Made by a program: the position numbers and the translations under genes
Source: Gemmatimonadota bacterium
GTDB lineage: Bacteria > Gemmatimonadota > Gemmatimonadetes > Palauibacterales > Palauibacteraceae
Assembly (NCBI GenBank): GCA_958295535.1
Contig: OY282356.1
Location: forward strand, 1,945,614-2,009,613
Length of the DNA: 64,000 nt
Direction of reading: 5' to 3'
The notes under the pieces: model-generated
Told to the model about the DNA's origin: nothing
Seen by the model: the letters and a program-made list of their open reading frames with translations, nothing else
Database searches by the model: none
Part shown: in pieces, positions 1 through 64,000 of the stretch
How the letters are laid out: the number at the start of each line of letters is the position of its first letter
Numbering within the stretch: position 1 is the stretch's first letter

Positions 1-2252
1 CGGTCGGACATGGCTATGTGAAAGAAGTCGAGGGTGACGCTGAACGGGCCCCGCTCGAACACCGTCCCCAGGCCGATATTGACGGAGCGCTCCGGCTCCA
101 GAGGCACTCCTCCCCGCAGCTTGGCTACCGCGGATGTGGACGGAATCGTGCCGTTATTGACCAAGTCCATGAGCTCCCGGTCGTACTCCGTGGAAATGTT
201 GAAGGCGTTCTGCTGTCCTGGCGTCGGCGCTCTGAGGCCGGTGCTCAGGCTGCCCCGGACCGCCAACGTTCCGGAGATGCCGTAGCGCGCGGCAAACTTC
301 CCGTTCAGGGTCGCGCCGAAGTCCGGGTAGTTCTCGAAACGCAGCGCGCCGCCCGCCATCCAGCGGCCGTTCTCGGGGTCCCCCATCTCGGCATCGGCAT
401 AGGCGGCGTAGTTGGAGCGGTGCCAACCGCCGGCCGCGATGGGGCTGAAGCCCGGAAAGCCGTTCGACCCCGCGCTGAAACCCTGCGCGGCGTAGGGTCC
501 GATCCGCCACGAAGTCTCCTCGCCCAAGCCGATCTTGTAGTACTCGTCCCGCCACTCGGCGCCGCCCGCGACATTCAACATGTCGCTGACGGCGTAGCTC
601 ATGTCCAGATTCAAGTTGACTTCGCGCTGGAGATTCAGGCCCGGATCGAACCTGGTCGGCGTGTCGAGCCCCAGCGAAGCATTGACGGTGTTGTAGATGT
701 AGTAGTCCACCCGGTTGAGGCCGACGGTGGCGCTGGCATCCCAGACGAAGCCGCCGCTGGTTTCTCCCGTGAATCCGGCGACCGCCGCGGCATCGGTGGC
801 GTCGCCGCCGAACTGCGGGGTGAAGCCGGCCGGGAACCTCTCCTGGAAGGTGAAACAGTTGGGATCCGCGAAGACCCGTGCCAGGGCATCTTGGTCCGGC
901 AGCCCGTCGACGACTCGCACTACGGGACAGCCCGCCGATCCGTCGACGACCCCGTCCTGGGCGTCGAGAGCATCTCCGATCAGGAGCGTCTGGCCGCCAT
1001 CGGCGCTGAACACCGCTGCCCGCGTGTTGGGATTGCGGAAGTAGAAGCCGCCCTCCACCGTCTCGCGGTTGTAGTTGGCGGTCGCGTAGAGCCGCGCGCT
1101 GCCGCCCAGGGCGTAGCCGAAGTTCCCCCAGAGCTTCAAGTCGCCGTCGACGGAGGGAGCGCCCCAGATCTGGACGGGGTCCGGCACCATCGTATTCCCC
1201 GCTGCCACCAGAATCTTGGCGTCGTTCCGCTGCACGCTTCGGCTGGAGGCGGCGGAGGCGCCGTACTCGGCGCTGAGATTCGCGAAGCCGGCGGCCCCCA
1301 GGGGCAGCCCGACATTGCCCGAGAAGGTGTAGCCGTCGCCGCCACCATCGGCGAAACGCCCTCCCCTCGCCTCGAAGGAGCCGCCGGAGCGGGCGTTCTT
1401 GAGCCGGAAGTTGATGACGCCCGCGATCGCATCGGAGCCGTACTGGGCCGAGGCCCCGTCCCGCAGAACCTCGACTTGGCGCAGCGCAATAGCCGGAATC
1501 GATGATATGTCCGCGCCCTGGGCGCCGTCCGACACGCCGTTGCCGATCCAGGTGATCACGGAGCCGCGGTGGCGACGCTTCCCGTTGATGAGCACCAGCG
1601 TGTGGTCGGGAGCGAGCCCGCGCATATTCGCCGGACGCACTATCCGGGCCGCATCGCCCGTGGCCTGCGGGTTGACATTGTAGGAAGGGATCACGGTGCG
1701 CAGGAGGTCGTTGAGATCGGTGTCGCCCTGATCGAGGAAGTCCGCCACCGGGATGGCGTCGATCGGCACCATCGACTCGGTGACCGTTCGCGACTGGCCG
1801 CGGCTCCCCACGGCGACCAAGCCCTCCAGCCGGATGCCCGTTCTAGAGACGAGAATGTCGAGCCGGGTGGTCTCGCCGCCGGCGATCGCGACTTCCCTGT
1901 ACTCCGCTTCGTATCCGATGAGCGTGACTTCCACCCGGTGGGTTCCCGCCGGGATGCCGTCTATCTCGTACGCGCCGCCGGGGCCGCTTGCGGCCACCAA
2001 GTCGGCGCCCTCGACCTCAAGACGGGCGTTGGCCACGCCCGCCCCGCTCGTCGCGTCGCGGACGACTCCTTCCAGCCGGCCGCCCTGGGCCTGAAGCGCT
2101 GGCGCTGCTGCGGCCGGTGCGATCGCTGCTGCGGCCAGCGGAGTGGCTGCGGCCAGCGGAGTCGCAACCGCCGGGGCCAACAGGGCGGTCAACCCGGCTA
2201 ACGCCGCCAAGCGCCCGACGCCCCGCGCAAGGAGGTTGGCGGCAAGGCGCAC
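1..2252 (-). CDS. TonB-dependent outer-membrane receptor with N-terminal carboxypeptidase-regulatory-like domain (partial; C-terminus runs off window start)
   Basis: The minus-strand frame is open from 2252 to 1; it is not in the ORF track because it runs off the edge. A GTG at 2252 opens a signal-like N-terminus (VRLAANLLARGVGRLAALAGLTALLAPAVA). Next comes a CarbopepD_reg-type segment (GRLEGVVRDATSGAGVANARLEVEG...GGAYEIDGIPAGTHRVEVTLIGYEAEYREVAIAGGETTRL). A TonB plug motif (PDHTLVLINGKRRHRGS) and barrel-like segments (ANYNRETVEGGFYFRNPNT; NIGLGTVFERGPFSVTLDFFHI) follow. The plus-strand ORFs 18..1505 and 1569..2201 are antisense artefacts of this gene. Confidence 0.8.
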   Translation of the reverse strand, partial: MRLAANLLARGVGRLAALAGLTALLAPAVATPLAAATPLAAAAIAPAAAAPALQAQGGRLEGVVRDATSGAGVANARLEVEGADLVAASGPGGAYEIDGIPAGTHRVEVTLIGYEAEYREVAIAGGETTRLDILVSRTGIRLEGLVAVGSRGQSRTVTESMVPIDAIPVADFLDQGDTDLNDLLRTVIPSYNVNPQATGDAARIVRPANMRGLAPDHTLVLINGKRRHRGSVITWIGNGVSDGAQGADISSIPAIALRQVEVLRDGASAQYGSDAIAGVINFRLKNARSGGSFEARGGRFADGGGDGYTFSGNVGLPLGAAGFANLSAEYGASAASSRSVQRNDAKILVAAGNTMVPDPVQIWGAPSVDGDLKLWGNFGYALGGSARLYATANYNRETVEGGFYFRNPNTRAAVFSADGGQTLLIGDALDAQDGVVDGSAGCPVVRVVDGLPDQDALARVFADPNCFTFQERFPAGFTPQFGGDATDAAAVAGFTGETSGGFVWDASATVGLNRVDYYIYNTVNASLGLDTPTRFDPGLNLQREVNLNLDMSYAVSDMLNVAGGAEWRDEYYKIGLGEETSWRIGPYAAQGFSAGSNGFPGFSPIAAGGWHRSNYAAYADAEMGDPENGRWMAGGALRFENYPDFGATLNGKFAARYGISGTLAVRGSLSTGLRAPTPGQQNAFNISTEYDRELMDLVNNGTIPSTSAVAKLRGGVPLEPERSVNIGLGTVFERGPFSVTLDFFHIAMSD

Positions 2253-2568
2253 AAAACCTATCGGTGATTCAGCGACACTTCGCAATTGCCTAACATTCCT
2301 TCCTGGACTACACCGACGGCTATCGCCATCCGTCCGGCGGCGAACCGGGCGCTGCGGCGGCGTCAAAGGCTGGCCGCTGACATGCAGGTGGCCCAATCAC
2401 CGGCCCCGGTCGGCCCCACGCCGCAGGTCACCCTCCCGCGCCAGGATCGAGGGGCCGCGCCCCGGACGGCCAGTGCGGCCAGCGGCAGGTTGAATCGGCT
2501 CGAACTTGCGTTGGCGGGACTGCGGGAAGCCATTATTGCCTTGGAGGTCGCGCACCTGGCCCCTCGTC

Positions 2569-4992
2569 CTACTCGTCGTCCTGCTCATCGATCCCGGCCT
2601 CGCCTTCCCACACCCGGCCGGCGCCCCGCACATACTGCCCGGTTCTGATTCGGCCGACAGCGTAAGCCGGAAGCCCGCGTACTGCAAGGCACTTTCCGCC
2701 AGCCCTGACGCCGTGAGTCTCGAACGCGAAATCGAGGTTCTGGAAACCGTGCCGCCTGCTCCAGTGGGGAAGGTCGCTCTCGCGGACCGGCACCACATGC
2801 AGGAAGAAGATCTTGTCGATATCGTCCGAGTCGCATGGCTCCTTCACGTAGATCAGCTCGTCGCCTCTATAATGCTCGTCGCCTCTGTAATAGACATCGA
2901 ACACCGAGCGAATCACCGGATCGCTCGTCTCCTCGATGCGCCGGGTGCGTCCCCCCTCGCGCTCGCTCTCCCAGACCGGGTTCAACTCGCTATCGTAGAT
3001 GTGCCACGACGACATGTGAGCGCCGGCATCCAGCTCCCGATACGGTCGCCCGTTCTGGAAGAGTTCAGCCACGCCGTGGGCAAATGCCATAAGCGGGTAG
3101 CCTTCGGTGAGTCTGGAACGTTTATCGGTACGCAGGACCGTATAGTATGTCCGCCCGGTTTCTTCAGGCGGGACCGTGTGCACCATGTACTCGCCACCGG
3201 AAACTCTGGGCAGAAAGTCGTGAAAATAGATAACTATATTAATCGCGCGTTCGTCACGGTCGGCGTTAATCACCCGGACATAGTGGCCGCGGTCTTGAAG
3301 GCGGGCGAGCTCGTCCAGGAGCTCCGCCTCCGTGTGACGGACGCTATGCTGGACAACGGTCTGGAGCAGGAAGTTGTAGTAGTTGCAGCACACGAAGAAC
3401 GCGACGAAGCCGACCACCGTCCATTTCGCCAGCGCGCCATGCCAAAGTCGCCCCCTTCTCCCGACGGCGAACTCCATTGCGAATTTGGCGGAGAACGCCA
3501 TCAGCGTGGTGAAGACGGGGACAAGGAAGTACCAGTAGCGCAGCGCATGTACCCAGGAAGTGCAAGCGATGAGATACAGGCTCGCGAACTGCCCCAGGAG
3601 GAACAGCACGAAAATGAGCTCGTCATCGAATTGGCGTCTGAGCGCTCTGGCAATGACGGACACTAGCAGCAGCACGGAGAGAATGGCGAAACCGGCGGCG
3701 ATGACAGGGGAAGTGTAAATCTGCAACAAACTTCCCGCAATCCATGCCGCATTGTACGCCAACAGCTCCGGGGTCAAGGGCTGCGTACCGTAACCGCCGA
3801 GTTCCCGGGCTGCGTTTACCCTGAACAGCGTGTGAAAGAAGACCAGGGCTAGCGGCAGGCCGCCCACCGCTTTCCACCGACTCGCTCCTTTCAAGGCGTG
3901 GACGATCCTCGTGAACGGACCGTCCTGCCTGCCGCTCCGGGGGCATTGCCGGCGCATCGCCCCTATCAGGAGCATGGCATAGTAGCTGACCAGCAGCCAG
4001 AGCGCGGCGGCAACGTTAACCTCCTTGGACCAGACAAGGCCGAAGAATCCCAGATAGAACAGGAGGCACGTCGGCAGCGTCGAGCGAAGCTCCCGCCGTC
4101 CGCCCCCATGCACGAGCATGCGCGCCATCATCCAGGTGCAAAGGCCGAGGAAGAAAACGGTATTGACTTCCTGGGGATACAATCGCGCGGCCGGCTGGTT
4201 GGGGAAGAATATCCAGCAGTACGCCAGCACGGACAGCGGCAGCAGACGGACGAGCCGCGATGTCGTGCCATGTTCCGCCTGCTCGTCTCGGGCGAAGCGG
4301 AGGAAGGCGGCCGCGAAGGCGAATACGGCGCCAAAGTGCACCAGCCACCGCATTAGGTGATAAAGCCAGGGAGTCGGCCCGAAGACTTCCCGAGCAAGCG
4401 AGTTGTAGAAGAGCCAGAAGGGCCGGTATCTCGAGCTGTCCTGACGACTATCAGCCCACGGACAGGTCGCTCTTATCGGGCCAATGGCGGGCGTCCGGAC
4501 CGCGTAACTGCCGCCGTCCTTCTCGTAGTGCGTGTAGGCGCGCAGGAACCTGCCCCGGTCGTGACCGGTCAAGGTGTACTTCGAGTCCGGAGCGCCCTCG
4601 ACTTCTGTCCAGGCGGCATCGTCGGGCGCGTCGGCATCGTCGGACTTGGCGCTGGCCCGCTGCCAACGCCAAGTCCGCGCCGGGGCGTCATCGACATCGT
4701 GGAGCCGGTCGTCGACCAAGTAGGCGACGATGGCTGCTTGCTCGTCCCCGGCTTCCCTGATGCCGGCCATGCCGAACCCAGGCGGCGACGCATCCGGTAC
4801 GACAGCGAAGGGACGGTCGAACGCGCAAGGCGCATCCCAGTCGACATTCCAGTCGCCGTAGTCGTCCACCAGGGCGAAGGGCGTGGTCAGAGAGTAGTAG
4901 AGCGCCGGCAGAAACAACACGACGGGGATCAACAGGAACAGGACTTTCGAGAGCGGGCCCCGGAGCGGGCCGCGCAAGGTCGGTTCACGCAT
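2569..4992 (-). CDS. Large polytopic membrane protein (807 aa) carrying both shared modules of this locus (WxW module plus conserved C-terminal domain); glycosyltransferase/polymerase-like, function unknown
   Basis: One N-terminal TM helix (VLFLLIPVVLFLPALYY) precedes a periplasmic segment with the W-x-W-Q-R-G module (ARTWRWQRASAKSDD...AAWTEVEGAPDSKYTLTGHDRGRFLRAYTHYEKDGG). About ten hydrophobic helices follow. The soluble C-terminal region ends in the shared CTD (SVFDVYY..LIYVKEPCDSDDIDKIFFLHVVPVRESDLPHWSRRHGFQNLDFAFETHG..KCLAVRGLPAYAVGRIRTGQY). Confidence 0.6.
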   Translation of the reverse strand: MREPTLRGPLRGPLSKVLFLLIPVVLFLPALYYSLTTPFALVDDYGDWNVDWDAPCAFDRPFAVVPDASPPGFGMAGIREAGDEQAAIVAYLVDDRLHDVDDAPARTWRWQRASAKSDDADAPDDAAWTEVEGAPDSKYTLTGHDRGRFLRAYTHYEKDGGSYAVRTPAIGPIRATCPWADSRQDSSRYRPFWLFYNSLAREVFGPTPWLYHLMRWLVHFGAVFAFAAAFLRFARDEQAEHGTTSRLVRLLPLSVLAYCWIFFPNQPAARLYPQEVNTVFFLGLCTWMMARMLVHGGGRRELRSTLPTCLLFYLGFFGLVWSKEVNVAAALWLLVSYYAMLLIGAMRRQCPRSGRQDGPFTRIVHALKGASRWKAVGGLPLALVFFHTLFRVNAARELGGYGTQPLTPELLAYNAAWIAGSLLQIYTSPVIAAGFAILSVLLLVSVIARALRRQFDDELIFVLFLLGQFASLYLIACTSWVHALRYWYFLVPVFTTLMAFSAKFAMEFAVGRRGRLWHGALAKWTVVGFVAFFVCCNYYNFLLQTVVQHSVRHTEAELLDELARLQDRGHYVRVINADRDERAINIVIYFHDFLPRVSGGEYMVHTVPPEETGRTYYTVLRTDKRSRLTEGYPLMAFAHGVAELFQNGRPYRELDAGAHMSSWHIYDSELNPVWESEREGGRTRRIEETSDPVIRSVFDVYYRGDEHYRGDELIYVKEPCDSDDIDKIFFLHVVPVRESDLPHWSRRHGFQNLDFAFETHGVRAGGKCLAVRGLPAYAVGRIRTGQYVRGAGRVWEGEAGIDEQDDE

Positions 4993-5424
4993 CTATGGCT
5001 GTCCTCCCGAGCGGTGAGCGGGACGAGAAAACCGGCTCCGCACCTGCCGACGATCTCTGTCCGCCGGGGATGCCGCCGCCGCGTCGGGCGGCGGCTTCCC
5101 GGAGGCATCCATATATTGTACAATGGGCTGCGCCGTTAGCCCCCGCCGCAACGGCAGGCCATGGAATCCGGCAGGCCTGCCGCCCCGATGGCGTGGCGCG
5201 CCGACGGTGGCACCTGATCCGATCGCCGAGCGCCATCCGGGACAGGCACGATAAGCTATGACAAAACGCACTGCCAACGGCGCACCGCTCGGCTGGCCGA
5301 TCGATCTCCACCGGCGCCGGTTCCGCATCCGCCGGGCCGATGGCGAACCGGCGCCGCCCCGCCCGGTCTAGCGCATGGACCTGGAGCCGGACTCGGCGCT
5401 TGATCCTGGACCAAGTCCGCGCCC

Positions 5425-6789
5425 TTGAAGTCGCTCCTGGCAAAGCTGCTCCCGGCATCCGCAAAGCTGCTCCCGGCATCCGACCGCCGCGCGGCCCGGC
5501 AGACCCTTTGGCTGGGCGCGATAACGGCGGTTCAGGCGCTGGCCGGCATAGTTCAACTGACGTTCTCGGCCCGGATTCTTGGGCCCGAAGGCTTCGGGAT
5601 CCTGGCCATCGTCATTGCCGCAGCCTCGCTCGTCTTCGGAATCGCCACGATGCCGGGCGAAGAGATCATCACGACCTACGTAACGCGAAGCGTAGCCCGA
5701 GGAAAACCGGAGGAGGCGGGAAGAGTGTTGCGGCTCGCCATGGGATCCGCGTTGGGCATGAGGCTGCTCTGCTACGGACTGATTGCGGCTGGAACGCACA
5801 TAGCCGCCGGACTCCTCGGCCTCGTCGACAACGTCTACGTGCTGCCAATGCTCCTTTACAGCGTCACGGGCGTTTTTACGTCCGTCTCCGGGGAAAGCGT
5901 CGCGGTGCTGAGACTAGCCGACCGGTTGCAGCTAGGCTTCGCGGTCATGGTGGCGAGCGCGCTGTCCGGGGCGGTGGTGCTCGTGTGGGCCTGGTCCGCC
6001 GGCGGCGGACTTCTCATGGTCATCATGTCGTCCGTCGCCAAGACCGCCGTGCTTGGAGCGGGGATGGCACTGTCCGTGGCGCTGTCGGCCGGGCGGGCGG
6101 GCGTGCCGGGATTTCTGCGCTCCCTGTCCGTCAAGGTTCCGCGAGACATCCGCAGATTTCAAATTGCGTCCTTCGGCAGGTCCTCCGTAGAGGCGCTGCA
6201 TGTCCACGCCGACGCGCTGCTGCTAGCAGGATTGACCGGCACGGTCCAAGTCGGGCTGTACCGTGCGGCCCGTTACATCATAGACGCCACGAAGTTGCCA
6301 TTCCTCGCTCTTGCCCAGGCGCTGCAGGTCGAATACAGCAGGCATTGGTTCGGGGCCGGCGGCGCAGGCGTCAGGAATCTGTCGCGTCGCTTCACGGCGC
6401 TGGCGGTGGCAGCGGGCGCAGCGGGATACGGACTGCTTCTTGCATTCCACCAACCCATCATTCGCATCCTGCTGGGCCCGGACTTCGCGGAGGCGGCTAG
6501 CCCTCTGCTGTTCATGCTTCCCGGCGCATTCATCTTTACCGGCATCGCGGCGCTATATGTCGTGCCTACGGCGACAGGCCGGGCCACTCCGCACTTGGTA
6601 GCCATGTCGGCCGCCGTGGCGGCGCAGGCTATCGTCATCGTATTGCTGGCGCCGAGCCACGGCGCAAACGGAGCTGCGTGGGCCGCCACTGCCCATTCCC
6701 TGGTCTTTGCCGCGACCATGATTCCGTTCGTAGTCCCGACACTCCGCCAAACCCGCAAGATCTCTCCTGCCACCGAGACATGTCGCTAA
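5425..6789 (+). CDS. Wzx-like polysaccharide flippase (MOP/polysaccharide biosynthesis protein family), copy 1
   Basis: 454-aa ORF that is multi-TM throughout. Its N-terminal region (SDRRAARQTLWLGAITAVQALAGIVQLTFSARILGPEGFGILAIVIAAASL) is paralogous to 22324..23637 (SDRLVVRQTSWMGAITAVRLLGGLAQLTIAARILGPEGFGVLAVIIAVAAL). This is the typical Wzx/RfbX-type architecture. The start is uncertain: the first 19 codons contain a 21-bp perfect tandem repeat, so the true start may be near 5480. Confidence 0.65.
   Translation: MKSLLAKLLPASAKLLPASDRRAARQTLWLGAITAVQALAGIVQLTFSARILGPEGFGILAIVIAAASLVFGIATMPGEEIITTYVTRSVARGKPEEAGRVLRLAMGSALGMRLLCYGLIAAGTHIAAGLLGLVDNVYVLPMLLYSVTGVFTSVSGESVAVLRLADRLQLGFAVMVASALSGAVVLVWAWSAGGGLLMVIMSSVAKTAVLGAGMALSVALSAGRAGVPGFLRSLSVKVPRDIRRFQIASFGRSSVEALHVHADALLLAGLTGTVQVGLYRAARYIIDATKLPFLALAQALQVEYSRHWFGAGGAGVRNLSRRFTALAVAAGAAGYGLLLAFHQPIIRILLGPDFAEAASPLLFMLPGAFIFTGIAALYVVPTATGRATPHLVAMSAAVAAQAIVIVLLAPSHGANGAAWAATAHSLVFAATMIPFVVPTLRQTRKISPATETCR
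5440..5481 (+). repeat. Perfect 21-bp tandem duplication (gcaaagctgctcccggcatcc x2) at the 5' end / leader of the Wzx-like gene
   Basis: Two identical adjacent 21-mers at 5440-5460 and 5461-5481. In the listed ORF frame they encode AKLLPAS AKLLPAS. Confidence 0.9.
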
Positions 6790-8627
6790 CGACGACTTCG
6801 CCACGCGGCACCTTTGTCCAGTCGATCCGGGAACGACTCGGCAAGACTAGGCTGGCGCCGTGGATGCTGTGCTACATCCTCCTGGCCGAAATCGCCTTTC
6901 AGTTCCTGCTGAAGACTTGGTCGGAAGTCCTCGAAATCGTTCTATTCGTAGGAATCCTGGCGGCCTTTCTCGTATCGAAGCTGGCAGTCGAAGGTCCCAG
7001 GGGCTTGATGCGCATATTGGTCGGCACATGGACCCAACGGCTCGCCGCGCTGTTCGTGCTGGCGCTGATGTCGTCGTTCCTGTGGGGCGACCATTCGAGC
7101 CGCTCGATCTTTGCGTTGCTAAGGCTTCCCACCTACCTCGTGATAATCGCCATAGTGGCGGATGCCGTCCGGGAAGAGAAAAGAATTCCGTCCTTTTCCT
7201 GGATCATACTTGGCGGCATCGCTTTCATATTCATGCTGACATTGGCCGAATACTACTTCGGCAGCGACTTGTTAGGGCTGAAATGCGCGGACGTAGAGAG
7301 ATGCATGACGTGGAAGGAAGAAGGCTGGCATTGGAACGGGCTGCTCGCAACTCAACAGATGCCGGACCCTTTTTACGGCCGGGAAAATCTGCGCGCGACC
7401 GTAATGGCCCAGGCCTATGGAATCAGCAGATTGGCGCTGTTCGCCATACTGGCCTACGCTTTGGGCCTCGGCCTTATGGTAGCCTCTCGACGATGGGCCT
7501 CCAAGCTGATCGCCGGGAGCCTGCTGACCATAATTGTTTTTGGCGTCTTTGCGAGCGGATCCCGCTCGGCCACCCTGGCCATTCCCATCGTGTTCGCATC
7601 TTTCATCACGTTGAGCGCGGTTTCGCTGCCCCGAGCGATGGTTCCATTGACGGTTTCAAACATAGCGGTGCTAGCGGGCGCTTTTCTAATGTTGCTGGTT
7701 CTGCCCACTGGCACGACGGCATTCGACCGCATCCTCGGCAGGCATCTGGACAGGTTCGAATGGGACTTTGCGGACTACGCCCCCATTGATGCGCCGCCTG
7801 GAGTGAAGATCGTCGGGGCCGGAATCAGGAACGAGGACATAGCCATCATCGCTTACCTGATCGATGACCGGCACCACCGGGATGACGACGATCCGGTCCA
7901 GGATTGGCAGTGGGAGCGGGGCCAAGCCCGATCCGACGATGCCGCCGGACCCGACTCGGACGATGCCGCCGGACCCGGCGACGATACCGAGTCCGTCTAC
8001 TATGCAAGGCCCGACAACGATACCTGGACCGAAGTCGAGGGCGCCCTGGACCGTAGATACGCCTTGACCGGCCACGACATCGGCAAGTTCCTGCGCGGCT
8101 ACACGTTCTACGAAAAGAACGGCGACACCTACTTGGCCGTTACGCCCGCGATTGGCCCGATACGAGGACTGTCCGGGCTCCTTCGTCTGGATGAATGGAG
8201 ATTCAGGAATTGGAAGCTGGCCCTGGAGCTGTTCGCGGACAACCCGTTGGGAGGCAGCGGATACAGGACTTTCCAGCCGGAAGCGCGTGCGAGATTCCCG
8301 GACACCAAGACAATCGGCGTCCACAGCGGCTACCTGAAGATACTGTCAGAATCGGGATTGCTGGGAGCGCTCCCGTTACTGGCGGTCCTGGCGTGCGCTG
8401 TATGGATGATGTGGCGGTTCGCGCCGGGCGCGTCTGCCGAGGCGACCCTGTGGCGGAACGCCTTTCTGAGCGCGTTCGCCATGATGCTGGCGGTAGACCT
8501 GATCGACACTCATTCCAGCGACCGCTACTACTGGATCGTATTGTCCTTTGCCGCGGTTGCCGAGATCTGGACGCGTCAAGATAGAGTCCGGACCGCGGGA
8601 GAGACGGCGACGAGCTGCAAGCCATGA
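6780..8627 (+). CDS. O-antigen ligase/polymerase family (Wzy_C domain) membrane protein with a large periplasmic loop carrying the WxW module
   Basis: ATG at 6780 (MSLTTTSPRGTF), just past the upstream gene stop at 6789; the listed ORF start at 6678 is an in-frame overlap. Polytopic membrane protein with a GSRSA motif and the Wzy_C signature ...IGVHSGYLKILSESGLLGALP. Its periplasmic loop contains IAIIAYLIDDRHH...DWQWERGQARSDD...TWTEVEGALDRRYALTGHDIGKFLRGYTFYEKNGDTYLAVTPAIGPI, which is homologous to the N-terminal module of 2569..4992. A partial paralog lies at 63324..64000. Confidence 0.7.
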   Translation: MSLTTTSPRGTFVQSIRERLGKTRLAPWMLCYILLAEIAFQFLLKTWSEVLEIVLFVGILAAFLVSKLAVEGPRGLMRILVGTWTQRLAALFVLALMSSFLWGDHSSRSIFALLRLPTYLVIIAIVADAVREEKRIPSFSWIILGGIAFIFMLTLAEYYFGSDLLGLKCADVERCMTWKEEGWHWNGLLATQQMPDPFYGRENLRATVMAQAYGISRLALFAILAYALGLGLMVASRRWASKLIAGSLLTIIVFGVFASGSRSATLAIPIVFASFITLSAVSLPRAMVPLTVSNIAVLAGAFLMLLVLPTGTTAFDRILGRHLDRFEWDFADYAPIDAPPGVKIVGAGIRNEDIAIIAYLIDDRHHRDDDDPVQDWQWERGQARSDDAAGPDSDDAAGPGDDTESVYYARPDNDTWTEVEGALDRRYALTGHDIGKFLRGYTFYEKNGDTYLAVTPAIGPIRGLSGLLRLDEWRFRNWKLALELFADNPLGGSGYRTFQPEARARFPDTKTIGVHSGYLKILSESGLLGALPLLAVLACAVWMMWRFAPGASAEATLWRNAFLSAFAMMLAVDLIDTHSSDRYYWIVLSFAAVAEIWTRQDRVRTAGETATSCKP

Positions 8628-9781
8628 GAATCGTAGTGGACTTGCTCTTCGTCGTCCCGGGACGGAACCGGGGTACCGAGGTCTATGTAAATAGCCTTCT
8701 ACCCGAATTGCATGGCATTTCGGGCCACGACATCGTCTGCCTGACGAACAAGTCGAATCATTCTCGCTACGAAGACGAATTGGGCTTTCAATGCCGGCTG
8801 ACTCCGGTCGGCGGATCCAACCGGACGTTCCGCGTGTCGTACCAGCAACTCTTCTCGAGCTCCGCCGCCAAAGAGCTTGGGGGGGATGTGCTGTTCTGCC
8901 CCGGATATCTTTCCCCCGTTCGCCCGGCGCTTCCTACAGTCGTAGTCATGCCCGACATGAATTTCCGCGATATTCCGAAAACAGTCTCGGCGGGAAGGCG
9001 CCTGCTGTACAATATCGCGATTCCACGCGCCTTCCGCTCGGCATCCGCGGTCATAGCGATCTCCCTGTTCGGAAAGGAGCGCATCGAGAATGCGCTAGGC
9101 CATGACGGCCATAAAGTCGTCGTGGTCCACGCGGGACCATTGGCGAACCGGGGGACGCGGGGAGACGACTGGTCCGACGTCAAGCGGAAACACGGCGTTC
9201 GTGGCGAATGCTTTCTGTCGATCTCCAGTGGAGAGGCGCACAAGAACATCGATCGGCTGGTCCGAGGCTTCGTCGAGGCGAAGCGAAGGTCGCCGGGCGG
9301 AGAGCAGCTGGTCCTCGTCGGCCACGACCTGGACGACGGACTCCGCTCCTACCTCGACCGGGAGGGTTTTCGCGATGCCGTGGTCGCCACCGGCTACGTT
9401 CCCGAGACGGAGAAGATTGCGTTTCTGAGGAACAGCATCGCATATTTCTTCCCCTCGTTGTACGAGGGGTTCGGCTTGCCTGCGCTGGAGGCGCAGTCCT
9501 GCGGGTTGCCGCTGGCTGCGTCGAGGTGCGGAAGCCTGCCGGAGGTGTGCGGCGCAGGAGCCATGTATTTCGATGCCAAGTCCGTTGAAGGTATCGCCGA
9601 CACCTTCCTGGAGATTCGCGAGGATGAGGAATTGCGCGCACGCCTGATTCGGGCCGGATACGATAACGTCGCCCGGTTTTCCTGGAAGCGCGCGGCCGAG
9701 GAAACGCTGGCGGTCCTGGAGGGCGCCGTCGCCCGCGACCGAGGCAAGCTGCCTCCGCAGACTTGGGGAACGAATAGGTGA
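8624..9781 (+). CDS. Glycosyltransferase family 4 (GT-B, group 1)
   Basis: ATGA start/stop overlap with the upstream gene. C-terminal GT4 signature FPSLYEGFGLPALEAQSCGLPLAASRCGSLPEVCG (E-x7-E). Confidence 0.8.
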   Translation: MRIVVDLLFVVPGRNRGTEVYVNSLLPELHGISGHDIVCLTNKSNHSRYEDELGFQCRLTPVGGSNRTFRVSYQQLFSSSAAKELGGDVLFCPGYLSPVRPALPTVVVMPDMNFRDIPKTVSAGRRLLYNIAIPRAFRSASAVIAISLFGKERIENALGHDGHKVVVVHAGPLANRGTRGDDWSDVKRKHGVRGECFLSISSGEAHKNIDRLVRGFVEAKRRSPGGEQLVLVGHDLDDGLRSYLDREGFRDAVVATGYVPETEKIAFLRNSIAYFFPSLYEGFGLPALEAQSCGLPLAASRCGSLPEVCGAGAMYFDAKSVEGIADTFLEIREDEELRARLIRAGYDNVARFSWKRAAEETLAVLEGAVARDRGKLPPQTWGTNR

Positions 9782-10554
9782 CATTACGAATTTCCATCGT
9801 GGTCCCGGTGTTCAACGATGTCCGGGTGGCCGACGCTCTCGAGTCCATCGTCTCTCAGCAGCACGGGCACGAAATGGAAATCATCGTAGTGGACGCCGGA
9901 TCCACCCACGAGACTTTGGAAGTCCTCGATCGATTCCGGCACAAGATTTCGACATTCATCAGCGGGCCGGACGAAGGCATCTACGACGGCATGAACAAGG
10001 GCATCCGCCGCGCCACCGGCGAGGTGGTGGGGATTCTGAACGCCGACGACCGCTACAGCGACCCGCTGGTGCTCCGGGATGTAGCCGACACCTTTGGCGA
10101 AGACAGGCATGTCGATGCCTGTTACGGCGACCAGGTCTACGTCAGCAAAGCGGGACGGGTGGTCCGGTACTGGAAGGCCGGAGAGGGCCGGAAAGCCAAC
10201 TGGCACTTGGGCTGGATGCCGCCGCATCCGACATTCTTCGTGCGGCGGCGCGTTTACGAACGCTACGGCTTATTCGACCTTCGGTATCCCATCGCGGCAG
10301 ACTACGAACTGATGCTGCGCTTGATGCTCAAGAACAAAATTGACGTGAAGTATTTGGGCAGAGTGGTGGTGAACATGGCGCCGGGGGGCAACTCCACCAA
10401 GAACATCAAGAGAATCATCAAGGCCAACATGGAGGTCGGCCGGGCCTGCCGGAACCACGGTCTGTGGAGCAGGCTCATAGTTCCCGTGGTAAAACCCGCC
10501 AGGAAGATAGCCCAGTTCATGGGTCGGCCCAAGATAGTGACCGACCCTGAATAA
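9778..10554 (+). CDS. Glycosyltransferase family 2 (GT-A)
   Basis: GTGA overlap with the upstream GT4. N-terminal ISIVVPVFNDVRVADALESIVSQQ...EIIVVDAGS...DEGIYDGMNKGI matches the GT2 DxD/nucleotide-binding region. Confidence 0.75.
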   Translation: MTLRISIVVPVFNDVRVADALESIVSQQHGHEMEIIVVDAGSTHETLEVLDRFRHKISTFISGPDEGIYDGMNKGIRRATGEVVGILNADDRYSDPLVLRDVADTFGEDRHVDACYGDQVYVSKAGRVVRYWKAGEGRKANWHLGWMPPHPTFFVRRRVYERYGLFDLRYPIAADYELMLRLMLKNKIDVKYLGRVVVNMAPGGNSTKNIKRIIKANMEVGRACRNHGLWSRLIVPVVKPARKIAQFMGRPKIVTDPE

Positions 10555-10566
10555 CAGGGACTCCCG

Positions 10567-11526
10567 CTGAACATCGTTGTCGCCGGGGCCGGCGGCTTCA
10601 TCGGACACCACCTCGTCAAGCGGCTGAAAGCCGAGGGACACTGGGTCCGGGGCGTGGACCTCAAACTGCCCGAGTTCGAGGATAGCGACGCGGACGAATT
10701 CATGATTGCCGACTTGCGCGACTTCGAGAGCTGCGTGCAAGCCTCCGACGGCATGGACGACGTCTACCAGTTGGCCGCCGACATGGGCGGCATCGGCTAC
10801 ATTACCGCCAACCACGCCATCTTGACCCGCAACAACACCCTCATCAACAGCCACATGCTGGAAGCGGCGCGGGTTTCGCGGGCAAGACGATACCTCTACA
10901 CCAGCTCCGCCTGCGTCTATCCCAGCTTTCTGCAGACCGACGGGGACATCGCCCCCCTCCGGGAAGACGAGGCCATCCCCGCGGACCCGGAGAAGGGCTA
11001 CGGCTGGGAGAAGCTGTTCGCGGAACAGTTGACCGCCTACTACAACGAAGAATGCGGCTTGGACGCGCGCATCGTCCGCTTCCACAACATCTACGGCCCC
11101 CTGGGGACATACGACGGCGGAAAGGAGAAGGCCCCCGCGGCGATTTGCCGCAAGGTGGCCCTGGCCGAGGATGGAGCCGGGATCGAGGTGTGGGGCGACG
11201 GCGAACAGACCCGCAGCTTCTGCTACATCGACGATTGCATCGAAGGACTGCGGCGCATCATGGAGTCGGGCTACGCCAAGCCGGTAAACCTGGGCTCCGA
11301 GGAGTTGGTCACCATCAACCAGTTGGTGGATGCCGTATGCGCCGCCGCCGGAAAACGACTGCTCCGCAACCATGACCTGACCAAGCCCCAGGGAGTGCGG
11401 GGCCGCAACAGCGACAATACGGTCCTGAACGAAGTCATCGGCTGGCAGCCGGAAACGGCCATCGCGGACGGCATCGAGCGCACCTACCACTGGATAGCCG
11501 GCGAACTTGCCAAGCAGAACCTCTAG
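10567..11526 (+). CDS. gme: GDP-mannose 3,5-epimerase (NAD-dependent epimerase/dehydratase superfamily)
   Basis: Long colinear match to plant and bacterial GME, from my recollection of those sequences. LAADMGGIGYITANHAILTRNNTLINSHMLEAARVS..YTSSACVYP matches LAADMGGMGFIQSNHSVIMYNNTMISFNMIEAARING..YASSACIYP. RFHNIYGPLGTYDGGKEKAPAAICRK matches RFHNIYGPFGTWKGGREKAPAAFCRK. GVRGRNSDNTVLNEVIGW matches GVRGRNSDNNLIKEKLGW. The Rossmann motif VVAGAGGFIGHHL begins only 4 codons after the upstream stop (10552-10554), and there is no ATG/GTG/TTG in frame before it. I therefore call the start at CTG 10567; the ORF track starts at GTG 10654, inside the fold. Confidence 0.8.
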   Translation: MNIVVAGAGGFIGHHLVKRLKAEGHWVRGVDLKLPEFEDSDADEFMIADLRDFESCVQASDGMDDVYQLAADMGGIGYITANHAILTRNNTLINSHMLEAARVSRARRYLYTSSACVYPSFLQTDGDIAPLREDEAIPADPEKGYGWEKLFAEQLTAYYNEECGLDARIVRFHNIYGPLGTYDGGKEKAPAAICRKVALAEDGAGIEVWGDGEQTRSFCYIDDCIEGLRRIMESGYAKPVNLGSEELVTINQLVDAVCAAAGKRLLRNHDLTKPQGVRGRNSDNTVLNEVIGWQPETAIADGIERTYHWIAGELAKQNL

Positions 11527-12424
11527 GCGGCGACCCCGCGCAAAGAGTCGCCCCCCGCGCAAAGAGTTGAGAATACTGAAAAGGCTAGTCCGCGATATCC
11601 TCCCGGCGCGGGCGCACGGCGCGCTCCGCCGGGCGGTGCGCGCCGTGCAGCTCGACCGAGCGCCTCCGATGGCGGTGGACGTTGCCCCGCTTCCGATGGC
11701 GGCGGAGATTTCATTCTCGGACTTGCTCTGCGGCAACGGCGCGGGCGCCGGATGGGAAGAGGCGAAATCTTCGATAGATGAAGTCTTCGAATACGCGCCG
11801 TGGGCCCACGCCACCGATCCCGAGAGCTGCCGGGCGATCTACCACCTGATTCGCCGTCTTCAACCGCGCTCCGTTCTGGAAATCGGCACCAACCGCGGCG
11901 CATCCACCTTATACTGCGCCATGGCGATGCGGGAGTATCGGAAGGCAGACCGCCCTCCTCCCCGTCTCGTCACCGTGGACTTGTTCGACGTCAACGACCT
12001 TGCCGCCGCCGAGGCCAAACGATACCGAATCTCCACTCGGCCACGGGATATGCTGGCCCGGCTGGACTGTGCCGACATGGTCGAGTTTTCCATCGCCCGG
12101 TCCACGGACTATCTTGGTGGCTGCGAGGCGGAGTTCGATTTCATTTTCCTGGATTACAGCCCCGTCGCGGATGTCGCCTACCGGGACATCGCGCTGGCAA
12201 CAAGGGCTCTGCGCCCGGGCGGACAGCTGTTGGTTCATTCCTACTTTCCGGACACGAAACCGCTGGGAACGGCCGAGCGCGTCAACTCCGACTCCTTCTT
12301 CGCCGTGCGCCGTCTGCGCCGGGAAGGCGCTCGCTTGGTCGCGTTGCCCCTGGGCGCGCTGCCCTGGCGGCGGGAGCAGGGCGGGTCGAACCTTACCAGT
12401 CTGGCCCTCCTGGCGAGGGAATGA
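11507..12424 (+). CDS. Class I SAM-dependent methyltransferase
   Basis: SAM-binding motif I (RSVLEIGTNRGASTLYCAMAM), an acidic loop (LVTVDLFD) and a post-II region (FDFIFLDYSP). The start is ambiguous: 11507 overlaps the gme end by 20 nt, and an alternative start is MAVDV near 11669. The stop overlaps the next gene start (ATGA). Confidence 0.6.
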   Translation: MPSRTSRRRPRAKSRPPRKELRILKRLVRDILPARAHGALRRAVRAVQLDRAPPMAVDVAPLPMAAEISFSDLLCGNGAGAGWEEAKSSIDEVFEYAPWAHATDPESCRAIYHLIRRLQPRSVLEIGTNRGASTLYCAMAMREYRKADRPPPRLVTVDLFDVNDLAAAEAKRYRISTRPRDMLARLDCADMVEFSIARSTDYLGGCEAEFDFIFLDYSPVADVAYRDIALATRALRPGGQLLVHSYFPDTKPLGTAERVNSDSFFAVRRLRREGARLVALPLGALPWRREQGGSNLTSLALLARE

Positions 12425-14043
12425 GCAACGGCGCACCGCCCTCGGGAACGCATGACATGGCCTACTTGACACGGGAGACTACGGAAATGCGGCAGTCCGA
12501 AGCGTCTCCCGCTCCCCTCCGCAAGCGGATCATGATAGTCGATCCGCCTTTCAAGCGTCTCTACCACGACAATGCCTCGCTGGTGAAGTTCCCCCTGGCG
12601 CTTGGCTATCTCTCGGGGGCGGTCCTGAAGTGGACGGATTGGGAGGTCCAGGCCTACAACGCCGACTTCAATCCGCATAGAAAAGCCATCTCGATCGACA
12701 ACGTGACCCGCATCAAGGAAGGAATGGACCGCTACCTGCGGACGCTGGAAGACTCGTCGGCGCCCATATGGGCAGAAATACGTTCGGCGATCACGGAGTT
12801 CGATCCGGGCATCGTCGGCATAAGCTCCAAGACGCAGAACTTTCCGTCCGCGATGAGGGTTGCGCGAATCGCCAAGGAGCATAATCCCGGCACGCTGGTC
12901 GTCTTGGGCGGCCCCCACGCCACCTTGTCCACTACGAGCGCGTTGGATTGCCCTGATATCGATGTGGCGGTGCTGGGCGAAGGCGAGATGACGCTGGTCG
13001 AGCTGATCGACGTCTGGGAAAAAGGGGCATCGCTGGGCGATGTGGCGGGACTGGCCTACCGCCAGGACGGTCGCAAGGCGTTCACGCCGCCGCGCGCCAA
13101 CATTCCCGATCTCGACGAACTGCCTTACCCGGCGGAAGCCGCGCCGCAAGTTCTTCGGGACTACGAAAGCTATCCGGCCAATGCCTTCGGATACGTCTTT
13201 TCGGCTCGCGGCTGCCCTTACAGTTGCACCTTCTGCGAGTCCAAAGCCATCTGGACGCAAAGAACCCGCTGGCGCTCGCCGGAAAACGTGGTGGGGGAAC
13301 TCAAGCTATTGATGGCGCGGGGCGTCCGGTACGTCTACTTCGACGATGACACCTTCGGCATCCACCCCCGCTACATCAAGGAACTGTGCGGTCTGATCGA
13401 AACCGAGTGCCGCGGACTCAAATGGGGTTGCGAGATAACCGTGGGCGTCGTCAAGGAGCGATCGGTCGAATACATGAGCCGTTCCCGCTGCGTGCGAGTC
13501 AATATCGGCATCGAGTCGGGCAACAACCGGATACTGCGGGCCGTCAAGAAGGGGCACACCATCGAGAAGGCGTATCCCGCCGTGGATCTTTGCCGACGGA
13601 AGGGTATTGAAGTCGGCGCCTTCTTCATGATCGGTTTCCCGTGGGAAACGGAAGATACGTTCCGAGACACGCTGACGGCCATCAAGAAGATTAACGCCGA
13701 CAACATCATGCTGAGCATTTTCACCCCCTATCCCGGCTCCGAGCTGTTCCAGGTGTGCAAGGAGCTAGGGGTGGTGGACGACGACTTCGACATCACGATT
13801 TACAATCACCAGAGTCCGGAGAACTGTTTCACCGCCTTTATCCTCCCGGAGCGTTTCAAGGAGCTGGTCCGGGAGGCGGCCTCTGTCGTCGGACGCAAGA
13901 ACAGCCGCGGCCGGCGGCGGCGGGTAGCCCGGATGCTGCGCCAGCGCGACTTCTATCGCACGGGGCAGATGGCAAGGCAGTTCCTCCTCACCCGCTTGGC
14001 GTGGTACTTGAACGGGCTGAAGCTGGTCTTCTCTAGGCGCTAG
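12421..14043 (+). CDS. B12-binding domain-containing radical SAM protein (class B radical SAM, methyltransferase-like)
   Basis: ATG at 12421 (MSNGAPPSG...); the listed ORF 11800..14043 includes an out-of-frame upstream extension. The N-terminal B12-binding-like domain (IMIVDPPF...GIVGISSKTQNFPSAMRVARIAKEHNPGTLVVLGGPHATL) is followed by a radical SAM CxxxCxxC motif (SARGCPYSCTFCES) and a TIM-barrel region. Confidence 0.8.
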   Translation: MSNGAPPSGTHDMAYLTRETTEMRQSEASPAPLRKRIMIVDPPFKRLYHDNASLVKFPLALGYLSGAVLKWTDWEVQAYNADFNPHRKAISIDNVTRIKEGMDRYLRTLEDSSAPIWAEIRSAITEFDPGIVGISSKTQNFPSAMRVARIAKEHNPGTLVVLGGPHATLSTTSALDCPDIDVAVLGEGEMTLVELIDVWEKGASLGDVAGLAYRQDGRKAFTPPRANIPDLDELPYPAEAAPQVLRDYESYPANAFGYVFSARGCPYSCTFCESKAIWTQRTRWRSPENVVGELKLLMARGVRYVYFDDDTFGIHPRYIKELCGLIETECRGLKWGCEITVGVVKERSVEYMSRSRCVRVNIGIESGNNRILRAVKKGHTIEKAYPAVDLCRRKGIEVGAFFMIGFPWETEDTFRDTLTAIKKINADNIMLSIFTPYPGSELFQVCKELGVVDDDFDITIYNHQSPENCFTAFILPERFKELVREAASVVGRKNSRGRRRRVARMLRQRDFYRTGQMARQFLLTRLAWYLNGLKLVFSRR

Positions 14044-14050
14044 CCCCTGC

Positions 14051-14950
14051 ATGGACATCTTGCGTTTTCCGACCCGCTATGCGCCCCGGCTGGTCAAGAA
14101 AGCGTACCGGCGCCTCTTCGGCGACGAGAAGTGGTTCCTGGTCGTGAACGCCGGCCGGCCCGTGGCCGATTCGGGAATCGACGGACGGGCGCCCGCGGCG
14201 CAGTTCAAAGTGCATCACGCTCCGCCCGGTCGTTTCTGGGCCGACCCCTTTCCCATAGTCGTCGACGGCCAGGTTTGGGTGTTCTTCGAGGATTACTCTT
14301 TTGCGTCGAAGAAGGCCGCTATCGCCTGCGCCCCGGTATCCGCCGACGGCGACCTGGGCGAAGTTGCCACCGCGTTGAAATGTTCGTATCATCTCTCCTA
14401 CCCGTTCGTCTTCGAGCGCCGGGGCCGGCTCTATCTGATTCCCGACACCTGGGACGAGAACCGCATCGACCTGTGGTGCTGCCGCCGATTCCCCGGCGAT
14501 TGGACCCGAGAACGGACGCTGCTGGACGGAGTGAGCATGAGCGACCCGACCCTGCACCGGCAGGACGGGAAGCTGTGGCTGTTCGGCACAGTGAGCGAAG
14601 CGAGGGCGAGGGCCAATGCCGAACTGCACATTTACATGGCCGATGCCCTGGACGGGGCGTGGCGGCCCCACCCGGCGAATCCGGTGGTGTCCGACCGCAG
14701 GCGGGCCCGTCCGGCGGGTCGGCTGTTCTTGCGGGACGGCCACCTGATTCGTCCGGGGCAGGATTGCAGCGGAGGCTACGGACGGGCGGTTGTCCTCAAC
14801 CGGGTCGACGCGCTGGACGAGCGCGCCTATGCCGAAACCCCCATCGGGCGCATTGACGGCTCCGGACTGCCCGGCAACCGGGGCACGCACACGATCAACT
14901 GCGCGGGCGGCCTCGAATTCCTCGACGGACGAGTCCTGCACCGGCATTGA
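14051..14950 (+). CDS. Hypothetical protein (299 aa), possibly a beta-propeller / glycoside-hydrolase-like fold; function unknown
   Basis: ORF with good coding character (WADPFPIVVDGQVWVFFEDY; LHIYMADALDGAWRPHPANPVV). Its last ~150 nt are duplicated at 17798..17945 as part of the 3-kb tandem repeat. Confidence 0.5.
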   Translation: MDILRFPTRYAPRLVKKAYRRLFGDEKWFLVVNAGRPVADSGIDGRAPAAQFKVHHAPPGRFWADPFPIVVDGQVWVFFEDYSFASKKAAIACAPVSADGDLGEVATALKCSYHLSYPFVFERRGRLYLIPDTWDENRIDLWCCRRFPGDWTRERTLLDGVSMSDPTLHRQDGKLWLFGTVSEARARANAELHIYMADALDGAWRPHPANPVVSDRRRARPAGRLFLRDGHLIRPGQDCSGGYGRAVVLNRVDALDERAYAETPIGRIDGSGLPGNRGTHTINCAGGLEFLDGRVLHRH

Positions 14951-16449
14951 GCACATTGAGACCTGACCGAAAGACGGCATTCAAGTTCGTCTTCGCGACA
15001 TTGCTCGTAGCGGCGGCCTTTTCCGCTACATATACGTCATCCGCGGCGGCCTTTTCCGAGTCGGACCTGAGAATCATTCTAAAACTCGGCGGAACGGTTA
15101 ACGCCGTCCTTTTGCTCGGCGCGCTGTTCTTCCTGCGCTCTGGAGTCATAGCGAACGCTGTCCTGTCGCTGATTGTGCTGGCCAGCGTTGCGACGGCGTA
15201 CATCATCCATACCGATCTCTATCTGACCGGAAACAGGGCCGTCCTCATTGCGCTATGCGCCGGATCCGGCGCAGGGCTGTTCGTCGCCTTCCGTGTCATC
15301 GACGAGCAGCGCTGGGGAGGCATTGCGCTCTCGGCGGCGGCGGCGCTCGGGCTTGGGATCATTGCCAGCGGGCACCGGAGGCCGACGATGTCCCCCGCAC
15401 CCGCAACGGTGGATACGACGTACATTCGGGACATCTCCTTCCGGGAGACGCCAAACCTGTATTTCGTTTCCTTCGATGCCCTGGCCCCACGCGCATTGCT
15501 CAAGAAATACCTTGGCTTGGAAACCACAAAATTTCATGATCTGTTCGATAATTACTTTCGCCGCTTCCCCAATTTCTTCGCCAACTCCGTCCCCACTATT
15601 GCTTCTCTCAACACTGTCTTGGCGCTGGACGTGGATGCGTATACCGCACAACGAAAGGAGTTGAATGCAGGGGGAGACAACTCTGAGCCGTCCTTGTTCT
15701 CTGGTCAATATCCGTCGAATCTCCTTGCAATCCTCCATGGAAACGGCTACGAGACAACATCAATCTATGTGGACAACTTTTTCGGGGACGAAAAGGGTCA
15801 ATATATCAACAACTACATCACGATCCAGAACAACACCGTCTGTAATAGACTGGACGCCAGCATATCGGATTTTGCTTTCTGGGGACATTGCCGGATCGGA
15901 AGAGGTGAGATGGATATGGTCGCCGAGCGGATCACCAGGGTGAACGCCAACGACAAGCCTCAATTCGTGATAGCTTACCTGTCCGTACCGACACATACTG
16001 GTAGCTCGTTCCGGTATGATGATGCGGAACAGCTCGAGGCATTCAGACGTGCCTACATCAACAATAGCGAACGAGCAGCTCGCTACCTGGATTTAGTCGT
16101 CCGGCACCTGGAAGAAAATGACCCTGGCGCCATCTTGCTCGTGTTCGGCGACCACGGCCCGTTCCTGTCTCGGGGGCTGCAGTTCGCGGACGATCCGGAG
16201 TTCGTCTTCCAGGACAATTACGGCATTCTGGGCGGCGTCTATCCCCGTGACACGTGCGCTCGGTGGTTCGACGAAGCATCGTCCCAGGATTACATGACGA
16301 TTCTGGACGCCGTTCACGCTCTGCTTCGCTGCCTGTCCGGCGGTGAAAGCCCACTCATCAAGCCGCACAGATATACGCGACCCGAGTACGGGCCTATCCC
16401 CCGGCACGATAGAGCTTACTACAGGGACTTTCTCTATGATTCTCGATGA
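14947..16449 (+). CDS. Membrane-anchored alkaline-phosphatase-superfamily (sulfatase-fold) phosphotransferase-like protein, copy 1
   Basis: TTG start overlapping the upstream stop. Four to five N-terminal TM helices precede a soluble domain with sulfatase/LTA-synthase-like motifs (FVSFDALAPRAL; LLVFGDHGPFLSRG). There is no Cys/Ser-x-Pro-x-Arg formylglycine motif, so it is more likely a phospho-substituent transferase/hydrolase than a true sulfatase. Confidence 0.7.
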   Translation: MSTLRPDRKTAFKFVFATLLVAAAFSATYTSSAAAFSESDLRIILKLGGTVNAVLLLGALFFLRSGVIANAVLSLIVLASVATAYIIHTDLYLTGNRAVLIALCAGSGAGLFVAFRVIDEQRWGGIALSAAAALGLGIIASGHRRPTMSPAPATVDTTYIRDISFRETPNLYFVSFDALAPRALLKKYLGLETTKFHDLFDNYFRRFPNFFANSVPTIASLNTVLALDVDAYTAQRKELNAGGDNSEPSLFSGQYPSNLLAILHGNGYETTSIYVDNFFGDEKGQYINNYITIQNNTVCNRLDASISDFAFWGHCRIGRGEMDMVAERITRVNANDKPQFVIAYLSVPTHTGSSFRYDDAEQLEAFRRAYINNSERAARYLDLVVRHLEENDPGAILLVFGDHGPFLSRGLQFADDPEFVFQDNYGILGGVYPRDTCARWFDEASSQDYMTILDAVHALLRCLSGGESPLIKPHRYTRPEYGPIPRHDRAYYRDFLYDSR

Positions 16450-16470
16450 TATGGACCAACACGGCACGAT

Positions 16471-16720
16471 ATGGCGATCGCCGCCACCGCATTTTGTCTT
16501 TGTGCCGACTGCGGCTCTCGCCTATGTCGATCCCGGCTCCGCCGGCTTCCTCATCACCAGTGTGCTGGGCTTTCTGGCGGCCTGTGGCTACATCATTCGG
16601 GGGGGCAGGGGCCGCTTGAAGCGCCGAATTCTTCATTCGGACAGGAAAGCGGCGGGCAGAGGCGGCGATGGTTCCGATTCCACGGACGCGCGTCCCAAGG
16701 ATGGAAGTGCTCAGGGCTGA
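16471..16720 (+). pseudogene. Small single-TM membrane protein, copy 1 (frameshifted relative to copy 2 at 19498..19740)
   Basis: Copy 2 reads MIAATAFVFVPTAAHAYVDPGSAGLVITSVLGALAAGGYIIRGYLGRLKRRILHSDRK. Copy 1 has a 1-nt insertion in a T-run (gcattttgtc vs gcgtttgtc). The MAIAATAF start is therefore out of frame with the conserved TM/basic-tail part, which lies in the frame of ORF 16343..16720. Confidence 0.3.
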
Positions 16721-17797
16721 CGGCGGGTCGTTCAAGGACCCGGCCGGACAAGTGTACCGGGTCATGCGGGACACCGGAGAGGCGAGCATCGTTCGCGGGT
16801 TGAATCCATCCGCCGCCAGAATAGTGGAGAACCTGCTTGCCGAGCCCTTTTTCCAGGACTTGGTCGATAACGGTCAGGTCGTGGCGACGCAGCTGCTCCA
16901 CCCGGAACTCCCCCACGCTCGGCACGTGATGAAGGAGGGCTGGAGCGCCGCCGTGGAGCATGAGGTGGTGGACTTCGTGACTTGGCCCTACGAGTGGCCG
17001 TTCTCGATGCTCAAGGACGCGGCGCTGCTGCGCAATTGCGGATACTGGAGACCGGAGCCAGAAACGGCTGGCTGCTCAAGGACGCGACGTCGTTCAACGT
17101 GCAATGGATGGGCGTACGCCCGGTATTCATCGACATACCGTCGTTCATCCCTTGGGAAGAGGGCGAATACTGGCGGGGGTATCGTCAATTCTGCGCGACC
17201 TTCCTGACACCGTTGCTGCTGACGGCGCATCTGGGCATCCCGTTCCACCCGCTGCTCCGCTCGCGCCTCGACGGCATCCCGCCAGAGGAAGCTAGTCGGT
17301 ACTTTCGTGGGCTGAGGCGTTTCAAGCGCGGAGTCCTGTCGCATGTCTGGCTTCCCGCCAAGGCCGAGCGCAGCGGCCCCCGATCGACGCGCCCACATCG
17401 ACGACAGCCGAAGACGATGCTGTTCGCGCTGTGGGACAGCCTGCGGCGGCTCATCGGCGGGTTGTCCAGTGGGCGGGCCCGTTCCACTTGGTCGCAATAC
17501 GCCAGGAATCATTCCTACGACGCAGCCGACTTCGAACGGAAGAAGGACTTCGTGCTACGGCACACCGCGGTGCGCGACCCTGGGCTGACTTGGGACCTGG
17601 GCGCGAATACCGGCGCGTTCGCGCGTATCGCCGCCGAGCACTCGGGGGTGGTCGCTGCCGTGGACGCGGATCACGATGCCGTCGATGATCTTTATCGCGA
17701 AGTGCGACAGAACGGACCGGAGAATGTCATTCCGCTGGTGATGGATCTGGCGAACCTCTCGCCGGGACAGGATTGGGCGGGTCGCGAGCGTCCGGAA
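16668..17797 (+). pseudogene. Two-domain methyltransferase-like gene, copy 1: frameshifted and 3'-truncated by the tandem-duplication junction
   Basis: Relative to the intact copy (19727..21130), copy 1 has a 2-bp insertion (ctgctgcgcaattgcgg vs ctgctgcaattgcgg, ~17027). This splits it into ORFs 16668..17207 and 16982..17854. It ends at the duplication junction (~17797) without its C-terminal third. Confidence 0.6.
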
Positions 17798-17958
17798 CCG
17801 GGTCGACGCGCTGGACGAGCGCGCCTACGCCGAAACCCCCATCGGGCGCATTGACGGCTCGGGACTGCCCGGCAACCGGGGCACGCACACGATCAACTGC
17901 GCGGGCGGCCTCGAATTCCTCGACGGACGAGTCCTGCACCGACGACAATAAACCGGCT

Positions 17959-19473
17959 TTGAGCGCATTGAGACCTGACCGAAAGACCGCATTCAAGTTC
18001 GTCTTCGCGACATTGCTCGTAGCGGTGGCCTTTGCCGCTACATATACGTCATCCGCAGCGGCCTTTTCCGAGTCGGACCTGAGAAGCATTCTAATGCTCG
18101 GCGGGACGGTTAACACCGTCCTTTTGCTCGGCGCGCTGTTCTTCCTGCGCTCTGGAGTCATAGCGAACGCTGTCCTGTCGCTGATTGTGCTGGCCAGCGT
18201 TGCGACGGCGTACATCATCCAGACCGATCTCTATCTGACCGGAAACGGGGCCGTCCTCATTGCGCTATGCGCCGGATCCGGCGCAGGGCTGTTCGTCGCC
18301 TTCCGTGTCATCGACGAGCAGCGCTGGGGAGGCATTGCGCTCTCGGCGGCGGCGTTGCTCGGGCTTGGGATTATTGCCAGCGGGCACCGGAGGCCGACGA
18401 TGTCCCCCGCACCCGCAACCGTGGATACGACGTACATTCGGGACATCTCCTTCCGGGAGACGCCAAACCTGTATTTCGTTTCCTTCGATGCCCTGGTCCC
18501 ACGCGCATTGCTCAAGAAATACCTTGGCTTGGAAACCACAAGATTTCATGATCTGTTCGATAATTACTTTCGCCGTTTCCCCAATTTCTTCGCCAACTCC
18601 GTCCCCACTATTGCTTCTCTCAACACTGTCTTGGCGCTGGACGTGGATGCGTATACCGCACAACGAAAGGAGTTGAATGCAGGGGGAGACAACCCTGAAC
18701 CGTCCTTATTCTCTGGTCAAGACCCGTCGAATCTCCTTGCAATCCTCCACGGAAACGGCTACGAGACAACATCAATCTATATGGACAACTTTTTCGGAGA
18801 CGAAAAGGGTCAATATATCAACAACTACATCACGATCCAGAACAACACCGTCTGTAATAGACTGGACGCCAGCATACGGGATTTTGCTTTCTGGGGATAT
18901 TGCCGGTTCGGAAGAACTGCGTGGTTCACTGCAATGGATATGGTCGCCGAGCGGATCACCAGGGTGAACGCCAACGACAAGCCTCAATTCGTGATAGCTT
19001 ACCTGTATGCACCGGGACATACTGATAACTCATTCCGGTATTATGATGCGGAAGAGCTCGAGGTATTCAGACGCGCCTACGTCAACAATAGCGAACGAGC
19101 AGCTCGCTACCTAGCTTTAGTCGTCCGGCACCTGCAAGAAAATGACCCTGGCGCCATCTTGCTCGTGTTCGGCGACCACGGCCCGTACCTGTCTCGGGGG
19201 CTGCAATTCGAGGACGATCCGGATTTCGTCTTCCAGGACAAGTACGGCATTCTGGGCGGCGTCTATCCCCGGGATGTGTGCGTTAGGTGGTTCGACGAAG
19301 CATCGTCCCAGGATTACATGACGATTCTGGACGCCGTTCACGCTCTGCTTCGCTGCCTGTCCGGCGGTGAAAGCCCGCTCATCAAGCCGCACAGATATAC
19401 GCGACCCGAGTACGGGCCGATCCCCCGGCACTATAGAGCTTACTACAGGGACTTTCTCTATGATTCTCGATGA
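17959..19473 (+). CDS. Membrane-anchored alkaline-phosphatase-superfamily (sulfatase-fold) phosphotransferase-like protein, copy 2
   Basis: TTG 17959 is equivalent to the copy-1 start (LSALRPDRKTAFKF...). Full-length paralog (LLVFGDHGPYLSRG). The listed ORF 17773..19473 includes read-through of the duplicated upstream fragment. Confidence 0.7.
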   Translation: MSALRPDRKTAFKFVFATLLVAVAFAATYTSSAAAFSESDLRSILMLGGTVNTVLLLGALFFLRSGVIANAVLSLIVLASVATAYIIQTDLYLTGNGAVLIALCAGSGAGLFVAFRVIDEQRWGGIALSAAALLGLGIIASGHRRPTMSPAPATVDTTYIRDISFRETPNLYFVSFDALVPRALLKKYLGLETTRFHDLFDNYFRRFPNFFANSVPTIASLNTVLALDVDAYTAQRKELNAGGDNPEPSLFSGQDPSNLLAILHGNGYETTSIYMDNFFGDEKGQYINNYITIQNNTVCNRLDASIRDFAFWGYCRFGRTAWFTAMDMVAERITRVNANDKPQFVIAYLYAPGHTDNSFRYYDAEELEVFRRAYVNNSERAARYLALVVRHLQENDPGAILLVFGDHGPYLSRGLQFEDDPDFVFQDKYGILGGVYPRDVCVRWFDEASSQDYMTILDAVHALLRCLSGGESPLIKPHRYTRPEYGPIPRHYRAYYRDFLYDSR

Positions 19474-19497
19474 TATAGACCAACACGGCGCGACCAG

Positions 19498-19740
19498 TTG
19501 ATCGCCGCCACCGCGTTTGTCTTTGTGCCGACCGCGGCTCACGCCTACGTCGACCCCGGCTCCGCCGGCTTGGTCATCACCAGTGTGCTGGGCGCTCTGG
19601 CAGCCGGTGGCTATATCATCCGGGGGTACTTGGGCCGCTTGAAGCGCCGGATTCTCCATTCGGACAGGAAAGCGGTGGCAGGCGGCGACGGTTCCGATTC
19701 CACAGACGCGCGTCCCGACGACGGAAATGCTCAGGGCTGA
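19498..19740 (+). CDS. Small membrane protein (80 aa; one TM helix plus basic tail), copy 2
   Basis: MIAATAFVFVPTAAHAYVDPGSAGLVITSVLGALAAGGYIIRGYLGRLKRRILHSDRKAVAGGDGSDSTDARPDDGNAQG. It is conserved in both repeat copies, lies between the sulfatase-fold gene and the methyltransferase-like gene, and its end overlaps the next gene start. Confidence 0.4.
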   Translation: MIAATAFVFVPTAAHAYVDPGSAGLVITSVLGALAAGGYIIRGYLGRLKRRILHSDRKAVAGGDGSDSTDARPDDGNAQG

Positions 19741-21130
19741 CGGCGGGTCTTTCAAGGACCCGGCCGGACAAGTGTACCGGGTCATGCGGGACACCGGAGA
19801 GGCGAGCATCGTTCGCGGGTTGAATCCATCCGCCGCCGGAATAGTGGAGAACCTGCTTGCCGAGCCCTTTTTCCAGGACTTGGTCGATGATGGTCAGGTC
19901 GTGGCGACGCAGCTGCTCCACCCGGAACTCCCCAACGCTCGGCACGTGATGAAGGAGGGCTGGAGCGCCGCCGTGGAGCATGAGGTGGTGGACTTCGTGA
20001 CTTGGCCCTACGAGTGGCCGTTCTCGATGCTCAAGGACGCGGCGCTGCTGCAATTGCGGATACTGGAGACCGGAGCCAGAAACGGCTGGCTGCTCAAGGA
20101 CGCGACGTCGTTCAACGTGCAATGGATGGGCGTACGCCCGGTATTCATCGACATACCGTCGTTCATCCCTTGGGAAGAGGGCGAATACTGGCGGGGGTAT
20201 CGTCAATTCTGCGCGACCTTCCTGACACCGTTGCTGCTGACGGCGCATCTGGGCATCCCGTTCCACCCGCTGCTCCGCTCGCGCCTCGACGGCATCCCGC
20301 CAGAGGAAGCAAGTCGGTACTTTCGTGGGCTGAGGCGTTTCAAGCGCGGCGTCCTGTCGCATGTCTGGTTTCCCGCCAAGGCCGAGCGCAGCGGCCCCCG
20401 ATCGACGCGCCCACATCGACGACAGCCGAAGACGATGCTGTTCGCGCTGTGGGACAGCCTGCGGCGGCTCATCGGCGGGTTGTCCAGCGGGCGGGCCCGT
20501 TCCACTTGGTCGCAATACGCCAGGAATCATTCCTACGACGCAGCCGACTTCGAACGGAAGAAGGACTTCGTGCTACGGCACACCGCGGTGCGCGACCCTG
20601 GGCTGACTTGGGACCTGGGCGCGAATACCGGCGCGTTCGCGCGTATCGCCGCCGAGCACTCGGGAGTGGTCGCTGCCGTGGACGCGGATCACGATGCCGT
20701 CGATGAGCTTTATCGCGAGGTGCGGCAGAGCGGACCGGAGAATGTCATTCCGCTGGTGATGGATCTGGCGAACCTCTCGCCGGGACAGGGTTGGGCGGGT
20801 CGCGAGCGCCCGGCGTTCGATGCGCGGCGAAGCCCCGACATGGTGCTTTGCCTAGCTTTGGTTCATCACCTGAGGGTCGTGGCGAACATCCCGTTGCGGC
20901 TGTTCATTGGCTGGTTGCGAAGCTTGGACGCGACCTGCATCCTGGAGTTCGTCGGGCGGAACGACGAGATGTTCCAAACCCTCCTGGAGAACAAGCGGGA
21001 GCACTATGCGGACTACACCGCCGAGAACTTCGAATCGGAAGTTCGCAGATGCTTCTCCGTTCGCGACCGGTTGAAATTGAAAGGCGGCTTGCGGGAACTG
21101 TTCTTGCTGGAGCCTGCTAACGGTCGGTAG
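19727..21130 (+). CDS. Two-domain protein: N-terminal domain of unknown function + C-terminal class I SAM-dependent methyltransferase (intact copy)
   Basis: 467 aa. The C-terminal half carries SAM motif I (TWDLGANTGAFARIAAEHSGVVAAVDAD), the acidic residue (VMDLAN) and a post-motif (MVLCLALVHHL). The N-terminal ~240 aa (SFNVQWMGVRPVFIDIPSF...) are unassigned. Confidence 0.65.
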   Translation: MLRADGGSFKDPAGQVYRVMRDTGEASIVRGLNPSAAGIVENLLAEPFFQDLVDDGQVVATQLLHPELPNARHVMKEGWSAAVEHEVVDFVTWPYEWPFSMLKDAALLQLRILETGARNGWLLKDATSFNVQWMGVRPVFIDIPSFIPWEEGEYWRGYRQFCATFLTPLLLTAHLGIPFHPLLRSRLDGIPPEEASRYFRGLRRFKRGVLSHVWFPAKAERSGPRSTRPHRRQPKTMLFALWDSLRRLIGGLSSGRARSTWSQYARNHSYDAADFERKKDFVLRHTAVRDPGLTWDLGANTGAFARIAAEHSGVVAAVDADHDAVDELYREVRQSGPENVIPLVMDLANLSPGQGWAGRERPAFDARRSPDMVLCLALVHHLRVVANIPLRLFIGWLRSLDATCILEFVGRNDEMFQTLLENKREHYADYTAENFESEVRRCFSVRDRLKLKGGLRELFLLEPANGR

Positions 21131-21243
21131 CGTTCTGTGTTTGGAGTAGAAGCAGGAGAGCCCGGATTGCGAGCATTGTGGGGGTGCCGCGCCAGCGCAA
21201 TTCGCGCGGGGAGAATGCCAAGGTGTCAGATCCTCCCCGCACG

Positions 21244-22323
21244 ATGAAGGTTCTGCTCCTGGGACCGCTGCCCGCCAAGCCGGCATCCCTTGCAGAACCC
21301 ATTGGCGGGGCCAGGGTGACTTTCGCGGAAGCGGTCCGAGAGTTGAACCTGCGGGGCTTCGATCTCGACATCATCGACACGGCCAGACCCAGGCCCAATC
21401 TGCCCCTTTGGAAGATTTGGGGTTACGAACTTCTCACCTTCGGGCGGGTGATCCGGAAAGTCCTGTGGAGGGCCCGGCGCTCCGATGTGGTGTTCCTTCA
21501 CATGTCGGCCTATCCGGCGCTGTTGGCGGCGTCCGCCATCCGGACGCTGTGCCGGGCACTGCGCCGTCCTCTGGCGCTGCGGTTTTTCGGGGACAGCCTC
21601 TACTTCACCTACCAGCGTTACGGGCCGGTTCGCCGCTGGCTGATGGACCGGACGTGTCTCCGGGCCTCGCTGGTGTACGAGGAAAGGCGGACGCTCCGGG
21701 AGTTCGGCAGACGGGACAACTTCCGCTGGCTGGCCAACACCAGGGACATCGCCCCCGTGGAAACCGGGCGAGACCGGGATAGAGTCCGCAGGCTGCTGTT
21801 CATGGGCCAGCTCAGGAAGGAGAAGGGGCTGGCCGAAGCGCTGGAGGCCTGCCGCGCACTGCCCGATGACTGCCATCTCCGAGTGTTTGGCCCCCGCATG
21901 CCCAATACCGACTTCTCCCTGTTCGACGGCCACCCCAGGGCGAGCTACGGCGGGGCGCTGGAACCGGAGGAGGTACCTCGCATCCTCTCCCAACACGACC
22001 TGCTGCTGTTCCTCAGCTACATGAGAAGCGAGGGCACTCCAGGAGTCATCATAGAAGCCTTCCAGTGCGGCGTGCCGGTCGTAGCGACCTCGATAGGCGG
22101 AATCCCCGAGCAGGTGGAACACGAGAAGAGCGGGCTGCTGGTGGAGCCACGCTCCGTCCCCGAGTTGAAGTCGGCGATCGAGCGGCTGATCGGCGACCCG
22201 GCTCTGTACCGGCGGCTCTGCGCCGGGGCTAGGCAGCGCGGCGAGTTCTTCCGCGGCGGGCGCCACTTCGACCGGTTGGCCGAGGAACTGCGGGGCTTGG
22301 TCCGCATTTACCGGCGGCCGTAG
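21244..22323 (+). CDS. Glycosyltransferase family 4 (GT-B), paralog of 47091..48245
   Basis: ATG 21244 (MKVLLLGPLPAKP). C-terminal GT4 region LLLFLSYMRSEGTPGVIIEAFQCGVPVVATSIGGIPEQVEHEKSGLLV. The paralog on the minus strand at 47091..48245 is colinear (..NFRWLANTRDIAP.. vs ..NFKWFPNTREIEAP..). Confidence 0.8.
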   Translation: MKVLLLGPLPAKPASLAEPIGGARVTFAEAVRELNLRGFDLDIIDTARPRPNLPLWKIWGYELLTFGRVIRKVLWRARRSDVVFLHMSAYPALLAASAIRTLCRALRRPLALRFFGDSLYFTYQRYGPVRRWLMDRTCLRASLVYEERRTLREFGRRDNFRWLANTRDIAPVETGRDRDRVRRLLFMGQLRKEKGLAEALEACRALPDDCHLRVFGPRMPNTDFSLFDGHPRASYGGALEPEEVPRILSQHDLLLFLSYMRSEGTPGVIIEAFQCGVPVVATSIGGIPEQVEHEKSGLLVEPRSVPELKSAIERLIGDPALYRRLCAGARQRGEFFRGGRHFDRLAEELRGLVRIYRRP

Positions 22324-23637
22324 ATGTCGGACCGGCTCGTCGTGCGGCAGACCTCCTGGATGGGCGCCATCACGGCGGTCCGGCTATTGGGCGGACTGGC
22401 CCAGCTGACCATCGCCGCGCGGATACTCGGACCTGAAGGCTTCGGCGTCCTGGCCGTCATCATCGCGGTGGCGGCGCTCATCCACGGTCTTCTGGCCGCA
22501 CCCGGCGGCGAAGCCGTCACAACTTTCGTAACGCGAGCCCTGGCGGAGGAAAGGACGCAGGAAGCGTCCCGGATAGTGCGTTTCACGATGGCCGCGTCTC
22601 TGGGGCTGTCGGTCCTCGCCTACGCCTTTATTGCCATCCTCGTCCTCGCGTCAAGCAGCCTGCTGGGGATCGATAACGCCTACCGGGACATAGCGCTCAT
22701 GTACGGCGTCGTGGGCATCTTCCTGGCTACCCAGACGGAAAGCCTGGCGGTCCTGCGGCTGTCCGACCGGGTATCTCTGGGTTTGATAATCGCTCTGGCG
22801 GGCGTTCTGATCCGAGTCGCCCTGCTCGGAATAGCGTTGTTGCAGGGAGGCGGGCTGTCCGAGGTGGTCTTGGCCCATATTGCCGGCGTCGTAGTGGGCG
22901 GGGGCGGGATGCTGGCTGCAGCGGCAGTATCGGCGCCACGGGCGGGGATACCCGGTCTCCTGAGCTCGTTATCGCTCAGAGCGCCGCCTGAAGTGGTGCG
23001 CTTCCAGGCCGGAGCATTCGGGAGATCCGCCTTCTCTGCGCTGGCCTGCAACTTGGACACTCTCTTGGTGGCCCAGTTTACCGGCGCCGCGGGCGCAGGA
23101 CTGTACCGGGCGGCGAGGCAGATTGCCGACACCGGACACTATCCGTTTCAGCCATTGAAGGATGGCGTGCAACTTCAATACAGCAGACAGTGGTACTCGG
23201 GCCAGGGCGGGATGCTGCGCCGCACCTCGCTGCGGTTCGGCTTGGCGTCGTTCGCTGCGGCGGTAGCGCTGTTCGGGCTGCTTGCCGTCTTCCATCAACC
23301 CTTGGCCCGGTTCTTCCTGGGCGAGGAGTTCGCAGGCGTCGCCCCGCTTCTGCTGATCATGACTCTCGGCGCCTTCGCCATCAACAGCATTTCCGCGCTT
23401 GCCGTGCTGCCGGCGGCTATTGGACGAGTCTGGCCGTCGTTGGCGGCGGAAATCGGCAGTCTGACAATTTTCGTCGCGCTCATCGCATGGCTGGTTCCGC
23501 TGCACGGCGCGGCGGGCGCGGCCTGGGCAAATGCCGCTTACTACAGTGTCATCGCCTTGATTATGGTCCCCTTCATAATCTCGGCCCTGCGGCAAAGCCG
23601 TCGTTTACGGCAGAACGTCACCCCGCGTAGGCCTTAA
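22324..23637 (+). CDS. Wzx-like polysaccharide flippase (MOP family), copy 2
   Basis: ATG directly after the upstream TAG. 437 aa, polytopic. The N-terminus is paralogous to 5425..6789. Confidence 0.7.
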   Translation: MSDRLVVRQTSWMGAITAVRLLGGLAQLTIAARILGPEGFGVLAVIIAVAALIHGLLAAPGGEAVTTFVTRALAEERTQEASRIVRFTMAASLGLSVLAYAFIAILVLASSSLLGIDNAYRDIALMYGVVGIFLATQTESLAVLRLSDRVSLGLIIALAGVLIRVALLGIALLQGGGLSEVVLAHIAGVVVGGGGMLAAAAVSAPRAGIPGLLSSLSLRAPPEVVRFQAGAFGRSAFSALACNLDTLLVAQFTGAAGAGLYRAARQIADTGHYPFQPLKDGVQLQYSRQWYSGQGGMLRRTSLRFGLASFAAAVALFGLLAVFHQPLARFFLGEEFAGVAPLLLIMTLGAFAINSISALAVLPAAIGRVWPSLAAEIGSLTIFVALIAWLVPLHGAAGAAWANAAYYSVIALIMVPFIISALRQSRRLRQNVTPRRP

Positions 23638-23640
23638 GGA

Positions 23641-23670
23641 CGCGTACCTCGCGGAGGCGCTTTTCGGGAC
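23641..23670 (+). terminator. Weak candidate intrinsic terminator after the Wzx-like gene (convergent gene junction)
   Basis: tacCTCGCGGAGGcgcTTTTCggg: a short GC stem (CCTC/GAGG around GCG) followed by a T4 run. It sits in the 240-bp convergent intergenic region between 23637 (+) and 23877 (-). Confidence 0.25.
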
Positions 23671-23876
23671 TGGCAGGCGCACTACCGGTTCGCCGGATAC
23701 GAGCGCAGCGTAGGCGGATTGACGGGTGCCGTCCTGTCGAAAACTGGATTCACTCTAGATGGGTGGCGAGAAGCGACGCATTTGGGAGAGATGTCGTTAC
23801 AGGTCGGATGCTCCGGACGGAGCAGCCGGAGACTACAAAATAGGGCGAGCGCGATAGGCAACAATGCGGCAAACGT

Positions 23877-25847
23877 TCATGGGCGGAACTCCACCTTCCA
23901 TATGTTATCCAAACCGCCGTCTGCGAGGACATACTGGCCGGTTGAGAGGACGGAGATACCGTATTCCGGAAGAGGGATTTTCGCTAGGCATTTGTCGTCG
24001 AATATCGCGCCCCAATCGTTGAAGTAGAAGTCCAGGTCGTCGAAGGCGTACTGCTTGCGATCATCGGGAAGGTCGTTCACGTCGACCGGGTAAAGGTGCA
24101 GAAAGAACACGGCCTCCGTGTCGGCGGAGGTGCACGGATCCTTAGCGTAGATCAGCGCGTCCTCGCGAAGATACAGGTCAAAGTCGGAGCGGACCGCCGG
24201 TTCGCCGGACAAGAGCGAGTCAACGGCGGACTGTCGCGCACCGGCACTGTCATAGGCATCGTTCACTCTGTAGATGGCACCATCGGCAAGTTCCGCCACC
24301 GGCTCCAACGGGAGCGGCGACTCCATCTGCAAGAGGTCGCAATTTATTTGGGAGCGTTCGCCCGCGCCGACCCATACGACGTACTCTTCGGGTTCCCCGT
24401 ACCGCCGGGATTCCAGGATGGCCCGCTCGAACCAGCGCTGGCAATCGTAGATGTTCCGCAGGTTCCGCCGCGGCACCGGAACCCAGGTCACCCGCGTTCC
24501 CGTAATCCCCGCGTTCCACCGGAGTACGTTGGGGTCGTTGCTGTAGTACCGGTACTGGCCGGAGGCGGGGTTCGCACGGACATATTCCACCAGCTCGGAA
24601 TCCTCCCAGTACGCCGTGTTGAAACTCTGGCCGATGTACCCCGATTCCAGGGCTTCGGCGGTCAATTGCAGATTCCGCTGCACCGAGACGCCGATATGCC
24701 AAGCACCGCCGATAAGCGCGAGAGCAATCAGCGCCCGCCGGACCACGGACATCCTCCCCGACGCCCTGCTGCTCAGGAGTCCATCCAGCCAGAACGCCGC
24801 GACGAACAGCAGCGGGACGTAGACCGGCACGAGGTACCGGCTATCTATGCCTTGCTGGGCCGTGAACGGCACCACCACGGCCATGATCGCAAGGTACGAC
24901 AGCGCGAAGCCCCCGAAGACGGAAGACGCCCGGCCCGGGCGAGGGGTGATGAGGAGAAGCGCCGCCAGCAGCAGAACCATACCGGCAATCAGCCACGGCG
25001 AGTGCTGCAACTGCCAGTGGATCGGGGACGACGGGTCGGCCCACCCGTGGAACACCTCGACGATCTGGCCAAGCGAATCGAACAGGGACTGTCCCGACGC
25101 TAAGGACCTGTCCCCGGCGAGAGTTTCGGAGACCAGTAGGTTGCGCGCCAGCACAGCCGCGAGCGGGAGCGAGGAGATGGCGCCGAAGGCCAGGGCATGC
25201 TTCAACCGCTCTCGTACCGGAGTATTGCGGCGCAAAAAGAGCATAAGGACTGCGGAGAAGATGAGCGCGACCCCTACGTACCTCGTCGTCGCGGCCAGCG
25301 CGGCGAATGCGGCGGAAAGCGCGAGGCCCCGCACGCCGCTGCGTCGGTTCAGGAACGACTCCAGCAGCATCAGGGCGAGGAAGGTGAACAAGACGAAGAG
25401 GGGTTCGCTCAGCAGGGTCGAAGCGGAATGCGCGAGGGGGAGAGACGCCATCACCGCCACTGCTGCGCCGAGCGCGAGCAGCCGCGACTCGAGACGCCGG
25501 CTCAGCCAGAGACCCGACACCAGAATGAGCAGGCCGAAGGCGGCCGCGTTCAGGAACCGGCCTCCGTCCACCGGCTCGATGCCGAACAGGCTCAGGAACG
25601 CCATCGCCATGGGGAGGAAAGGCGCAAAGAGCACCACTTGCCCGCCGCCGGGACTCAGCAGACCCTCTCCGGCGGCCAAGCTCTCGGCTGCCGCCAAGTA
25701 GTTGAAGGCATCGTTGCCGAGCGCCGCGCCGTAGGTGGACGTACGGATGAGGATATGCGCCGTGCCCAGAGCCGCGACGAGCGCGATGAGCGCGGGAAGG
25801 AAACGGCGCCCCCCATCCCCATGCGCCCATTTGAAAGCGTCGTTCAC
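23877..25847 (-). CDS. ArnT/PMT_2-like GT-C membrane glycosyltransferase, paralog 1, with shared C-terminal domain
   Basis: An N-terminal TM helix is followed by the first-loop motif GNDAFNYLAAAESLAAGEGLL (ArnT-like D-x-x-x-Y...A..L..G.G), then ~10 TM helices and a periplasmic C-terminal region. It ends in the CTD VRSDFDLYLREDALIYAKDPCTSADTEAVFFLHLYPVDVNDLPDDRKQYAFDDLDFYFNDWGAIFDDKCLAKIPLPEYGISVLSTGQYVL. Confidence 0.75.
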   Translation of the reverse strand: MNDAFKWAHGDGGRRFLPALIALVAALGTAHILIRTSTYGAALGNDAFNYLAAAESLAAGEGLLSPGGGQVVLFAPFLPMAMAFLSLFGIEPVDGGRFLNAAAFGLLILVSGLWLSRRLESRLLALGAAVAVMASLPLAHSASTLLSEPLFVLFTFLALMLLESFLNRRSGVRGLALSAAFAALAATTRYVGVALIFSAVLMLFLRRNTPVRERLKHALAFGAISSLPLAAVLARNLLVSETLAGDRSLASGQSLFDSLGQIVEVFHGWADPSSPIHWQLQHSPWLIAGMVLLLAALLLITPRPGRASSVFGGFALSYLAIMAVVVPFTAQQGIDSRYLVPVYVPLLFVAAFWLDGLLSSRASGRMSVVRRALIALALIGGAWHIGVSVQRNLQLTAEALESGYIGQSFNTAYWEDSELVEYVRANPASGQYRYYSNDPNVLRWNAGITGTRVTWVPVPRRNLRNIYDCQRWFERAILESRRYGEPEEYVVWVGAGERSQINCDLLQMESPLPLEPVAELADGAIYRVNDAYDSAGARQSAVDSLLSGEPAVRSDFDLYLREDALIYAKDPCTSADTEAVFFLHLYPVDVNDLPDDRKQYAFDDLDFYFNDWGAIFDDKCLAKIPLPEYGISVLSTGQYVLADGGLDNIWKVEFRP

Positions 25848-25854
25848 CTCTTCA

Positions 25855-26106
25855 TCAGCGGCGGAGCTCCCCGTCCAGGAGGTGGTGGAAATCGCCTTCC
25901 CAGAGTTGTGCGGTGGAGCCGTCCTCGTTGACGAGGAACTGGCCGGTTCTGATTTCGGAGATACCGTATTCCGGGAGAGGGACTTGCGCTAGGCACTTGC
26001 CGGCTAATCTCTTGCCGTGCGTCTCGAAATTAAACAACATCACTGCTACGGTCAAGACGCTGGCCGTGGCAGGCAGAACGCGGATGCTGAAGGCCGAGAC
26101 ATCCAT
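25855..26106 (-). pseudogene. Remnant of a GT-C paralog: TM-helix fragment fused to the last ~50 residues of the shared C-terminal domain (internal deletion)
   Basis: MDVSAFSIRVLPATASVLTVAVMLF matches the early TM region of GT-C 52882..54855 (VDVSAFSIRVLPAAASVLTVAALLF). It is fused directly to FETHGKRLAGKCLAQVPLPEYGISEIRTGQFLVNEDGSTAQLWEGDF, which is the CTD tail. It lies immediately upstream of paralog 1 on the minus strand. Confidence 0.6.
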
Positions 26107-26202
26107 TTTCTGGACCGCCCACAGTGCCAGGGGAGGGGATACAATATGGGACTGGAGTTGCCGTAACGGGAGCGAAGGCCATTCCTCGAAGAAACCGCCC
26201 AG

Positions 26203-27946
26203 CTACCTGCCGCCCTCGACGCGCACTGTCACGATGTCGATGTCGTGATATTGCTGGTGGCGCACGGACCCGGCGAAATGTCTGAGCAGGCGTAGGGAGA
26301 GATCGCCTTCGTTCAGTTCAGCCCGCTCGCCGAGCAACATGATCCGGTCCTCTATGTTCTCCTCGCCGACCGCCGCCGCGAACTCCAGTTCGGCCGTGCC
26401 CCGATTGCCGTGCGCCCTCACGCGCAGACATCGCTTTTCGCCCCCCTCCCCCCTTTCGTCCTCTGGAGGAAGGAGGATCAGGAGAGTTTCCTCGCCGACC
26501 GCGCGTAGCCGTTGGGTAGACGCGTCGTTCCAGCCAAGGCGCGCGGCGAACGTGCGCAGAAACGCGTCGACCTTCGGCAGGGCGGCTACGTCCAATTCAT
26601 CTTTGAACCGCCTGGGGCGCGGGTCGGCCAGCCCCGCGAACAGGGTCAGCGCGATCGCCAAGAGTCCGCCGGTCGCCATGCCGTTGCCGAGCAGAATGCG
26701 CCAACCGTCCCCGAGGAGGTCCGTGAAGATCAGGTCGTTCTGGAAACCCAGCCCGATCCAGAACGCGAGCCCCGCCACCATGGACTTGCGGTAGTCGAGA
26801 CCGTCCTGAACTACGAGCTTCATTCCCTGCACGAACAACAGCGCCATCAGTACCGTCCAATAGGCGGCGACGACGGGACCCGGAATGGCGAGCAGGGTCG
26901 CCGTCGCCTTGGGCAGGAACGCCAGTCCAGCGAGCATAATCCCCGCCCACACCCCGACGCTGCGCGCGCCGACGCCGGTCAGCTCGACGAGCGGCGTGCT
27001 TGACGAACAGGTCGTGTTCGGCATCGTGCCGGCGATGCCGGCGAGCAGGTTGCCGAGGCCGTTAGCCTTGATCGCTCCCTGCACCGCGCGGAAATCCACC
27101 GCGCGCGATGTGCGCCACGAGACCCCCTGAATGGCGACGGCATCCCCGGCGATCCTGATGGATCCGATCAGCGCGACGAACGCGAACGTCGGCAGGAGCA
27201 GCCAGAAGCGGGCGTCGAACTGCAGATCGAACCCCGGCCAGGAGTAGGCGGGAAGGCCGATCCAGGGCGCTTCGATCACCGGGCCGACATCGTACAGCCC
27301 GAACATCGCGGCGACCGCGCAGCCGGCGGCGATACCGATGACGGGCGCCCACAATCGCCAAGCGCCCGAGGCCCAGAGCCCGAGAGCGGCGATCAGCATC
27401 AGGCTCGTGACGGCGCTGGTCGCGGCGCCGGCCAGCGAAACGCCGTCGTCTACTGCCGTCAGCATGTCGAACACCAGGGGCATGATTGTGACGACTAGCA
27501 GCATCATCACGGTGCCCAGGACGACCGGCGTAAAGATGCGTCGCAGCAGCGAGAGCCGCGCGGCCAGCACGAAATCGAGAGGAACCACCACGACGATTAG
27601 CGTCGACAGCAGAGCCGGCCCGCCCTCGACGAGCGCCGTGACGCAGATCGCGATGAACGCCCCGGAGGTGTCCGTGAGAAGCATGTGCCCGGAGCCGAAA
27701 CGACCCAACCGCATGGTCTGAAACACTGTCGCGGCTCCCCTGACGGCGAGCGCCGTGAAGACCATCCAGGCCAGATGAGTTTCGCTTCCGCCCGCTGCCC
27801 GAACCACGATGACCAGTGGCAACACGATTCCGGCAAAGACCAGGACAGCGGCTTGCAGACCCAGGCCCGCGGCGAAGGTGCGCGGAGGATGTTCATCGGG
27901 TTGGTAACGGACATCGCGCGCCGTATCGCGTGCCACTTCCATCATC
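26203..27946 (-). CDS. NCS2-like (xanthine/uracil permease family) transporter with C-terminal cytoplasmic extension
   Basis: Probable start MMEVARD (ATG 27946); the upstream in-frame stretch in the listed ORF is R/G-rich junk. It has the N-terminal NCS2-like signature AAGLGLQAAVLVFAGIVLPLVIV (cf. GLQH..FAG..PLIV), ~12 TM helices and a ~130-aa soluble C-terminal tail. Confidence 0.5.
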
Positions 27947-28209
27947 TCGATCCGGGGCCTTGGCCTGCTCTTTTCAAGTGCATCGCGCGCGACGCATCTT
28001 TTTTCTCCAGCAACTCGTTCTCGACCGCGTCCGCCAGAGAGACATAGCTTGTCTGGGCGTAACATATAGGGGAATTGTCGGCGCTAGGGCAAGCGTACCG
28101 CGCCCTGCGGGTTATATTATGCTTGGAGAGTTGTCATCGGCATTACATCGCTCGTCAAATGCGCGGGCGGCAACGAAAAAATGCGCGGACGGTAACGAAA
28201 AGCGAACGA

Positions 28210-28632
28210 ATGGAAACCCACGAACGTCTGACCGAGGACGAACAGGTCGAGGGTGGGTCCGACCGCAGCTTCGGCATCGTCTTCGCATCCGCGTTCGTAG
28301 TCATCGGCCTGTTCCCGCTGCTTCACGGCGGGCCGCTCCGCAGCTGGGCGTTCGGCGTCGCGGGAGCGTTCCTGGCGGTGGCGCTCGGCAGGCCGGCGCT
28401 GCTGGCGCCGCTGAATCGGGCGTGGTTCAAGTTCGGGCTGCTGCTGCAGCGCGTGGTCAACCCAATCGTCATGACCGTGATCTACTTTGCCGTGGTGACC
28501 CCGACCGGCCTCGTCATGCGCGCCCTGGGGAAGGATCCGCTCCGCCTGCGACACGACCGCGATGCGGAGAGCTACTGGATCCACCGCGATCCGCCCGGCC
28601 CGGAGCGCGAATCGATGAAAAACCAGTTCTGA
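28210..28632 (+). CDS. Small 3-4-TM membrane protein, possibly SxtJ-family
   Basis: Start METHERLTEDEQ. SFGIVFASAFVVIGLFPLLHGGPLRSWAFGVAGAFLAVALGRPALLAPLNRAWFKFGLLLQRVVNPIVMTVIYFAVVTPTGLVMRALGKDPL resembles small SxtJ-like membrane proteins seen in glycan/carbamoyl clusters. This is from memory and not verified. Confidence 0.3.
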   Translation: METHERLTEDEQVEGGSDRSFGIVFASAFVVIGLFPLLHGGPLRSWAFGVAGAFLAVALGRPALLAPLNRAWFKFGLLLQRVVNPIVMTVIYFAVVTPTGLVMRALGKDPLRLRHDRDAESYWIHRDPPGPERESMKNQF

Positions 28633-28652
28633 ACCGGGCGAGGAGACCTCCA

Positions 28653-29873
28653 ATGTCCTTTCTGCGCGAGTTGCGGGGGCCTCGTTCGGCGAATTTGCTC
28701 GCAGCCGTCGCCGCAGCTTTGCTGGCGACTACCGTAGGCTGCACTGAAGCGAGGGACCAGAGACCGAGCGCCGCCTTTGCCATCGCAAAGTGGTTTGACA
28801 ACCACGCCGCGGCCATCTCTATCACGGCCGACGATTGGCCGGACGCGAACCGCCCGGTTGACGACTTCGTGCTGGACATGGGGCTGGTCCTGGACTACGA
28901 GATGGTCACTCAGGCATATGCCGACCAAGCGCCCGATTGGGTCGAACACGACTTGACGGACCTCATCCCTCACATCGTCCCCGGCGTGTCGCTAGACAAG
29001 TTCGAAGACCGACGGATCGAGTACGACTTGGCGCTCGCGGCCCGGGGTTCGGGCTTCTTCGGGCACGGGCATTGGCACGTCGACCACGACGCGCTCTCCT
29101 ATGCCCAGGCCTACGATTCGTTTCGGCTGAACTTCGAGGTCATGCGGGAACTGGGGTTGAAACCGGTGGCGTACGCGTACCCTCGAAGCGCTGGACACGA
29201 AGAGGAAACCAGGAGGGCGCTGGCCGACGCCGGATTTCTCTCGGGCCGCTTGGCAGGGCCGGGAGGCCAGTCGCCGTATATCGTCCCGGATTCCGACACG
29301 ACGCCGGATGACTGGTTCTTCCTGCCCGCCCTGACGATGGAGAGCCACGACTTTCAGCAGTGCGACGGCTGCATCAACGACACCGAGGAACTGACACCTA
29401 TCCTGGACGCCGCCATCGAGAAGACGGCCTGGATCATCCCGGTGTACCATGCCATCGGAATGAGCACGGGCTGGGGACCCTACAGATGGGAGGACTTTCA
29501 GGAAGACATGCGGGCCATCGCCGCTCGCGACTTCTGGGTCGCCCCCATGAACGACATCGTTCTCTATCTGCGGGAAAGGGAGAAGGCCGTCGTCGAGATG
29601 AACGCGATGGAACAGGATGGGGCGACGAAGCAGATCAAGATCACTCTTTCCGACGGGTTGGACAACGAGCGGTTCGACCAGCCGTTGACGCTGATTTTCT
29701 CGCCGCCGGCGGATTGGGCCGGACTGCCGGTGCGCATCACGCAGAACGAGCGGACAGTGGACTGGATTTTCTTGGACGCGGATACCGCGCAGGTTTCGCT
29801 CCGGCCCAACGAGGAGCCGTACGTGCTAGAGGCGTGGCATCCGCCGCGCAGCATCGAGGGGCGGCAACCCTAG
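28653..29873 (+). CDS. Lipoprotein, polysaccharide deacetylase (CE4/NodB-like) family candidate
   Basis: RBS aggaga 7 nt upstream of ATG 28653. Signal peptide plus lipobox (LLAAVAAALLATTVGC). NodB-like motifs ISITADDWPD (TFDD-like), FFGHGHWHVDH (His-rich metal site) and AYAYPRSAGH. The listed ORF 27816..29873 includes a long out-of-frame upstream extension. Confidence 0.55.
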   Translation: MSFLRELRGPRSANLLAAVAAALLATTVGCTEARDQRPSAAFAIAKWFDNHAAAISITADDWPDANRPVDDFVLDMGLVLDYEMVTQAYADQAPDWVEHDLTDLIPHIVPGVSLDKFEDRRIEYDLALAARGSGFFGHGHWHVDHDALSYAQAYDSFRLNFEVMRELGLKPVAYAYPRSAGHEEETRRALADAGFLSGRLAGPGGQSPYIVPDSDTTPDDWFFLPALTMESHDFQQCDGCINDTEELTPILDAAIEKTAWIIPVYHAIGMSTGWGPYRWEDFQEDMRAIAARDFWVAPMNDIVLYLREREKAVVEMNAMEQDGATKQIKITLSDGLDNERFDQPLTLIFSPPADWAGLPVRITQNERTVDWIFLDADTAQVSLRPNEEPYVLEAWHPPRSIEGRQP

Positions 29874-30098
29874 CAATACACTCCGGCCGCGCGGCCCCTG
29901 CAATCCGCCTCCGCAACATGCTGCAAGGCCGGCTCCAGCTCCATCCTGCGCTGCCTCGGCGCCATCGTCGGCGTGTTGCGCATTGCCGAGTTCACCGTGA
30001 ACGGGGCTCCAGCTACATTCCGCGCTGCCTCGGCGCCATCACCCGCCTGCAAGCGTTCGCCGACCCCTTCGCGCAACGTCAGATGGACTGCGGATTCT

Positions 30099-30845
30099 TC
30101 ACAAGCGGTTCATCCGCTTGAACAGGCGCTCCGGGACAGCGCGCAAGACGAACATGATCGGACGCCAGATCCGGCGCACGTAGATCACATCGCGGCGGCG
30201 GCGAATTGCCGCCACGACCGCGGCGGCTACCTCTTCCGGGGTCGCGGTCAGCCGCTCCGGCAGGTCCATGCCGTCGGTCATGCGCGTACGCACGAAGCCC
30301 GGCTTGACCGTCACCACATGGGCGCCGGAGGCGGCCAGCCGGCCGCGCAGACCGGAGAGGAAAGCGGTGAACCCCGCCTTGGCCGAACCGTAGACGTAGT
30401 TCGCGGCCCGTCCCCGCTCGCCGGCAACCGAGCTGACGCCGACCAGGACGCCGCCGCCGCGACGCTCGAAGCGCTCTGCCAGCGCCCCCATCAGCAGCGC
30501 GGGGCCGACATAGTTGGTGCGCATCACGCGCTCGGCGGCGGCACAGTCCCGCCGACTTTCCGCCTGGTCGCCGAGCAGCCCGACGACGCACACAGCCACA
30601 TCGGGCAGCGGATCGAGCGTGTCTAGCAGCGAGACGCCACCATCTTCATCGAGCACATCGCACCGATGCGCGGTCACGGCGACCCCCGCGCGCACTCGGA
30701 TGTCGCGCACCTCTCTCTCCAGCCGCGCCCCGTCGCGGGCCGCGAGCTGCAATGCGCAGCCGTCTTCCGCCAGCGTGCGCGCGATGGCGCGGCCGATACC
30801 CGACGTGGCGCCGATCACCAGCGCTGTCTCGACTCTGCCGTTCAC
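30099..30845 (-). CDS. dprE2: DprE2-family short-chain dehydrogenase/reductase (polyprenyl-phospho-2-keto-pentofuranose reductase homolog)
   Basis: 248 aa. VIGATSGIGRAI (TGxxxGxG), SSVAGERGRAANYVYGSAKAG (catalytic S/Y/K), KPGFVRTRM and a C-terminal IMFVLRAVPERLFKRM. It is colinear with mycobacterial DprE2 (Rv3791: LLGGTSEIGLAI / [21 protein letters not shown] / RPGQVRTRM / YVMMVLRHIPRSIFRKL; from memory). 4-bp overlap with the upstream GT-C. Confidence 0.8.
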   Translation of the reverse strand: MNGRVETALVIGATSGIGRAIARTLAEDGCALQLAARDGARLEREVRDIRVRAGVAVTAHRCDVLDEDGGVSLLDTLDPLPDVAVCVVGLLGDQAESRRDCAAAERVMRTNYVGPALLMGALAERFERRGGGVLVGVSSVAGERGRAANYVYGSAKAGFTAFLSGLRGRLAASGAHVVTVKPGFVRTRMTDGMDLPERLTATPEEVAAAVVAAIRRRRDVIYVRRIWRPIMFVLRAVPERLFKRMNRL

Positions 30846-33133
30846 GGTACGGCTTTCCCGCCATCCGCCGACTCGACAACATCGAAGCTGCCCTCCCAGA
30901 TCTTCTGGCCCTCGCCGGTGAACTGGCCGGTGCGGATCGCGGTGATGCCGTAGTCGGGCAGATCCAGCCGGGCTACGCAGACTCGTCCGTCGACAAGGTG
31001 GTTCCTCAAATCAAAGTCGAGATTGTCGAAGCCGTACTGCTTGCGATGGCCGGGGAGGTCGTTCCTGTCAACCGGGTCCAGATGCACGAAGAACATTGGT
31101 TCGGCATCCTCCGGACTGCATGAGTCCTTGGCGTAGATGAGGCCGTCTTCAACAAGATACACATCCCAGTCGGAGCGGATGGTCGGCGGGCCGTCTCCGG
31201 CCAGTCTTGCCATGTAATCGCCCATCGGCACTGTTTCGATCCTGACCGTCTGGAGCGCATTGCGGGGCAGCACGAGCGCGGCCACGCACAAGCCCGTTTG
31301 CGTTCGCGTCCAGGCTTTGGCGACCGTTTCCTCTCCCGGACCAACCCCTGACAACACTATCAACTCGTTCGGCGCACAATTCCTGACGAACGCCTGCGTC
31401 AGCCGGCCGTCCACGATCAATCCGATGCTATCCGACTGGCGGTCGAAGTGGGGTTCAATCCTCTCCCAAGTCCTGGCGACGGTATTTTCATCTGCCGGAT
31501 TTTCATCTGTCGGCAGCCCGATGGGCCGTAGTTGGAGTTCCACTCCATTCAGGATGCTTGGCAGTCTCTCAAAGTGCTTGATTAAGGCCAAATGAGTTAT
31601 TCCGGCGCTATCCGCGTTTCCCGTGTGGAAGTAGTCATAAGAGTTGACCAAGCCATCCAGGTTCACCACTGGAAAGCGCGAGAAATACCCGATGGTGCCG
31701 CCCATGTCCCGCGCCCCGAACACGCCGTCCTCGGGATGCACGCGATTCATAATCTGCGTACCCCCATAAACGGCTTCAGTCCATTCATTGTTAGAAACGG
31801 CCTTGATCCATTTGTCGTCAGTTCTGGTTGAGACGCTGATCGCTTCAGCACGCCGAAATGGCTCGGTGAAATCGGCCTTGGCAAACAGGGATACCGCGGC
31901 GGCAATTGCAATGCCCACGCTCAGAATGTTTGCCGCCCAAGGCGACCTCGGTCCGATGAAACGGCGGATGAAGTAAATGGCGACGTAACCTCGCACGGGA
32001 ACGATCAGCGTCATCAGCAGGTACGCCGGGACAAAATACCAAGGCCAAGGCCCCAAGGAAGGGTGAATCGTGAGAACAGTCTGCGCGAATTTGGCCAGAT
32101 GGCCGGCTGCCAAACTGAACACGCCCACCAGAAATGCCAGCTGCAGCCAGTCCTCCCGACTCCGGGAGCGGCGGGCGAACCACCAAACGAGCAGGACATA
32201 GAAGCAGACCTCCAGCGCGACCAACAGCTCGTAGTCGAAGGCGGGAAGATGAAGGATGTCCCGGAAGTTCTGAACGAAGCTGTACCCGCCTTCCCGCTCC
32301 CACCGCTGCTGCGACCACATCTGCTTGGTTGCGCCGCTCACGGGCGTCACGCCCCCGAAGACGGTACCGTTATATGCGAAGTACACGAGGATGCCGACGA
32401 CCGCGCCCAGTAGTGGTGCGACGTGTTCATCGCGAGCACGGAATGGCCAACCCCTCTCGGGGGTGCCGAGGCCCTCTCCATCTCCCTCGACAGGGGGGAG
32501 TGACTCACGCCTCGACCACTCGACGAAGCACAGCGCCGCGGTCGCCGCCAGCGATATGGCGATGTACTCCAGGCGCACCCAGGGCAGGACAAAGGCGACC
32601 GCGGCCAGCGTCCACTTCCACCGCGCCGGGTTTCGTGCAAAGAGACAGACGGCCAGAATGAACAGGCCCAGCATGAACAGCGCCGCCGCCGCTTCCATTC
32701 CTGCAGTCATGAAGGTGATGTGGTAGAGCATCGGCAGCGCGGCGAACATCAGATACCACGGCATGCGCGCCAGCCGGGCGGCCGCGGCGACGAGCGCCAC
32801 GCCGCCGGCCACGAGCATGATCTCGAACGCCTTGATGGCGAACAGCGCGGCTTCCTTGTCGAATGCCCAGTAGAACGGCGTGATCAGAAACATCCAGATC
32901 GGATGATATCCGTTGGTGCGCGTTATGCCGCCGTCGAAGGTCGAGAACTTCCCCTCGGCCAGGTTGCTGGCGATCTGGAAGTAGTAAAAGGCGTCATCGT
33001 GCGTGTTGGAGATAAGGCTGATGAGATCGAAGCGGCCGAGCATGTACCAGGCGAACCCGGCCCCGTACGCCAGGATGCCCGCGACGAACAGGACGAACAG
33101 CGCGTTGCTCAGCCGGGAAGACGAGGTCCTCAC
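30842..33133 (-). CDS. ArnT/PMT_2-like GT-C membrane glycosyltransferase, paralog 2, with shared C-terminal domain
   Basis: First-loop motif THDDAFYYFQIASNLAEGKF, ~12 TM helices and a large periplasmic domain. CTD: TIRSDWDVYLVEDGLIYAKDSCSPEDAEPMFFVHLDPVDRNDLPGHRKQYGFDNLDFDLRNHLVDGRVCVARLDLPDYGITAIRTGQF. It lies between dprE1 and dprE2 homologs with 4-bp overlaps on both sides. Confidence 0.75.
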   Translation of the reverse strand: MRTSSSRLSNALFVLFVAGILAYGAGFAWYMLGRFDLISLISNTHDDAFYYFQIASNLAEGKFSTFDGGITRTNGYHPIWMFLITPFYWAFDKEAALFAIKAFEIMLVAGGVALVAAAARLARMPWYLMFAALPMLYHITFMTAGMEAAAALFMLGLFILAVCLFARNPARWKWTLAAVAFVLPWVRLEYIAISLAATAALCFVEWSRRESLPPVEGDGEGLGTPERGWPFRARDEHVAPLLGAVVGILVYFAYNGTVFGGVTPVSGATKQMWSQQRWEREGGYSFVQNFRDILHLPAFDYELLVALEVCFYVLLVWWFARRSRSREDWLQLAFLVGVFSLAAGHLAKFAQTVLTIHPSLGPWPWYFVPAYLLMTLIVPVRGYVAIYFIRRFIGPRSPWAANILSVGIAIAAAVSLFAKADFTEPFRRAEAISVSTRTDDKWIKAVSNNEWTEAVYGGTQIMNRVHPEDGVFGARDMGGTIGYFSRFPVVNLDGLVNSYDYFHTGNADSAGITHLALIKHFERLPSILNGVELQLRPIGLPTDENPADENTVARTWERIEPHFDRQSDSIGLIVDGRLTQAFVRNCAPNELIVLSGVGPGEETVAKAWTRTQTGLCVAALVLPRNALQTVRIETVPMGDYMARLAGDGPPTIRSDWDVYLVEDGLIYAKDSCSPEDAEPMFFVHLDPVDRNDLPGHRKQYGFDNLDFDLRNHLVDGRVCVARLDLPDYGITAIRTGQFTGEGQKIWEGSFDVVESADGGKAVP

Positions 33134-34422
33134 AGCGCAAGCCTCCGCGACAGCTCGGAGGCGAATCTGGACGGCGCCCCGGGCGTCTCGGCCCGGATCC
33201 CCTCGAAGGCGTCAAAACGGGGGTAGCCTTCCCGCACCCGTTCCGTCGCACAGTGGGCATCTTTGGCAAAATAGACGCGCCCCCCGTACCGGTGGGTGAT
33301 CTCGTCGAGCCCGTCGAGCAGCGCCGCAGTGCCGGCGCGCAGCGGAAAGTCGAGCGCCAGCGTGTAGCCCTCCATGGGGAACGACATCAACCCGTCCCCG
33401 GCGGGGCCGAACAGCTTGAGCACCCCCAGGAACGAGCTTTGTCCCGATGCGGCGGCGCGCTCCAGAAGGGCGGCGATCCCGGCCGCGCTTTCGTCTTTGG
33501 GCAGCACGCACTGGTACTGAACGAACCCTCGCCGCCCGTAGAGGCGGTTCCACGCCTCTATCCGATCCAGGGGAAAGAAGAAGCGGTCGAAATGGACCGG
33601 CCGCGCCCCGAACCGTGCGCGTGCCCGCCCGTGCCGGTAGCAGAGCTCGTTGAAGAGGCCGACCGAGATCCTGTTGAGCAGCGCGGACGGCGCATCGGCG
33701 GGAATCCGGCATTTGACGCCGGGGGCCGGACGCAAGGGATCGGACGCCAGGCGCGGCGGCAGTGCGCTGCGCTCCATGAACGCGCCGCGCGTCATCACCG
33801 AGCGGCCCAGTCCCGCGCCCCGCGCCAGACAGTCGATCCAGGCCACGCTGTAGGGCCAGTCGCGGGACTCCTCGAACAAGGCCATCGTCTCGTCAAGGTC
33901 GCGCGCGGCCAGGGTCTCCACTGTCACGAACGCGGTATCGACGGGCCTCAAGCGGAAACGCGCAGATAGGATCACCCCGGTGAGACCCATCCCCCCCAGG
34001 GTGGCGCGGAAGAGATCGGCGTTCTCCTTGCGGCTGCATTCCCGTATCGTGCCGTCCCCGCTCGCCAGCGTCAGCGATTCCACATGTGCGCCGAAGGTCC
34101 CGTCGCGATGATGGTTTTTCCCGTGCACGTCAGCCGCGATCATGCCGCCGACGGTGACGAACTTGGTCCCCGGCGCCACCGGCGGGAACCAGCCGCGCGG
34201 CACGAACGTCGCCAGGATGTCCGCGAGCAGCGCGCCGGCCTCGCAGTCGAGCAGGCCCGTCCCGGCGTCGAACGCCCGCATCCGGTCCATCGCGAGCATC
34301 GACAGCGTCAGTTCCGGGTTGAGCGCCGCGTCGCCGTAGGACCGCCCGTTGCCGCGAGCGATCAGCGTCTTGCCGCGATGAAGCAGACCGGGCAGGTCCC
34401 CGCGCTGGCGCAAGCGCTCCAA
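33130..34422 (-). CDS. dprE1: DprE1-family FAD-dependent oxidase (polyprenyl-phospho-pentofuranose 2'-oxidase homolog)
   Basis: 430 aa. IARGNGRSYGD, GTKFVTVGGMIAADVHGKNHHRDGTFGAHV, GFVQYQCVLP, FLGVLKLFGP and GGRVYFAKDAHCATERVREGYPR. They are colinear with Rv3790 DprE1 (ARGLGRSYGD / [30 protein letters not shown] / GFLQYQFVIP / FLNVFKLFGP / [23 protein letters not shown]; from memory). Confidence 0.85.
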   Translation of the reverse strand: MERLRQRGDLPGLLHRGKTLIARGNGRSYGDAALNPELTLSMLAMDRMRAFDAGTGLLDCEAGALLADILATFVPRGWFPPVAPGTKFVTVGGMIAADVHGKNHHRDGTFGAHVESLTLASGDGTIRECSRKENADLFRATLGGMGLTGVILSARFRLRPVDTAFVTVETLAARDLDETMALFEESRDWPYSVAWIDCLARGAGLGRSVMTRGAFMERSALPPRLASDPLRPAPGVKCRIPADAPSALLNRISVGLFNELCYRHGRARARFGARPVHFDRFFFPLDRIEAWNRLYGRRGFVQYQCVLPKDESAAGIAALLERAAASGQSSFLGVLKLFGPAGDGLMSFPMEGYTLALDFPLRAGTAALLDGLDEITHRYGGRVYFAKDAHCATERVREGYPRFDAFEGIRAETPGAPSRFASELSRRLAL

Positions 34423-34531
34423 CCGGCAATCGACGGATGGATACCGACCCCAGCCCGAGAGGATTATGCGGCCCGCTCCCGGAACGCGAAGCGCGGACCA
34501 AGAAACGCGGGCGCCGCCGTGCCCGCGCGCG

Positions 34532-36103
34532 TCACAGCGCGGCCGCGAACGCGGCCAGGACGCCGATGCCGGTCAGCCAGCTCGCCCGGTCGCGTAGCGC
34601 AAAGATCAGGGGGTCCTCGTTATCCGGCATCCGTTTGGAGGTCTCCCCTCCCCCACGACCGATGAGGAGCGCGATGCGCCCCAGCCAGTAGAGCAGCAGC
34701 GGACAGATCATCCACAGAAACTCGGGGCGGGCGTAGCGCTCCCCCGTCTCCGGACTCTGGATGTAAAGAGTCAGAATCACCACCGAAGCGACGCCGGTCG
34801 CCGCGCCCAGCGCCGCCATTACCTGGAAGTCTTCGGCAAGATAGGCGCGGCCGCCGGAGGCGGACCGGCCGGATCCGCGCAGTTCGCCTTGGCGCTTGGC
34901 GATGGCCAGCGCGAGGAACAGGAACAGGAAGAAGGCGATCAGCCAGGGCGACAGCGGGACCGACACTGCCGCCGCGCCGGCCAGCACACGGAACGCGTAG
35001 AGCATGGCGAGGATGACCACATCGATGAAGGTCTTCCGCTTCAGCGACAGCGAGTAGGCGCAGGTCATGGCCAGATACAGAAGGACCCAAAGCCCGGCCA
35101 CGGCGGACAGCCAGAAAGCCAGAGCGAGACCGCCCGCCGCCAGCGCGGCGCCAATGCCGATCATCGGCAGCAGAGGCGCCCTCCCCGCCGCCATCGGGCG
35201 GTGGCGCTTGGCGGGGTGCCCGCGGTCGTGCGGAAGATCGAGCAGGTCGTTCAGCAGGTAGCCGCCCGATGCCACAGCCGCCAGGGCCGCAAACACCCCG
35301 GCGGCCACTAGGTACGGCCCCGCGTCGGTCTCGTGCACCGCGGCGAGGGGCACGAACACGAGCAGGTTCTTCACCCACTGGTGCGGCCGCAACGCCCGGA
35401 ACCAGTCGAGCGGGCGACCGCCGAGCCCGGGCAGGAGCCGAGCCTCGCCGTCAAGCGCCCGCACCTTGCGCGCCAGCTCCGGCGGCAAGCCGACCCCGGC
35501 GGCGCGCCGCGCCCGCTTCCAGACCGCCAAGTCGCGGCGCCCGCTGCCAATGTAATCGAAGCCGCGGTCGCCAAAGCGGGCGGCCAGAGCAACTGCCCTG
35601 GCCTCGCCCACAAAGTTGGTGCGGTCGTCCGAGGCGAGACAGCCCGCCGCCCCCACCATCTCGGCGAGCGGCGAGACCGCCTGCGCATCGGAGGCGGAGA
35701 CCAGCCACACCGAGCGTCCCGCGGCCTGCGCGGCGGCAATCTCCTCCAGCACGGCCGGGTTCAACGCCAGCGTGCCGGCTGGCAACGGAACCGCCTCCGC
35801 GATCCTGCGCCTCAGTCCGGCACGTCCCCTCGCCATGGCGGCGGCCAGCCAGAACGGCAGGGCGAACAGGCTGAGCGGCGAGACCGAGAGCAGCCGGGCG
35901 ATCCCCTCGGCCAGCAGATCCCCGCCGACCAGCAAGCCGTCGACATCGACGACCAACGGCGGCTCGGCAGCGCCTCGCAGGTTGTCCGGCACAGCCTCGG
36001 CCCGGCTTCCGCGGATCAGTTTTCCGGCCCCGTCATCCAGCGCCGTCATAAGCCTTCGCCACGGGTGCGGACGGCGCGGTAATCGCTCTGATCGTGTTGC
36101 CAT
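34532..36103 (-). CDS. Fusion protein: N-terminal HAD-superfamily phosphatase domain + C-terminal UbiA-family polyprenyl-phosphate phosphoribosyltransferase (DPPR-synthase-like)
   Basis: 523 aa. The N-terminal ~200 aa carry HAD motif I VVDVDGLLVGG and later SVWLVSASD. The C-terminal ~300 aa are polytopic, with the UbiA Asp-rich motif LLNDLLDLPHDRGHPAKRHRPMAAGR (NDxxDxxxD). The start may be an internal Met (e.g. MTALDD) because the listed start overlaps the upstream GT-C by 71 nt. Confidence 0.75.
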   Translation of the reverse strand: MATRSERLPRRPHPWRRLMTALDDGAGKLIRGSRAEAVPDNLRGAAEPPLVVDVDGLLVGGDLLAEGIARLLSVSPLSLFALPFWLAAAMARGRAGLRRRIAEAVPLPAGTLALNPAVLEEIAAAQAAGRSVWLVSASDAQAVSPLAEMVGAAGCLASDDRTNFVGEARAVALAARFGDRGFDYIGSGRRDLAVWKRARRAAGVGLPPELARKVRALDGEARLLPGLGGRPLDWFRALRPHQWVKNLLVFVPLAAVHETDAGPYLVAAGVFAALAAVASGGYLLNDLLDLPHDRGHPAKRHRPMAAGRAPLLPMIGIGAALAAGGLALAFWLSAVAGLWVLLYLAMTCAYSLSLKRKTFIDVVILAMLYAFRVLAGAAAVSVPLSPWLIAFFLFLFLALAIAKRQGELRGSGRSASGGRAYLAEDFQVMAALGAATGVASVVILTLYIQSPETGERYARPEFLWMICPLLLYWLGRIALLIGRGGGETSKRMPDNEDPLIFALRDRASWLTGIGVLAAFAAAL

Positions 36104-37931
36104 CTTTGTCCGTACAGTACGCGTAGGCCCTCAGGCGATGGCCAACGTCCGCGGCAGCCGGGGTGTATTGATAGGAGGCCCAGCGGGGCGCGACTTTGGT
36201 CCAACCGGTCGCATCGCTGCCCCGTTCCCATTGCCATGGTTGGAATCTGGCAGACCCGCATTCAAGCCGGGCCGACAATCTGACGCCGAACGGCTCGCCT
36301 GCCACCGGAGCGACAGCGCTGATGAAATAGGCGGGAGCGGGATCGGCGTCGCTGCGAGTTACGCGATAGATCGAACCGTCGGACAACTCGGCCACCAGCT
36401 CCAGTCCCAGCAATTCCCTCAACACGCCGATAGTGGCCGGATACTGCATCGAATCCATCCAAGCGACATAGTCGCCGGGCACAGCCAGTTCTATCTGCCC
36501 TCTCATCGTATCCAGATCGAAGGGAAGATAGTGAAGGTCCGCATGATTCGCGCGGAGGTATATGAAAGATGACACATTGCTGAATATACGGTTCGCCAAT
36601 AGATGCTCTTCAACATACCGCATGACATCCGAGCGGGCCAATACCGGCACCATTCCCATGCCTCGTCCCTCGTTGTTCAATACGATTTCACGCACGTTCA
36701 GCGCCGCCTGTACAGCCAGCCACAGGGAAAGGGCTGTCGCCAGGGTAGCCACCAGCAGGTTCGCCGTTCTGCCCTCTCCCCCGACGATTCTGTTTGAATC
36801 GCCGGCAACCCGCCGGAGGGTTCTCAGGACCTTTCTGGCCGGATCGAGCCCAAGGAACTTGTCCAGCGCAAACACTGCCGCGAACAGGAGCGGGAGATAC
36901 ATAGGAGACAGGTAGCGGCCGCCGAGGGGCGTGAGATCGAAGCCCGCTTGCGCGGCCGTGAGAAAGACGAGGTACACCAGGGCAAAGCCGCCAAACAAGT
37001 GGAAGGGCTCCATCCGGCGCCGTTTCCCCTGCCAGGCACGAACGAACGCGTGGCCGACGGACACCGCCAGCGCCAACAGGGCTACTCCGACCAGCGCCGC
37101 GGCGGCCACCCTGACGCTCCCGGACGGCAAGTAGAGGAATACCCACTGGGCCAGATCGCTCAGGAATTTGTCCAGAATCTCCTGCACCGTATGCGGCGAC
37201 GGGCCGATGCGCCCGCTGAGTCTTCCGTGGAACAGGACGTTCCGCAACAGCCACAGCGCCACCGGCAGCGCGGCGATCGACAGGTACAGGCCGATGCGCT
37301 TCGCTTTATCCAACGGCACGACGCCGCGCTGGAAGATCAGCAGGGGTAAAGTGGCCATGATCAAGGTGACGCCGCTATAGCGGGTCAGAAAGGCCAAGGA
37401 AGCGAACGCCGCCGCCCAAATCAGGTCCGAACGCTTGCCGGTATCCAGAGCCGTGGAAGTCCGAACCAGAGAGAGCGTCACGAACAGGATAAAGGGAGTC
37501 TCGGAAACTGCGTGAGACGCCATCCTGGTCAAGGGGATTGCCAGCATGATGGCGACACAGGCCCAAAGGACCAGGACATGGTGTCGGACATGCCGCCGCA
37601 AGTATTGACCGGCGACGAATAGAGTCAGTCCGAAGGCGGCGGCATTCAACGGCCCGGCGACATCGTAGGGGACAAACACAAAGAGACCGGCAGCGGCGAG
37701 CAGCATCGGATACAGCGGCGGCCAGTGCAAATAGGGCCAGCCGTGAACTTGAACGAAGCCCTCTCCCGCCGACAGACTCTGGGCCGCGGACAGGTAAGCG
37801 GCCCAATCCGCGCTCAGTCCCACTCCGTAAGTGACTTGTCGCGCCAGGATGAGTACCGTGCCCAGCGCTGCAAGGGCGGCAAGGAGCAGGGTGAAACGAT
37901 CGGGCCGCCTGTCTGGCGCCCGTCTACTCAT
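36033..37931 (-). CDS. ArnT/PMT_2-like GT-C membrane glycosyltransferase, paralog 3 (C-terminal WxW module instead of the shared CTD)
   Basis: First-loop motif ADWAAYLSAAQSLSAGEGFV, ~11 TM helices and a periplasmic C-terminal region. It ends FQPWQWERGSDATGWTKVAPRWASYQYTPAAADVGHRLRAYAYCTDKDGNTIRAITAPSAPV, the WxW module shared with 38528..41164. Confidence 0.7.
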   Translation of the reverse strand: MSRRAPDRRPDRFTLLLAALAALGTVLILARQVTYGVGLSADWAAYLSAAQSLSAGEGFVQVHGWPYLHWPPLYPMLLAAAGLFVFVPYDVAGPLNAAAFGLTLFVAGQYLRRHVRHHVLVLWACVAIMLAIPLTRMASHAVSETPFILFVTLSLVRTSTALDTGKRSDLIWAAAFASLAFLTRYSGVTLIMATLPLLIFQRGVVPLDKAKRIGLYLSIAALPVALWLLRNVLFHGRLSGRIGPSPHTVQEILDKFLSDLAQWVFLYLPSGSVRVAAAALVGVALLALAVSVGHAFVRAWQGKRRRMEPFHLFGGFALVYLVFLTAAQAGFDLTPLGGRYLSPMYLPLLFAAVFALDKFLGLDPARKVLRTLRRVAGDSNRIVGGEGRTANLLVATLATALSLWLAVQAALNVREIVLNNEGRGMGMVPVLARSDVMRYVEEHLLANRIFSNVSSFIYLRANHADLHYLPFDLDTMRGQIELAVPGDYVAWMDSMQYPATIGVLRELLGLELVAELSDGSIYRVTRSDADPAPAYFISAVAPVAGEPFGVRLSARLECGSARFQPWQWERGSDATGWTKVAPRWASYQYTPAAADVGHRLRAYAYCTDKDGNTIRAITAPSAPVAKAYDGAG

Positions 37932-38443
37932 CGAAGCGGACCTCGCCTTCTCATGATGGCGATGCCGGACACCAACGCGCCGACAATCACGCCAGGGTAG
38001 TCGCCACTATCCTCATAGACAATTTTGTCGTCGAACGGACTGACAAGGAATGGCAGCGTCGCTCTGGCGATGCGGTAGAACTGATTCTCCAGGAAGTTCC
38101 CCCATTCAATCGCGGAGTTGTCCTCATGGAACCCTAAGCTATACGTCATGGACTTCACCGTAGGCAGTTCAGCCAGCGGGACCTCGCCGTCCAATGCCCG
38201 GTATTCGCTGCCGAGGTTGAAAGATAGCGCCGCCATGCCGAAAAGCAGGGTGACGACGCCCAGCTTCAGGTAGCGGCCGAACGGAGGCGCGGTGACGCAG
38301 CGCTTGATTCGACTTGCCAAACTCGGAGGAGCGAGCCGACGCACCCGGTTCAGCTCCCTCGCCATGCCCAAGACGATAAACGGCAGCAGCAGCGCATAGA
38401 CGTGCCATCCCAACAGCAACGCCGCGCACGCCTTGACGAGCAA
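37928..38443 (-). CDS. Hypothetical small membrane protein (171 aa)
   Basis: ORF translationally coupled to the downstream GT-C (4-bp overlap). N- and C-terminal hydrophobic helices (LLLGWHVYALLLPFIVLGM; GVIVGALVSGIAIM) flank a ~100-aa segment. No family recognised. Confidence 0.35.
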   Translation of the reverse strand: MLVKACAALLLGWHVYALLLPFIVLGMARELNRVRRLAPPSLASRIKRCVTAPPFGRYLKLGVVTLLFGMAALSFNLGSEYRALDGEVPLAELPTVKSMTYSLGFHEDNSAIEWGNFLENQFYRIARATLPFLVSPFDDKIVYEDSGDYPGVIVGALVSGIAIMRRRGPLR

Positions 38444-38527
38444 CTGCCGGAAGCGGCCCTCCTGGACAAATGCGTTGTAGTGGGGTCACGGCATGGAAAT
38501 CTCTTGTCGCGCCGGTGCAAGTCTTCA

Positions 38528-41164
38528 TCATCGGCGGAATTCCGCTTCCCAGATATTGCTTGAACCGTCGACAACGAGCACGTACTGGCCGGTTCTGATT
38601 TTGGAGATGTCGTATTCCGGGAGAGGGACGTTCGCCAGACATTCGCCATCGAATCTGTCGCCGTGCCGGTCGAAATGGAAATCCAGGTTGTCGAAGCCGT
38701 TCCGCTTGCGATCGTCGGGGAGGTCCTCCGGGTCGATGGGGATGACGTGTAGAAAAAACATCGCTTCGGTGTCGGCTGGGGCGCACGGTCGCTTAGAGTA
38801 GGTCAGCGTGTTTTCGCGGATATGTATGTCGAAAGTGGAACGGGCCGCAGGCTCGCCTGAAGCCGCCCCCGAAAAATGGCTGTCAAACCACCGCCGTTTC
38901 TCCTCGAACCAGTGCTCCATTTCCCAAAGGAGGTTCCCATCGCGGTCAACCTGTCCGGCCCGGATGCCGAAGAGGTCCTTCGTCGGGAGCTGGCGCTCGG
39001 CGACGCAGGCGCCGTCGTTCTTCCAGAAACTATGGTGCCATTCAAAATCCAGGGTAGCGCGTTCCGGCATTCCACTCTCGGAATCCAACGAATAGACGCT
39101 CAACGGGAACCGCGACCGGTTTTCGTCTTCCCGGATGCAGCTCCGGTTCCTATAGATCAGCCTGTTTCCGTGGAGGTACACATCGTACCCGGAACGAATG
39201 CCGCGGTCCGCTTCGGAAGCGCCCGCCGCTCCCCTTCCGTCTTCGCTTCCAAGCGGCACCAACACTTTCAGGATGTCCGGCTGTACGGGCTCGGACGGCC
39301 TGGTAGTCGCTCCTACTCGGTTGCCGAGCTGGTCTTCGTAGTACACCGAAGCGCGCAGGCGATGCCCGACATCGGCAACCGTGGGGGTGTACACGTGGTT
39401 GGGCCGTTGAACCGGGAGGCTCGCCCAGCCACCCGCATCGCCGCCTTTCTCCCACCGCCACGGGTTCCCTCGCCGCTCTCCGTGGGAGCGGTTGACATAG
39501 ACATAGAACGGCTCCCCCTCCACCGGAGCATCGGAACTGAGGAACATGGCTGGCCGGGACTCCAGCCGGGACTCCAGGGAGTCGCGTTGCAAGCGATACA
39601 GCTTGCCGTCCGCCAGCTCCGCCACCGGCTCCAGCAAGCGCTCCCGAGACAAGGCGCTTCGGAGATCCTCGTCCTGCTGCCGAGAGCATCTTCCCCGCGA
39701 GTCGACGAAATCGAGGACATATGCCTCTCCGCCGTCAAGCGCTTTTGACCATGCGAACGGTAGATGATCCGGTTCGCACGGCAAGCTGTAATGGCGGCGC
39801 AGATTGTCGGCGTACAAAGCCGTGACGGGTCGGACATTGCTCCAGATCGTGCCTGTCAGAGCCGCCTCCCGAATGTACGACACGCTCTCCGAACGCCTCC
39901 ACCGCGGGTCGGCATACATGTCGTGTCGCGCACCGGCATTCCAGAGCGGTATCTCGCGGTAATGCAGCGCAACCAGCCAGGCCGCCTGGAGGACAAGCGC
40001 CAACATACAGGATGGCACGAGAGCCCCCCGCTGGAACTCGACTCGCCGCCGGCGCGGAACGACTCCCCGCGGCGCCCGCCGGCGCACATGCCGGAGGGCG
40101 CCATCCATCAGCAACAGCGCCGCGAACAGGAGCGGAATGTACACCGGAGCGAGATATCTCCACTGCAATCCACTCCAGGTGTTTCCCGACATCATCGCGG
40201 CGACGAGCAGCGTCAGGTACGCGAGCGCAAAACCGCCGAACACGCGCAACGGCCTCCAGGCAACACCCGAAGCAGCGGAAGCACCCATTTTCCGATCCGA
40301 GCGGCGCCAGAACGCATGGCAGGCAGTCATCACGAGCGTCAACAGAACCGGGGCGGTCAACCCGACGAGCCACCAGTCCAAAACCGCGATTCGCAAGACG
40401 TCGGCCACGATGTAGGGAAAGGAGTAGAAAACCCCAGCTACTCTGGAACCGACCGGATATCCGACAAGCAGATAGTTCCGCAGCATCCACAGACCCGTCG
40501 GCGCCGCCGCTATCAGCACATAGACGGCGATACGCTTCATCTTCTCCCGTGGCGCAACCCGCGCCGCAAGCAGCAACGGGACCACCGCCAGGATCGCGGA
40601 AGCGCCCATGTAGCGGGTTAGCCAAGCCAACGCGCTGTACGCCGCCGCCCGGATCAGGGCTGCGCGGCCGCCGCCGCCCAGGTGGGCATCGATCTGCGTC
40701 AGCGAGAGCGTCACGAACAGAATGAATGCCGGCTCGCTCATGGCCTCGGACGCGATCTCGGCGAGCGGAAGGGCCAGCGCGATCGAGAGACAGCCCCACA
40801 GCCACAGGAACCGGGAGTGAAGATGGCCCCGCATCCACCAACCAGCGACCAGAACGGTCAGCCCGAAGATTACGGCGTTGAGCGGCCCGGCGATGGCGTG
40901 GGGGTCGAGCCCGAACAGCCCCCCGCTTGCGAGCATCGCCGGATACAGCGGCGGATAGGTCACCAAAGAGCGACCCAACAAATCGACAAAGCCATCACCC
41001 GCCAGGAGATTGCGGGCCACCGTGATGTAGTTGACGGCATCCCAACCTATGCGTGGTCCGTGGCCCGCCTGCCGCAGGAGCACCAGACCCGCGCCCAGCG
41101 CGGCGGCCGCGACGAGGTGGAGTTGCCCCGGTTTCGTGAACAGTTTAGTGACTTGGGTTTTCAT
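38528..41164 (-). CDS. ArnT/PMT_2-like GT-C membrane glycosyltransferase, paralog 4, with WxW module and two copies (one degenerate) of the shared C-terminal domain
   Basis: Probable start MKTQVTKLF (ATG 41164); the listed ORF extends to 41266. First-loop motif GWDAVNYITVARNLLAGDGFV, then TM helices. The periplasmic region contains NPWRWEKGGDAGGWASLPVQRPNHVYTPTVADVGHRLRASVYYEDQLGNRV. Next is a degenerate CTD (IRSGYDVYLHGNRLIYRNRSC...LDFEWHH...GACVAERQLP...IRAGQ). A canonical terminal CTD follows (ARSTFDIHIRENTLTYSKRPCAPADTEAMFFLHVIPIDPEDLPDDRKRNGFDNLDFHFDRHGDRFDGECLANVPLPEYDISKIRTGQYVL). Confidence 0.7.
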   Translation of the reverse strand: MKTQVTKLFTKPGQLHLVAAAALGAGLVLLRQAGHGPRIGWDAVNYITVARNLLAGDGFVDLLGRSLVTYPPLYPAMLASGGLFGLDPHAIAGPLNAVIFGLTVLVAGWWMRGHLHSRFLWLWGCLSIALALPLAEIASEAMSEPAFILFVTLSLTQIDAHLGGGGRAALIRAAAYSALAWLTRYMGASAILAVVPLLLAARVAPREKMKRIAVYVLIAAAPTGLWMLRNYLLVGYPVGSRVAGVFYSFPYIVADVLRIAVLDWWLVGLTAPVLLTLVMTACHAFWRRSDRKMGASAASGVAWRPLRVFGGFALAYLTLLVAAMMSGNTWSGLQWRYLAPVYIPLLFAALLLMDGALRHVRRRAPRGVVPRRRRVEFQRGALVPSCMLALVLQAAWLVALHYREIPLWNAGARHDMYADPRWRRSESVSYIREAALTGTIWSNVRPVTALYADNLRRHYSLPCEPDHLPFAWSKALDGGEAYVLDFVDSRGRCSRQQDEDLRSALSRERLLEPVAELADGKLYRLQRDSLESRLESRPAMFLSSDAPVEGEPFYVYVNRSHGERRGNPWRWEKGGDAGGWASLPVQRPNHVYTPTVADVGHRLRASVYYEDQLGNRVGATTRPSEPVQPDILKVLVPLGSEDGRGAAGASEADRGIRSGYDVYLHGNRLIYRNRSCIREDENRSRFPLSVYSLDSESGMPERATLDFEWHHSFWKNDGACVAERQLPTKDLFGIRAGQVDRDGNLLWEMEHWFEEKRRWFDSHFSGAASGEPAARSTFDIHIRENTLTYSKRPCAPADTEAMFFLHVIPIDPEDLPDDRKRNGFDNLDFHFDRHGDRFDGECLANVPLPEYDISKIRTGQYVLVVDGSSNIWEAEFRR

Positions 41165-41305
41165 GCGGCTTCGCGGAGGCGAAGGAGGTATATTGGCAGC
41201 CCTGATCGGAGTGGTGGAGGAGCGAGTCCGGGCGGCGTTGCCGAACGGCCATGTCGAGGAAATCAAGCACGAGTTCGGCGCACTGTCGTCTGCGGAGCGG
41301 CTCTA

Positions 41306-42160
41306 TCACGGCGACGGCAGGGTGCGCAAGTATATCCCCTCTCGCACCTGCCGGGACGAATTCTCGACTATCCGACAGCACGCGACAGCCGAAGCGTCCA
41401 GTACCCCCAATGATTCCTCGGAGAGGCGGGGCCTTTCTTGCTCGTCGCCCAGGGGAACGAAGAACGCCTTGTTGACCGCCTCGCTATCCTTGATTCGCTG
41501 CAATAGATGCCTGAAACCAAGCTGGCGCAGAGCAAAGCCGCACCAGTGCCCAAAGGCCGAGAGCCACAAGGACCTGGCGGCAACCGCCTGGTTCGCGGCT
41601 TGTCGCGGGACACGGTCGAACTTCGGCGCTCGGCAGAGGGAAGACAAGACATCCAGCACAGCGCCCGTATCCTTGACAAGAGCAGAAAAAGAGAGCGTCA
41701 GGACATCGACTTGGGGCCGGAACACTTCTGCCAAGCGTTCGGAGGTCAGTCTATCGCGTACAACCGCCGCCTCCAGCCGCCGCGCGCCGAAGAGAGCCGA
41801 TGGCTCTGCCCGGCTTCTGCGGAATTGCATCATCGAAGTTGCGCGGTCCCGGTGGTCTCTGAGAAGCGCCACCAGCAATATTCTGAACCCCTCCTCCCTC
41901 AAGGCTTCCACGCTGCGAGACAACGTGGTATCGGCATAGGCCAAGTTAGCCACGTCGCACAGGACTTGGCCCCTCCCCAGCCGATCCAGCCGTTTCCGCG
42001 CCCGTCTGAACGTTCTTGGAGAGCGGTAGTAGTACCGCTCCTTGATTTCGAGGAAGCAGAAGCTGGGATGGCCTTCCAAAATCCGGTACAGGAATTCGCT
42101 CCCCGACCGCCCAGGCCCCACTACAAGTAGATAATCGTACACGTCCGGACCGCCTTCCAA
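41306..42160 (-). CDS. Sulfotransferase family protein (PAPS-dependent)
   Basis: 284 aa. N-terminal 5'-PSB P-loop-like motif YLLVVGPGRSGSEFLYRIL and later RDHRDRATSMMQFRRS (3'-PB-like). A degraded paralog fragment lies at 58161..58633. Confidence 0.7.
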   Translation of the reverse strand: MEGGPDVYDYLLVVGPGRSGSEFLYRILEGHPSFCFLEIKERYYYRSPRTFRRARKRLDRLGRGQVLCDVANLAYADTTLSRSVEALREEGFRILLVALLRDHRDRATSMMQFRRSRAEPSALFGARRLEAAVVRDRLTSERLAEVFRPQVDVLTLSFSALVKDTGAVLDVLSSLCRAPKFDRVPRQAANQAVAARSLWLSAFGHWCGFALRQLGFRHLLQRIKDSEAVNKAFFVPLGDEQERPRLSEESLGVLDASAVACCRIVENSSRQVREGIYLRTLPSP

Positions 42161-42445
42161 GGCGCTGGTGGACTTGCAGCGTCACCAGATTGTCGTCTGA
42201 TAGCTTCCGCGGTATCGCTGGCTGCCCAGGATTTCGGCGCAGTTCAATAGTGACTGGATCAAGAAGACCAAAGATAGCGAGTATAATGCCAATCTACTAA
42301 TGTCCGCTTCGTCAACCGGCGCCAGGGATGTCGGATTGTCGTCAGTCCGGTGGAATCTGTCGTCGACCAGATAGACGGCGATGAGCGCCCCATGTACGCG
42401 CGCGCGTTCGGCGAGTCCGCGCCGGGCGCGGCACCCGGCCGCTGA

Positions 42446-42468
42446 TTGCCTCCGTGGCGGGAATGCCG
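42446..42468 (+). promoter_or_regulatory. Candidate sigma70-type promoter for the gmhA-hddA-gmhB operon (TTGCCT-17 bp-TAGAAT)
   Basis: ttgcctccgtggcgggaatgccgtagaat lies ~100 bp upstream of gmhA in the 400-bp divergent intergenic region 42161..42568. That region is locally AT-richer; a TATAAT hexamer also occurs at 42282-42287. Pattern match only. Confidence 0.25.
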
Positions 42469-42568
42469 TAGAATATTCGGTCCATGAGCGCAGCTCTCGC
42501 CTTCGCAGCGCTCGCCTTCGACGACGATCAATTCATCGAGCACCTGACGGACAGCGGCTTCACGGAGA

Positions 42569-43207
42569 TTGGATGTGTCGCGCGCGGAGCGCCTGCTTGA
42601 CCGGAAAGATAATTCCGTGAGCCACCCTGGAAAAGAAGCTCTATCCTGGCTGCGAAGCCTCGCCAAGCTGCTCGACGAATCGACGTGCCGATACCAGGGA
42701 GACCCCATATCGTTGGACCGTGGTCTGAATGCCCTGCTACAGATCTGGTCGAGACAGATCGTTCGCGACCGTTCAGTTTTCTGGATCGGCAACGGCGGCA
42801 GTGCGGCGCTGGTTTCTCACCTGTCTCAGGATTTGATCAACCAATGCGGCGTCAGATCTCAGACTTTCAACGATCCTTCGCTGATCACGTGCATGTCGAA
42901 CGACTATGGATACGAGCAGGTCTTCAAGCGTCCCCTGCGGGCCCTCGCCCGTGAACGCGATGTCCTGATGGCGGTATCGAGCTCCGGAATGTCGGCGAAC
43001 ATCGTGGATGCCGCTCGAACCGCTCTCGAGATCGGGATGGACTTGGTGACATTCTCGGCATTCTCGGCCGACAACCGCTTGCACAAGCTGCAATCCACAC
43101 TTTCCTTCCATACGCCGACCGATATCTACGGACACGCCGAACTAGCCCATGCAGCGTTGATTCACGCTGCTGTCGACATATGTTCTCGATGGGAAGAGGA
43201 AAGATGA
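42569..43207 (+). CDS. gmhA: D-sedoheptulose-7-phosphate isomerase (SIS domain)
   Basis: SIS-domain phosphoheptose isomerase motifs: SVFWIGNGGSAALVSHLSQDL, VLMAVSSSGMSANIVDAARTALEIGMDLVTFSAF. ATGA overlap with hddA. Confidence 0.85.
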   Translation: MDVSRAERLLDRKDNSVSHPGKEALSWLRSLAKLLDESTCRYQGDPISLDRGLNALLQIWSRQIVRDRSVFWIGNGGSAALVSHLSQDLINQCGVRSQTFNDPSLITCMSNDYGYEQVFKRPLRALARERDVLMAVSSSGMSANIVDAARTALEIGMDLVTFSAFSADNRLHKLQSTLSFHTPTDIYGHAELAHAALIHAAVDICSRWEEER

Positions 43208-44199
43208 TTATCACTCGCACCCCTTATAGAGTCAGCTTGATGGGGGGTGGAACGGATTTCCCGGCTTTTTTTCGCGAACGTGGCGGCTTGGTAATAAATG
43301 CTGCGCTCAACAAGTATTTCTATGTCAGCATGACTCGTCGTTTTGACGACAGCATATGCTTGTCCTACTCCAAGACGGAGACAGTTCGAACTTCGAAAGA
43401 CTTAGAGCATGACATAGTGCGTACGATCCTTGCGCGGTACGATCTTCATTCCAGATTGGAGATCGGAATGGTTGGCGAGATCCCCGGGGGCACCGGCTTG
43501 GGATCCAGCAGCGCCGTCACCGTTGGGTTGCTGCATGCGGTTCGAGTCTCCTTCGGCTTGGAGTGCGGCGCGGATACGCTGGCAAAAGAAGCGGTGATTA
43601 TCGAAACTGAACTGTTGAAAAAACCCATTGGATGGCAAGATCAATACGGTGTAGCTTTCCCCGCATTGAAGAAGATACTGTTCAATCGAGATGATAGCGT
43701 GCGAGTGGAGCCGATAGCGCTGGCGCCCGAGAACCGAACGGCCTTGGAAGCTCACTCCCTGCTCGTGCATACGGGCGGGACGAGAAAAGCGGAGACGGTG
43801 TTGTCGGGCCAGTCATCGAATATGGATGCCAATCAATCCGGGCTCGATGCTATCCGCGGTATTGCCCACGATATGATGACGGCCCTTCAAGGCAGTCCGC
43901 TCGACTTGCAGTTGATCGGATCGATGCTCAGCGAGAGCTGGATGATCAAGCGTACGCTTGCCGCCAACGTCGCCAATCCGGAAATCGATGAACTGTACCA
44001 ATCAGGGATCGCATCGGGAGCGTGGGGCGGGAAACTGCTTGGCGCCGGCGGTTGCGGTTTCATGCTCTTCCTGGTGCCGGCAGAACGGCAGGCGGCCATG
44101 CTCTCACGCATGGGAAACCCGCCGGCATTCCCGTTGGCGCTGGATTCGACCGGCTCGCGGCTCGTATATGAAAGCGGGAGCCGCCGGAGCGGTTTCTGA
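43204..44199 (+). CDS. hddA: D-glycero-D-manno-heptose 7-phosphate kinase (GHMP kinase family)
   Basis: ATG 43204 with GGAAGAGGAAAG upstream. GHMP motifs: PYRVSLMGGGTDFP, EIPGGTGLGSSSAVTVGLL, GAWGGKLLGAGGCGFMLF. It is positioned between gmhA and gmhB, as in GDP-heptose loci. Confidence 0.8.
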   Translation: MIITRTPYRVSLMGGGTDFPAFFRERGGLVINAALNKYFYVSMTRRFDDSICLSYSKTETVRTSKDLEHDIVRTILARYDLHSRLEIGMVGEIPGGTGLGSSSAVTVGLLHAVRVSFGLECGADTLAKEAVIIETELLKKPIGWQDQYGVAFPALKKILFNRDDSVRVEPIALAPENRTALEAHSLLVHTGGTRKAETVLSGQSSNMDANQSGLDAIRGIAHDMMTALQGSPLDLQLIGSMLSESWMIKRTLAANVANPEIDELYQSGIASGAWGGKLLGAGGCGFMLFLVPAERQAAMLSRMGNPPAFPLALDSTGSRLVYESGSRRSGF

Positions 44200-44210
44200 T
44201 ACAGGGCGAT

Positions 44211-44825
44211 ATGACGAGAGCGTTTCGGAAGTCGCGGTGCGCGGTGTTCCTGGACCGGGACGGTACAATTAACCAAGAGGTTCATCATCTTTGTCGACCG
44301 GAGCAACTGCAGTTGTTGCCGGGGGCGTCCGAGGGGCTTCGGAGCCTTCACGAAGCCGGTCACTTGCTGATCGTCGTGACCAATCAGTCTGTGGTCGGGC
44401 GCGGTTGGCTGAACAGAGATCGGCTTGACGAAATTCACCGGCGCCTGAGCGGCATGCTAAATGCCGAAGGAGTGAACATCACTGCCTGGTACGACTGCCC
44501 ACACCATCCGGATGACGGATGTTCGTGCCGCAAACCAGCCATCGGTCTGTTCGAGCGGGGACGTCGAGAGCTCGGGATCTCCCTGGCTCAAGCGTGGATG
44601 GTGGGGGACCGGCTAAGCGATCTGCAAGCCGGTCGCGCGGTTGGTGCACGAACCATTCTGGTCGCAACCGGATATGGGCGCCGGGAGTATCGGCTTCCGC
44701 AGCGTAAAGAGTACGCCGACTACTACGCCGAATCCCTCATAGAGGCCGCTCAAATAATCATGCGACCCGATATCTTGACCGCGGGTCAATGCAAAGGGGC
44801 AGCGGTCTCGGTCGAACCGCCCTGA
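44211..44825 (+). CDS. gmhB: D,D-heptose 1,7-bisphosphate phosphatase (HAD-IIIA)
   Basis: AVFLDRDGTIN (HAD motif I), VVTNQS, and the GmhB Zn-finger-like CPHHPDDGCSCRKP and MVGDRLSDLQAG. Its 3' end overlaps the convergent GT2 gene by 40 nt. Confidence 0.85.
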   Translation: MTRAFRKSRCAVFLDRDGTINQEVHHLCRPEQLQLLPGASEGLRSLHEAGHLLIVVTNQSVVGRGWLNRDRLDEIHRRLSGMLNAEGVNITAWYDCPHHPDDGCSCRKPAIGLFERGRRELGISLAQAWMVGDRLSDLQAGRAVGARTILVATGYGRREYRLPQRKEYADYYAESLIEAAQIIMRPDILTAGQCKGAAVSVEPP

Positions 44826-46861
44826 ACCGGGGTGAAGAAACCGAGTCCCCAGCTCAGGTGCATGGTTACGAGGGCCAGCGGGAGCACGAGCGCGGCGTAC
44901 GAGCGGCGGCGGATGCCGACCGCCAGAGAGCCGAGCAGCAGGACGAGGACATACGCGAGCGGCAGTATCGCTGCCACCCACACCGTGTTGGCCACGGCCA
45001 GGACCGGCGAGACGGACAATGCCAGCAGCAACAGCGGGCTGGCGACATGCCGGGGGAGCAGGGAGACCGGATGTCGTAGCGCCACTACCCGCTTCCACCG
45101 GCCGTAATCGAAATATTGCCGGGCGAGGTCCCGCAAGGTGCCGCGGGGCCGGTAGACGACCACGAGTTGGGGATCGAACCACACCGTTTCCCCGCGCGCC
45201 CGCAGCCGCCAGTTGAGTTCGTAGTCCTGATTTCGAAAGAAGGCGGCGTCGATGCCGCCCACGGCCTCCAGCGCATCGCGCCGGAACGCGCCCAGGAAGA
45301 CGGTGTCGGCGGGACCCTCGGGACCGCCCAGCCGGTAGCGGGCGCCGCCAGCCCCCAGAGGAGTGGTCATCGCCAACCCCACCGCTCGTCCGAAGAACGT
45401 GGTACCGACCGGCTGTTGCCGGCCGCCGACATTGGCCGCACCCGTTCTTTGCAGCGTGCTCACCGCGCGGCGCAGGTATCCGGCCGGCAACACCGTATGG
45501 GCGTCGCACCGCACGATGACCTCTCCGTCCGACACCCGCTGCGCCGCGCGCAATCCGAAGCCGGCGGTCCGTTCCGGATTGGGAACCAGCATCACCGCCG
45601 GATACAGCCGCCGGACCAGATCGGATGTGGCCGACGTGTCGGATCCGTCGGCGACGATCACCTCTACCGAACCCTCGTAGTCCTGAGACAACACCGAATC
45701 GATCGCCCCACCGATGGTCGCCTCGGCGTTCCGAGCCGGGATGAGAACCGACACCCGCGGCAAGGCGCCACCGCCGAGGCGCCGCCCCGGGCGCATCGTC
45801 AGCTCCCTCCTGATCCGCACTGGGGTAAAGAAACCGATTCCCCAACTCAGGTGCATGGTCGCGAGGGCCAGCGGGAGCAGGAGCGCGGCGTACGAACGGC
45901 GACGGATGCCGACCGCCAGAGAGCCGAGCGCCAGGGTGAGCACGTACGCGAGCGGCGCTGCCGCTGCCGCCCAGTAGACGCCGGCCACGGCCAAGACCGT
46001 CGAGGCGGCCAATCCCAACAGCAACAGCGGGCCGGCAAGATGCCGGGGCAGCAGGGATAATCGATGTCGTAGCGCCACTACCCGCTTCCATCGGCCATAA
46101 TTGAAATATTGCCAAGCGAGACCCCGCAAGGTGCTGCGGGGCCGGTAGTCGACCACGAGCTCGGGATCGAACCACACCGTTTCCCCGCGCGCCCGAAGCC
46201 GCCAGTTGAGTTCGTAGTCCTCGCCCCCCCCTAGGGTAGGGTCGACGCCGCCCACCGCCTCCAACGCATCGCGCCGGAACGCGCCCAGGAAGACGGTGTC
46301 GGCGGGCCCCCCGGGACCGCCCATCCGGTAGCGGGCGCCGCCAGCCCCCAGGGGAGTGGTCATCGCTATCGCCACCGCGCGCCCGAAGAACGTGACGCCG
46401 ACCGGCCGTTGCCGGCCGCCGACGTTGGCCGCCCCCGTCCTTTGCAACGTGCTCACCGCGCGACGCAGGTATCCGGCCGGCAACACCGTATGGGCGTCGC
46501 ACCGCACGATGACCTCTCCGTCCGCCGCCCGGTACGCCGCGTGGATTCCGTGCGTGATGACCTGCTCCAGATTGGGAACCAGCGTCACTGTCGGGTACAG
46601 CCGCCGAACCAAGTCGGATGTGGCCGACGTGTCGGATCCGTCGGCGACGATTACCTCTACCGAACCCTCGTAGTCCTGAGACAACACCGAGTCGATCGCC
46701 GCCCCGATGGTCGCCTCGGCGTTCCTAGCCGGGATGAGAACCGACACCGGCGGCAGTCGAGTCGCAACGGCCGGCTGCGGGACGACAATGGAATTCTCCT
46801 TCATGTCCCATGACTGCAATGGTGTCGAACCGGATGCCACCGGCAAGCGTTCAGTTTTCAC
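44786..46861 (-). CDS. Tandem GT2 glycosyltransferase fusion: two complete GT2 + C-terminal TM modules in one 691-aa ORF (module 1 45797..46861 lacks a stop; module 2 starts at ATG 45796 with its own RBS)
   Basis: Module 1 (MKTERLPVASGS...VSVLIPARNAEATIGAAIDSVLSQDYEGSVEVIVADGSD...DAH..., three TM helices, ...HLSWGIGFFTPV) runs without a stop through RIRRELT into module 2 (MRPGRRLGGGALPRVSVLIPARN...HLSWGLGFFTPVQGGSTETAAPLH*). atcAGGAGGGAgctgacgATG lies at the junction. The modules are ~90% identical. A third, frameshifted copy is at 48453..49557. Confidence 0.6.
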   Translation of the reverse strand: MKTERLPVASGSTPLQSWDMKENSIVVPQPAVATRLPPVSVLIPARNAEATIGAAIDSVLSQDYEGSVEVIVADGSDTSATSDLVRRLYPTVTLVPNLEQVITHGIHAAYRAADGEVIVRCDAHTVLPAGYLRRAVSTLQRTGAANVGGRQRPVGVTFFGRAVAIAMTTPLGAGGARYRMGGPGGPADTVFLGAFRRDALEAVGGVDPTLGGGEDYELNWRLRARGETVWFDPELVVDYRPRSTLRGLAWQYFNYGRWKRVVALRHRLSLLPRHLAGPLLLLGLAASTVLAVAGVYWAAAAAPLAYVLTLALGSLAVGIRRRSYAALLLPLALATMHLSWGIGFFTPVRIRRELTMRPGRRLGGGALPRVSVLIPARNAEATIGGAIDSVLSQDYEGSVEVIVADGSDTSATSDLVRRLYPAVMLVPNPERTAGFGLRAAQRVSDGEVIVRCDAHTVLPAGYLRRAVSTLQRTGAANVGGRQQPVGTTFFGRAVGLAMTTPLGAGGARYRLGGPEGPADTVFLGAFRRDALEAVGGIDAAFFRNQDYELNWRLRARGETVWFDPQLVVVYRPRGTLRDLARQYFDYGRWKRVVALRHPVSLLPRHVASPLLLLALSVSPVLAVANTVWVAAILPLAYVLVLLLGSLAVGIRRRSYAALVLPLALVTMHLSWGLGFFTPVQGGSTETAAPLH

Positions 46862-47090
46862 AAGACGCCACGGCCGGCGCGGTTCCCTTTGCCGCCGCCA
46901 AGCAGGACCCTGGAACCAACCGACCGCCGCTCGGTTCGAAGCGGTTCGCCGGAGACACGCACCATTTCAGAGCATGAGGACATTGCATGACTTGAAGAAT
47001 ATCTCACGCGCGTTCGAATATCAATCTATCGCGACAACCGCCCTGTCTCCTCCAGAATGGGATAAGCTGCTACATACGCCTATCTTCGAG
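46862..47090 (-). repeat. ~230-bp non-coding leader upstream of the GT2 genes, duplicated at 49558..49760
   Basis: 46862..47090 and 49558..49760 are about 95% identical and colinear with the downstream GT2 starts. The segment is locally AT-richer (gttgtcgcgatagattgatattcgaacgcgcgtgagatattcttcaagtcatgcaatgtcc on the minus strand) and contains short palindromes (TTCGAA, TCGCGA). Confidence 0.4.
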
Positions 47091-48245
47091 TCATGACCGC
47101 TTGGCCGCCCGCCCGCGCGGAGTCCGTTTCCGGCACAGGCCGCGCAGTTCGGCGGCGACGCGATCGTACCAATCGGCGCTCCGAAAGTGGTCCCCTCGCC
47201 GTCTTGCTCCCTCGCAGAGCCGCCTGTACAACCCAGGATCGTCCAGCAGCCGCTTGATCGCGGACTCGACCTCCGCTGCGGAACGGGGTTCCACCAGCAG
47301 CCCGCTCTTCTCGTGCTCGACCAGTTCGGACACGCCGCCCCACTTGGCGGCGACGACGGGCAGGCCGCACTGGAAGGCTTCGAGGATAGCCCCGGGGTAG
47401 CCCTCGCTCCTGTAGTAGCTGGGATACACCAGCAGGTCGTGTTCGCCGAGGACCCGTGGTATCTCCGCCGGGTCCAGGACGCCGCCGTAGGTCGCCCTGG
47501 GATGGCCCTCGAACAGAGAGAAATCCGTGTCGGACATGCCGGGGCCGAAGACGTTGAGATGACAACTCTCCGGCAGGCGGCGGCACGCCTCGAGGGCTTC
47601 GGCCAGCCCCTTGTCCATGACCAGACGAGCAACGAAAACCAGCTTTTCCACTCTGTCCCGCCCGGTCCGGGCGGGGGCCTCTATCTCCCTCGTGTTCGGG
47701 AACCACTTGAAGTTGTCCCTGTTGTCGAAGCTGCGGTGCAGGTACCGCGTCTCCACGTACACTACCGAAGAACGCATATAGGTCCGGTCGGCCAGCCAGC
47801 GCGCGAACGCGCCATATTCCAGATAATCCGCCATTATGTCGCCCCCCGGGATACGCAGAGCCAGGGGCCTGCGCACGATCTTGCAGACGGCCCACAGGAG
47901 CGATGCCGAGCAGAGCGCCGAAGAGGGCCCGATGATGAGGAACACGATGTCGGAGCGCCATATCTTCCTTGCGGCCCCCCAGGCTACTTTCAGAAACCTC
48001 GCCAAGCGATTGGCCCTGATTTTCCAGGCGGGCAGATTCGTCACGCCCCCCGACGTGTCGATGACGTCCACCTCGAAGCCACGCGCGCCCAATTCCCGCA
48101 CCTGCTCATCGGTCATCACCTTGTTGCCACCGACTACGTTGGTATCGGACGCCCCGGTCTTCTGTATCGGAGCGATGAGCAGGATGCTGGGCGCTCGGCT
48201 CTCGTTCCCGGTCAACGTGTTCCTCCTCTTGCTCGAGTTGAGCAC
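47091..48245 (-). CDS. Glycosyltransferase family 4 (GT-B), paralog of 21244..22323
   Basis: 384 aa. LLVYPSYYRSEGYPGAILEAFQCGLPVVAAKWGGVSELVEHEKSGLLV. It is colinear with 21244..22323 over its full length. Confidence 0.8.
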   Translation of the reverse strand: MLNSSKRRNTLTGNESRAPSILLIAPIQKTGASDTNVVGGNKVMTDEQVRELGARGFEVDVIDTSGGVTNLPAWKIRANRLARFLKVAWGAARKIWRSDIVFLIIGPSSALCSASLLWAVCKIVRRPLALRIPGGDIMADYLEYGAFARWLADRTYMRSSVVYVETRYLHRSFDNRDNFKWFPNTREIEAPARTGRDRVEKLVFVARLVMDKGLAEALEACRRLPESCHLNVFGPGMSDTDFSLFEGHPRATYGGVLDPAEIPRVLGEHDLLVYPSYYRSEGYPGAILEAFQCGLPVVAAKWGGVSELVEHEKSGLLVEPRSAAEVESAIKRLLDDPGLYRRLCEGARRRGDHFRSADWYDRVAAELRGLCRKRTPRGRAAKRS

Positions 48246-48359
48246 GGGCGGCAGCTCTCCCCCTGATCGCGCCGGGCAGCGCGGACCGGCCCGCGGCCCA
48301 CGGGAAGCTCGCGTCGCCGAGCCGCGACAGCCAGACCGCCGACAGACCTTTTAGGAGAA

Positions 48360-48482
48360 GTTGCGAGCGGGGATGTCGAGAGCTTGGGATCTCCCCGGCT
48401 CAAGCATGGATGGTGGGGGACCGGCTAGGCGACCCGATATCTTGACCGCGGGTCAATGCAAAGGGGCAGCGGTCTCGGTCGA
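48360..48482 (+). pseudogene. Remnant of the gmhB 3' end (duplicate of 44560..44830 with internal deletion), carried along with the GT2 duplication
   Basis: gtcgagagcttgggatctccccggctcaagcatggatggtgggggaccggctaggcgacccgatatcttgaccgcgggtcaatgcaaaggggcagcggtctcggtcgaaccgccctgaa matches gmhB 44565..44618 joined to 44760..44825. Confidence 0.6.
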
Positions 48483-49557
48483 ACCGCCCTGAACCGGGGT
48501 GAAGAAACCGATTCCCCAGCTACCGATTCCCCAGCTCAGGTGCATGGTCGCTAGGGCCAGCGGGAGCAGGAGCGCGGCGTACGAACGGCGACGGATGCCG
48601 ACCGCCAGAGAGCCGAGCGCCAGGGTGAGCACGTACGCTAGCGGCACTGCCGCTGCCGCCCAGGAGGCGCCGGCCACGGCCAAGACCGACGAAGCGGCCA
48701 ATCCCAGCAGCAACAGCGGGCTGCCGAGATGCCGGGGCAGCAGGGATAATCGATGTCGTAGCGCCACGACCCGCTTCCATCGGCCGTAATCGAAATATTG
48801 CCAAGCGAGACCCCGCAAAGTATTGCGGGGATGGTAGTCGACCACGAGCTCGGGATCGAACCACACCGTTTCCCCGTTCCCCGCGCGCCCGAAGCCGCCA
48901 GTTGAGTTCGTAGTCCTCGGCTCGCACAAGGGTAGGGTCGACGCCGGCCACCGCCTCCAACGCATCGCGCCGGAACGCGCCCAGGAAGACGGTGCGAGCA
49001 GGCCCCTCCGCGCCGCCCAGCCGGTAGCGGGCGCAGCCGGCCCCCAGGGGAGTGGTCATCGCCATCGCCACCGCGCGCCCGAAGAACGTGACGCCGACCG
49101 GCCGTTGCCGGCCGCCGACGTTCGCCGCCCCCGTCCTTTGCAACGTGCTCACCGCGCGGCGCACGTATCCGGCCGGCAACACCGTATGGGCGTCGCACCG
49201 CACGATGACCTCTCCGTCCGCCGCCCGGTACGCCGCGTGGATTCCGTGCGTGATGACCTGCTCCAGATTGGGAACCAGCGTCACTGTCGGGTACAGCCGC
49301 CGAACCAAGTCGGATGTGGCCGACGTGTCGGATCCGTCGGCGACGATTACCTCTACCGAACCCTCGTAGTCCTGAGACAACACCGAGTCGATCGCCGCCC
49401 CGATGGTCGCCTCGGCGTTCCGAGCCGGGATGAGAACCGACACCGGCGGCAGTCGAGTCGCAGCGGCCGGCTGCGGGACGACAATGGAATTCTCCTTCAT
49501 GTCCCATGACTGCAATGGTGTCGAACCGGACGCCACCGGCAAGCGTTCAGTTTTCAC
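48453..49557 (-). pseudogene. GT2 glycosyltransferase, third copy, frameshifted (split into ORFs 48520..49557 and 48453..48965)
   Basis: The N-terminal 228 aa are ~95% identical to module 1 of 44786..46861. The frame is lost after RLRARGE, and the conserved continuation (TVWFDPELVVDY...GFFTPVQGGSTETAAPLH*) appears in another frame. Small local duplications are present (WGIGSWGIG; ccgattccccagct x2). Confidence 0.65.
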
Positions 49558-49760
49558 AAGACGCCACGGCCGGCGCGGTTCCCTTTGCCGCCGCCAAGCA
49601 GGACCCTGGAACCAACCGACCGACGCTCGGTTCGAAGCGGTTCGCCGGAGACACGCACCATTTCAGAGCGGGAGGACATTGCATGACCTGAGAATATCTC
49701 ACGCGCGTTCGAATATCAATCTATCGTGCCACAACCGCCCTGTCTCCTCCAGAGGCAAGC
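49558..49760 (-). repeat. Second copy of the ~230-bp GT2 leader region
   Basis: See 46862..47090. Confidence 0.4.
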
Positions 49761-49765
49761 CGGAT

Positions 49766-50170
49766 CTACTCGACCAGGGGGATGAACCTGCGCCACGGAT
49801 GCCACTCCGTTTCCCACTCCGCGCGCAGCCGGAACTCGTGGGCGGCACCGCATACCTCCGGCCCCGGCGCATCCCAGCGCAGCTCGAGGATGGAGGGCCG
49901 GGACTGCGGCGACGATTTCGCTGTATGCCACGTCGCCGTCCGCCCCGCGCGTACGGAGGTGCACGGAGTATTTCCGTACGGGCAAGGTACGTGCGATCCA
50001 GTGGACGAGGCTCCGGTCCCCGCGCCCGTCCGCTCTTCGGCGCCGACGCGGAGATCCTCGATAGCGGAGGGGCCGCCACCGATGAGTCCCACGATCTGTC
50101 GGGCTTCCTCCGCGGTGACCGCCGTCCAGAGGCCGCGCCATACCGATTTGCTTGCGACTGACGCCCAAGC
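49766..50170 (-). pseudogene. Remnant of a PQQ-dehydrogenase/cytochrome-c paralog: signal-peptide region fused to the C-terminal tail
   Basis: ccataccgatttgcttgcgactg (also at 63240..63262, the 5' end of 61389..63284) is joined to a ~80%-identical copy of the last ~130 codons of that gene (GLIGGGPSAIEDLRVGAEERT...HEFRLRAEWETEWHPWRRFIPL vs GLIGADADAIDNLRVGAKERT...HEFRLRADGKREWGPWRRFIPL), with frame disruption. Confidence 0.55.
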
Positions 50171-50209
50171 GTAATCCCCCGCAGCGGTCTCGCTAGCTTT
50201 GTCTCTCCG

Positions 50210-51367
50210 CTATCTTGGGCGATGGTCACCCGCATTTTGCTGCCGCCGGTTCGTGGAGGTGGCCACCGGCTTCATCCCGTAGCAACTGCGGCAATAGTGC
50301 GGAATGTCGTTGTCGGCAATTCGTCGGCGCAGTTCCCTGTATTTGTCGTTGTTCCAAACATCGGCGAATGGCTCACTAAAAACGTTGCCCATTTTTACGA
50401 CGCTGGAATCGGCTATTTGACAGCAGGGGACGACGTCGCCGTTGGCGGCAATGTAGGAACTCTGCCAAGGCCAGGGACAGCGGTTCGCCCTGGAATACCT
50501 TTGACCATGCTCGACGCTGAGCGGCATCCCGATCTCGGCGGCGACTTCTCTCGACTTCCGGATAGTCCGGTCCACCCGGGCATCTTCCCTGGAAACGTCT
50601 ATCGACGCAATTGACTCCTCCATCTCCTCTTTTCCCCAGTCGGTCAGCAAGGTCGTTATAGTCAATTTGTCCACGCCGAGGCGTTTCGCCAGCCGCACCA
50701 AGTCCGGCAGTTCGTGGGCATTCCGGAGCGTAACGACCGACCGCAGTTCGATCCCGGGCCAGACGCTGCGGCCGCGGCGGCGGACTAGGTCGGCGACATT
50801 GTCGACCACCTTCTGAAAGTTGCCGTTGACCCGGATTGCCTCGAACGTCTCTGCCGTCGCGCCGTCCATGCTGATGATAATCGTCGTTCCCCGCAGGCAG
50901 CTAAGCTGCTTGGCGATATTCTCGGTATAAACCGAACCATTGGTTACGATGGAGATGGCCCTCCCCCCAATCTCTCCCTCTTCCAGCATCTCGATCAGAT
51001 GCCGGTTCAGCAGGGGTTCTCCCATTCCCTGGAGCTTGATCTGACGAAGCATCGGCAACTGACGGAGAATCGAAATGAACCGCTCGGTGGTCAACCGGGT
51101 CGTCTTCCGCGCCCAGTGCGTCACTTGGCAATGGTCGCAGGCAAAGTTGCACGTATCGATCGGCTCGACGTCAACGCTGGTGGGCAGGAAAGGAGTCCTT
51201 TTCAGCCCGAGAAGCTTGGCTGCCCGCCCGCCGACGGTGTGATAGAACTTTCGAGGACTACCCATTCCTGCCCGGCGCCATAGTCGAAAGAGACTTCGGA
51301 AACTATGATTCATTTCCAAGCGAACTCCACATAGCCTGATTTTTTGTCCCCGCCTACCGTCACGCAT
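50210..51367 (-). CDS. Radical SAM protein with C-terminal SPASM-like Cys-rich domain
   Basis: CxxxCxxC motif (IDTCNFACDHCQV), a radical SAM core (LQGMGEPLLN) and a C-terminal Cys cluster (CPWPWQSSYIAANGDVVPCCQ...YCRSCYG). The start is uncertain (MNHSF at 51313 or MGSPRKF at 51265). A 3' fragment copy lies at 58456..58700. Confidence 0.75.
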   Translation of the reverse strand: MRDGRRGQKIRLCGVRLEMNHSFRSLFRLWRRAGMGSPRKFYHTVGGRAAKLLGLKRTPFLPTSVDVEPIDTCNFACDHCQVTHWARKTTRLTTERFISILRQLPMLRQIKLQGMGEPLLNRHLIEMLEEGEIGGRAISIVTNGSVYTENIAKQLSCLRGTTIIISMDGATAETFEAIRVNGNFQKVVDNVADLVRRRGRSVWPGIELRSVVTLRNAHELPDLVRLAKRLGVDKLTITTLLTDWGKEEMEESIASIDVSREDARVDRTIRKSREVAAEIGMPLSVEHGQRYSRANRCPWPWQSSYIAANGDVVPCCQIADSSVVKMGNVFSEPFADVWNNDKYRELRRRIADNDIPHYCRSCYGMKPVATSTNRRQQNAGDHRPR

Positions 51368-51415
51368 CAGTCGGGCCTCTCCGCTTCTGAACGAGGAACG
51401 CCGCCGTGGCGCAGG

Positions 51416-51675
51416 CTAGGCCGATAACGAAATTGTAGGCCCCATGGTGAGCAGATGATTAAACGTCATGCCGTACATGGCCATCACGACAACCCATCCG
51501 ACGACTGAATCTCTGCCCAGTGGCTTCGGCACAGTCCAAAGCAACCGCATCAAGAATAACAGAGACAGCAAGCACAATGCCAATGGAATAATACCCGCTT
51601 CGCCAGCCAGTATCAGGTACACGTTGTGGACTCCAGTCGGTTCCCCCCGGTTTCCGATGGGGGCGCCAACGCCAC
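51416..51675 (-). pseudogene. Fragment of a Wzy_C (O-antigen ligase/polymerase) paralog C-terminus
   Basis: GAPIGNRGEPTGVHNVYLILAGEAGIIPLALCLLSLLFLMRLLWTVPKPLGRDSVVGWVVVMAMYGMTFNHLLTMG is ~85% identical to the C-terminus of 63324..64000. It is fused at ~51675 to the 3' end of the FAD-oxidoreductase pseudogene. Confidence 0.5.
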
Positions 51676-52892
51676 CGCGACGGTCCGAGCAACCTCCCGG
51701 CCCTGCCGGATCGCATAGTTCGTGCCCCGGTCTTCCAGATAGATCTGGGCCATGGTCGCCAGAAACAGGTTCGTCACAGGCATGCGCGTAGGGGGAATCA
51801 GCCGGCGGTAGCCGCGCTCCACGACGGGCTGCGCGTAGCGCGCGCGCCAGACGTGGGCAGCCAGTATCCGGTCGTCCGTCAGGTCGGGAAACATCCGCCG
51901 CAGGTGTTCGAGCGTGAACGCGACCGCTTCCTCGTCCGGCATCCCCCACAGCGCGTCGCTCTCGGGCAGATAGCGGGACAGATACACGATGTGCCGCCCG
52001 GCGTAGGTCGAGGCAGGCTCGAAGTTGGTGTGCTCGATGACTCCCACGAAGGGGAAGCCGGGGTCGTTGACGTTCAGCCAGTAGATGTCCGACAGGCTGC
52101 AGTCGAGCTCGAGCACGACGCACACATTGGCCAGATAGCGGATGCGCCGCAGGCCGTCCACGTAATCGCCCGGCGCGTACCCGCAAGCCCGTGACCGGAG
52201 CTCCGGTGCGGATTTCTCCACCTTGGTCTCGGATGGCCCGGGCCAGCGCGTCGGCGAGGGCTGCGAAGCCGCCGCGGTAATAGGCCAGCCGTTCCCTGCC
52301 GCCTCTGCCGCGGCTGCCGCCCCTGAGCTTGAGCTTGTTCCAGAACCACACCGCCGCCACCTCTTCCGCCAAGTCGCCGAACTTGCCCCGCAGGAGCGGC
52401 GCCCACACCACCCGGTAGACCCGCTCGCCACCCATGTCCCGCAGCCAGTCGGCCGCGGTGCGGTCTTCAAGGCCGCTCCACTCCTTCACCCGGCGCACGC
52501 GCAATGCCAGCAGCCCCAGCCGGATGCGGTCGAAGAACGGAAGGGGCGAGAAGCGCAGGAGGTCGAGGGGCGTCGAGAGCTTGAAGAAGTCGTGGGCGTA
52601 GTACGTGCTGGTCCGGGTAGGACGCAGCACCACCTCGGCCGACCGGCCCAACTCCGCGATGAGATTCATCACATGGACGTCGCTGGTGAACCAGTGGTGG
52701 TAGAACTTCTCGAGCCGCACCGGCGGCGGGAAAGCTGCCGGCGAGGCCGCCGACTTCGGCGTCCCGCTCCAGCACCGTGGCGCGTAGGCCGCGCCGGCCC
52801 AACTCGTAGGCCGCGGCTAGCCCGCAGAAGCCGCCGCCGATCACCGCGACATGGGGCCGGGCAGACGCCGGCCGTCGTGGGCTACTTGTCAA
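51676..52892 (-). pseudogene. FAD/NAD(P)-binding oxidoreductase (amine-oxidase/phytoene-desaturase-like fold), copy A; frameshifted by a 107-bp deletion and 3'-replaced
   Basis: Colinear with the intact copy 54852..56201 (HVAVIGGGFCGLAAAYELGRRG...). It lacks the 107-bp segment present at 55378..55484, which is bounded by a cgcgt direct repeat, and this causes a frameshift (ORFs 51613..52470, 51416..52720 etc.). Its 3' end is joined to the Wzy_C fragment. Confidence 0.6.
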
Positions 52893-54855
52893 AACGAATT
52901 TCCCCTTCCCAGAGGTGTGCGGTGGAGCCGTCCTCGCGGACGAGGAACTGGCCGGTGCGGACGCGGGCGATGGCGTAGTCGGGAAGCTCGCGCAGAGCGA
53001 CGCACCGCTCGGCTGACCGAAACCAACGGCCACCACGGTCGTTGACGCGGAAGTCGAGGTTGTCGAAGCCGTACTGCTTTCTGTGATCAGGAAGGTCGTT
53101 CTCGTCCGCCGGGACAACATGCAGGAAGAAGGTTTCCTGCGCGTCCTCTGCACCGCACGACTCCTTGACATAGATCAACATGTCCTCGGTGAGATGGACA
53201 TCGAAGGTGGAGCGGATTGACGGCTTACGAGTCAAGATTGCCTCCAAATCTCTCACCGCATCAGTAGCGTGACGGTTTATCAAGGCTGCCGCATCTTCAA
53301 TCAGATAGACGTCATGGGGTCCAAACACGACCTGCTCAACCGAAAGCCCGGACATATCCGGTAGCCAGGGACCGACAAACCAGATTCTTCCGTCCACGAT
53401 GCCGGACCAGTGGGCCAAATCAGCCATCTCGCGGAGACACGACTTGGAGGAGCGCCAGCACCAACCGGAGTTTCCATAGTGGTAATTGGCCGGTCTTTCT
53501 TCATTTCCTCGATAGAACCGCATGGCCGGGACCGCCCCCCAGTCTGCGTAGACCATGTCCTCTTCCCGCACCCGTTCTTTCAGTACGGCGAGAACGGATT
53601 CGATGTTTACGGCAAGAGCGGGATCGATGTTTTCACGTGTCTGGTACGGACTGTCCTGCCGCATGGCGCCCACCCCGGCAAGCACCATCGCGCCGGCCAT
53701 CGCAACGAGCAAGGCCGGCGTCGTCCACCCCCGGCGCGTGAGCGAGGACAAACGACCGGCGGTCCAATGAAACGCCAAGCCGACCGCCAGGAAGACAATC
53801 GGACCCAGATAGATGGTCTGGCGAATGCCCCCAAGCGGATATATTCGCAGCACGGCAGCACCGACCAGAACTGCAAGGGAAAGCGAAAATAAAACTGCGA
53901 TGGCACCGTCAATGGGGTTTCCTCGAAACTTTCCGAGGAGTGCTGTGGCGAGGAGGATCGCGAATGCGGCAAGCGCCGCTATCGCAACGACATCCGGCAA
54001 ATGATACGTCAATAGACTCCAGATCCCGTCAATCGAAAACTCGAAGACCTCGAGGATCGAGTGCGGGTAGAATTTTCCCTGATAGTAATACGGTCGCAGA
54101 TAGCCGGTCGGGGCGAAGTCCGGTGCACCCAACTGATAGCGCGCAGTCATCAAGTAGCTTGTGGCACCTCCCGCCAGAAAGCACGCCGCTGGCGCGAGCA
54201 GGGCGATGCGCTGCCTGAGCCAATGAGGAATCCGGCTCAGGTACGAGTTCCATTCCGATGCCCCTAAAGTCGGGGGGGGGGGCAGAACCACAGCGGCGCC
54301 AATGACGGCGACGCCGAACAGAACCAAGCCGTACTGGAGCAAGGGCGCGAGGAACAGCGCAACGCAGAGCAGGGCCTTCCGGCCGTGCCGCAGATACCAC
54401 AGCAGTCCCGCTATCATCAGCGTGGCCAGCAGCGCGTCGATGGAGTATTCGCGCGCATCCTGGGCGTGATATATCGCGGCAACCGAAAGAGTCGCCAGCA
54501 GCGCCGCCAGAAACGCGGCCCACCGGCTCGCTCCGGCGCGGGGAAGCAGAAAGAGCAGGGCCGCCACGGTCAGAACGCTGGCCGCCGCCGGCAGAACGCG
54601 GATGCTGAAGGCGGATACATCCACTTTCTGCACCGCCCACAGCGCCAGAGGGTACAGTATAGGCGAGGAGTTCCCGTAGCGGGTATTGGGGACTACTTCC
54701 GAGAGAGCGCCACTCGAATTATTGGCCGCTGCCGCTTCGTCATGCCGTAGAGACTTCTCCGGCAGGTCATGGAAGCGCAGCCCTGCCGCGGCGACAAGCA
54801 GGCAAACACAGGCCGCGTAGAACAGATGCGTTTTGCGGTCCCAGCTGAATGTCAT
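52882..54855 (-). CDS. ArnT/PMT_2-like GT-C membrane glycosyltransferase, paralog A, with shared C-terminal domain; contains a C11 homopolymer
   Basis: ATG 54855 (MTFSWDRKTHLFYAACVCLLVAAAGLRFHDL...); the listed 943-aa ORF adds an out-of-frame overlap with the upstream gene. First-loop motif LRHDEAAAANNS (ArnT-like DE), ~12 TM helices. CTD: SIRSTFDVHLTEDMLIYVKESCGAEDAQETFFLHVVPADENDLPDHRKQYGFDNLDFRVNDRGGRWFRSAERCVALRELPDYAIARVRTGQF. About 85-90% identical to paralog B. Confidence 0.75.
   Translation of the reverse strand: MTFSWDRKTHLFYAACVCLLVAAAGLRFHDLPEKSLRHDEAAAANNSSGALSEVVPNTRYGNSSPILYPLALWAVQKVDVSAFSIRVLPAAASVLTVAALLFLLPRAGASRWAAFLAALLATLSVAAIYHAQDAREYSIDALLATLMIAGLLWYLRHGRKALLCVALFLAPLLQYGLVLFGVAVIGAAVVLPPPPTLGASEWNSYLSRIPHWLRQRIALLAPAACFLAGGATSYLMTARYQLGAPDFAPTGYLRPYYYQGKFYPHSILEVFEFSIDGIWSLLTYHLPDVVAIAALAAFAILLATALLGKFRGNPIDGAIAVLFSLSLAVLVGAAVLRIYPLGGIRQTIYLGPIVFLAVGLAFHWTAGRLSSLTRRGWTTPALLVAMAGAMVLAGVGAMRQDSPYQTRENIDPALAVNIESVLAVLKERVREEDMVYADWGAVPAMRFYRGNEERPANYHYGNSGWCWRSSKSCLREMADLAHWSGIVDGRIWFVGPWLPDMSGLSVEQVVFGPHDVYLIEDAAALINRHATDAVRDLEAILTRKPSIRSTFDVHLTEDMLIYVKESCGAEDAQETFFLHVVPADENDLPDHRKQYGFDNLDFRVNDRGGRWFRSAERCVALRELPDYAIARVRTGQFLVREDGSTAHLWEGEIRFDK
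54272..54282 (-). repeat. Homopolymeric tract G11 (C11 on the coding strand) inside GT-C paralog A, encoding Pro-Pro-Pro-Pro
   Basis: cccctaaagtcGGGGGGGGGGGcagaacc on the plus strand; on the coding strand gtt ctg ccc ccc ccc ccg act tta gives VLPPPPTLG. Paralog B has no tract at the equivalent position (..LVAPRVSGQARW..). Confidence 0.9.
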
Positions 54856-56201
54856 CCTGCACCTTCCGACGCCGCCGCGACGGTCCGGGCAACCTCCCGG
54901 CCCTGCCGGATCGCATAGTTCGTGCCCCGGTCTTCCGGATAGATCTGGGCCATCGTCGCCAGAAACAGGTTCGTCACAGGCATGCGCGTAGGGGGGATCA
55001 GCAGCCGGTAGCCGCGCTCCACGACGGGCTGCGCGTAGCGCGCGCGCCAGACGTGGGCAGCCAGTATCCGGTCGTCCGTCAGGTCGGGAAACATCCGCCG
55101 CAGGTGTTCGAGCGTGAACGCGACCGCTTCCTCGTCCGGCATCCCCCACAGCGCGTCGCTCTCGGGCAGATAGCGGGACAGATACACGATGTGCCGCCCG
55201 GCGTAGGTCGAGGCAGGCTCGAAGTTGGTGTGCTCGATGACTCCCACGAAGGGGAAGCTTGGGTCGTTGACGTTCAGCCAGTAGATGTCCGACAGGCTGC
55301 GGTCGAGCTCGAGCACGACGCACACATTGGCCAGATAGCGGATGCGCCGCAGGCCGTCCACGTAATCGCCCGGCGCGTGAGGCGCCACGAGGTCGGCGAC
55401 GATGGGCAGCGCCGGCGTCGCGATCACGGCGTCGGCGGCCAGCGTCGCCTCCGGCGTGACCACGCCGGTCCCCCGCCCGTCGCGTACCCGCAAGCCCGTG
55501 ACCGGAGCTCCGGTGCGGATTTCTCCACCTTGGTCTCGGATGGCCAGGGCCAGCGCGTCGGCGAGGGCTGCGAAGCCGCCGCGGTAATAGGCCAGCCGTT
55601 CCCTGCCGCCTCTGCCGCGGCTGCCGCCCCTGAGCTTGAGCTTGTTCCAGAACCACACCGCCGCCACCTCTTCCGCCAAGTCGCCGAACTTGCCCCGCAG
55701 GAGCGGCGCCCACACCACCCGGTAGACCCGCTCGCCACCCATGTCCCGCAGCCAGTCGGCCGCGGTGCGGTCTTCAAGGCCGCTCCACTCCTTCACCCGG
55801 CGCACGCGCAATGCCAGCAGCCCCAGCCGGATGCGGTCGAAGAACGGAAGGGGCGAGAAGCGCAGGAGGTCGAGGGGCGTCGAGAGCTTGAAGAAGTCGT
55901 GGGCGTAGTACGTGCCGGTCCGGGTAGGACGCAGCACCACCTCGGCCGACCGGCCTAACTCCGCGATGAGATTCATCACATGAACATCGTTGGTGAACCA
56001 GTGGTGGTAGAACTTCTCGAGCCGCGCACCGCCGGCGGGAAAGCTGCCGGCGAGGCCGCCGACTTCGGCGTCCCGCTCCAGCACCGTGGCGCGTACGCCG
56101 CGCCGGCCCAACTCGTAGGCCGCGGCTAGCCCGCAGAAGCCGCCGCCGATCACCGCGACATGGGGCCGGGCAGACGCCGGCCGTCGTGGGCTACTTGTCA
56201 A
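54852..56201 (-). CDS. FAD/NAD(P)-binding oxidoreductase (amine-oxidase/phytoene-desaturase-like fold), intact copy B
   Basis: Rossmann dinucleotide motif RPHVAVIGGGFCGLAAAYELGRRGVRATVLERDAEVGGLAGSF, then ~400 aa (..YYRGGFAALADALA..; ..GVVTPEATLAADAVIATPALPIVADLV..). The start is ambiguous: TTG 56201 overlaps the upstream GT-C stop; GTG 56153 is the alternative. The upstream part of the listed 542-aa ORF is out-of-frame overlap with GT-C B. Confidence 0.7.
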   Translation of the reverse strand: MTSSPRRPASARPHVAVIGGGFCGLAAAYELGRRGVRATVLERDAEVGGLAGSFPAGGARLEKFYHHWFTNDVHVMNLIAELGRSAEVVLRPTRTGTYYAHDFFKLSTPLDLLRFSPLPFFDRIRLGLLALRVRRVKEWSGLEDRTAADWLRDMGGERVYRVVWAPLLRGKFGDLAEEVAAVWFWNKLKLRGGSRGRGGRERLAYYRGGFAALADALALAIRDQGGEIRTGAPVTGLRVRDGRGTGVVTPEATLAADAVIATPALPIVADLVAPHAPGDYVDGLRRIRYLANVCVVLELDRSLSDIYWLNVNDPSFPFVGVIEHTNFEPASTYAGRHIVYLSRYLPESDALWGMPDEEAVAFTLEHLRRMFPDLTDDRILAAHVWRARYAQPVVERGYRLLIPPTRMPVTNLFLATMAQIYPEDRGTNYAIRQGREVARTVAAASEGAG

Positions 56202-58173
56202 AACGAATTTCCCCTTCCCAGAGGTGTGCGGTGGAGCCGTCCTCGCGGACGAGGAACTGGCCGGTGCGGACGCGGGTGATGGGGTAATCGGGAAGCTTGC
56301 GCAGAGCGACGCACCGCTCGGCTGACCGAAACCAACGGCCACCACGGTCGTTGACGCGGAAGTCGAGGTTGTCGAAGCCGTACTGCTTTCTGTGATCAGG
56401 AAGGTCGTTCTCGTCCGCCGGGACAACATGCAGGAAGAAGGTTTCCTGCGCGTCCTCTGCACCGCACGACTCCTTGACATAGATCAACATGTCCTCGGTG
56501 AGATGGACATCGAAGGTGGAGCGGATTGACGGCTTACGAGTCAAGATTGCCTCCAAATCTCTCACCGCATCAGTAGCGTGACGGTTTATCAAGGCTGCCG
56601 TATCTTCAATCAGATAAACGTCATGGGGTCCAAACACGACCTGCTCAACCGAAAGCCCGGACATATCCGGTAGCCAGGGACCGACAAACCAGATTCTTCC
56701 GTTTGCGATGCCGAGCCAGTAGGCCAAGTCAGCCATCTCACGGAGACACGAATTGGAGGAGTTCCCGCACCAACCGGAGGTCCCATAGTGGTAATTGGCC
56801 GGTCTTTCTTCATTTCGTTGATAGAACTGCAAGATCGGGACTGCCCCCCAGCCTGCGTAGACCATGTCCTCTTTCCGCATCCGTTCTTTCAGTACGGCGA
56901 GAACGGATTTGATGTTGTTACGTATCTGGTACGGACTGTCCTGCCGAATGGCGCCCACCCCGGCAAGCACTGTCGCGCCGGCCATCGCAACGAGCAAGGC
57001 CGGCGTCGTCCACCCCCGGCGGGTGAGCGAGGACAAACGACCGGCGGTCCAATGAAACGCCAAGCCGACCGCCAGGAAGACAATCGGACCCAGATAGATG
57101 ACTTGGCGGGTGCCTCCAAGCGGATATATTCCCAGCACGGCGGCACCGACAGAAACCGCAAGGGAAAGCGAAAATAGAACTGCGATGGCGCCGTCATGGG
57201 GCTTTCCTCGAAACTTTCCGAGGAATGCTGCGACCAGGAGGATCGCGAATGCGGCAAGTGCCGCTATCGCAACGACATCCGGCAAATGATATGTCAATAG
57301 ACTCCAGATCCCGTCAATCGAAAACTCGAAGACCTCGAAGATCGAGTGCGGGTAGAATGTTCCCTGATAGTAATACTGTCGCAGATAGCCGGTCGGGGCG
57401 AAGTCCGGTTGACCCCACTGATGGCGTACAGTCACCAAGTAGCTGACGGTACTCCCCGCCAGGAAGAACCCACAGGGCGCGACCAAGTCCAGGCGTCGTT
57501 TCAACCAGCCACCGATCCGGCCAGGATAGGCACTCCACCTTGCCTGTCCGGAGACGCGTGGAGCGACGAGGGCGGCGCCAATGACGGCGGCGCCGAACAG
57601 GACCAAACCGTACTGGAGCAACGGCGCAAGGAACAGCGAAACGCAAAGCAGGGCCTTCCGGCCGTCCCGCAGATGTCGCAGCAGCCCCGCCATCATCAGC
57701 ACGGTAAGCAGTGCGTCGATAGAGTATTCCCGCACATCCTGGGCGTGCCAGATTGCTTCAACGGAAAGCGTGGCGAGCAGGGCCGCCAGAAACGCGGCGC
57801 CCCGAGCGACGCCGAGACGCGGCAGCAAGAAGAGCATCAAGGCGATGGTCAGAACGCTGGCCGTCGCCGGCACGATTCGAACGCTGAAGGGCGTGCTCTC
57901 GACTTTCTGGACCGCGTACAGGACCAGGGGGTACAGGATTGGAGAGGAGTTAGCGTAACGGGTACCGGGGATGACTTCCGAGAGCGCACCTCTCGAAATA
58001 TTGGCCGCTGCCGCTTCGTCATGCCGTAGAGACTTCTCCGAAAGGTCATGGAAGCGCAGCCCCGCCGCGGCGACAAGCAGGCAGACACAGGCGGCGTAGT
58101 ACAGACGCGTTTTGCGGTCGCGGCCGAAATCAGCGATGCGCCGGGTCATGGCGCGCATCCCTATCGCTCGCAT
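56191..58173 (-). CDS. ArnT/PMT_2-like GT-C membrane glycosyltransferase, paralog B, with shared C-terminal domain
   Basis: 660 aa. LRHDEAAAANISRGALSEV first-loop motif, ~12 TM helices, CTD identical in motif to paralog A (...FFLHVVPADENDLPDHRKQYGFDNLDFRVNDRGGRWFRSAERCVALRKLPDYPITRVRTGQF). Confidence 0.75.
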   Translation of the reverse strand: MRAIGMRAMTRRIADFGRDRKTRLYYAACVCLLVAAAGLRFHDLSEKSLRHDEAAAANISRGALSEVIPGTRYANSSPILYPLVLYAVQKVESTPFSVRIVPATASVLTIALMLFLLPRLGVARGAAFLAALLATLSVEAIWHAQDVREYSIDALLTVLMMAGLLRHLRDGRKALLCVSLFLAPLLQYGLVLFGAAVIGAALVAPRVSGQARWSAYPGRIGGWLKRRLDLVAPCGFFLAGSTVSYLVTVRHQWGQPDFAPTGYLRQYYYQGTFYPHSIFEVFEFSIDGIWSLLTYHLPDVVAIAALAAFAILLVAAFLGKFRGKPHDGAIAVLFSLSLAVSVGAAVLGIYPLGGTRQVIYLGPIVFLAVGLAFHWTAGRLSSLTRRGWTTPALLVAMAGATVLAGVGAIRQDSPYQIRNNIKSVLAVLKERMRKEDMVYAGWGAVPILQFYQRNEERPANYHYGTSGWCGNSSNSCLREMADLAYWLGIANGRIWFVGPWLPDMSGLSVEQVVFGPHDVYLIEDTAALINRHATDAVRDLEAILTRKPSIRSTFDVHLTEDMLIYVKESCGAEDAQETFFLHVVPADENDLPDHRKQYGFDNLDFRVNDRGGRWFRSAERCVALRKLPDYPITRVRTGQFLVREDGSTAHLWEGEIRFDK

Positions 58174-58633
58174 CGGGCCTCCCCCGCGGCGTCCGGCCGG
58201 ATCGCTCCGAAGACGGCGGCATTCAACGGCCCGGCGACACGCAAAACAGCCGAAGCGTCCAGTATCTTCAAGGATTGCTCAGAGACGCGGGGGCCCTTGT
58301 GCATTGTCGGCCAAGGGAACGAAGAACGCTTTGTTGGCCACCTTGTCCTCCTTGATTCGCTGTAACAGACGCCTGAAGCCAAGATGGCGCAGAGCAAAAG
58401 CCGCACCAGTGCCCAAAGGCCGAGAGCCACAAAGACCTGGCACCCACCGCCAAGTTCACGGCTCGTCGCGGCGTGCGGTCGAACTTCGGCGCTCCGCAGA
58501 GGGAAGGCAAGATTGCGGCCGCGGGTCCGTGGAGGCGGCTACCCGCTTCATCCCGTAGCAACCGCGGCAATAGTGCGGAATGTCGCCGCTGGCAATTCGC
58601 CGACGCAGCTCCCGGTATTTGTCGTTGTTCCAA
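58161..58633 (-). pseudogene. Degraded sulfotransferase paralog fragment
   Basis: LCGAPKFDRTPRRAVNLAVGARSLWLSAFGHWCGF and SEQSLKILDASAV match the C-terminal region of 41306..42160 (LCRAPKFDRVPRQAANQAVAARSLWLSAFGHWCGF; SEESLGVLDASAV). There is no N-terminal PAPS-binding part and the frame is broken. Confidence 0.5.
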
Positions 58634-58700
58634 ACATCGGCTTGTCCACCGAGGCGGATCAAGAGTTCGGATTTTCTGATAATCTCATCTATCTGCGGCG
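58456..58700 (-). pseudogene. 3' fragment of a radical-SAM/SPASM paralog
   Basis: ADVWNNDKYRELRRRIASGDIPHYCRGCYGMKRVAAST matches the C-terminus of 50210..51367 (ADVWNNDKYRELRRRIADNDIPHYCRSCYGMKPVATST). The nucleotide match begins ~58530. Confidence 0.5.
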
Positions 58701-58787
58701 AATGGTCTTCCTGGCGGTAGAGAAAAATATGTCTATCGCGGTCGCGACGGAAACGGACGATGCGTCGGGCTATGGCGCGCGCATCCC

Positions 58788-60138
58788 TTATCGCTCGCAT
58801 CGGGCCTCCACCTCGACTCCCGTCCAGATCGTTGTAGCTGCGCGGTTGTTTGGAGGTCTCCTCCGAATCAAGGGCCATGCGATGTACCGAGAACCCGTCA
58901 TCGCGCACCGTCCGACGCCGCCGCGACGGTCCGGGCAACCTCCCGGCCCTGCCGGATCGCATAGTTCGTGCCCCGGTCTTCCGGATAGATCTGGGCCATC
59001 GTCGCCAGAAACAGGTTCGTCACAGGCATGCGCGTAGCGGGGATCAGCAGGCGGTAGCCGCGCTCCACGACGGGTTGCGCGTAGCGCGTGCGCCAGACGT
59101 GGGCAGCCAGTATCCGGTCGTCCGTCAGGTCGGGAAACATCCGCCGCAGGTGTTCGAGCGTGAACGCGACCGCTTCCTCGTCCGGCATCCCCCACAGCGC
59201 GTCGCTCTCGGGCAGATAGCGGGACAGATACACGATGTGCCGCCCGGCGTAGATCGAGGCAGGCTCGAAGTTGGTGTGCTCGATGACTCCCACGAAGGGG
59301 AAGCTTGGGTCGTTGACGTTCAGCCAGTAGATGTCCGACAGGCTGCGGTCGAGCTCGAGCACGACGCACACATTGGCCAGATAGCGGATGCGCCGCAGGC
59401 CGTCCACGTAATCGCCCGTCGCGTACCCGCAAGCCCGTGACCGGAGCTCCGGTGCGGATTTCTCCACCTTGGTCTCGGATGGCCAGGGCCAGCGCGTCGG
59501 CGAGGGCTGCGAAGCCGCCGCGGTAATAGGCCAGCCGTTCCCTGCCGCCTCTGCCGCGGCTGCCGCCCCTGAGCTTGAGCTTGTTCCAGAACCACACCGC
59601 CGCCACCTCTTCCGCCAAGTCGCCGAACTTGCCCCGCAGGAGCGGCGCCCACACCACCCGGTAGACCCGCTCGCCACCCATGTCCCGCAGCCAGTCGGCC
59701 GTGATGCGGTCTTCGAGGCCGCTCCACTCCTTCACCCGGCGCACGCGCAATGCCAGCAGCCCCAGCCGGATGCGGTCGAAGAACGGAAGGGGCGAGAAGC
59801 GCAGGAGGTCGAGGGGCGTCGAGAGCTTGAAGAAGTCGTGGGCGTAGTACGTGCCGGTCCGGGTAGGACGCAGCACCACCTCGGCCGACCGGCCCAACTC
59901 CGCGATGAGATTCATCACATGAACATCGTTGGTGAACCAGTGGTGGTAGAACTTCTCGAGCCGCACCGGCGGCGGGAAAGCTGCCGGCGAGGCCGCCGAC
60001 TTCGGCGTCCCGCTCCAGCACCGTGGCGCGTACGCCGCGCCGGCCCAACTCGTAGGCCGCGGCTAGCCCGCAGAAGCCGCCGCCGATCACCGCGACATGG
60101 GGCCGGGCAGACGCCGGCCGTCGTGGGCTACTTGTCAA
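58788..60138 (-). pseudogene. FAD/NAD(P)-binding oxidoreductase, copy C; carries the same 107-bp frameshifting deletion as copy A
   Basis: Colinear with copy B. It is split over ORFs 58788..59966, 58898..59677 and 59320..60303. The deletion point (...atcgcccgtcgcgtacccgcaagcc...) is the same as in copy A. Confidence 0.6.
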
Positions 60139-61002
60139 AACGAATTTCCCCTTCCCAGAGGCGTGCGGCGGAGCCGTCCTCGCGGACGAGGTACTGGCCG
60201 GTTCTGATTTCGGAGATGCCGTATTCCGGGATAGGGACCGTTGCCAGGCACTTGTCATCGAATCTGTCGCCGTGCCGGTCGAAATAGAAGTCCAGGTTGT
60301 CAAAGCCGTTCCGCTTGCGATCGTCTGGCAGGTCTGCCACCTCGACGGGATACAGGTGCAGAAAGAACGCCGCCTCCGTGTCGGCGCGGGCGCACGGGTC
60401 CTTGGCGAAGATCAGACTTCCCTCGCCAAGATAGACGTCGAACACACTGCGAACCGCTGGCTCGCCGACAGTCGCCGACGACAAGTGGGCGTCTAGCCAC
60501 CGCCGTTTCTCCTTGAACCAGCGCTCCACTTCCCAAAGGAGATTCCAATCGCGGTCAACCTGTCCGGTTCGGTAGCCGCTTTCACATAGTTGCCGAACTG
60601 CCACCAACTCTAGCAAGGGGTCCCGAGACAAGGCGCTTCGGGGGTCGTCGGCCTGCTGCCGAGAGCACTCTAACCCCTGGTCACGGAAATGGAAATAGAG
60701 GACGTGCACCTCTCCGCCGCCAAGTGTGGTCGACCATGCGGACCGTAGATGATCCGGTTCGCATGGCAGGGCGTAATGGCGTCGCGGACTGTCGGCGTAC
60801 AATGCCATGACGGAGACGGCATTGCTCCGGATCGCGCCTGTCAGAGCCGCCTCCCGAATGTACTGGACGCTCTCCGAATTCCTCTACCGCGGGGTGGCAA
60901 ACGCATGTTGCGCACCGGCATTCCAGCGCGGCATCTCGCGGGCATTCAGCACAACCAGCCAAACCGCCTGCAGGGACAGCGCCAACATCAGGACGGCCGC
61001 GA
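60128..61002 (-). pseudogene. Deletion derivative of a GT-C paralog related to 38528..41164: mid-region fragments + intact shared C-terminal domain only
   Basis: ORF 60128..60808 contains HYALPCEPDHL...SRQQADDPRSALSRDPLLE and GQVDRDWNLLWEVERWFKEKRRW, which match internal segments of paralog 4. It ends with a full CTD (VRSVFDVYLGEGSLIFAKDPCARADTEAAFFLHLYPVEVADLPDDRKRNGFDNLDFYFDRHGDRFDDKCLATVPIPEYGISEIRTGQYLV...). No TM/GT-C core. 60700..61000 matches 39750..40050 in another frame. Confidence 0.6.
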
Positions 61003-61366
61003 GGGCCCTCGCCCGTGAACGCGATGTCCTGATGGCGGTGTCGAGCTCCGGAACGTCGGCGAACATCGTGGATGCCGCTCGAACCGCTCTCGAGATCGGG
61101 ATGGACTTGGTGACATTCTCGGCATTCTCGGCCGACAACCGCTTGCACAAGCTGCAATCCACACTTTCCTTCCATACGCCGACCGATATCTACGGACACG
61201 CCGAACTAGCCCATGCAGCGTTGATTCACGCCGCTGTCGACATATGTTCTCGATGGGAAGAGGAAAGATGACTATCACTCGCACCCCTTATAGCGGCATA
61301 TGCTTGTCCTACTCCAAGACGGAGACAGTTCGAACTTCGAAAGACTTGGAGCATGACATAGTGCGT
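61003..61366 (+). pseudogene. Duplicate fragment of the gmhA 3' end and hddA 5' end (with internal deletion)
   Basis: 61003..61270 is ~97% identical to 42943..43207 (ARERDVLMAVSSSGTSANIVDAARTALEIGMDLVTFSAF...SRWEEER*). It is followed by an hddA start (MTITRTPY) with ~120 bp deleted, and homology ends at ~61366. Confidence 0.65.
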
Positions 61367-61388
61367 GCGAACCGACTCCGGGGCACTG

Positions 61389-63284
61389 TCAGTCCCTATT
61401 GCTCGTCGCCCCTCCGTCATGCCTAGCCTGCGTCGACAGGGGAATGAACCTGCGCCAGGGACCCCACTCCCTTTTCCCGTCCGCCCGCAGCCGGAACTCG
61501 TGAGTGGCGCATGCCTCCGGCGCCGGCGCCTGCGCGTCCCAGCGCAGCACGAAGCCGCCGTCGCGGTCCGGGACCGCGGCGACGACCTCGCTGTATGCCG
61601 CTTTGCCGTTCGTGGTCCGCGTACGCAGTTGCGCGGCGTATTTCAATCCGTGCGTGATCCCTGCTATCCGATGGGCGAGGGTCCGGCCCCCGCGTCTGTC
61701 CGTCCGCTCTTTGGCGCCGACGCGGAGATTGTCGATGGCGTCGGCGTCAGCGCCGATGAGTCCCACGATCTGCCGGGCCTCCTCCGCGGTGAGCGCCGGG
61801 CCGGTCATAGTGGTTCCGGGAGCGAACCCCTGCGGGTCCACGAGGTAGCGCTCCATGTCACCGGGCGTCCAGGCCTGGTCCAGAGACCGCAGGGCGTCAG
61901 AGAACCCGGCGAAACCCTCCACTGCGCCCGCGCGCCTGCCGAGCGCGCCCACGAGATGGGGCCCGGCGCGATGGGTTTTCTCGCTCAGGGAGTGGCACTC
62001 GGCGCAGCGCAGAGCGAACAGACGCGAGGCGGCGCAGTTCAGCATGGCGGTGCGTTCCTCGTCGATGCGGCGCAACAGTTTGACCCGGCCCGAATCGATC
62101 AGGAGAGCCAGACGACCGTCCGGCAGGAAGGTCAGGTCGCGGATCGGCCCGCCGCCGACCAATATCCTCTCAACATACTGGATGACCCGGCCGCGGCGGC
62201 GCACCCGGAAGATCGAGTGGCCGCCGGGGATGCCTTCGAGGTAAGAGGTTCCGCTCAGCGAGGCGATCAGCAGATCGTCGTCCCACAAGGGAAATGCCCG
62301 GCGGTCGTTCACCGTCAGAGCGGAGACTCCCGGCGACGGCGCCCAGGCGAAAACGGGCCGCGTGAAGCCGTCGTGCCGACCCTCCATTCCATACTGCCGA
62401 GAGGTCGCGTCCCCATACGGAAGACCGTAGCTGACCTGCGGAAAGCCATAGTGCCGGCCGGGTTCGAGCAGGTTGAGTTCGTCGCCGCCGCGCGGCCCGT
62501 GTTCGGCGGCCCACAGGTCGCCCGCCGCGTCGCGCGCCAGCCCTTGCGGATTGCGATGCCCGCGCGTCAGCGTTTCGGCGGCGCCGGTCCCGATCTCGAT
62601 GCGGAGGAGTTTGCCCAGATCGAGTTCGTCATCCAGAAGTTCATCATCGCTCGCGTCGTGATGCCCCACCAAGACCAGGAGGTGGTCCGGGCCATCCATC
62701 AACATGCGTCCCCCGGCTTGAAGCCCGGCGAGGAGGAAGCAGGGCCGGGCATCGAAAACCGTCCTCCAGGCGTCTGACAACTCCACGTCCCGCTCGTCTC
62801 GAAGCAACGTCGTGGCTGACACCCGGAACAGGAAACACTCCCCGGTGAAGTAGTGGTGGGAGACGAACAGCTCGAAGCGACCGGGCGAATGCTCCTTCAG
62901 CAGAATGTCCGACACCCAGGCGCGGTGTAAGGGGATTTCGATTCCCGCCTCCCCGCCCATCGGAACCCGGCCGTCGAGATACCGAAACGCGCCGTCCGGG
63001 GTCATGAGGGCGAGTCGGCCTCGCGGCGTGGCGATGAGCAGGTCGTCGCCCAGAACCTCTATCGCGCCCCCAACTCCGGCGAACGGCTCAAGCGAGTAGG
63101 TCTCGGTCTCCAGCGCATATAGATGGGTCCGCAGGACCGCCTCTTCCGCCCCGGCTCCGACCCCCCTCCCCCCAAGCTGGTCGGAGCAAGCGGCTGTCGC
63201 GACCCAAAACGCGGTGACCGCCGCCGTCCATAAGCCGCGCCATACCGATTTGCTTGCGACTGGCGCCCAAGGGCATTCGTTCAT
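61389..63284 (-). CDS. PQQ-dependent soluble sugar (aldose) dehydrogenase-like beta-propeller fused to a C-terminal cytochrome c domain
   Basis: Signal peptide with Cys (GLWTAAVTAFWVATAAC). Soluble glucose/sorbosone dehydrogenase signatures: GHRNPQGLARDAAGDLWAAEHGPRGGDELNLLEPGRHYGFP. C-terminal heme-binding CAECH motif (NCAASRLFALRCAECHS) followed by a ~150-aa tail. Confidence 0.7.
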   Translation of the reverse strand: MNECPWAPVASKSVWRGLWTAAVTAFWVATAACSDQLGGRGVGAGAEEAVLRTHLYALETETYSLEPFAGVGGAIEVLGDDLLIATPRGRLALMTPDGAFRYLDGRVPMGGEAGIEIPLHRAWVSDILLKEHSPGRFELFVSHHYFTGECFLFRVSATTLLRDERDVELSDAWRTVFDARPCFLLAGLQAGGRMLMDGPDHLLVLVGHHDASDDELLDDELDLGKLLRIEIGTGAAETLTRGHRNPQGLARDAAGDLWAAEHGPRGGDELNLLEPGRHYGFPQVSYGLPYGDATSRQYGMEGRHDGFTRPVFAWAPSPGVSALTVNDRRAFPLWDDDLLIASLSGTSYLEGIPGGHSIFRVRRRGRVIQYVERILVGGGPIRDLTFLPDGRLALLIDSGRVKLLRRIDEERTAMLNCAASRLFALRCAECHSLSEKTHRAGPHLVGALGRRAGAVEGFAGFSDALRSLDQAWTPGDMERYLVDPQGFAPGTTMTGPALTAEEARQIVGLIGADADAIDNLRVGAKERTDRRGGRTLAHRIAGITHGLKYAAQLRTRTTNGKAAYSEVVAAVPDRDGGFVLRWDAQAPAPEACATHEFRLRADGKREWGPWRRFIPLSTQARHDGGATSNRD

Positions 63285-63323
63285 GATAGTCCGTATTAGT
63301 TAGCGCGCATGCCCCCGCCGCCG

Positions 63324-64000
63324 TCATGCCGCAGTTGGGTCGCTTTGCCTCTGAACGAGGAACGCCGCCGTGGCGCAGGCTAGGCCGATAAAGAAATTGT
63401 AGGCCCCCATGGTGAGTAGATGATTGAACATTAGGCCGTACAGGGCCATCACGACAACCCATCCCACGACCAAGTCTCTGCCCAAGGACTTCGGCACAGT
63501 CCAAAGCAACCGCGTCAAGAAGAACAGAGACAGCAAGTATAATGCCAGTGGAATAATGCCCGCTTCGCCAGACAGCATTAAGTAGACGTTGTGGACTCCA
63601 GTCGGTTTCCCCTGGTTTCCGATGGGAGCGCCCTCCATATAGTGGAGCTGATACAAGCCGTGACCTGCAATGGGCGATTCCAGGACCTTATTGAAACCCA
63701 TCTCCCACAATAGCATTCGTCTCGATAGCGCTCTCCCGCTACCGACGTTGGAATCGTCTTTGCCTCTGAAAGCCTCCACGGTATTGCCCGGCTCCTTCAG
63801 TAGCCGACCCAACACGCCGGCATCCGTCGCGGCAGCTGCGGATGCCGCCATGATCGGGCCTATGGCCTTCGTCTGAACCCGGTGCATCGTGCCATTCTTC
63901 TCGTAGGACACCCAGGCGCGCAAGAACTTGCCCTCGTCTTCGCCCGCCGGGACGTATTTGGGCGAGAGCGCGCCTTCGATGTCGGTCCAAGCGGCGTCGT
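63324..64000 (-). CDS. Wzy_C (O-antigen ligase/polymerase) family protein with WxW module, partial (N-terminal part beyond window end)
   Basis: The frame is open to position 64000. It reads ...DAAWTDIEGALSPKYVPAGEDEGKFLRAWVSYEKNGTMHRVQTKAIGPIMAA (the module shared with 6780..8627) then ...AGHGLYQLHYMEGAPIGNQGKPTGVHNVYLMLSGEAGIIPLALYLL (Wzy_C motif). Confidence 0.6.
   Translation of the reverse strand, partial: DAAWTDIEGALSPKYVPAGEDEGKFLRAWVSYEKNGTMHRVQTKAIGPIMAASAAAATDAGVLGRLLKEPGNTVEAFRGKDDSNVGSGRALSRRMLLWEMGFNKVLESPIAGHGLYQLHYMEGAPIGNQGKPTGVHNVYLMLSGEAGIIPLALYLLSLFFLTRLLWTVPKSLGRDLVVGWVVVMALYGLMFNHLLTMGAYNFFIGLACATAAFLVQRQSDPTAA

What the first reader, a model, noticed from the sequence alone, without database searches (positions are those of the whole stretch)
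30099..36103. Complete DprE1 / DprE2 / UbiA (HAD-fused) polyprenyl-phospho-arabinofuranose-type donor pathway embedded among GT-C glycosyltransferases in a Gram-negative locus
Three co-directional, translationally coupled minus-strand genes reproduce the mycobacterial decaprenyl-phospho-arabinose (DPA) route.
- 34532..36103 is a UbiA-family polyprenyl-phosphate phosphoribosyltransferase (NDLLDLPHDRGHPAKRHR). It carries an N-terminal HAD phosphatase domain (VVDVDGLL) in the same ORF, so the DPPR synthase and the following dephosphorylation step appear fused.
- 33130..34422 is a DprE1-family FAD oxidase (GNGRSYGD; GTKFVTVGGMIAADVHGKNHH; GFVQYQCVLP; GGRVYFAKD).
- 30099..30845 is a DprE2-family SDR (VIGATSGIGRAI; SSVAGERGRAANYVYGSAKAG; KPGFVRTRM).

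They are interleaved with ArnT-like GT-C genes (30842..33133, 36033..37931, 38528..41164), the enzyme class that consumes polyprenyl-P-pentoses. Outside the Corynebacterineae this pathway is known only from a few systems, namely Pseudomonas aeruginosa Pa5196 pilin D-Araf glycosylation and Azorhizobium Nod-factor arabinosylation. Here it is attached to a very large multi-GT-C glycan locus in a genome that also encodes a TonB-dependent receptor, implying a Gram-negative host. A D-arabinofuranose (or related pentofuranose) containing envelope glycan or glycoprotein made by an ArnT-like GT-C family would be unusual and is, to my knowledge, undescribed in this configuration.
Basis: partly seen in the sequence, partly recalled or inferred. 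Interest (0 to 1): 0.85.

Follow-up and report, generated by a model that had tools for sequence, protein, structure and literature searches.

The report
Polyprenyl-phospho-arabinofuranose donor operon with GT-C transferases
A Gram-negative bacterium carries the genes to make a lipid-linked D-arabinofuranose sugar donor, as mycobacteria do, next to membrane enzymes that could attach it to a surface glycan; this kind of system was described in 2024 and is common in sequenced bacteria.

Summary

The novelty claim does not hold. Kelly et al. (PNAS 2024) characterised the HAD(PRP)-PPPRS fusion and defined "three-component" pentofuranose glycosylation systems. These carry DprE1/E2 homologs where the glycan contains Araf, and elaborate multi-GT-C versions were noted. 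In 80 related loci from many phyla, 69 have the fused UbiA gene and 70 the SDR beside the DprE1 homolog. Sixty-five plasmids, mostly Rhizobium, also carry a DprE1 homolog.

Local peculiarities:
- no GtrA-type flippase gene (present in 47 of 80 relatives);
- an orphan 763-aa membrane protein between dprE1 and dprE2, whose GT-C fold is unverified;
- at least seven membrane proteins sharing an unnamed ~105-aa two-cysteine C-terminal domain;
- an ATG-to-ATA change at the dprE1 start.

Verdict: a new member of a known kind, of moderate interest.

The parts
41306..42160 (-). First gene of the minus-strand operon: a sulfotransferase-like protein (284 aa).
   Evidence: Weak Sulfotransfer_3 hit, E 1e-4, below the cut-off. 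A 78% identical homolog sits directly upstream of the UbiA gene in the closest locus, L001.
38528..41266 (-). GT-C paralog (912 aa from the first start; probably starts near 41164) with two tandem copies of the ~105-aa C-terminal domain.
   Evidence: 39% identical over 628 aa to the 632-aa GT-C. The C-terminal domain occurs twice.
37928..38443 (-). Small ORF (171 aa, about 2 TM helices) of unknown function, overlapping the next gene by 4 nt.
   Evidence: No Pfam or NCBIfam hit. No homolog in the 80 related loci. GC3 of 0.76 suggests it is coding.
36033..37931 (-). GT-C fold glycosyltransferase (632 aa); the candidate periplasmic arabinofuranosyltransferase.
34532..36103 (-). Fused HAD phosphatase (PRP) and UbiA-type polyprenyl-phosphate phosphoribosyltransferase (PPPRS). 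The probable start is the ATG at 36049.
   Evidence: NCBIfam PRK08238 489 bits (cut-off 351) over residues 45-522. The only PDB match is Mtb DPPRS 8j8j, 92 bits, 35% identity. The DxD motif (D53, D55) and NDxxDxxxDRxHPxKxxRP are conserved in at least 90% of 56 homologs.
34505..34528 (-). GC-rich hairpin in the UbiA-dprE1 spacer.
   Evidence: Terminator-like scan. The total number of such sites is not above the shuffled expectation, so its significance is unknown.
33130..34467 (-). DprE1-type FAD oxidase: 430 aa from the TTG at 34422, or 445 aa if initiated at the ATA at 34467.
   Evidence: 304 bits and 39% identity to M. smegmatis/Mtb DprE1, with the next class at 48 bits. NCBIfam DprE1 model 429 bits. 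GRSYGD, DVHGKNHH, QYQ and the YFAKD lysine are conserved; the position of Mtb Cys387 is Ala.
30842..33133 (-). Orphan membrane protein (763 aa, about 11 TM helices) with the shared C-terminal domain, inserted between dprE1 and dprE2. A putative GT-C, unverified.
   Evidence: 4-nt overlaps with both neighbours. It occupies the same position in L001-L003. No Pfam family for any of 36 members and no PDB sequence hit. The AlphaFold model failed, pLDDT 40. hhalign to the GT-C family is colinear but weak, probability 12%.
30099..30845 (-). DprE2-type SDR reductase (248 aa); the last gene of the operon.
   Evidence: 111 bits and 33.5% identity to DprE2 (21gq_C), with the next SDR at 67 bits. NCBIfam PRK07102 330 bits, above its cut-off. 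An SDR homolog lies within the flanks of the DprE1 homolog in 70 of 80 loci, usually immediately downstream.
23877..25847 (-). Further GT-C paralog (656 aa) outside the reported interval, carrying the shared C-terminal domain.
   Evidence: 30% identical to both GT-Cs over about 550 aa. Weak PMT_2/PMT hits. LA_3751/2 family E 1.8e-9.
22324..23637 (+). Wzx-like MOP-family flippase, a paralog of 5425-6789. The only flippase-like candidates in the window.
   Evidence: Polysacc_synt E 2e-11. 45% identical to 5425-6789. Its link to the donor pathway is pure inference.

Best explanation
The minus-strand operon 42160-30099 encodes the synthesis of a polyprenyl (presumably undecaprenyl) phospho-beta-D-arabinofuranose donor, together with GT-C glycosyltransferases that use it in the periplasm.

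Proposed steps:
1. The UbiA-type domain transfers ribose-5-phosphate from PRPP to polyprenyl phosphate.
2. The fused N-terminal HAD domain removes the 5-phosphate.
3. The DprE1 homolog (FAD) oxidises C2' to the 2'-keto intermediate.
4. The DprE2 homolog (SDR) reduces it to the arabino configuration.
5. The lipid-linked sugar is flipped by a component not identifiable here.
6. The GT-C enzyme 36033-37931 and its paralogs (38528-41266, 23877-25847, possibly 30842-33133) add Araf residues to a glycan. That glycan is made by the surrounding Wzx/Wzy-type polysaccharide locus.

What is shown: the domain identities, the conserved catalytic motifs, the gene order and its conservation, and the GT-C fold of one transferase. 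What is inferred: the lipid carrier, the arabino product, the flipping step, the acceptor, and which of the GT-C paralogs use this donor.
For: - PDB sequence searches put each enzyme nearest its mycobacterial counterpart by a wide margin: DprE1 304 vs 48 bits, DprE2 111 vs 67 bits, and DPPRS as the only hit.
- The NCBIfam DprE1, DprE2 and DPPRS models are the best functionally named matches.
- DprE1 active-site elements, the HAD DxD motif and the UbiA Asp-rich motif are conserved.
- The UbiA-DprE1-SDR order recurs in about 70 of 80 loci from Proteobacteria, Acidobacteriota, Cyanobacteria, Bacteroidota, Planctomycetota and Kiritimatiellia.
- An identical domain arrangement (N-terminal PRP, C-terminal PPPRS) was shown biochemically to make polyprenyl-P-Ribf. 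DprE1/E2 homologs accompany Araf-containing glycans (PMC11127046).
- The noeC, noeH and noeO genes of the noeCHOP operon are orthologs of the mycobacterial DPA-synthesis genes, and noeP is the transferase for Nod-factor arabinosylation (PMC5080398).
- 36033-37931 has a GT-C fold.
- The surrounding genes include Wzx-like, Wzy_C, GT2, GT4 and a GmhA/GHMP-kinase/GmhB-like heptose set.
Against: - No GtrA, ArnEF or EmrE-type flippase ORF is in the window, although 47 of 80 relatives have gtrA between ubiA and dprE1.
- All three enzymes score below NCBI's curated equivalog cut-offs for the mycobacterial proteins: 429/500, 194/250 and 143/207.
- The dprE1 start codon is ATA where a near-identical strain has Met, so expression may be reduced, or the protein N-terminally truncated.
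- GT-C-like paralogs of the 763-aa family also occur in loci without the cassette. Not every paralog need use this donor.
- No chemistry is available for this organism.
Confidence: 0.72

Rival explanations
1. The donor pathway is as described, but the acceptor is a protein. That would be O-glycosylation of a pilin or other envelope proteins, as with P. aeruginosa TfpW or PMT-type enzymes, rather than a polysaccharide.
For: The best structural matches of the GT-C include the protein O-mannosyltransferases Pmt4, Pmt2 and Pmt1 and the oligosaccharyltransferases AglB, PglB and STT3. TfpW is a GT-C that arabinosylates pilin (bioRxiv 10.1101/2020.04.19.049825, abstract seen).
Confidence: 0.12
2. The DprE1/DprE2 pair yields a product other than arabinofuranose, for example a retained keto-pentose or another epimer. 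Alternatively, the GT-Cs mainly use a different polyprenyl-phosphate sugar.
For: The scores are below the equivalog cut-offs for DprE1 and DprE2, at 33-39% identity to the mycobacterial enzymes. GT-C paralogs occur away from the cassette. ORF12 of C. youngae is promiscuous for Ribf and Xylf donors (PMC11127046).
Against: The catalytic residues of DprE1 are conserved. In the surveyed loci with known glycan structures, DprE1/E2 homologs accompany Araf (PMC11127046), and the homologous noeCHOP operon directs Nod-factor D-arabinofuranosylation (PMC5080398). The GT-C genes are embedded within and overlap the donor genes.
Confidence: 0.08
3. The cassette is decaying or silent in this strain. The ATG-to-ATA change at dprE1 and the lack of a flippase gene would leave a non-functional or ribose-only pathway.
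For: ATA replaces the Met codon of the near-identical P0121. NCBI's gene call for this sequence is truncated to 427 aa and lacks the conserved SGWGRYP segment. gtrA is absent. The window contains many recent duplications and gene fragments.
Against: All ORFs are otherwise intact, with high GC3. A GGGAG Shine-Dalgarno sequence sits 8 nt upstream of the ATA, and ATA is an allowed start in table 11. The related loci L001-L003 also lack gtrA yet keep the operon. A single G/A difference could be an assembly error.
Confidence: 0.06
4. The three proteins are unrelated housekeeping enzymes that merely lie together: a quinone or haem prenyltransferase, an alditol or lactone oxidase, and a fatty-acid reductase.
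For: Weak secondary hits to haem O synthase, UbiA, sugar-lactone oxidase and FabG models.
Against: Those hits are 40-58 bits, against 143-489 bits for the DPA-pathway and fusion models. PDB matches are specific. The gene order is conserved in about 70 of 80 loci.
Confidence: 0.02

Closest known systems
Three-component extracytoplasmic pentofuranose glycosylation systems (Citrobacter youngae O1/O2 prototype; Kelly et al., PNAS 2024, PMC11127046)
   Same: An N-terminal HAD (PRP) fused to a C-terminal UbiA-type PPPRS. An adjacent GT-C transferase with an extra extracytoplasmic C-terminal domain. An auxiliary epimerase that sets the pentose identity, with DprE1/E2 homologs reported where the glycan contains Araf. 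The system is embedded in a polysaccharide locus. 'More elaborate' multi-GT-C versions were already noted in Xanthomonas citri, Bacillus and Rhizobium.
   Different: No small flippase gene (ArnEF/EmrE-like or GtrA/SMR) is present here. There are three to four GT-C-like genes in or next to the operon rather than one. One orphan membrane protein splits dprE1 from dprE2. Membership of the transferases in GT136 was not tested, and the C-terminal domain is an unnamed two-cysteine repeat, not shown to be the ORF12 CBM. The glycan is unknown.
Mycobacterial decaprenyl-phospho-arabinose pathway (Rv3806c DPPRS, Rv3807c, DprE1 Rv3790, DprE2 Rv3791, Rv3789 GtrA-like; Emb/Aft GT-C enzymes)
   Different: The phosphatase is a fused HAD domain, not an Rv3807c-type enzyme. 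The Rv3789/GtrA homolog is missing. The carrier is presumably undecaprenyl, not decaprenyl. The position of Cys387, the benzothiazinone target, is Ala. The host is a diderm, and scores fall below NCBI's equivalog cut-offs.
Alphaproteobacterial UbiA-GtrA-DprE1-SDR cassette, including the rhizobial noeCHOP Nod-factor arabinosylation operon
   Same: Fused HAD-UbiA, DprE1 and DprE2 homologs in the same order, at 37-58% identity, followed by multi-TM transferase genes. noeC, noeH and noeO are orthologs of the mycobacterial DPA-synthesis genes, and noeP is the arabinosyltransferase (PMC5080398).
   Different: Those cassettes carry gtrA between ubiA and dprE1, and dprE1 is directly followed by the SDR. 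Their transferases belong to other families (GT87 or unannotated 520-570 aa proteins).
Pseudomonas aeruginosa Pa5196/PA7 pilin D-Araf system (TfpW GT-C plus DPPRS, DprE1 and DprE2 orthologs)
   Same: A Gram-negative host, a DprE1/E2-dependent Araf donor and a GT-C transferase.
   Different: The Pseudomonas PPPRS lacks a fused phosphatase domain (PMC11127046). The acceptor there is pilin, and none of the ORFs profiled in this window is a pilin.

Membership tests
Three-component pentofuranose glycosylation system (PMC11127046) | UbiA-family polyprenyl-phosphate phosphoribosyltransferase with the Asp-rich NDxxDxxxD loop | tested here: met
   UbiA E 1e-20. The only PDB match is DPPRS, 92 bits. NDLLDLPHDRGHPAKRHRP is conserved in at least 90% of 56 homologs.
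Three-component pentofuranose glycosylation system (PMC11127046) | [quoted passage not shown] | tested here: met
   A single ORF. PRK08238 matches residues 45-522 end to end. The DxD motif (D53, D55) is conserved in at least 90% of homologs. The Pfam HAD hit alone is weak, 21.5 bits against a cut-off of 27. Activity was not tested.
Three-component pentofuranose glycosylation system (PMC11127046) | Dedicated small flippase gene (ArnEF/EmrE-like or GtrA/SMR-type) in the locus | tested here: not met
   No small ORF with at least 3 TM helices of this type is in the window. tblastn with two GtrA proteins finds nothing in the window, but finds a GtrA gene in 47 of 80 related loci. A flippase could be encoded elsewhere in the genome.
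Three-component pentofuranose glycosylation system (PMC11127046) | Adjacent GT-C fold glycosyltransferase | tested here: met
Three-component pentofuranose glycosylation system (PMC11127046) | Transferase belongs to CAZy family GT136 (related to C. youngae ORF12) | not tested
The only resemblance is the spacing of Asp42 and Tyr46 compared with ORF12 D31 and Y35 as given in the paper.
Three-component pentofuranose glycosylation system (PMC11127046) | Pentofuranose present in the glycan product | not testable with these tools
   No chemical data. The source appears to be an uncultured lineage, since its closest relatives are MAGs.
Mycobacterial DPA pathway equivalogs (NCBIfam) | DprE1 equivalog model NF053785 at or above its cut-off of 500 bits | tested here: not met
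   428.8 bits. It is still by far the best model. The catalytic Lys (YFAKD), DVHGKNHH and QYQ are conserved.
Mycobacterial DPA pathway equivalogs (NCBIfam) | DprE2 equivalog model NF053786 at or above its cut-off of 250 bits | tested here: not met
   193.8 bits. The protein instead passes PRK07102, 330 bits against a cut-off of 267. The best PDB match is DprE2.
Mycobacterial DPA pathway equivalogs (NCBIfam) | DPPRS equivalog models (NF008976-8) at or above their cut-offs | tested here: not met
   143, 119 and 111 bits, against cut-offs of 207, 234 and 474. The protein passes the fusion family PRK08238.
Mycobacterial DPA pathway equivalogs (NCBIfam) | GtrA-family Rv3789 homolog in the cluster | tested here: not met
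   Absent from the window.
GT-C fold glycosyltransferases | GT-C architecture shown for the 763-aa protein 30842-33133 | tested here: inconclusive
   About 11 predicted TM helices and a DDaFYYFqIAxNLaeG...HPlW loop. However, the AlphaFold model reached only pLDDT 40. There is no Pfam hit for any of 36 members and no PDB sequence hit. hhalign to the GT-C family gave probability 12%, E 0.0024.

The most novel reading that the evidence does not exclude
In this uncultured Gram-negative lineage, the GtrA flippase of the ancestral cassette may have been replaced by the orphan 763-aa membrane protein wedged between dprE1 and dprE2. Together with the family of GT-C paralogs bearing the unnamed two-cysteine C-terminal repeat, it would build an oligo- or poly-arabinofuranan in the periplasm. 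That would be an arabinan-like polymer in a diderm, made by transferase families that have no CAZy or Pfam assignment.
Probability: 0.1. Interest if true: 0.65.

Novelty: new member of a known kind. Interest (0 to 1): 0.35.

Why it matters
The locus adds a well-resolved example to the class of periplasmic pentofuranose glycosylation systems defined in 2024. It shows that the DprE1/DprE2 route to lipid-linked arabinofuranose is common outside the Actinobacteria.

Three things here could be worth following up:
- an operon that works, if it does, without the usual GtrA-type flippase gene;
- an orphan membrane protein family conserved inside the epimerase pair;
- a widespread unnamed ~105-aa domain attached in one to ten copies to GT-C-like proteins.

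These are leads for enzyme discovery and for glycoengineering of Araf-containing glycans. They do not challenge current understanding.

Tried and rejected
- **Exact-sequence look-ups.** Look-ups of the window's DprE1 and 763-aa proteins (and of P0001 and P0137) found no encoding contig, so the source genome and its annotation could not be retrieved. Cluster look-up gave no names.
- **763-aa protein.** AlphaFold with a 36-sequence but shallow alignment gave pLDDT 40 and was not used for fold search. A profile search of that family against PDB sequences gave nothing. Pfam scans of all 36 members gave nothing. Profile-profile comparison with the GT-C family matched only the C-terminal domain at high confidence. 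The TM region matched colinearly but weakly.
- **C-terminal domain.** A profile search of this domain against PDB sequences gave no hit.
- **AFDB fold search.** The library was not available.
- **RNA searches.** Rfam at gathering thresholds and tRNA scans of the window found nothing.
- **Promoter and terminator scan.** Nothing above the shuffled expectation.
- **Second lipid-sugar donor.** I considered that the GT2 proteins 44786-46861 and 48520-49557 might be GtrB-type polyprenyl-phosphate sugar synthases supplying a second donor. NCBIfam gave only generic or processive GT2 similarities, so this was left open.
An unrelated FAD oxidase plus a quinone prenyltransferase is rejected on scores and synteny.
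Full report
**1. Observation**

They have the GC3 bias of real genes in this 63% G+C window, and the quoted peptide motifs are in the translations.

Profile searches confirm the families:
- The 248-aa protein is an SDR (adh_short E 7e-31). It passes NCBIfam PRK07102 (330 bits, cut-off 267) and has the DprE2 model as its second hit (194 bits).
- The 430-aa protein has FAD_binding_4 and scores 429 bits on the DprE1 model, against at most 58 bits on any other FAD oxidase model.
- The 523-aa protein has UbiA plus a weak HAD hit. It matches the curated fusion family PRK08238 from residue 45 to 522 in one stretch (489 bits, cut-off 351). There is no stop or frameshift between HAD and UbiA.

- The UbiA and dprE1 genes are not coupled. 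They are 64-109 nt apart, with a hairpin between them.
- The HAD-UbiA protein probably starts at the ATG at 36049, which overlaps the end of the upstream gene.
- The conserved DprE1 N-terminus continues upstream of the TTG at 34422, to an ATA codon at 34467 that is preceded by GGGAG. A near-identical strain has Met at that position (P0121, MILSGWGRYP...), whereas the public gene call for this sequence is truncated (P0001, 427 aa).
It was recognised from its sequence, not from a profile hit.

**2. What the enzymes are**

Against all PDB sequences, each enzyme is nearest its mycobacterial counterpart by a wide margin:
- The FAD enzyme scores 304 bits and 39% identity to M. smegmatis/Mtb DprE1. 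The next class, cytokinin oxidase, scores 48 bits.
- GRSYGD, DVHGKNHH, QYQ and the lysine of YFAKD (Lys418 in Mtb numbering, from my knowledge of DprE1) are conserved. The cysteine targeted by benzothiazinones is alanine.
- The UbiA domain matches only Mtb DPPRS (92 bits, 35% identity).
- The SDR matches DprE2 at 111 bits, against 67 bits for the next SDR.

In an alignment of 56 fused homologs, the HAD DxD motif and the NDxxDxxxDRxHPxKxxRP loop are conserved in at least 90% of sequences.

All three proteins fall below NCBI's equivalog cut-offs for the mycobacterial enzymes. They are best described as homologs with the same inferred chemistry, not as strict equivalogs.

**3. The membrane proteins**

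By homology, two more proteins are GT-Cs:
- 38528-41266 is 39% identical over 628 aa.
- 23877-25847, outside the reported interval, is 30% identical.

The 763-aa protein between dprE1 and dprE2 is different. It has about 11 predicted TM helices and a first-loop motif reminiscent of GT-Cs. However:
- its AlphaFold model failed (pLDDT 40);
- none of 36 family members hits any Pfam family;
- no PDB sequence matches;
- the profile-profile match to the GT-C family is colinear but weak (probability 12%).

Its GT-C status is therefore a reasonable guess, not a result.

What links it to the others is a ~105-aa C-terminal domain with two conserved cysteines. The same domain is found in 2569-4992, 23877-25847, 38528-41266 (twice), 52882-55713, 56191-58173 and 60128-60808. 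This domain has no Pfam or PDB match. It occurs in 2,284 cluster representatives, often in two to ten tandem copies.

**4. Context and distribution**

The window is one large glycan locus. It includes two Wzx-like flippases, Wzy_C, GT2 and GT4 enzymes, an epimerase, radical-SAM enzymes, LtaS/sulfatase-like proteins and a GmhA/GHMP-kinase/GmhB-like heptose set. Several segments are duplicated at 82-97% identity.

The DprE1 homolog has more than 8,000 database relatives.

In the 80 best loci:
- 69 have the fused UbiA gene and 70 have the SDR within the flanks of the DprE1 homolog. These loci span Alpha- and Gammaproteobacteria, Acidobacteriota, Cyanobacteria, Bacteroidota, Planctomycetota, Kiritimatiellia and one Nocardioides.
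- In most, the UbiA gene lies immediately upstream of dprE1 and the SDR immediately downstream.
- 47 have a GtrA-family gene between ubiA and dprE1.

Sixty-five plasmids, 34 of them from Rhizobium, carry a DprE1 homolog. In the one examined, the cassette is annotated only as [quoted passage not shown].

The window and its closest relatives L001-L003 (79-84% DprE1 identity) differ from this norm. They lack gtrA and have the 763-aa gene inserted between dprE1 and the SDR. Paralogs of the 763-aa family also occur elsewhere, without the cassette.

**5. Comparison with what is known**

Kelly et al. (PNAS 2024, PMC11127046) showed that C. youngae ORF15, an N-terminal HAD (PRP) fused to a UbiA-type PPPRS, makes polyprenyl-P-ribofuranose. 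They also showed that a small flippase and a GT-C (GT136, with a C-terminal CBM) complete a "three-component" periplasmic glycosylation system.

The same paper reports that auxiliary epimerases set the pentose, with DprE1/E2 homologs present in loci for Araf-containing glycans. Such systems are described as widespread, with "more elaborate" multi-epimerase or multi-GT-C versions in Xanthomonas, Bacillus and Rhizobium.

Two older precedents exist. One is the rhizobial noeCHOP operon, in which noeC, noeH and noeO are DPA-pathway orthologs and noeP is the transferase (PMC5080398). The other is the P. aeruginosa TfpW system.

The finding is therefore a new member of a described kind.

**6. Mechanism and verdict**

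The most likely function (confidence about 0.7) is synthesis of undecaprenyl-P-beta-D-Araf in the cytoplasm, followed by its use by one or more of the GT-C enzymes to decorate or extend a periplasmic glycan made by the surrounding locus.

Open points:
- the flipping step, since no dedicated gene is present;
- the acceptor (polysaccharide or protein);
- which paralogs use this donor;
- whether the ATA start codon impairs dprE1.

The interest is moderate. The biology is expected, but three features are concrete leads: the missing flippase, the orphan protein inside the epimerase pair, and the unnamed repeat domain.

Noticed in passing
window 34465-34467 (minus strand): The codon aligned with the initiator Met of DprE1 in a near-identical strain (P0121, MILSGWGRYP) is ATA here. 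The first canonical start is 15 codons downstream, and the public gene call (P0001, 427 aa) lacks the conserved SGWGRYP segment. A GGGAG sits 8 nt upstream of the ATA. This could be a rare start codon, a start-codon mutation or an assembly error.
   Followed up: partly
window 2569-4992, 23877-25847, 30842-33133, 38528-41266 (two copies), 52882-55713, 56191-58173, 60128-60808, and the fragment 25855-26106: A ~105-aa C-terminal domain with two conserved cysteines (RSxFDVYL...C...FFLH..P.d..DLP..R...GFDNLDF...C.A...LP.Y.I..IRTGQ...WE) is shared by at least seven proteins. It has no Pfam or PDB sequence match. It occurs in 2,284 cluster representatives, in up to 10 tandem copies per protein.
   Followed up: partly
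window 14947-21130, 44786-49557 and 51416-59966: Recent segmental duplications within the glycan locus: 14947-16449 vs 17773-19473 (92%), 16982-17854 vs 19727-21130 (97%), 44786-46861 vs 48520-49557 (95%), 51416-52720 vs 58788-59966 (96%) and 52882-55713 vs 56191-58173 (82%). There are also chimeric fragments, such as parts of a PRK07233-like oxidoreductase fused to a GT-C-like protein.
   Followed up: partly
L004-L007 and 43 other related loci, compared with window 34423-34531: A GtrA-family gene lies between ubiA and dprE1 in 47 of 80 related loci. It is absent in the window and in L001-L003, where the spacer is short and, in the window, contains a GC-rich hairpin (34528-34505).
   Followed up: yes
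window 42569-44825 (plus strand): Divergently transcribed SIS-domain isomerase, GHMP kinase and HAD phosphatase. Together they resemble a GmhA/HddA/GmhB-type heptose-phosphate pathway, which suggests a heptose in the same glycan.
   Followed up: no
window 28075-28632 (+) and about 28698-29873 (+): An SxtJ-family small membrane protein, followed by a predicted lipoprotein (lipobox LLATTVGC) with no family hit. Both are convergent with the end of the operon.
   Followed up: no
window 11800-14043 and 50210-51367: A B12-binding radical-SAM enzyme and a SPASM-domain radical-SAM enzyme inside the polysaccharide locus. This hints at unusual sugar modification such as C-methylation.
   Followed up: no
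window 1 to about 2400 (minus strand): A partial TonB-dependent receptor, recognised from its Plug-like sequence, running off the left edge. It supports a diderm host.
   Followed up: partly
L082 3324-12472 and window 56191-63284: A glucose/sorbosone dehydrogenase with a cytochrome c domain lies next to tandem arrays of the unannotated GT-C-like membrane proteins, both in the window and in a distant relative. This recurring neighbourhood has no explanation.
   Followed up: no
window 34001-36000: G+C rises to 0.71 over the UbiA and dprE1 genes, against about 0.63 for the window.
   Followed up: no

Follow-up and report, generated by a model that had tools for sequence, protein, structure and literature searches.

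A conserved internal subtype of a duplicated C-terminal domain in a candidate GT-C glycosyltransferase of a Gemmatimonadota bacterium

Introduction

The closest described counterpart of the locus studied here is GT136 ORF12 of the three-component extracytoplasmic pentofuranose glycosylation system in Citrobacter youngae O1, whose C-terminal Ig-like CBM binds the acceptor O-polysaccharide and is dispensable for activity (Kelly et al. 2024, PMC11127046). The CBMs of EmbC and AftD bind acceptor as well (summarised in PMC11127046). EmbA/B/C and AftD are GT-C enzymes that use a polyprenyl-phospho-arabinofuranose donor supplied by UbiA-type, DprE1 and DprE2 proteins and that bind the acceptor through an extracytoplasmic beta-sandwich (PMC11127046), a combination that the present locus appears to resemble.

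Here, we analyze gene 38528..41164 in a 64,000-nucleotide stretch of a Gemmatimonadota assembly (GCA_958295535.1, contig OY282356.1; hereafter "the window"). Like ORF12, its product is a candidate GT-C-type membrane enzyme with a beta-rich, Ig-like region after the last TM helix that is predicted to lie outside, and it is encoded together with a predicted N-terminal-HAD / C-terminal-UbiA polyprenyl phosphoribose synthase and with homologues of DprE1/E2, as found in Araf systems. The two differ in that ORF12 has one CBM, whereas the 38528..41164 protein carries a WxW module (W), an internal domain (B), and a terminal C-terminal domain (CTD; A). Moreover, binding was shown for ORF12, whereas we infer it here by analogy and claim no sequence relationship, and no MATE flippase gene is adjacent at the present locus.

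Results

Architecture of the 38528..41164 protein

The reading frame of the gene remains open upstream of its ATG as far as a TTG (38528..41266, minus strand, 912 aa). Residues are numbered on the 878-aa form, which a public protein collection holds exactly (P0001). From the N terminus onward, the protein consists of a multi-pass membrane core, a linker domain, W, B, a conserved helix, and the terminal CTD A (Table 1). A first-pass annotation of the window had proposed the order of WxW module, internal repeat, and terminal CTD, and this order was confirmed, with all the peptides quoted for it present: NPWRWEKGG at residue 567, YTPTVADVGHRLRASVYY at 592, IRSGYDVYLHG at 656, ATLDFEWHH at 703, GIRAGQ at 733, FFLHV at 803, GFDNLDF at 823, and IRTGQ at 856. 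In AF2 modelling, W shows strands (pLDDT 65-88), and the terminal A reaches a pLDDT of 92.9. The helix EHWFEEKRRWFDSHF between B and A has a mean column identity of 0.709 among homologues. The WxW module is common to the paralog 36033..37931, with 50% identity (36060-36257; 70.5 bits) and 85 bits on the W profile.

Table 1. Coordinates of the features discussed, in window positions.
Feature	Position	Strand	Remarks
Whole gene	38528..41164	-	878 aa from ATG at 41164; stop 38528-38530
Membrane core, residues 1-400	39965..41164	-	PMT/ArnT-like GT-C candidate, multi-pass
Extracytoplasmic linker domain, residues 401-545	39530..39964	-	Past the last TM helix; from conservation and hydropathy
WxW module (W)	39245..39529	-	Small, beta-rich; W profile 150.7 bits; motifs PWRWEKGGDAxGW ... 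YTPTVADVGHRLRASVYY
Internal CTD-like domain, subtype B	38906..39220	-	B profile 185 bits; A profile 61.9 bits
Conserved inter-domain helix EHWFEEKRRWFDSHF	38867..38905	-	Always after B; model helix 214-227
Terminal canonical CTD, subtype A	38534..38866	-	FFLH, DLPDDRKRNGFDNLDF, two Cys, IRTGQ; 160 bits
Closest in-window paralog	36033..37931	-	40% identity over 613 aa; ends in W module, without A or B
Truncated paralog	60131..60970	-	From a W-B-A gene; without membrane core, W, and first two thirds of B
Downstream same-strand genes	30099..36103	-	Four genes, given in the next rows
HAD-UbiA polyprenyl-phosphate phosphoribosyltransferase-like	34532-36103	-	NF006088 488.7 bits (cut-off 351)
DprE1-like FAD oxidase	33130-34422	-	DprE1 model 428.8 bits, below NCBIfam equivalog cut-off 500
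Membrane protein with A-type CTD	30842-33133	-	A profile
DprE2-like SDR	30099-30845	-	DprE2 model 193.8 bits, below NCBIfam equivalog cut-off 250

The internal domain is a homologue of the CTD

Searched with a profile of the CTDs from five other window paralogs, the 38528..41164 protein showed two domains, with 41.0 bits (i-E 9e-15) for the internal and 143.2 bits for the terminal domain. Even with this paralog-only profile, the internal repeat thus scored well above noise. With a more inclusive A-type profile, made from 229 instances that exclude this protein, the internal segment reached 61.9 bits, against at most 9.3 bits in 2000 composition-matched shuffles, by which chance similarity of B to A was rejected and the earlier description of the segment as a CTD-like repeat was upheld.

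The first-pass annotation had further stated that the internal copy lacks the FFLH and GFDNLDF signatures but keeps both Cys positions and the R-x-G-Q tail, and an alignment of the eight window CTDs bore this out. C29 and C77 were invariant, internal copy included, as were G94-Q95 in the R-x-G-Q tail, whereas FFLH and the DLP...GFDNLDF loop were missing from B, which carries RFPLSVYS where A has FFLH and whose loop is ~6 residues shorter and ends in ATLDF. The joint absence of FFLH and this loop defines subtype B. B was modelled by AF2 as a folded sandwich with the same order of strands and helices as A, the three-state secondary structure agreeing at 81% of 98 aligned positions (model m9c3a9cdfe625, one model). 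Judged by sequence, the internal segment is a true CTD homologue, and its homology implies a domain duplication. With ~32% identity to every A (34% to its own A, 30 to 35% to those of other window paralogs), B is about equidistant from all of them, from which we infer, in agreement with the earlier annotation, that the duplication is old.

B is a constrained subtype rather than a decaying copy

The internal copy had also been called degenerate and attributed to drift, a view that did not hold among homologues. Of the 120 best homologues, 88 share the B-A layout. When 336 instances were grouped by average linkage, A and B types separated cleanly, and the B cluster comprised 105 non-identical instances with a mean identity of 0.67, only 6 of them at a C-terminus. 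These 105 have motifs in common, namely NRSC, RFPL.VYSLD, LDF.W, and GQVDRDGN.LWE. Among 78 full-length homologues, conservation amounted to 0.717 for B (gap fraction 0.001), 0.744 for the membrane core, and 0.609 for A, where exchange of cassettes among paralogs, and not weaker constraint, may account for part of the lower value.

B is hence conserved beyond A and close to the level of the membrane core, which argues for a functional constraint. The loss of FFLH and GFDNLDF, the two strongest A signatures, and scores on A profiles of only 41 to 62 bits, versus 143 to 165 bits for true A copies, might instead suggest that B is a functionless, decaying relic of a duplicated CTD that is kept merely as a linker, as the first-pass annotation would have it. 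We reject this reading as highly improbable, since B surpasses A in conservation among the full-length homologues with next to no gaps, forms a cluster of 105 instances with its own motifs and 67% mean identity, and is given a folded sandwich by AF2. By its conservation pattern, B is a distinct, constrained subtype of the CTD domain.

Local duplication or cassette import

A copies often occur in the family as tandem A-A or A-A-A arrays, which makes local duplication the simplest source of B. Divergence from A to B is supported by W-A-A tails found on other membrane scaffolds (L013, L014, and L016) together with an intermediate internal copy in L018, which scored 124.5 bits on A and 81.6 bits on B and has a B-like N-terminal half while keeping FFLH and the DLP loop. 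In a neighbor-joining tree of 82 instances, B did not split off cleanly if the weak B-like copy of L045 was assigned to it (32/200 bootstraps), so that descent of all B copies from one origin lacks firm proof.

Exchange of cassettes between paralogs does occur, as seen in the truncated paralog 60131..60970. This gene matches residues 393-515 and then 721-877 of the 38528..41164 protein in one frame, with the last ~30 residues of B kept, in accordance with the earlier proposal that it derives from the W-B-A architecture. It retains the B tail as a 21-residue remnant (60515-60577), which is the only B in the window besides the full copy at 38906..39220, and its A is complete (60134-60481). Over its final 75 nt, the gene shares 96% identity with the 3′ end of gene 56191..58173. 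The truncated paralog is a mosaic of two different A cassettes, which fits a scenario in which recombination with another paralog brought in B as a cassette that was later fixed in the gene family. The same W-A-A tail on an unrelated membrane scaffold and the fact that B is about as close to its own A (34%) as to the A copies of the other paralogs in the window (30 to 35%) would also agree with import. However, the search turned up no donor family in which B stands alone or in terminal position, B being located inside the protein and ahead of an A in nearly all cases, and the tandem A arrays point to local events, so that we regard import as quite unlikely. Of the earlier notion of internal duplication followed by drift, the duplication thus stood and the drift, given the constraint on B, did not; the source of B would be either the adjacent A or the cassette of another paralog, and equidistance does not discriminate between the two.

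The membrane core resembles GT-C enzymes

A Pfam scan of the 38528..41164 protein returned no match at E <= 0.1, membrane domain included, and a search of the family profile against all PDB sequences yielded noise only (E about 0.2, a cellulose synthase TM segment). GT-C membership was assessed against the PMT / ArnT-like families (Pfam PF02366 / PF13231). The Pfam PMT gathering score of 22.7 was passed by the orthologues P0003 (26.0; 75% identity) and P0016 (24.9; 68% identity), and on PMT_2 (cut-off 26.1), the paralog 36033..37931 scored 24.9. By hydropathy, residues 1-400 contain at least nine hydrophobic segments. The D and Y of a DAVNY motif following TM1 are at least 90% conserved (78 sequences), with the Asp lying in "GWDAVNY". 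As in GT-C enzymes, the core thus combines many TM helices with a conserved acidic residue in the extracytoplasmic loop that follows TM1. The core also contains a "YPPLYP" motif. Ten K/R residues in the preceding loop 357-381 place the tail outside according to the positive-inside rule. These features identify the product as a candidate polytopic GT-C-type glycosyltransferase with a predicted extracytoplasmic C-terminal tail. The two conserved Cys per domain fit an extracellular location of this tail.

A putative pentofuranose donor pathway lies downstream

In gene 34532..36103, a HAD stretch (residues 93-177) precedes a UbiA region (253-433), and the decaprenyl-phosphate phosphoribosyltransferase model scored 143 bits. 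As in three-component pentofuranose systems, the locus thus encodes a UbiA-type polyprenyl phosphoribose synthase with a phosphatase. The DprE1-like and DprE2-like proteins are clear homologues, both under the equivalog thresholds (Table 1). The neighbors probably encode a polyprenyl-phospho-pentofuranose donor pathway, with arabinofuranose as the probable sugar. No dedicated MATE/SMR flippase gene adjoins the GT-C and donor genes; two Wzx-like Polysacc_synt genes are located elsewhere in the window (5425-6789 and 22324-23637).

A and B belong to one repeat family on surface-glycan enzymes

Pfam and NCBIfam scans of the C-terminal regions of the 38528..41164 protein and seven paralogs gave no match, either to a CBM or to an fn3 model. 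The domain recurs in about 2,490 cluster representatives with 1 to 10 copies per protein, fused to Wzy_C / Wzy-like enzymes, PMT-type GT-C proteins, and a polysaccharide deacetylase. A and B are thus one previously unannotated repeat family on surface-glycan enzymes, with 1 to 10 tandem copies. Their fold is a generic FN3/Ig-like beta-sandwich, the best structural matches being FN3 domains of cytokine receptors and fibronectin. They differ from known FN3 and Ig-like domains (GH2 Ig-like, CBM56, and CBM9) in showing 3 to 13% identity and no match to a Pfam fn3 or CBM model, and in the conserved long DLP...GFDNLDF loop and the short helices that A has in addition. The family is concentrated in MAGs of Entotheonella, Latescibacteria, Binatia, Dehalococcoidia, Caldilineaceae, and Nitrospirales. 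It spreads across phyla, and orthologues are 63 to 76% identical across MAGs labelled as different phyla. This mix of taxa is like that reported for high-microbial-abundance sponges and suggests a sponge origin of the MAGs that bear the family.

Discussion

Our analysis favors, with reasonable though not strong confidence, an overall explanation in which a GT-C candidate bears a tail of linker, W, and two homologous sandwiches, where B is an old duplicate turned conserved subtype and the tail serves an acceptor-glycan role. The enzyme would take a polyprenyl-phosphate-linked pentofuranose, probably arabinofuranose, from the co-encoded HAD-UbiA, DprE1-like, and DprE2-like proteins, while A, and perhaps B, would bind the acceptor polysaccharide and keep it near the active site. 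Whereas A represents the canonical form, B retains the core strands, both Cys, and the R-x-G-Q hairpin, with the FFLH strand replaced and the DLP...GFDNLDF loop shortened, and may serve as an additional binding site whose specificity has changed or else as a rigid spacer that positions A. Given the co-encoded putative pentofuranose donor pathway, acceptor-glycan binding is the likely role of A and B, by analogy with GT136 ORF12, EmbC, and AftD. The dispensability of the CBM for activity in the GT136 prototype (PMC11127046) speaks against a binding role. Also weighing against the overall explanation are the lack of CBM or FN3 model matches for A and B, the failure of the membrane domain to match Pfam and of the family profile to match PDB sequences, the sub-threshold DprE1-like and DprE2-like scores, and the missing flippase gene next to the locus.

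Because the best structural matches are the FN3 domains of cytokine receptors and fibronectin, and because the family spreads across phyla and is concentrated in MAGs that resemble the taxa of high-microbial-abundance sponges, A and B could alternatively be "eukaryotic-like" FN3 modules, a kind enriched in host-associated bacteria, for protein-protein or host interactions, such as oligomerisation, envelope docking, or host contact. We consider this unlikely: The domain was always fused to the extracytoplasmic end of glycan enzymes (GT-C, Wzy_C, or polysaccharide deacetylase), no free surface protein with the domain was seen, the short stand-alone matches look like gene-call fragments, and the FN3-like fold is also the scaffold most often used by CBMs. 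A broader proposal, which we offer only speculatively and hold to be somewhat doubtful, is that A/B constitutes a new family of extracytoplasmic glycan-handling repeats that was passed horizontally, along with the DprE1/E2-type arabinofuranose donor pathway, between unrelated phyla in one habitat, probably the marine-sponge microbiome. Very different bacteria would then make a shared surface glycan containing pentofuranose, for which B would be a dedicated second-site reader or ruler.

The duplication itself is ordinary repeat-domain evolution, and the main value of the present result is a corrected annotation, with two functional subtypes of one domain in place of one good copy and one wreck. 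Of wider interest is that the domain lacks a Pfam or NCBIfam model yet is found in about 2,500 sequence clusters, and that its genes lie in islands alongside a probable arabinofuranose donor pathway of mycobacterial type. If the domains bind acceptor glycan, they could be used to find and purify the surface polysaccharides of uncultured bacteria that are probably host-associated, and the A/B pair would be a natural system for studying the sub-functionalisation of tandem binding modules. Tandem CBM repeats in carbohydrate-active enzymes generally sub-functionalise. The A/B family resembles them in its copy number of 1 to 10, in the divergence of copies within a protein, and in its position-specific subtypes, and differs in that the enzymes carrying it are synthases or ligases embedded in the membrane and not secreted hydrolases. 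The linker domain (residues 401-545) is present twice in some homologues (P0012 and P0014).

Homology and conservation of the internal domain

The tail of the GT-C-type candidate consists of a linker, a WxW module (W), an internal CTD-like domain (B), a helix and a canonical terminal CTD (A). All peptides quoted for this gene in the first-pass annotation were found at their positions in the protein, whose 878-aa form is identical to a public-collection protein (P0001). Its claim that the internal segment is a real CTD repeat also held: On a profile built from the CTDs of five other paralogs, B scored 41.0 bits (i-E 9e-15) and the terminal domain 143.2 bits, yielding two domains in the protein, and on a broader A-type profile (229 non-identical instances, target protein left out), B reached 61.9 bits, against 9.3 for the best of 2000 shuffles. 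In BLASTP against the window's other long ORFs, the last ~110 residues were 41-65% identical to the C-terminal ends of six further proteins, and the internal segment matched those same ends more weakly (26-35% identity, E 1e-5 to 1e-8). All eight aligned CTDs of the window, B included, share both Cys, G-Q in the R-x-G-Q tail and several core positions without variation; FFLH and the DLP...GFDNLDF loop are absent from B. An AlphaFold2 model of residues 541-878 from a 78-sequence alignment (mean pLDDT 76.8; about 59-82 in B, about 80-95 in A) displayed the same strand order and the same short helix in A and B, with 81% agreement in three-state secondary structure over 98 aligned positions at 32% sequence identity. 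These data show, with high confidence in the homology, that the outer tail bears two tandem sandwich domains, A and B, which are homologous to each other.

The earlier description of B as a degenerate copy, by contrast, did not survive comparison with its relatives. The best 120 database relatives are full-length and 56-76% identical, and the weak-then-strong (B-A) pair occurs in 88 of them; B-A-A, A-B-A, A-A-B-A and B-A-B-A layouts were also observed. Clustering of 336 non-identical domain instances resolved two types, a B cluster (n = 105, mean identity 0.67, only 6 at a C-terminus) and an A cluster (n = 230, mean identity 0.50, C-terminal in 209 of 224), with an identity of 0.32 between them. 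Across 78 full-length B-A homologues, mean pairwise column identity was 0.717 for B and 0.609 for A, compared to 0.715 for W and 0.744 for the membrane core. The tight cluster and an identity above that of A argue against degeneration, and B accordingly has conserved motifs of its own (NRSC, RFPL.VYSLD, LDF.W, GQVDRDGN.LWE), directly followed by a conserved helix, EHWFEEKRRWF. Both domains are under constraint, and B is a specialised subtype; confidence in its conservation is high. Paralogs do exchange A cassettes, and this may account for part of the lower identity of A.

Origin of B and cassette exchange

Across 76 loci from species-representative genomes, we counted the tail architectures A (82), A-A (16), W-B-A (13), W-A-A (4), A-A-A (4) and B-A (2). 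W-A-A tails (L013, L014, L016) share 36-38% identity with the tail of the target, and no similarity between their carriers' membrane domains and that of the target was detectable. The internal copy of locus L018 is intermediate, with a B-like N-terminal half (SKYDVYL..RLIYVNRNC) yet with FFLH and the DLP loop kept, scoring 124.5 bits for A and 81.6 bits for B. The W-A-A tails and this intermediate support an origin of B by divergence of an internal A. B did not separate cleanly in a neighbour-joining tree when a weak B-like copy was counted as B. B is about as distant from its own A as from the A copies in other paralogs, so these distances do not discriminate between a local duplication and an imported cassette as its source. 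In two target homologues, P0012 and P0014, the linker domain is duplicated between the last TM helix and W ("...HYALPCEP...LYRLR" is present twice), so module duplication is recurrent in this family.

In the truncated paralog, the membrane core and W are missing, as are the first two thirds of B. In tblastn, target residues 393-515 aligned with 60970-60599 and residues 721-877 with 60604-60140, both in one reading frame and with 65% identity, which together with a retained B tail bears out its proposed derivation from the target's architecture. Its last 75 nt, however, match the 3' end of gene 56191..58173 (56191-56265) at 96% identity, whereas the remainder of its A domain shares 76% identity with that of the target (60128-60500 versus 38582-38891). 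The truncated paralog is therefore also a mosaic, a pattern suggestive of recombination or gene conversion among CTD cassettes.

Features of the window discussed in the text
Feature	Position	Strand	Details
Target ORF	38528..41266	minus	912 aa from TTG; 878 aa from ATG at 41164
B domain	38906..39220	minus
Target paralog	36033..37931		40% identical over membrane part + W (BLASTP, window long ORFs)
Small ORF	37928-38443	minus	171 aa; between the two GT-C paralogs; hydrophobic N-terminus; 4-nt start overlap with 36033..37931
CTD-bearing membrane protein	52882-55713	minus	weak Agl23/PMT-like match
CTD-bearing membrane protein	56191-58173	minus	weak Agl23/PMT-like match
Truncated paralog	60131..60970	minus	B tail at 60515-60577
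Orphan half A-type CTD	25885-26076	minus	51 bits, profile positions 52-111; just upstream of 23877..25847
HAD-UbiA fusion (phosphoribosyltransferase-like)	within 30099-36103, downstream	minus	NF006088 488.7 bits; decaprenyl-phosphate phosphoribosyltransferase model 143 bits
DprE1-like FAD oxidase	within 30099-36103, downstream	minus	428.8 bits
Further A-domain membrane protein	within 30099-36103, downstream	minus
DprE2-like SDR	within 30099-36103, downstream	minus	193.8 bits
Weak WxW-like segment	6678-8627	plus	Wzy_C/O-antigen-ligase-like protein
Weak WxW-like segment	4507-4686	minus	inside 2569..4992 protein
Weak WxW-like segment	63846-63992	minus	right end of window

The adjoining genes 52882-55713 and 56191-58173 share 87% nucleotide identity over ~1.97 kb and are a recent tandem duplication; the former has an extra N-terminal extension of ~280 aa. 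The orphan CTD half, 83% identical in DNA to 60147-60285, is probably the leftover of another truncated CTD-bearing gene. The small ORF, which matched nothing in Pfam or NCBIfam, may represent either a genuine small membrane protein or a fragment of a gene.

Spread among bacteria

We compared the full-length W-B-A loci L001-L011 with the target. Across MAGs labelled Latescibacteria, Gammaproteobacteria, Bryobacterales and Dehalococcoidia, orthologues share 63-76% identity in pairwise comparison, and these values carry no taxonomic signal: A Bryobacterales and a Gammaproteobacteria orthologue share 76%, two Dehalococcoidia only 68%. The same set of loci also includes copies from Entotheonella, Binatia and Nitrospirales MAGs, and 2-4 copies, at times in tandem, are present in several genomes. 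Such identities without taxonomic signal suggest that W-B-A genes spread horizontally in a common habitat; a similar mix of taxa has been reported for high-microbial-abundance sponges, a putative habitat.

Membrane carrier, neighbouring genes and proposed role

The target's membrane part had no Pfam match, two of its orthologues exceed the Pfam PMT threshold, and paralogs are near-threshold on PMT_2. The Asp following TM1 is near-invariant, and the loop preceding the last TM helix holds 10 K/R, from which the 478-residue tail is predicted to lie outside the cell. The four downstream genes on the target's strand constitute a predicted polyprenyl-phospho-arabinofuranose donor pathway of the mycobacterium/Pseudomonas type. 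With two Wzx-like genes, a Wzy_C-like gene carrying a weak W-like segment, a GT2, two sulfatase-fold proteins and a sulfotransferase-like gene, the window is a surface-glycan island.

The downstream gene set resembles that of the extracytoplasmic pentofuranose glycosylation systems of Kelly et al. 2024 (PMC11127046), whose arabinofuranose variants are marked by DprE1/E2 homologues. There, the C-terminal Ig-like CBM of the GT-C enzyme ORF12 (GT136) binds the acceptor O-polysaccharide, and the CBMs of EmbC and AftD are cited as acceptor-binding (PMC11127046). By analogy, the target enzyme would use a polyprenyl-phosphate donor to add pentofuranose to a surface glycan, which A would bind via its conserved loop; B, without that loop and with its own conserved surface motifs and helix, would serve as a second site of altered specificity or as a rigid spacer. 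We place moderate confidence in a glycan-binding role of the A/B domains.

An unannotated repeat family

C-terminal beta-sandwich binding modules on GT-C enzymes are already known (GT136 ORF12, EmbA/B/C, AftD), and an internal domain duplication is by itself of modest interest. What is new is the domain family, which has neither a curated model nor a close solved relative, together with its position-specific B subtype. The A/B domain matched nothing in Pfam or NCBIfam, and Foldseek with an A-only model (pLDDT 92.9, pTM 0.83) returned nothing at E <= 1e-3, the best TM-score being about 0.5. When 1.84 billion cluster representatives were searched with a profile, 2,490 proteins matched at E <= 1e-3 (1,061 at E <= 1e-30), and a single protein had as many as 10 copies; among the proteins with several copies are a Wzy_C O-antigen-ligase-type protein, PMT-type GT-Cs and a polysaccharide deacetylase. 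Given the lack of a curated model, these copy numbers and these carriers, the family is an unannotated repeat borne by extracytoplasmic glycan enzymes. The largest array seen among the representatives was ten tandem A-type copies in the Wzy_C-type protein P0245 (1851 aa). Weak WxW-like segments (9-16 bits) were found at three further places in the window, and W may likewise be a shuffled cassette.

Follow-up and report, generated by a model that had tools for sequence, protein, structure and literature searches.

A conserved double GT2 glycosyltransferase of two PcManGT-like modules, probably homogenised by gene conversion outside two active-site islands

Among the closest described systems, PcManGT of Pyrobaculum calidifontis (Pcal_0472, PDB 6YV7-9) is a membrane GT2 mannosyltransferase with a single module and a "minimal cellulose-synthase-like" fold, and the three helices it has are said to correspond to one half of the channel in BcsA. 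BcsA itself (PDB 4P00) and the Chlorella virus hyaluronan synthase are processive membrane GT2 synthases. Two GT-A catalytic domains, each with its own active site, are carried on one polypeptide in K4CP/KfoC, the chondroitin polymerase of Escherichia coli K4 (PDB 2Z86/2Z87), and in PmHS2, the heparosan synthase of Pasteurella (8VH7); no membrane helices lie between these domains, which are old and highly diverged. Concerted evolution by conversion is known from repeated modules, such as tandem gene arrays and the repeated domains of modular synthases. In the literature searched, the coverage of which was incomplete, we found neither tandem PcManGT-like GT2 proteins nor conversion inside a GT2 gene described.

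The window, i.e., the whole stretch of 64,000 nucleotides analyzed, contains on its minus strand a mechanical ORF of 691 aa (44786..46861, extending to GTG 46861) with a direct repeat whose period is exactly 993 bp and in frame. PF00535 (131 bits, cut-off 23.3) and PF13641 (99.8 bits) were each found in two stretches of this ORF, with a PF00535 match in each module, and the best NCBIfam match, the MftF mycofactocin glycosyltransferase TIGR03965, reached 90.3 bits, below its curated cut-off of 280. The description of the ORF in the first-pass annotation, two GT2 plus three-helix modules joined without a stop, was confirmed. The true start is likely ATG 46804 (MKENS..., probable CDS 44786..46804, minus strand, 672 aa), because relatives begin at MKE and locus L001 has in-frame TGA TAA upstream. 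Exact-sequence look-ups gave no match for the 691-aa ORF, for its 672-aa version or for the hddA-like protein. In the numbering of the 691-aa ORF, module 1 (M1; 45830..46804, minus strand, aa 20-344) comprises a GT-A domain, an interface helix (245-265) and helices 272-292, 296-321, and 324-344, as placed by the AF2 model, and module 2 (M2; 44786..45763, minus strand, aa 367-691) a second GT-A domain with the same set of interface helix and three helices. The tail of module 2, QGGSTETAAPLH, and the 3' end of gmhB have 40 nt in common. Upstream, the leader or 5' region (46805..47056, minus strand) carries a promoter-like TTGATA-17-TATTCT at 47024-46996 and has a second copy upstream of a third module, M3. 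The leader is conserved and folds into a long hairpin, for which five sequences give essentially no covariation, and it is therefore not put forward as an RNA element; no Rfam match was obtained anywhere in the 64-kb window.

The motifs DGSD, CDAH, (E/Q)D-Y-E-L, Q..RWK, and HLSWGxGFF show no or almost no variation in either half. CDAH (121-124 and 452-455), the D-x-D-type metal/diphosphate motif, stands opposite TDAD of PcManGT in the alignment, and D215 and D546 of the (E/Q)D motif align with the PcManGT "DD", which contains the base Asp223 (PMC12595478). Both modules look catalytically intact and, with these motifs and the GT2 profile matches, fit the inverting GT-A glycosyltransferases of CAZy family GT2. 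Similarity to PcManGT in sequence and fold covered both the GT-A and the helical domain, and the AF2 model of the double GT2 had a mean pLDDT of 81.8 with a pTM of only 0.60, which gives little certainty on how the two modules are placed relative to each other. Hydrophobicity is lowest in helix 3, which in module 1 has positive charge on either side of it; the tails that follow this helix carry positive charge throughout the family, single-module members included. Because of the family-wide positive tails, the weak hydrophobicity and the positive flanks, the C-terminal end of helix 3 is probably cytoplasmic. If helix 3 spanned the membrane, module 2 would lie on the wrong side of it; the worry raised by the odd number of helices, that module 2 is placed outside the cell, is lessened, though not removed, by the positive tails and the weak helix 3.

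The two modules are joined by an arginine-rich, probably cytoplasmic coding linker, FTPVRIRRELTMRPGRRLGGGA (45764..45829, minus strand, aa 345-366), which is disordered in the AF2 model and homologous to the linker of relatives (TPVRTKRELTAHPRHF...). The junction is in frame and the linker homologous in 10 of 10 close genomic loci, which are complete MAG chromosomes, and the fusion is common to at least 36 homologue clusters (661-705 aa, 73-83% identity, query coverage 95-100%, contigs up to 6 Mb). An in-frame stop ending module 1 was found neither in the window nor in the 10 relatives. As judged from this conservation, the double GT2 is a real, conserved single polypeptide and not a sequencing artefact. 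Its linker appears to be an old feature conserved across the clade, which speaks against the local accident, a loss of the terminus of module 1, assumed in the first-pass annotation, and the conserved in-frame fusion supports a double GT2 of the bifunctional type that the same annotation had considered. The sequence AAGGAG after the start codon resembles AGGAGG of the linker, a likeness that prompted a test of linker origin; the idea that an ancestral second gene gave rise to the linker with its 5' end was rejected, as local alignments of the linker with the 5' region stayed at the level of shuffled controls (z -1.4 to 0.7).

Modules 1 and 2 of the window share 87% nucleotide and 82% amino acid identity, with two divergent islands (aa 96-112 and 208-215) and extra divergence in the helix region. 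Of the earlier description of the modules as about 90% identical except for one short loop, the close similarity held, at these lower values and with two islands in place of one loop. In most orthologues the halves within one protein are 87-96% identical, a similarity that assembly polishing may exaggerate by making repeats look more alike, and same-position halves of other proteins are about 70-87% identical to those of the window. Outside the islands, the amino acid distance was 0.102 within a protein versus 0.153 (d1-d1), 0.154 (d2-d2), and 0.157 (d1-d2) between proteins. For 74 of 74 modules, the nearest neighbour inside the islands was at the orthologous position, and the NG86 dS between modules was 0.51 in the islands versus 0.11 elsewhere. 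The two island bins contained 24 of the 31 nucleotide differences between the halves in locus L003 and 31 of 40 in L010. In L003, L007, and L010, the halves share uninterrupted identical stretches of 165-270 nt, which were significant by permutation (P <= 0.005). The same test gave P = 0.0175 for the window, whose own pair of modules is one of the less homogenised (116 differences; difference at 4-fold sites, 0.106). Little homogenisation was seen in L005 and L009, and conversion is therefore taken to be episodic.

Since halves within a protein are closer to each other than orthologous halves are, and outside the islands only, the pattern points to intragenic gene conversion combined with selection on the two islands. 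We consider it rather likely that the gene encodes one conserved polypeptide of two PcManGT-like modules, an old fusion homogenised by conversion with two islands kept different, which would carry out two successive sugar additions. The fusion would predate the clade containing the window; since then, intragenic conversion would have repeatedly homogenised the two modules, and selection would have preserved their difference at island a, at the nucleotide pocket, and at island b, the loop before the catalytic Asp.

Island a is a position-specific stretch, PNLEQVITHGIHAAY... in module 1 (46526..46576, minus strand, aa 96-112) and PNPERTAGFGLRAAQ... in module 2 (45533..45583, minus strand, aa 427-443). 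Island b reads PTLGGGED in module 1 (46217..46240, minus strand, aa 208-215), directly before the catalytic Asp215, and AAFFRNQD in module 2 (45224..45247, minus strand, aa 539-546), the family-typical RNQD loop before Asp546. The loop type follows the position, being L-G-G-[A/G]-E-D in module 1 and F-V-R-N-Q-D in module 2 in 36-37 of 37 orthologues. The islands appear to be under purifying selection, as the orthologous dN/dS within them is 0.41-0.61. These results are consistent with two modules that are near-copies with two different active-site specificities, selection keeping the islands apart. The three loops reported at first pass (LGGGED, FFRNQD, and LVRAED) and the G8 tract were all found again, and the loop was rightly placed where specificity could be set, directly before the Asp whose counterpart in the PcManGT alignment is the catalytic base (PMC12595478). 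The loop had also been called hypervariable and under diversification, a view abandoned here, given that each module position conserves its own loop over the 37 orthologues at the island dN/dS stated above.

An alternative source of the similar halves is a recent tandem duplication in each lineage, i.e., recurrent birth of the fusion, with the islands arising by rapid divergence or by import from paralogues. Two modules are present in 21 of the best 150 family representatives (50% clustering), about one in seven, and such doubles are scattered through the family with half-to-half identities of 35-76%. Independent in-frame tandem duplications do occur: in the clade P0042-P0050, the halves are 99-100% identical and the repeated unit includes the N-terminal extension, which marks a separate simple duplication, so that some within-protein similarity elsewhere may reflect recent duplication, and loci L012 and L013 carry an unrelated, longer linker. 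In the clade of the window, however, 37 of 37 orthologues share the linker and the loop order (LGG[A/G]ED first, FVRNQD second), the island dS exceeds that elsewhere as given above, and the non-island sites hold no positional signal (0.153 versus 0.157). Because of this missing positional signal, a single fusion followed by repeated conversion is simpler than at least 30 identical independent events, and recurrent duplication is regarded as unlikely for this clade.

The junction sequence ATCAGGAGGGAGCTGACGATG contains an SD-like motif followed by an in-frame ATG (Met352; GGAGGGAGCTGACGATG, 45794..45810, minus strand, with the ATG at 45796-45794). If this start were used here, a separate module 2 of about 36 kDa would be made, and slippage in the G8 tract (46224-46231, in the module-1 copy of island b) could turn off module 1, with module 2 still being made, and give a phase-variable glycan. 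The SD is good, its spacing is good and the ATG is in frame. The tract is one of only five runs of at least 7 G in the 64 kb, and it is kept as G7 (GGG GGG GCC) in 8 of 10 relatives. On the other side, the start codon is not conserved, its position being occupied in relatives by GCG, GTA, or GTG (Ala or Val codons), and AGGAGG of the junction is AAGAGG (Lys-Arg codons) in relatives. The motif is specific to the window and occurs at chance frequency, with 16 instances of GGAGG-N4-10-ATG in the window versus 16.9 expected. The G-run encodes a conserved Gly-Gly and, as G8 here and G7 in those relatives, is always in frame; P0054, the sole homologue frameshifted at the tract, is full of other frame errors and has the look of a poor assembly, and its frameshift exactly at the G-run was rejected as evidence for phase variation. 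Internal initiation with phase variation is accordingly held to be improbable. The letters of the textbook ribosome-binding site and start reported at the joint are present, but a functional role for them did not hold up, and the internal SD and ATG are best read as a fortuitous lineage-specific substitution.

The single polypeptide lies among genes that suggest a role for it. A gmhB-like gene for a heptose bisphosphate phosphatase (44211..44825, plus strand) is convergent with the double GT2 and overlaps it, with gmhA-like (42569-43207) and hddA-like (43180-44199) genes ahead of it, and heptose-pathway genes adjoin the double GT2 also in loci L002, L003, L006, and L007. A GT4 glycosyltransferase gene (47091..48245, minus strand) is located between M3 and the double GT2; the order GT4 then GT2 corresponds to a single fused protein in other lineages, and fusions to Bac_transf or GT4 domains occur in some members of the family. 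Genes for Wzx, Wzy_C, and GT4 are all found within the window. In the alignment, the Glu of PNPE[RQ] falls on Asp66 of WrtF, the residue that reads guanine there, and on the equivalent GDP-Man-binding region of PcManGT (PMC12595478). GDP-sugars are plausible donors, e.g., GDP-heptose made by the products of the adjacent gmhA, hddA, and gmhB genes. The probable function is two successive sugar additions to a lipid-linked glycan; the two sugars would differ, the acceptor would be a polyprenyl-(di)phosphate-linked glycan of a Wzx/Wzy-type pathway, and both additions would take place at the cytoplasmic face.

A bolder reading makes the double protein a self-contained minimal synthase, whose near-identical modules, different only at the two active-site islands, would add two different sugars alternately and thread the co-polymer through a six-helix channel of their own. 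It draws on the fusion, which places two "half-tunnel" helix triplets side by side. The minimal synthase is given a slight chance only. A more modest version is considered more likely, namely, that conversion has performed a natural swap experiment in which two stretches of 8-17 residues would set donor or acceptor specificity in this GT2 fold.

The third copy, M3, is a single-module pseudogene of the LVRAED type split into two ORFs (48453..49557, minus strand). It is a mosaic made up of a leader and first approximately 400 nt near-identical to M1, a middle with about 10% divergence, and a tail that matches M2 at 99% identity; overall, M1 and M3 share 95% nucleotide and 93% amino acid identity. 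A 7-bp tandem duplication (CGGGGAA x2, 48870..48883, minus strand) frameshifts M3, and an in-frame 15-bp tandem duplication (AGCTGGGGAATCGGT x2, giving SWGIG x2; 48507..48536, minus strand) lies where M3 turns from M1-like to M2-like. Passenger DNA from the gmhB 3' end remains at 48360..48492 (plus strand) with a 141-bp internal deletion relative to 44549-44825: positions 48360-48432 align with 44549-44620 at 92% and 48429-48521 with 44762-44854 at 99%, with the 141 bp deleted between them. The duplicated leader (49558..49753, minus strand) has the same promoter-like site at 49719-49691 and is 95% identical to 46862-47056 over about 195 nt. The earlier account of a frameshifted third copy, duplicated together with the gmhB tail and a 230-bp leader, was therefore correct in all but the length of the leader. 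M3 is best read as a paralogue with a third type of loop, which has been inactivated and which also exchanges sequence with the double gene.

The region is rich in segmental duplications and gene fragments, and both M3 and the third module of L009 are frameshifted, so the fused gene might likewise be a decaying or non-functional duplicate. This is very improbable, as its ORF is intact, the catalytic motifs are all retained in both modules, dN/dS is about 0.4, and the architecture is conserved over many genomes. Weakest of all, and scarcely credible, is the reading as two adjacent genes seemingly fused through a sequencing or assembly error, i.e., the hidden stop or frameshift allowed for at first pass: AGGAGG does stand 9 nt ahead of the in-frame ATG, and the +1 frame of the junction reads AGC TGA CG ATG, but CTGAC forms Leu-Thr codons that are present in relatives too, the ATG is GCG, GTA, or GTG there, the SD and ATG motif is at chance frequency, and the homologous linker is in frame in all 10 independent chromosome-level loci and the at least 36 protein clusters.

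The seeming annotation problem, a missing stop and an internal ribosome-binding site, thus turns out to be a conserved architecture. It is very difficult to infer the specificity of a glycosyltransferase from its sequence, and this family offers dozens of near-identical enzyme pairs that are halves of one protein, with about three-quarters of the nucleotide differences between the halves falling, in some genomes, in two short active-site segments. The islands would be direct, testable candidates for donor or acceptor choice in PcManGT-like GT2 enzymes and suggest a route to their re-engineering. The locus would also be a clear-cut bacterial case of concerted evolution within one enzyme gene.

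In comparison to PcManGT, two modules are present in one chain, and the identity is only about 25%. With the whole chain as the query, Foldseek listed K4CP and PmHS2 first (E 1e-17), at an identity of 12-13% and a TM-score of 0.26-0.31. The double GT2 shares with these enzymes the two GT-A domains on one polypeptide, but here three hydrophobic helices separate the domains, and the modules are 82-96% identical and would be kept so by conversion. At most it works like the K4CP/PmHS2 class, of which it is not a member, and polymerase activity is not implied. Unlike the BcsA-type synthases, it lacks a canonically spaced QxxRW as well as PilZ and other accessory domains, and its helices are far fewer; the presence of Wzx and Wzy_C in the window points to a flippase/polymerase pathway rather than a synthase. 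As in other cases of concerted evolution, repeats within a genome are closer than orthologous ones, identity is mosaic, and selected segments escape homogenisation; in contrast to those cases, the repeats here are the catalytic halves of one glycosyltransferase, and the escaping islands are stretches of 8-17 codons at the active site.

The double GT2 gene on the minus strand of the window (44786..46861) was confirmed as one open reading frame of 691 amino acids, in which the GT2 profiles PF00535 (131 bits) and PF13641 (99.8 bits) each matched two stretches. Repeat analysis detected three families of direct repeats spaced exactly 993 bp apart, and BLASTN aligned 46755-45822 with 45762-44829 at 87% identity; about 58 nt of the joint between the two halves, modules 1 and 2, lie outside the repeat. 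Since the proteins of relatives start with MKE... and the related locus L001 carries an in-frame TGA TAA immediately upstream, the true start is likely the ATG at 46804 (MKENS...).

The fusion is real. When 5.8 billion proteins were searched, the double protein matched at least 36 clusters (661-705 amino acids, 73-83% identity, 95-100% query coverage) located on contigs of up to 6 Mb, as well as more distant double proteins with 55-65% identity. One genome per species was then scanned, which yielded ten close loci, L001-L010, each on a complete MAG chromosome and all with the modules in frame, a separation of 105-129 nt and a homologous linker (GFFTPVRTKRELT[A/V]HPR...ALPSVSV in relatives, GFFTPVRIRRELTMRPGRR...ALPRVSV in the window), by which a stop or frameshift hidden at the module boundary is excluded as far as the comparison allows. 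The joint sequence (...GGTTTCTTTACCCCAGTGCGGATCAGGAGGGAGCTGACGATGCGC..., ATG at 45796-45794) had been taken in the first-pass annotation for a textbook RBS and start of module 2; in relatives, however, the Met codon is GCG, GTA or GTG, and AGGAGG is AAGAGG, read as Lys-Arg codons. Because neither element is kept and the 16 instances of GGAGG-N4-10-ATG in the window are no more than shuffled sequence would yield (16.9), the motif is a lineage-specific coincidence within a conserved coding linker. The exhaustive family search (1.84 billion representatives, E <= 0.001) retrieved 25,101 members, and two modules with a half-to-half identity of 35-88% were present in 21 of the 150 best representatives, so the tandem architecture is common within this GT2 family. 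No description of it was found in the literature searched.

The double gene is an ordinary-looking gene with an unannotated yet conserved architecture, and what remains of interest is a clean gene-conversion pattern that appears to spare two active-site islands. The loop considered hypervariable in the first-pass annotation is instead a position-specific signature in the 37 proteins compared (that of the window plus 36 orthologues), namely, LGGAED (n = 22), LGGGED (n = 10), LVRAED (n = 4) or LMGAED (n = 1) in module 1, and FVRNQD (31 proteins) or a one-residue variant of it in module 2. Leu versus Phe (210/541) and Glu versus Gln (214/545) tell the positions apart in 36-37 of the 37 proteins. 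Since most members of the wider family, single-module proteins and GT4-GT2 fusions among them, carry L[VI]RNQDYEL, the module 2 loop is family-typical and the module 1 loop derived. The second discriminating island spans aa 96-112 (PEQ-VIT-x-GIHAA in module 1 versus PEQ-TAGFGLRAA in module 2). In HMMER alignments, the Asp of ED/QD aligns with the PcManGT "DD", which contains the catalytic base Asp223 (PMC12595478), and the Glu of PNPE[RQ] and the next two residues align with the guanine contacts Asp66, Gly68, and Ile69 of WrtF (PMC12595478), which places both islands at the active site. Orthologous dN/dS of 0.41-0.61 in the islands (DNA, 11 genomes) indicates purifying, not diversifying, selection.

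Within most orthologues the two halves are 87-96% identical, an identity that repeat polishing in some assemblies could inflate, and same-position halves of other proteins share about 70-87% identity with those of the window. The alignment was partitioned into 25 island columns and 271 remaining columns. In the island columns, the nearest neighbor was at the orthologous position for 74/74 modules, a count that is not independent because the sequences are related, and the mean distance was 0.515 within a protein versus 0.226 between modules 1 and 0.174 between modules 2. Elsewhere, the distance was 0.102 within a protein versus 0.153 and 0.154, respectively, and 0.157 between module 1 and module 2 of different proteins, with almost no positional signal left. 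Synonymous divergence between the modules reached 0.51 within the islands and 0.11 outside them (11 genomes). Of the nucleotide differences between modules, 24/31 in L003 and 31/40 in L010 fall in the two 45-nt bins holding the islands, those in L007 are likewise concentrated there, and all three loci contain identical stretches of 165-270 nt that exceed permutation (P <= 0.005). The window pair is more diverged (116 differences, island peaks of 17 and 16, P = 0.0175), and L005 and L009 exhibit little homogenization. The simplest account of these sequence patterns would be a single fusion predating this clade, episodic intragenic gene conversion that wiped out divergence between the halves, and selection holding the two islands distinct. 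The loop island in module 2 reads FGGGED, the module 1 type, in L002 and the hybrid LVRNED in L003, which suggests that conversion sometimes overwrites it.

A separate clade of double proteins (P0042-P0050; 741-763 aa, metagenome contigs of 7-19 kb) has halves that are 99-100% identical, whereas the proteins differ mutually by 1-7%, which reflects either very active homogenization or an assembly effect. Their duplication unit differs in including an N-terminal extension, P0120 being the single-module form, and independent tandem duplications therefore also occur in the family.

The third copy, M3 (48453..49557, minus strand), is 95% identical to module 1, and the match extends over about 195 nt of upstream leader (49753-48522 versus 47056-45833, 95%). 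Its tail (48429-48521) is 99% identical to 44762-44854, comprising the module 2 tail and the overlapping gmhB end, and a further gmhB piece (48360-48432 versus 44549-44620, 92%) follows with 141 bp missing between the pieces; this remnant shows that M3 was copied from a gmhB-adjacent position. The frameshift noticed earlier was confirmed and results from a 7-bp tandem duplication (CGGGGAA x2, 48870-48883). The copy is mosaic, with 4 differences from module 1 in the leader and first ~400 nt, ~10% in the next ~400 nt, and an M2-like tail, and an in-frame 15-bp duplication (SWGIG x2, 48507-48536) lies exactly at the switch. Its loop is of a third type, LVRAED, found also in module 1 of four orthologues, in a frameshifted (helix region) single module with the conserved leader directly after the double gene of L009 (12121-13201), and in an apparently intact single-module gene of L041 sharing the ...STET...SH tail. 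Overall, M3 looks most like a paralogue that was inactivated and that has traded sequence with the double gene as well.

A leader of about 170 nt is kept upstream of the GT2 genes in the window (46862-47056 and 49558-49753) and in L001, L006, and L009. Both window leaders contain the same promoter-like TTGATA-17-TATTCT. A long hairpin was predicted (GGTCGGTTGGTTCC...GGGAACCGCGCCGGCC); no Rfam match and, among the five sequences tested, no useful covariation were found.

The glycan island of the window is rich in duplications and pseudogenes throughout. A 291-bp gmhA/hddA-junction piece (42939-43229) recurs 18 kb off at 61003-61293 (98.6%) as a passenger fragment comparable to the gmhB remnant beside M3. 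A 3-kb tandem duplication (14792-17795 and 17790-20813, 95%) holds two sulfatase-like (PF00884) proteins (14947-16449 and 17773-19473). Nested segmental repeats occupy 51345-63632 (51666-52983 and 58912-60229, 97%; 52167-54849 and 55474-58128, 90%; 51345-51667 and 63310-63632, 87%), where the amine-oxidase ORF 54852-56480 is the sole intact one, and 51613-52470 and 58898-59677 look like fragments. The longest G/C run of the window is a G11 homopolymer (54272-54282), runs of >=7 being otherwise less frequent than in shuffled sequence (10 versus 22.4 expected). Many glycan cassettes of the window, e.g., 38580-42223, 42600-44272, and 47045-48348, recur in shuffled order with 82-90% nucleotide identity in the L001-L010 chromosomes, whose record titles name Gammaproteobacteria, Pseudomonadales, Nitrospirales, Vicinamibacterales, and Candidatus Entotheonella, pointing either to cross-phylum exchange or to unreliable labels. 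Judged by name, these lineages look like marine sponge or coral symbionts.

The AlphaFold2 model of the double protein (41-sequence alignment; mean pLDDT 81.8, pTM 0.60) has in module 1 a GT-A domain followed by helices 245-265, 272-292, 296-321, and 324-344, the same set in module 2, and a disordered linker (345-369). If all three hydrophobic helices of module 1 spanned the membrane, module 2 would lie outside the cell. This problem is reduced because positively charged residues follow the conserved HLSWGxGFF across the family, single-module proteins included, and helix 3 is the least hydrophobic and in module 1 lies between RRRS and RIRRELTMRPGRR; the C-terminal end of helix 3 thus probably remains on the cytoplasmic side.

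The double gene is adjoined by gmhA-like, hddA-like, and gmhB-like genes, the first two being linked to it also in L002, L003, L006, and L007; the window holds two Wzx-type genes, one Wzy_C gene, and several GT4 genes, and in relatives the same GT2 is fused to GT4 or Bac_transf domains. This context supports a pathway in which the glycan is assembled on a lipid carrier and then flipped and polymerized, and the protein may best be read as attaching two different sugars in turn to a polyprenyl-linked intermediate, with GDP-sugars as plausible donors. Elsewhere in the window, a UbiA prenyltransferase (34532-36103), FAD_binding_4 (33130-34422), and short-chain dehydrogenase (30099-30845) genes are clustered within 30099-41266 and resemble the decaprenyl-phospho-arabinose set (UbiA/DprE1/DprE2); three large membrane proteins without a Pfam match adjoin them (30842-33133, 36033-37931, and 38528-41266). 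The best NCBIfam match of the double protein, MftF, was rejected at 90 bits, far under the 280-bit cutoff. In profile score, active-site motifs and fold similarity, each module agrees with GT2 and PcManGT-like enzymes. The double protein is like the K4CP bifunctional class in logic only and is not a member of it, because membrane helices lie between its domains and its sequence is not meaningfully related to those enzymes.
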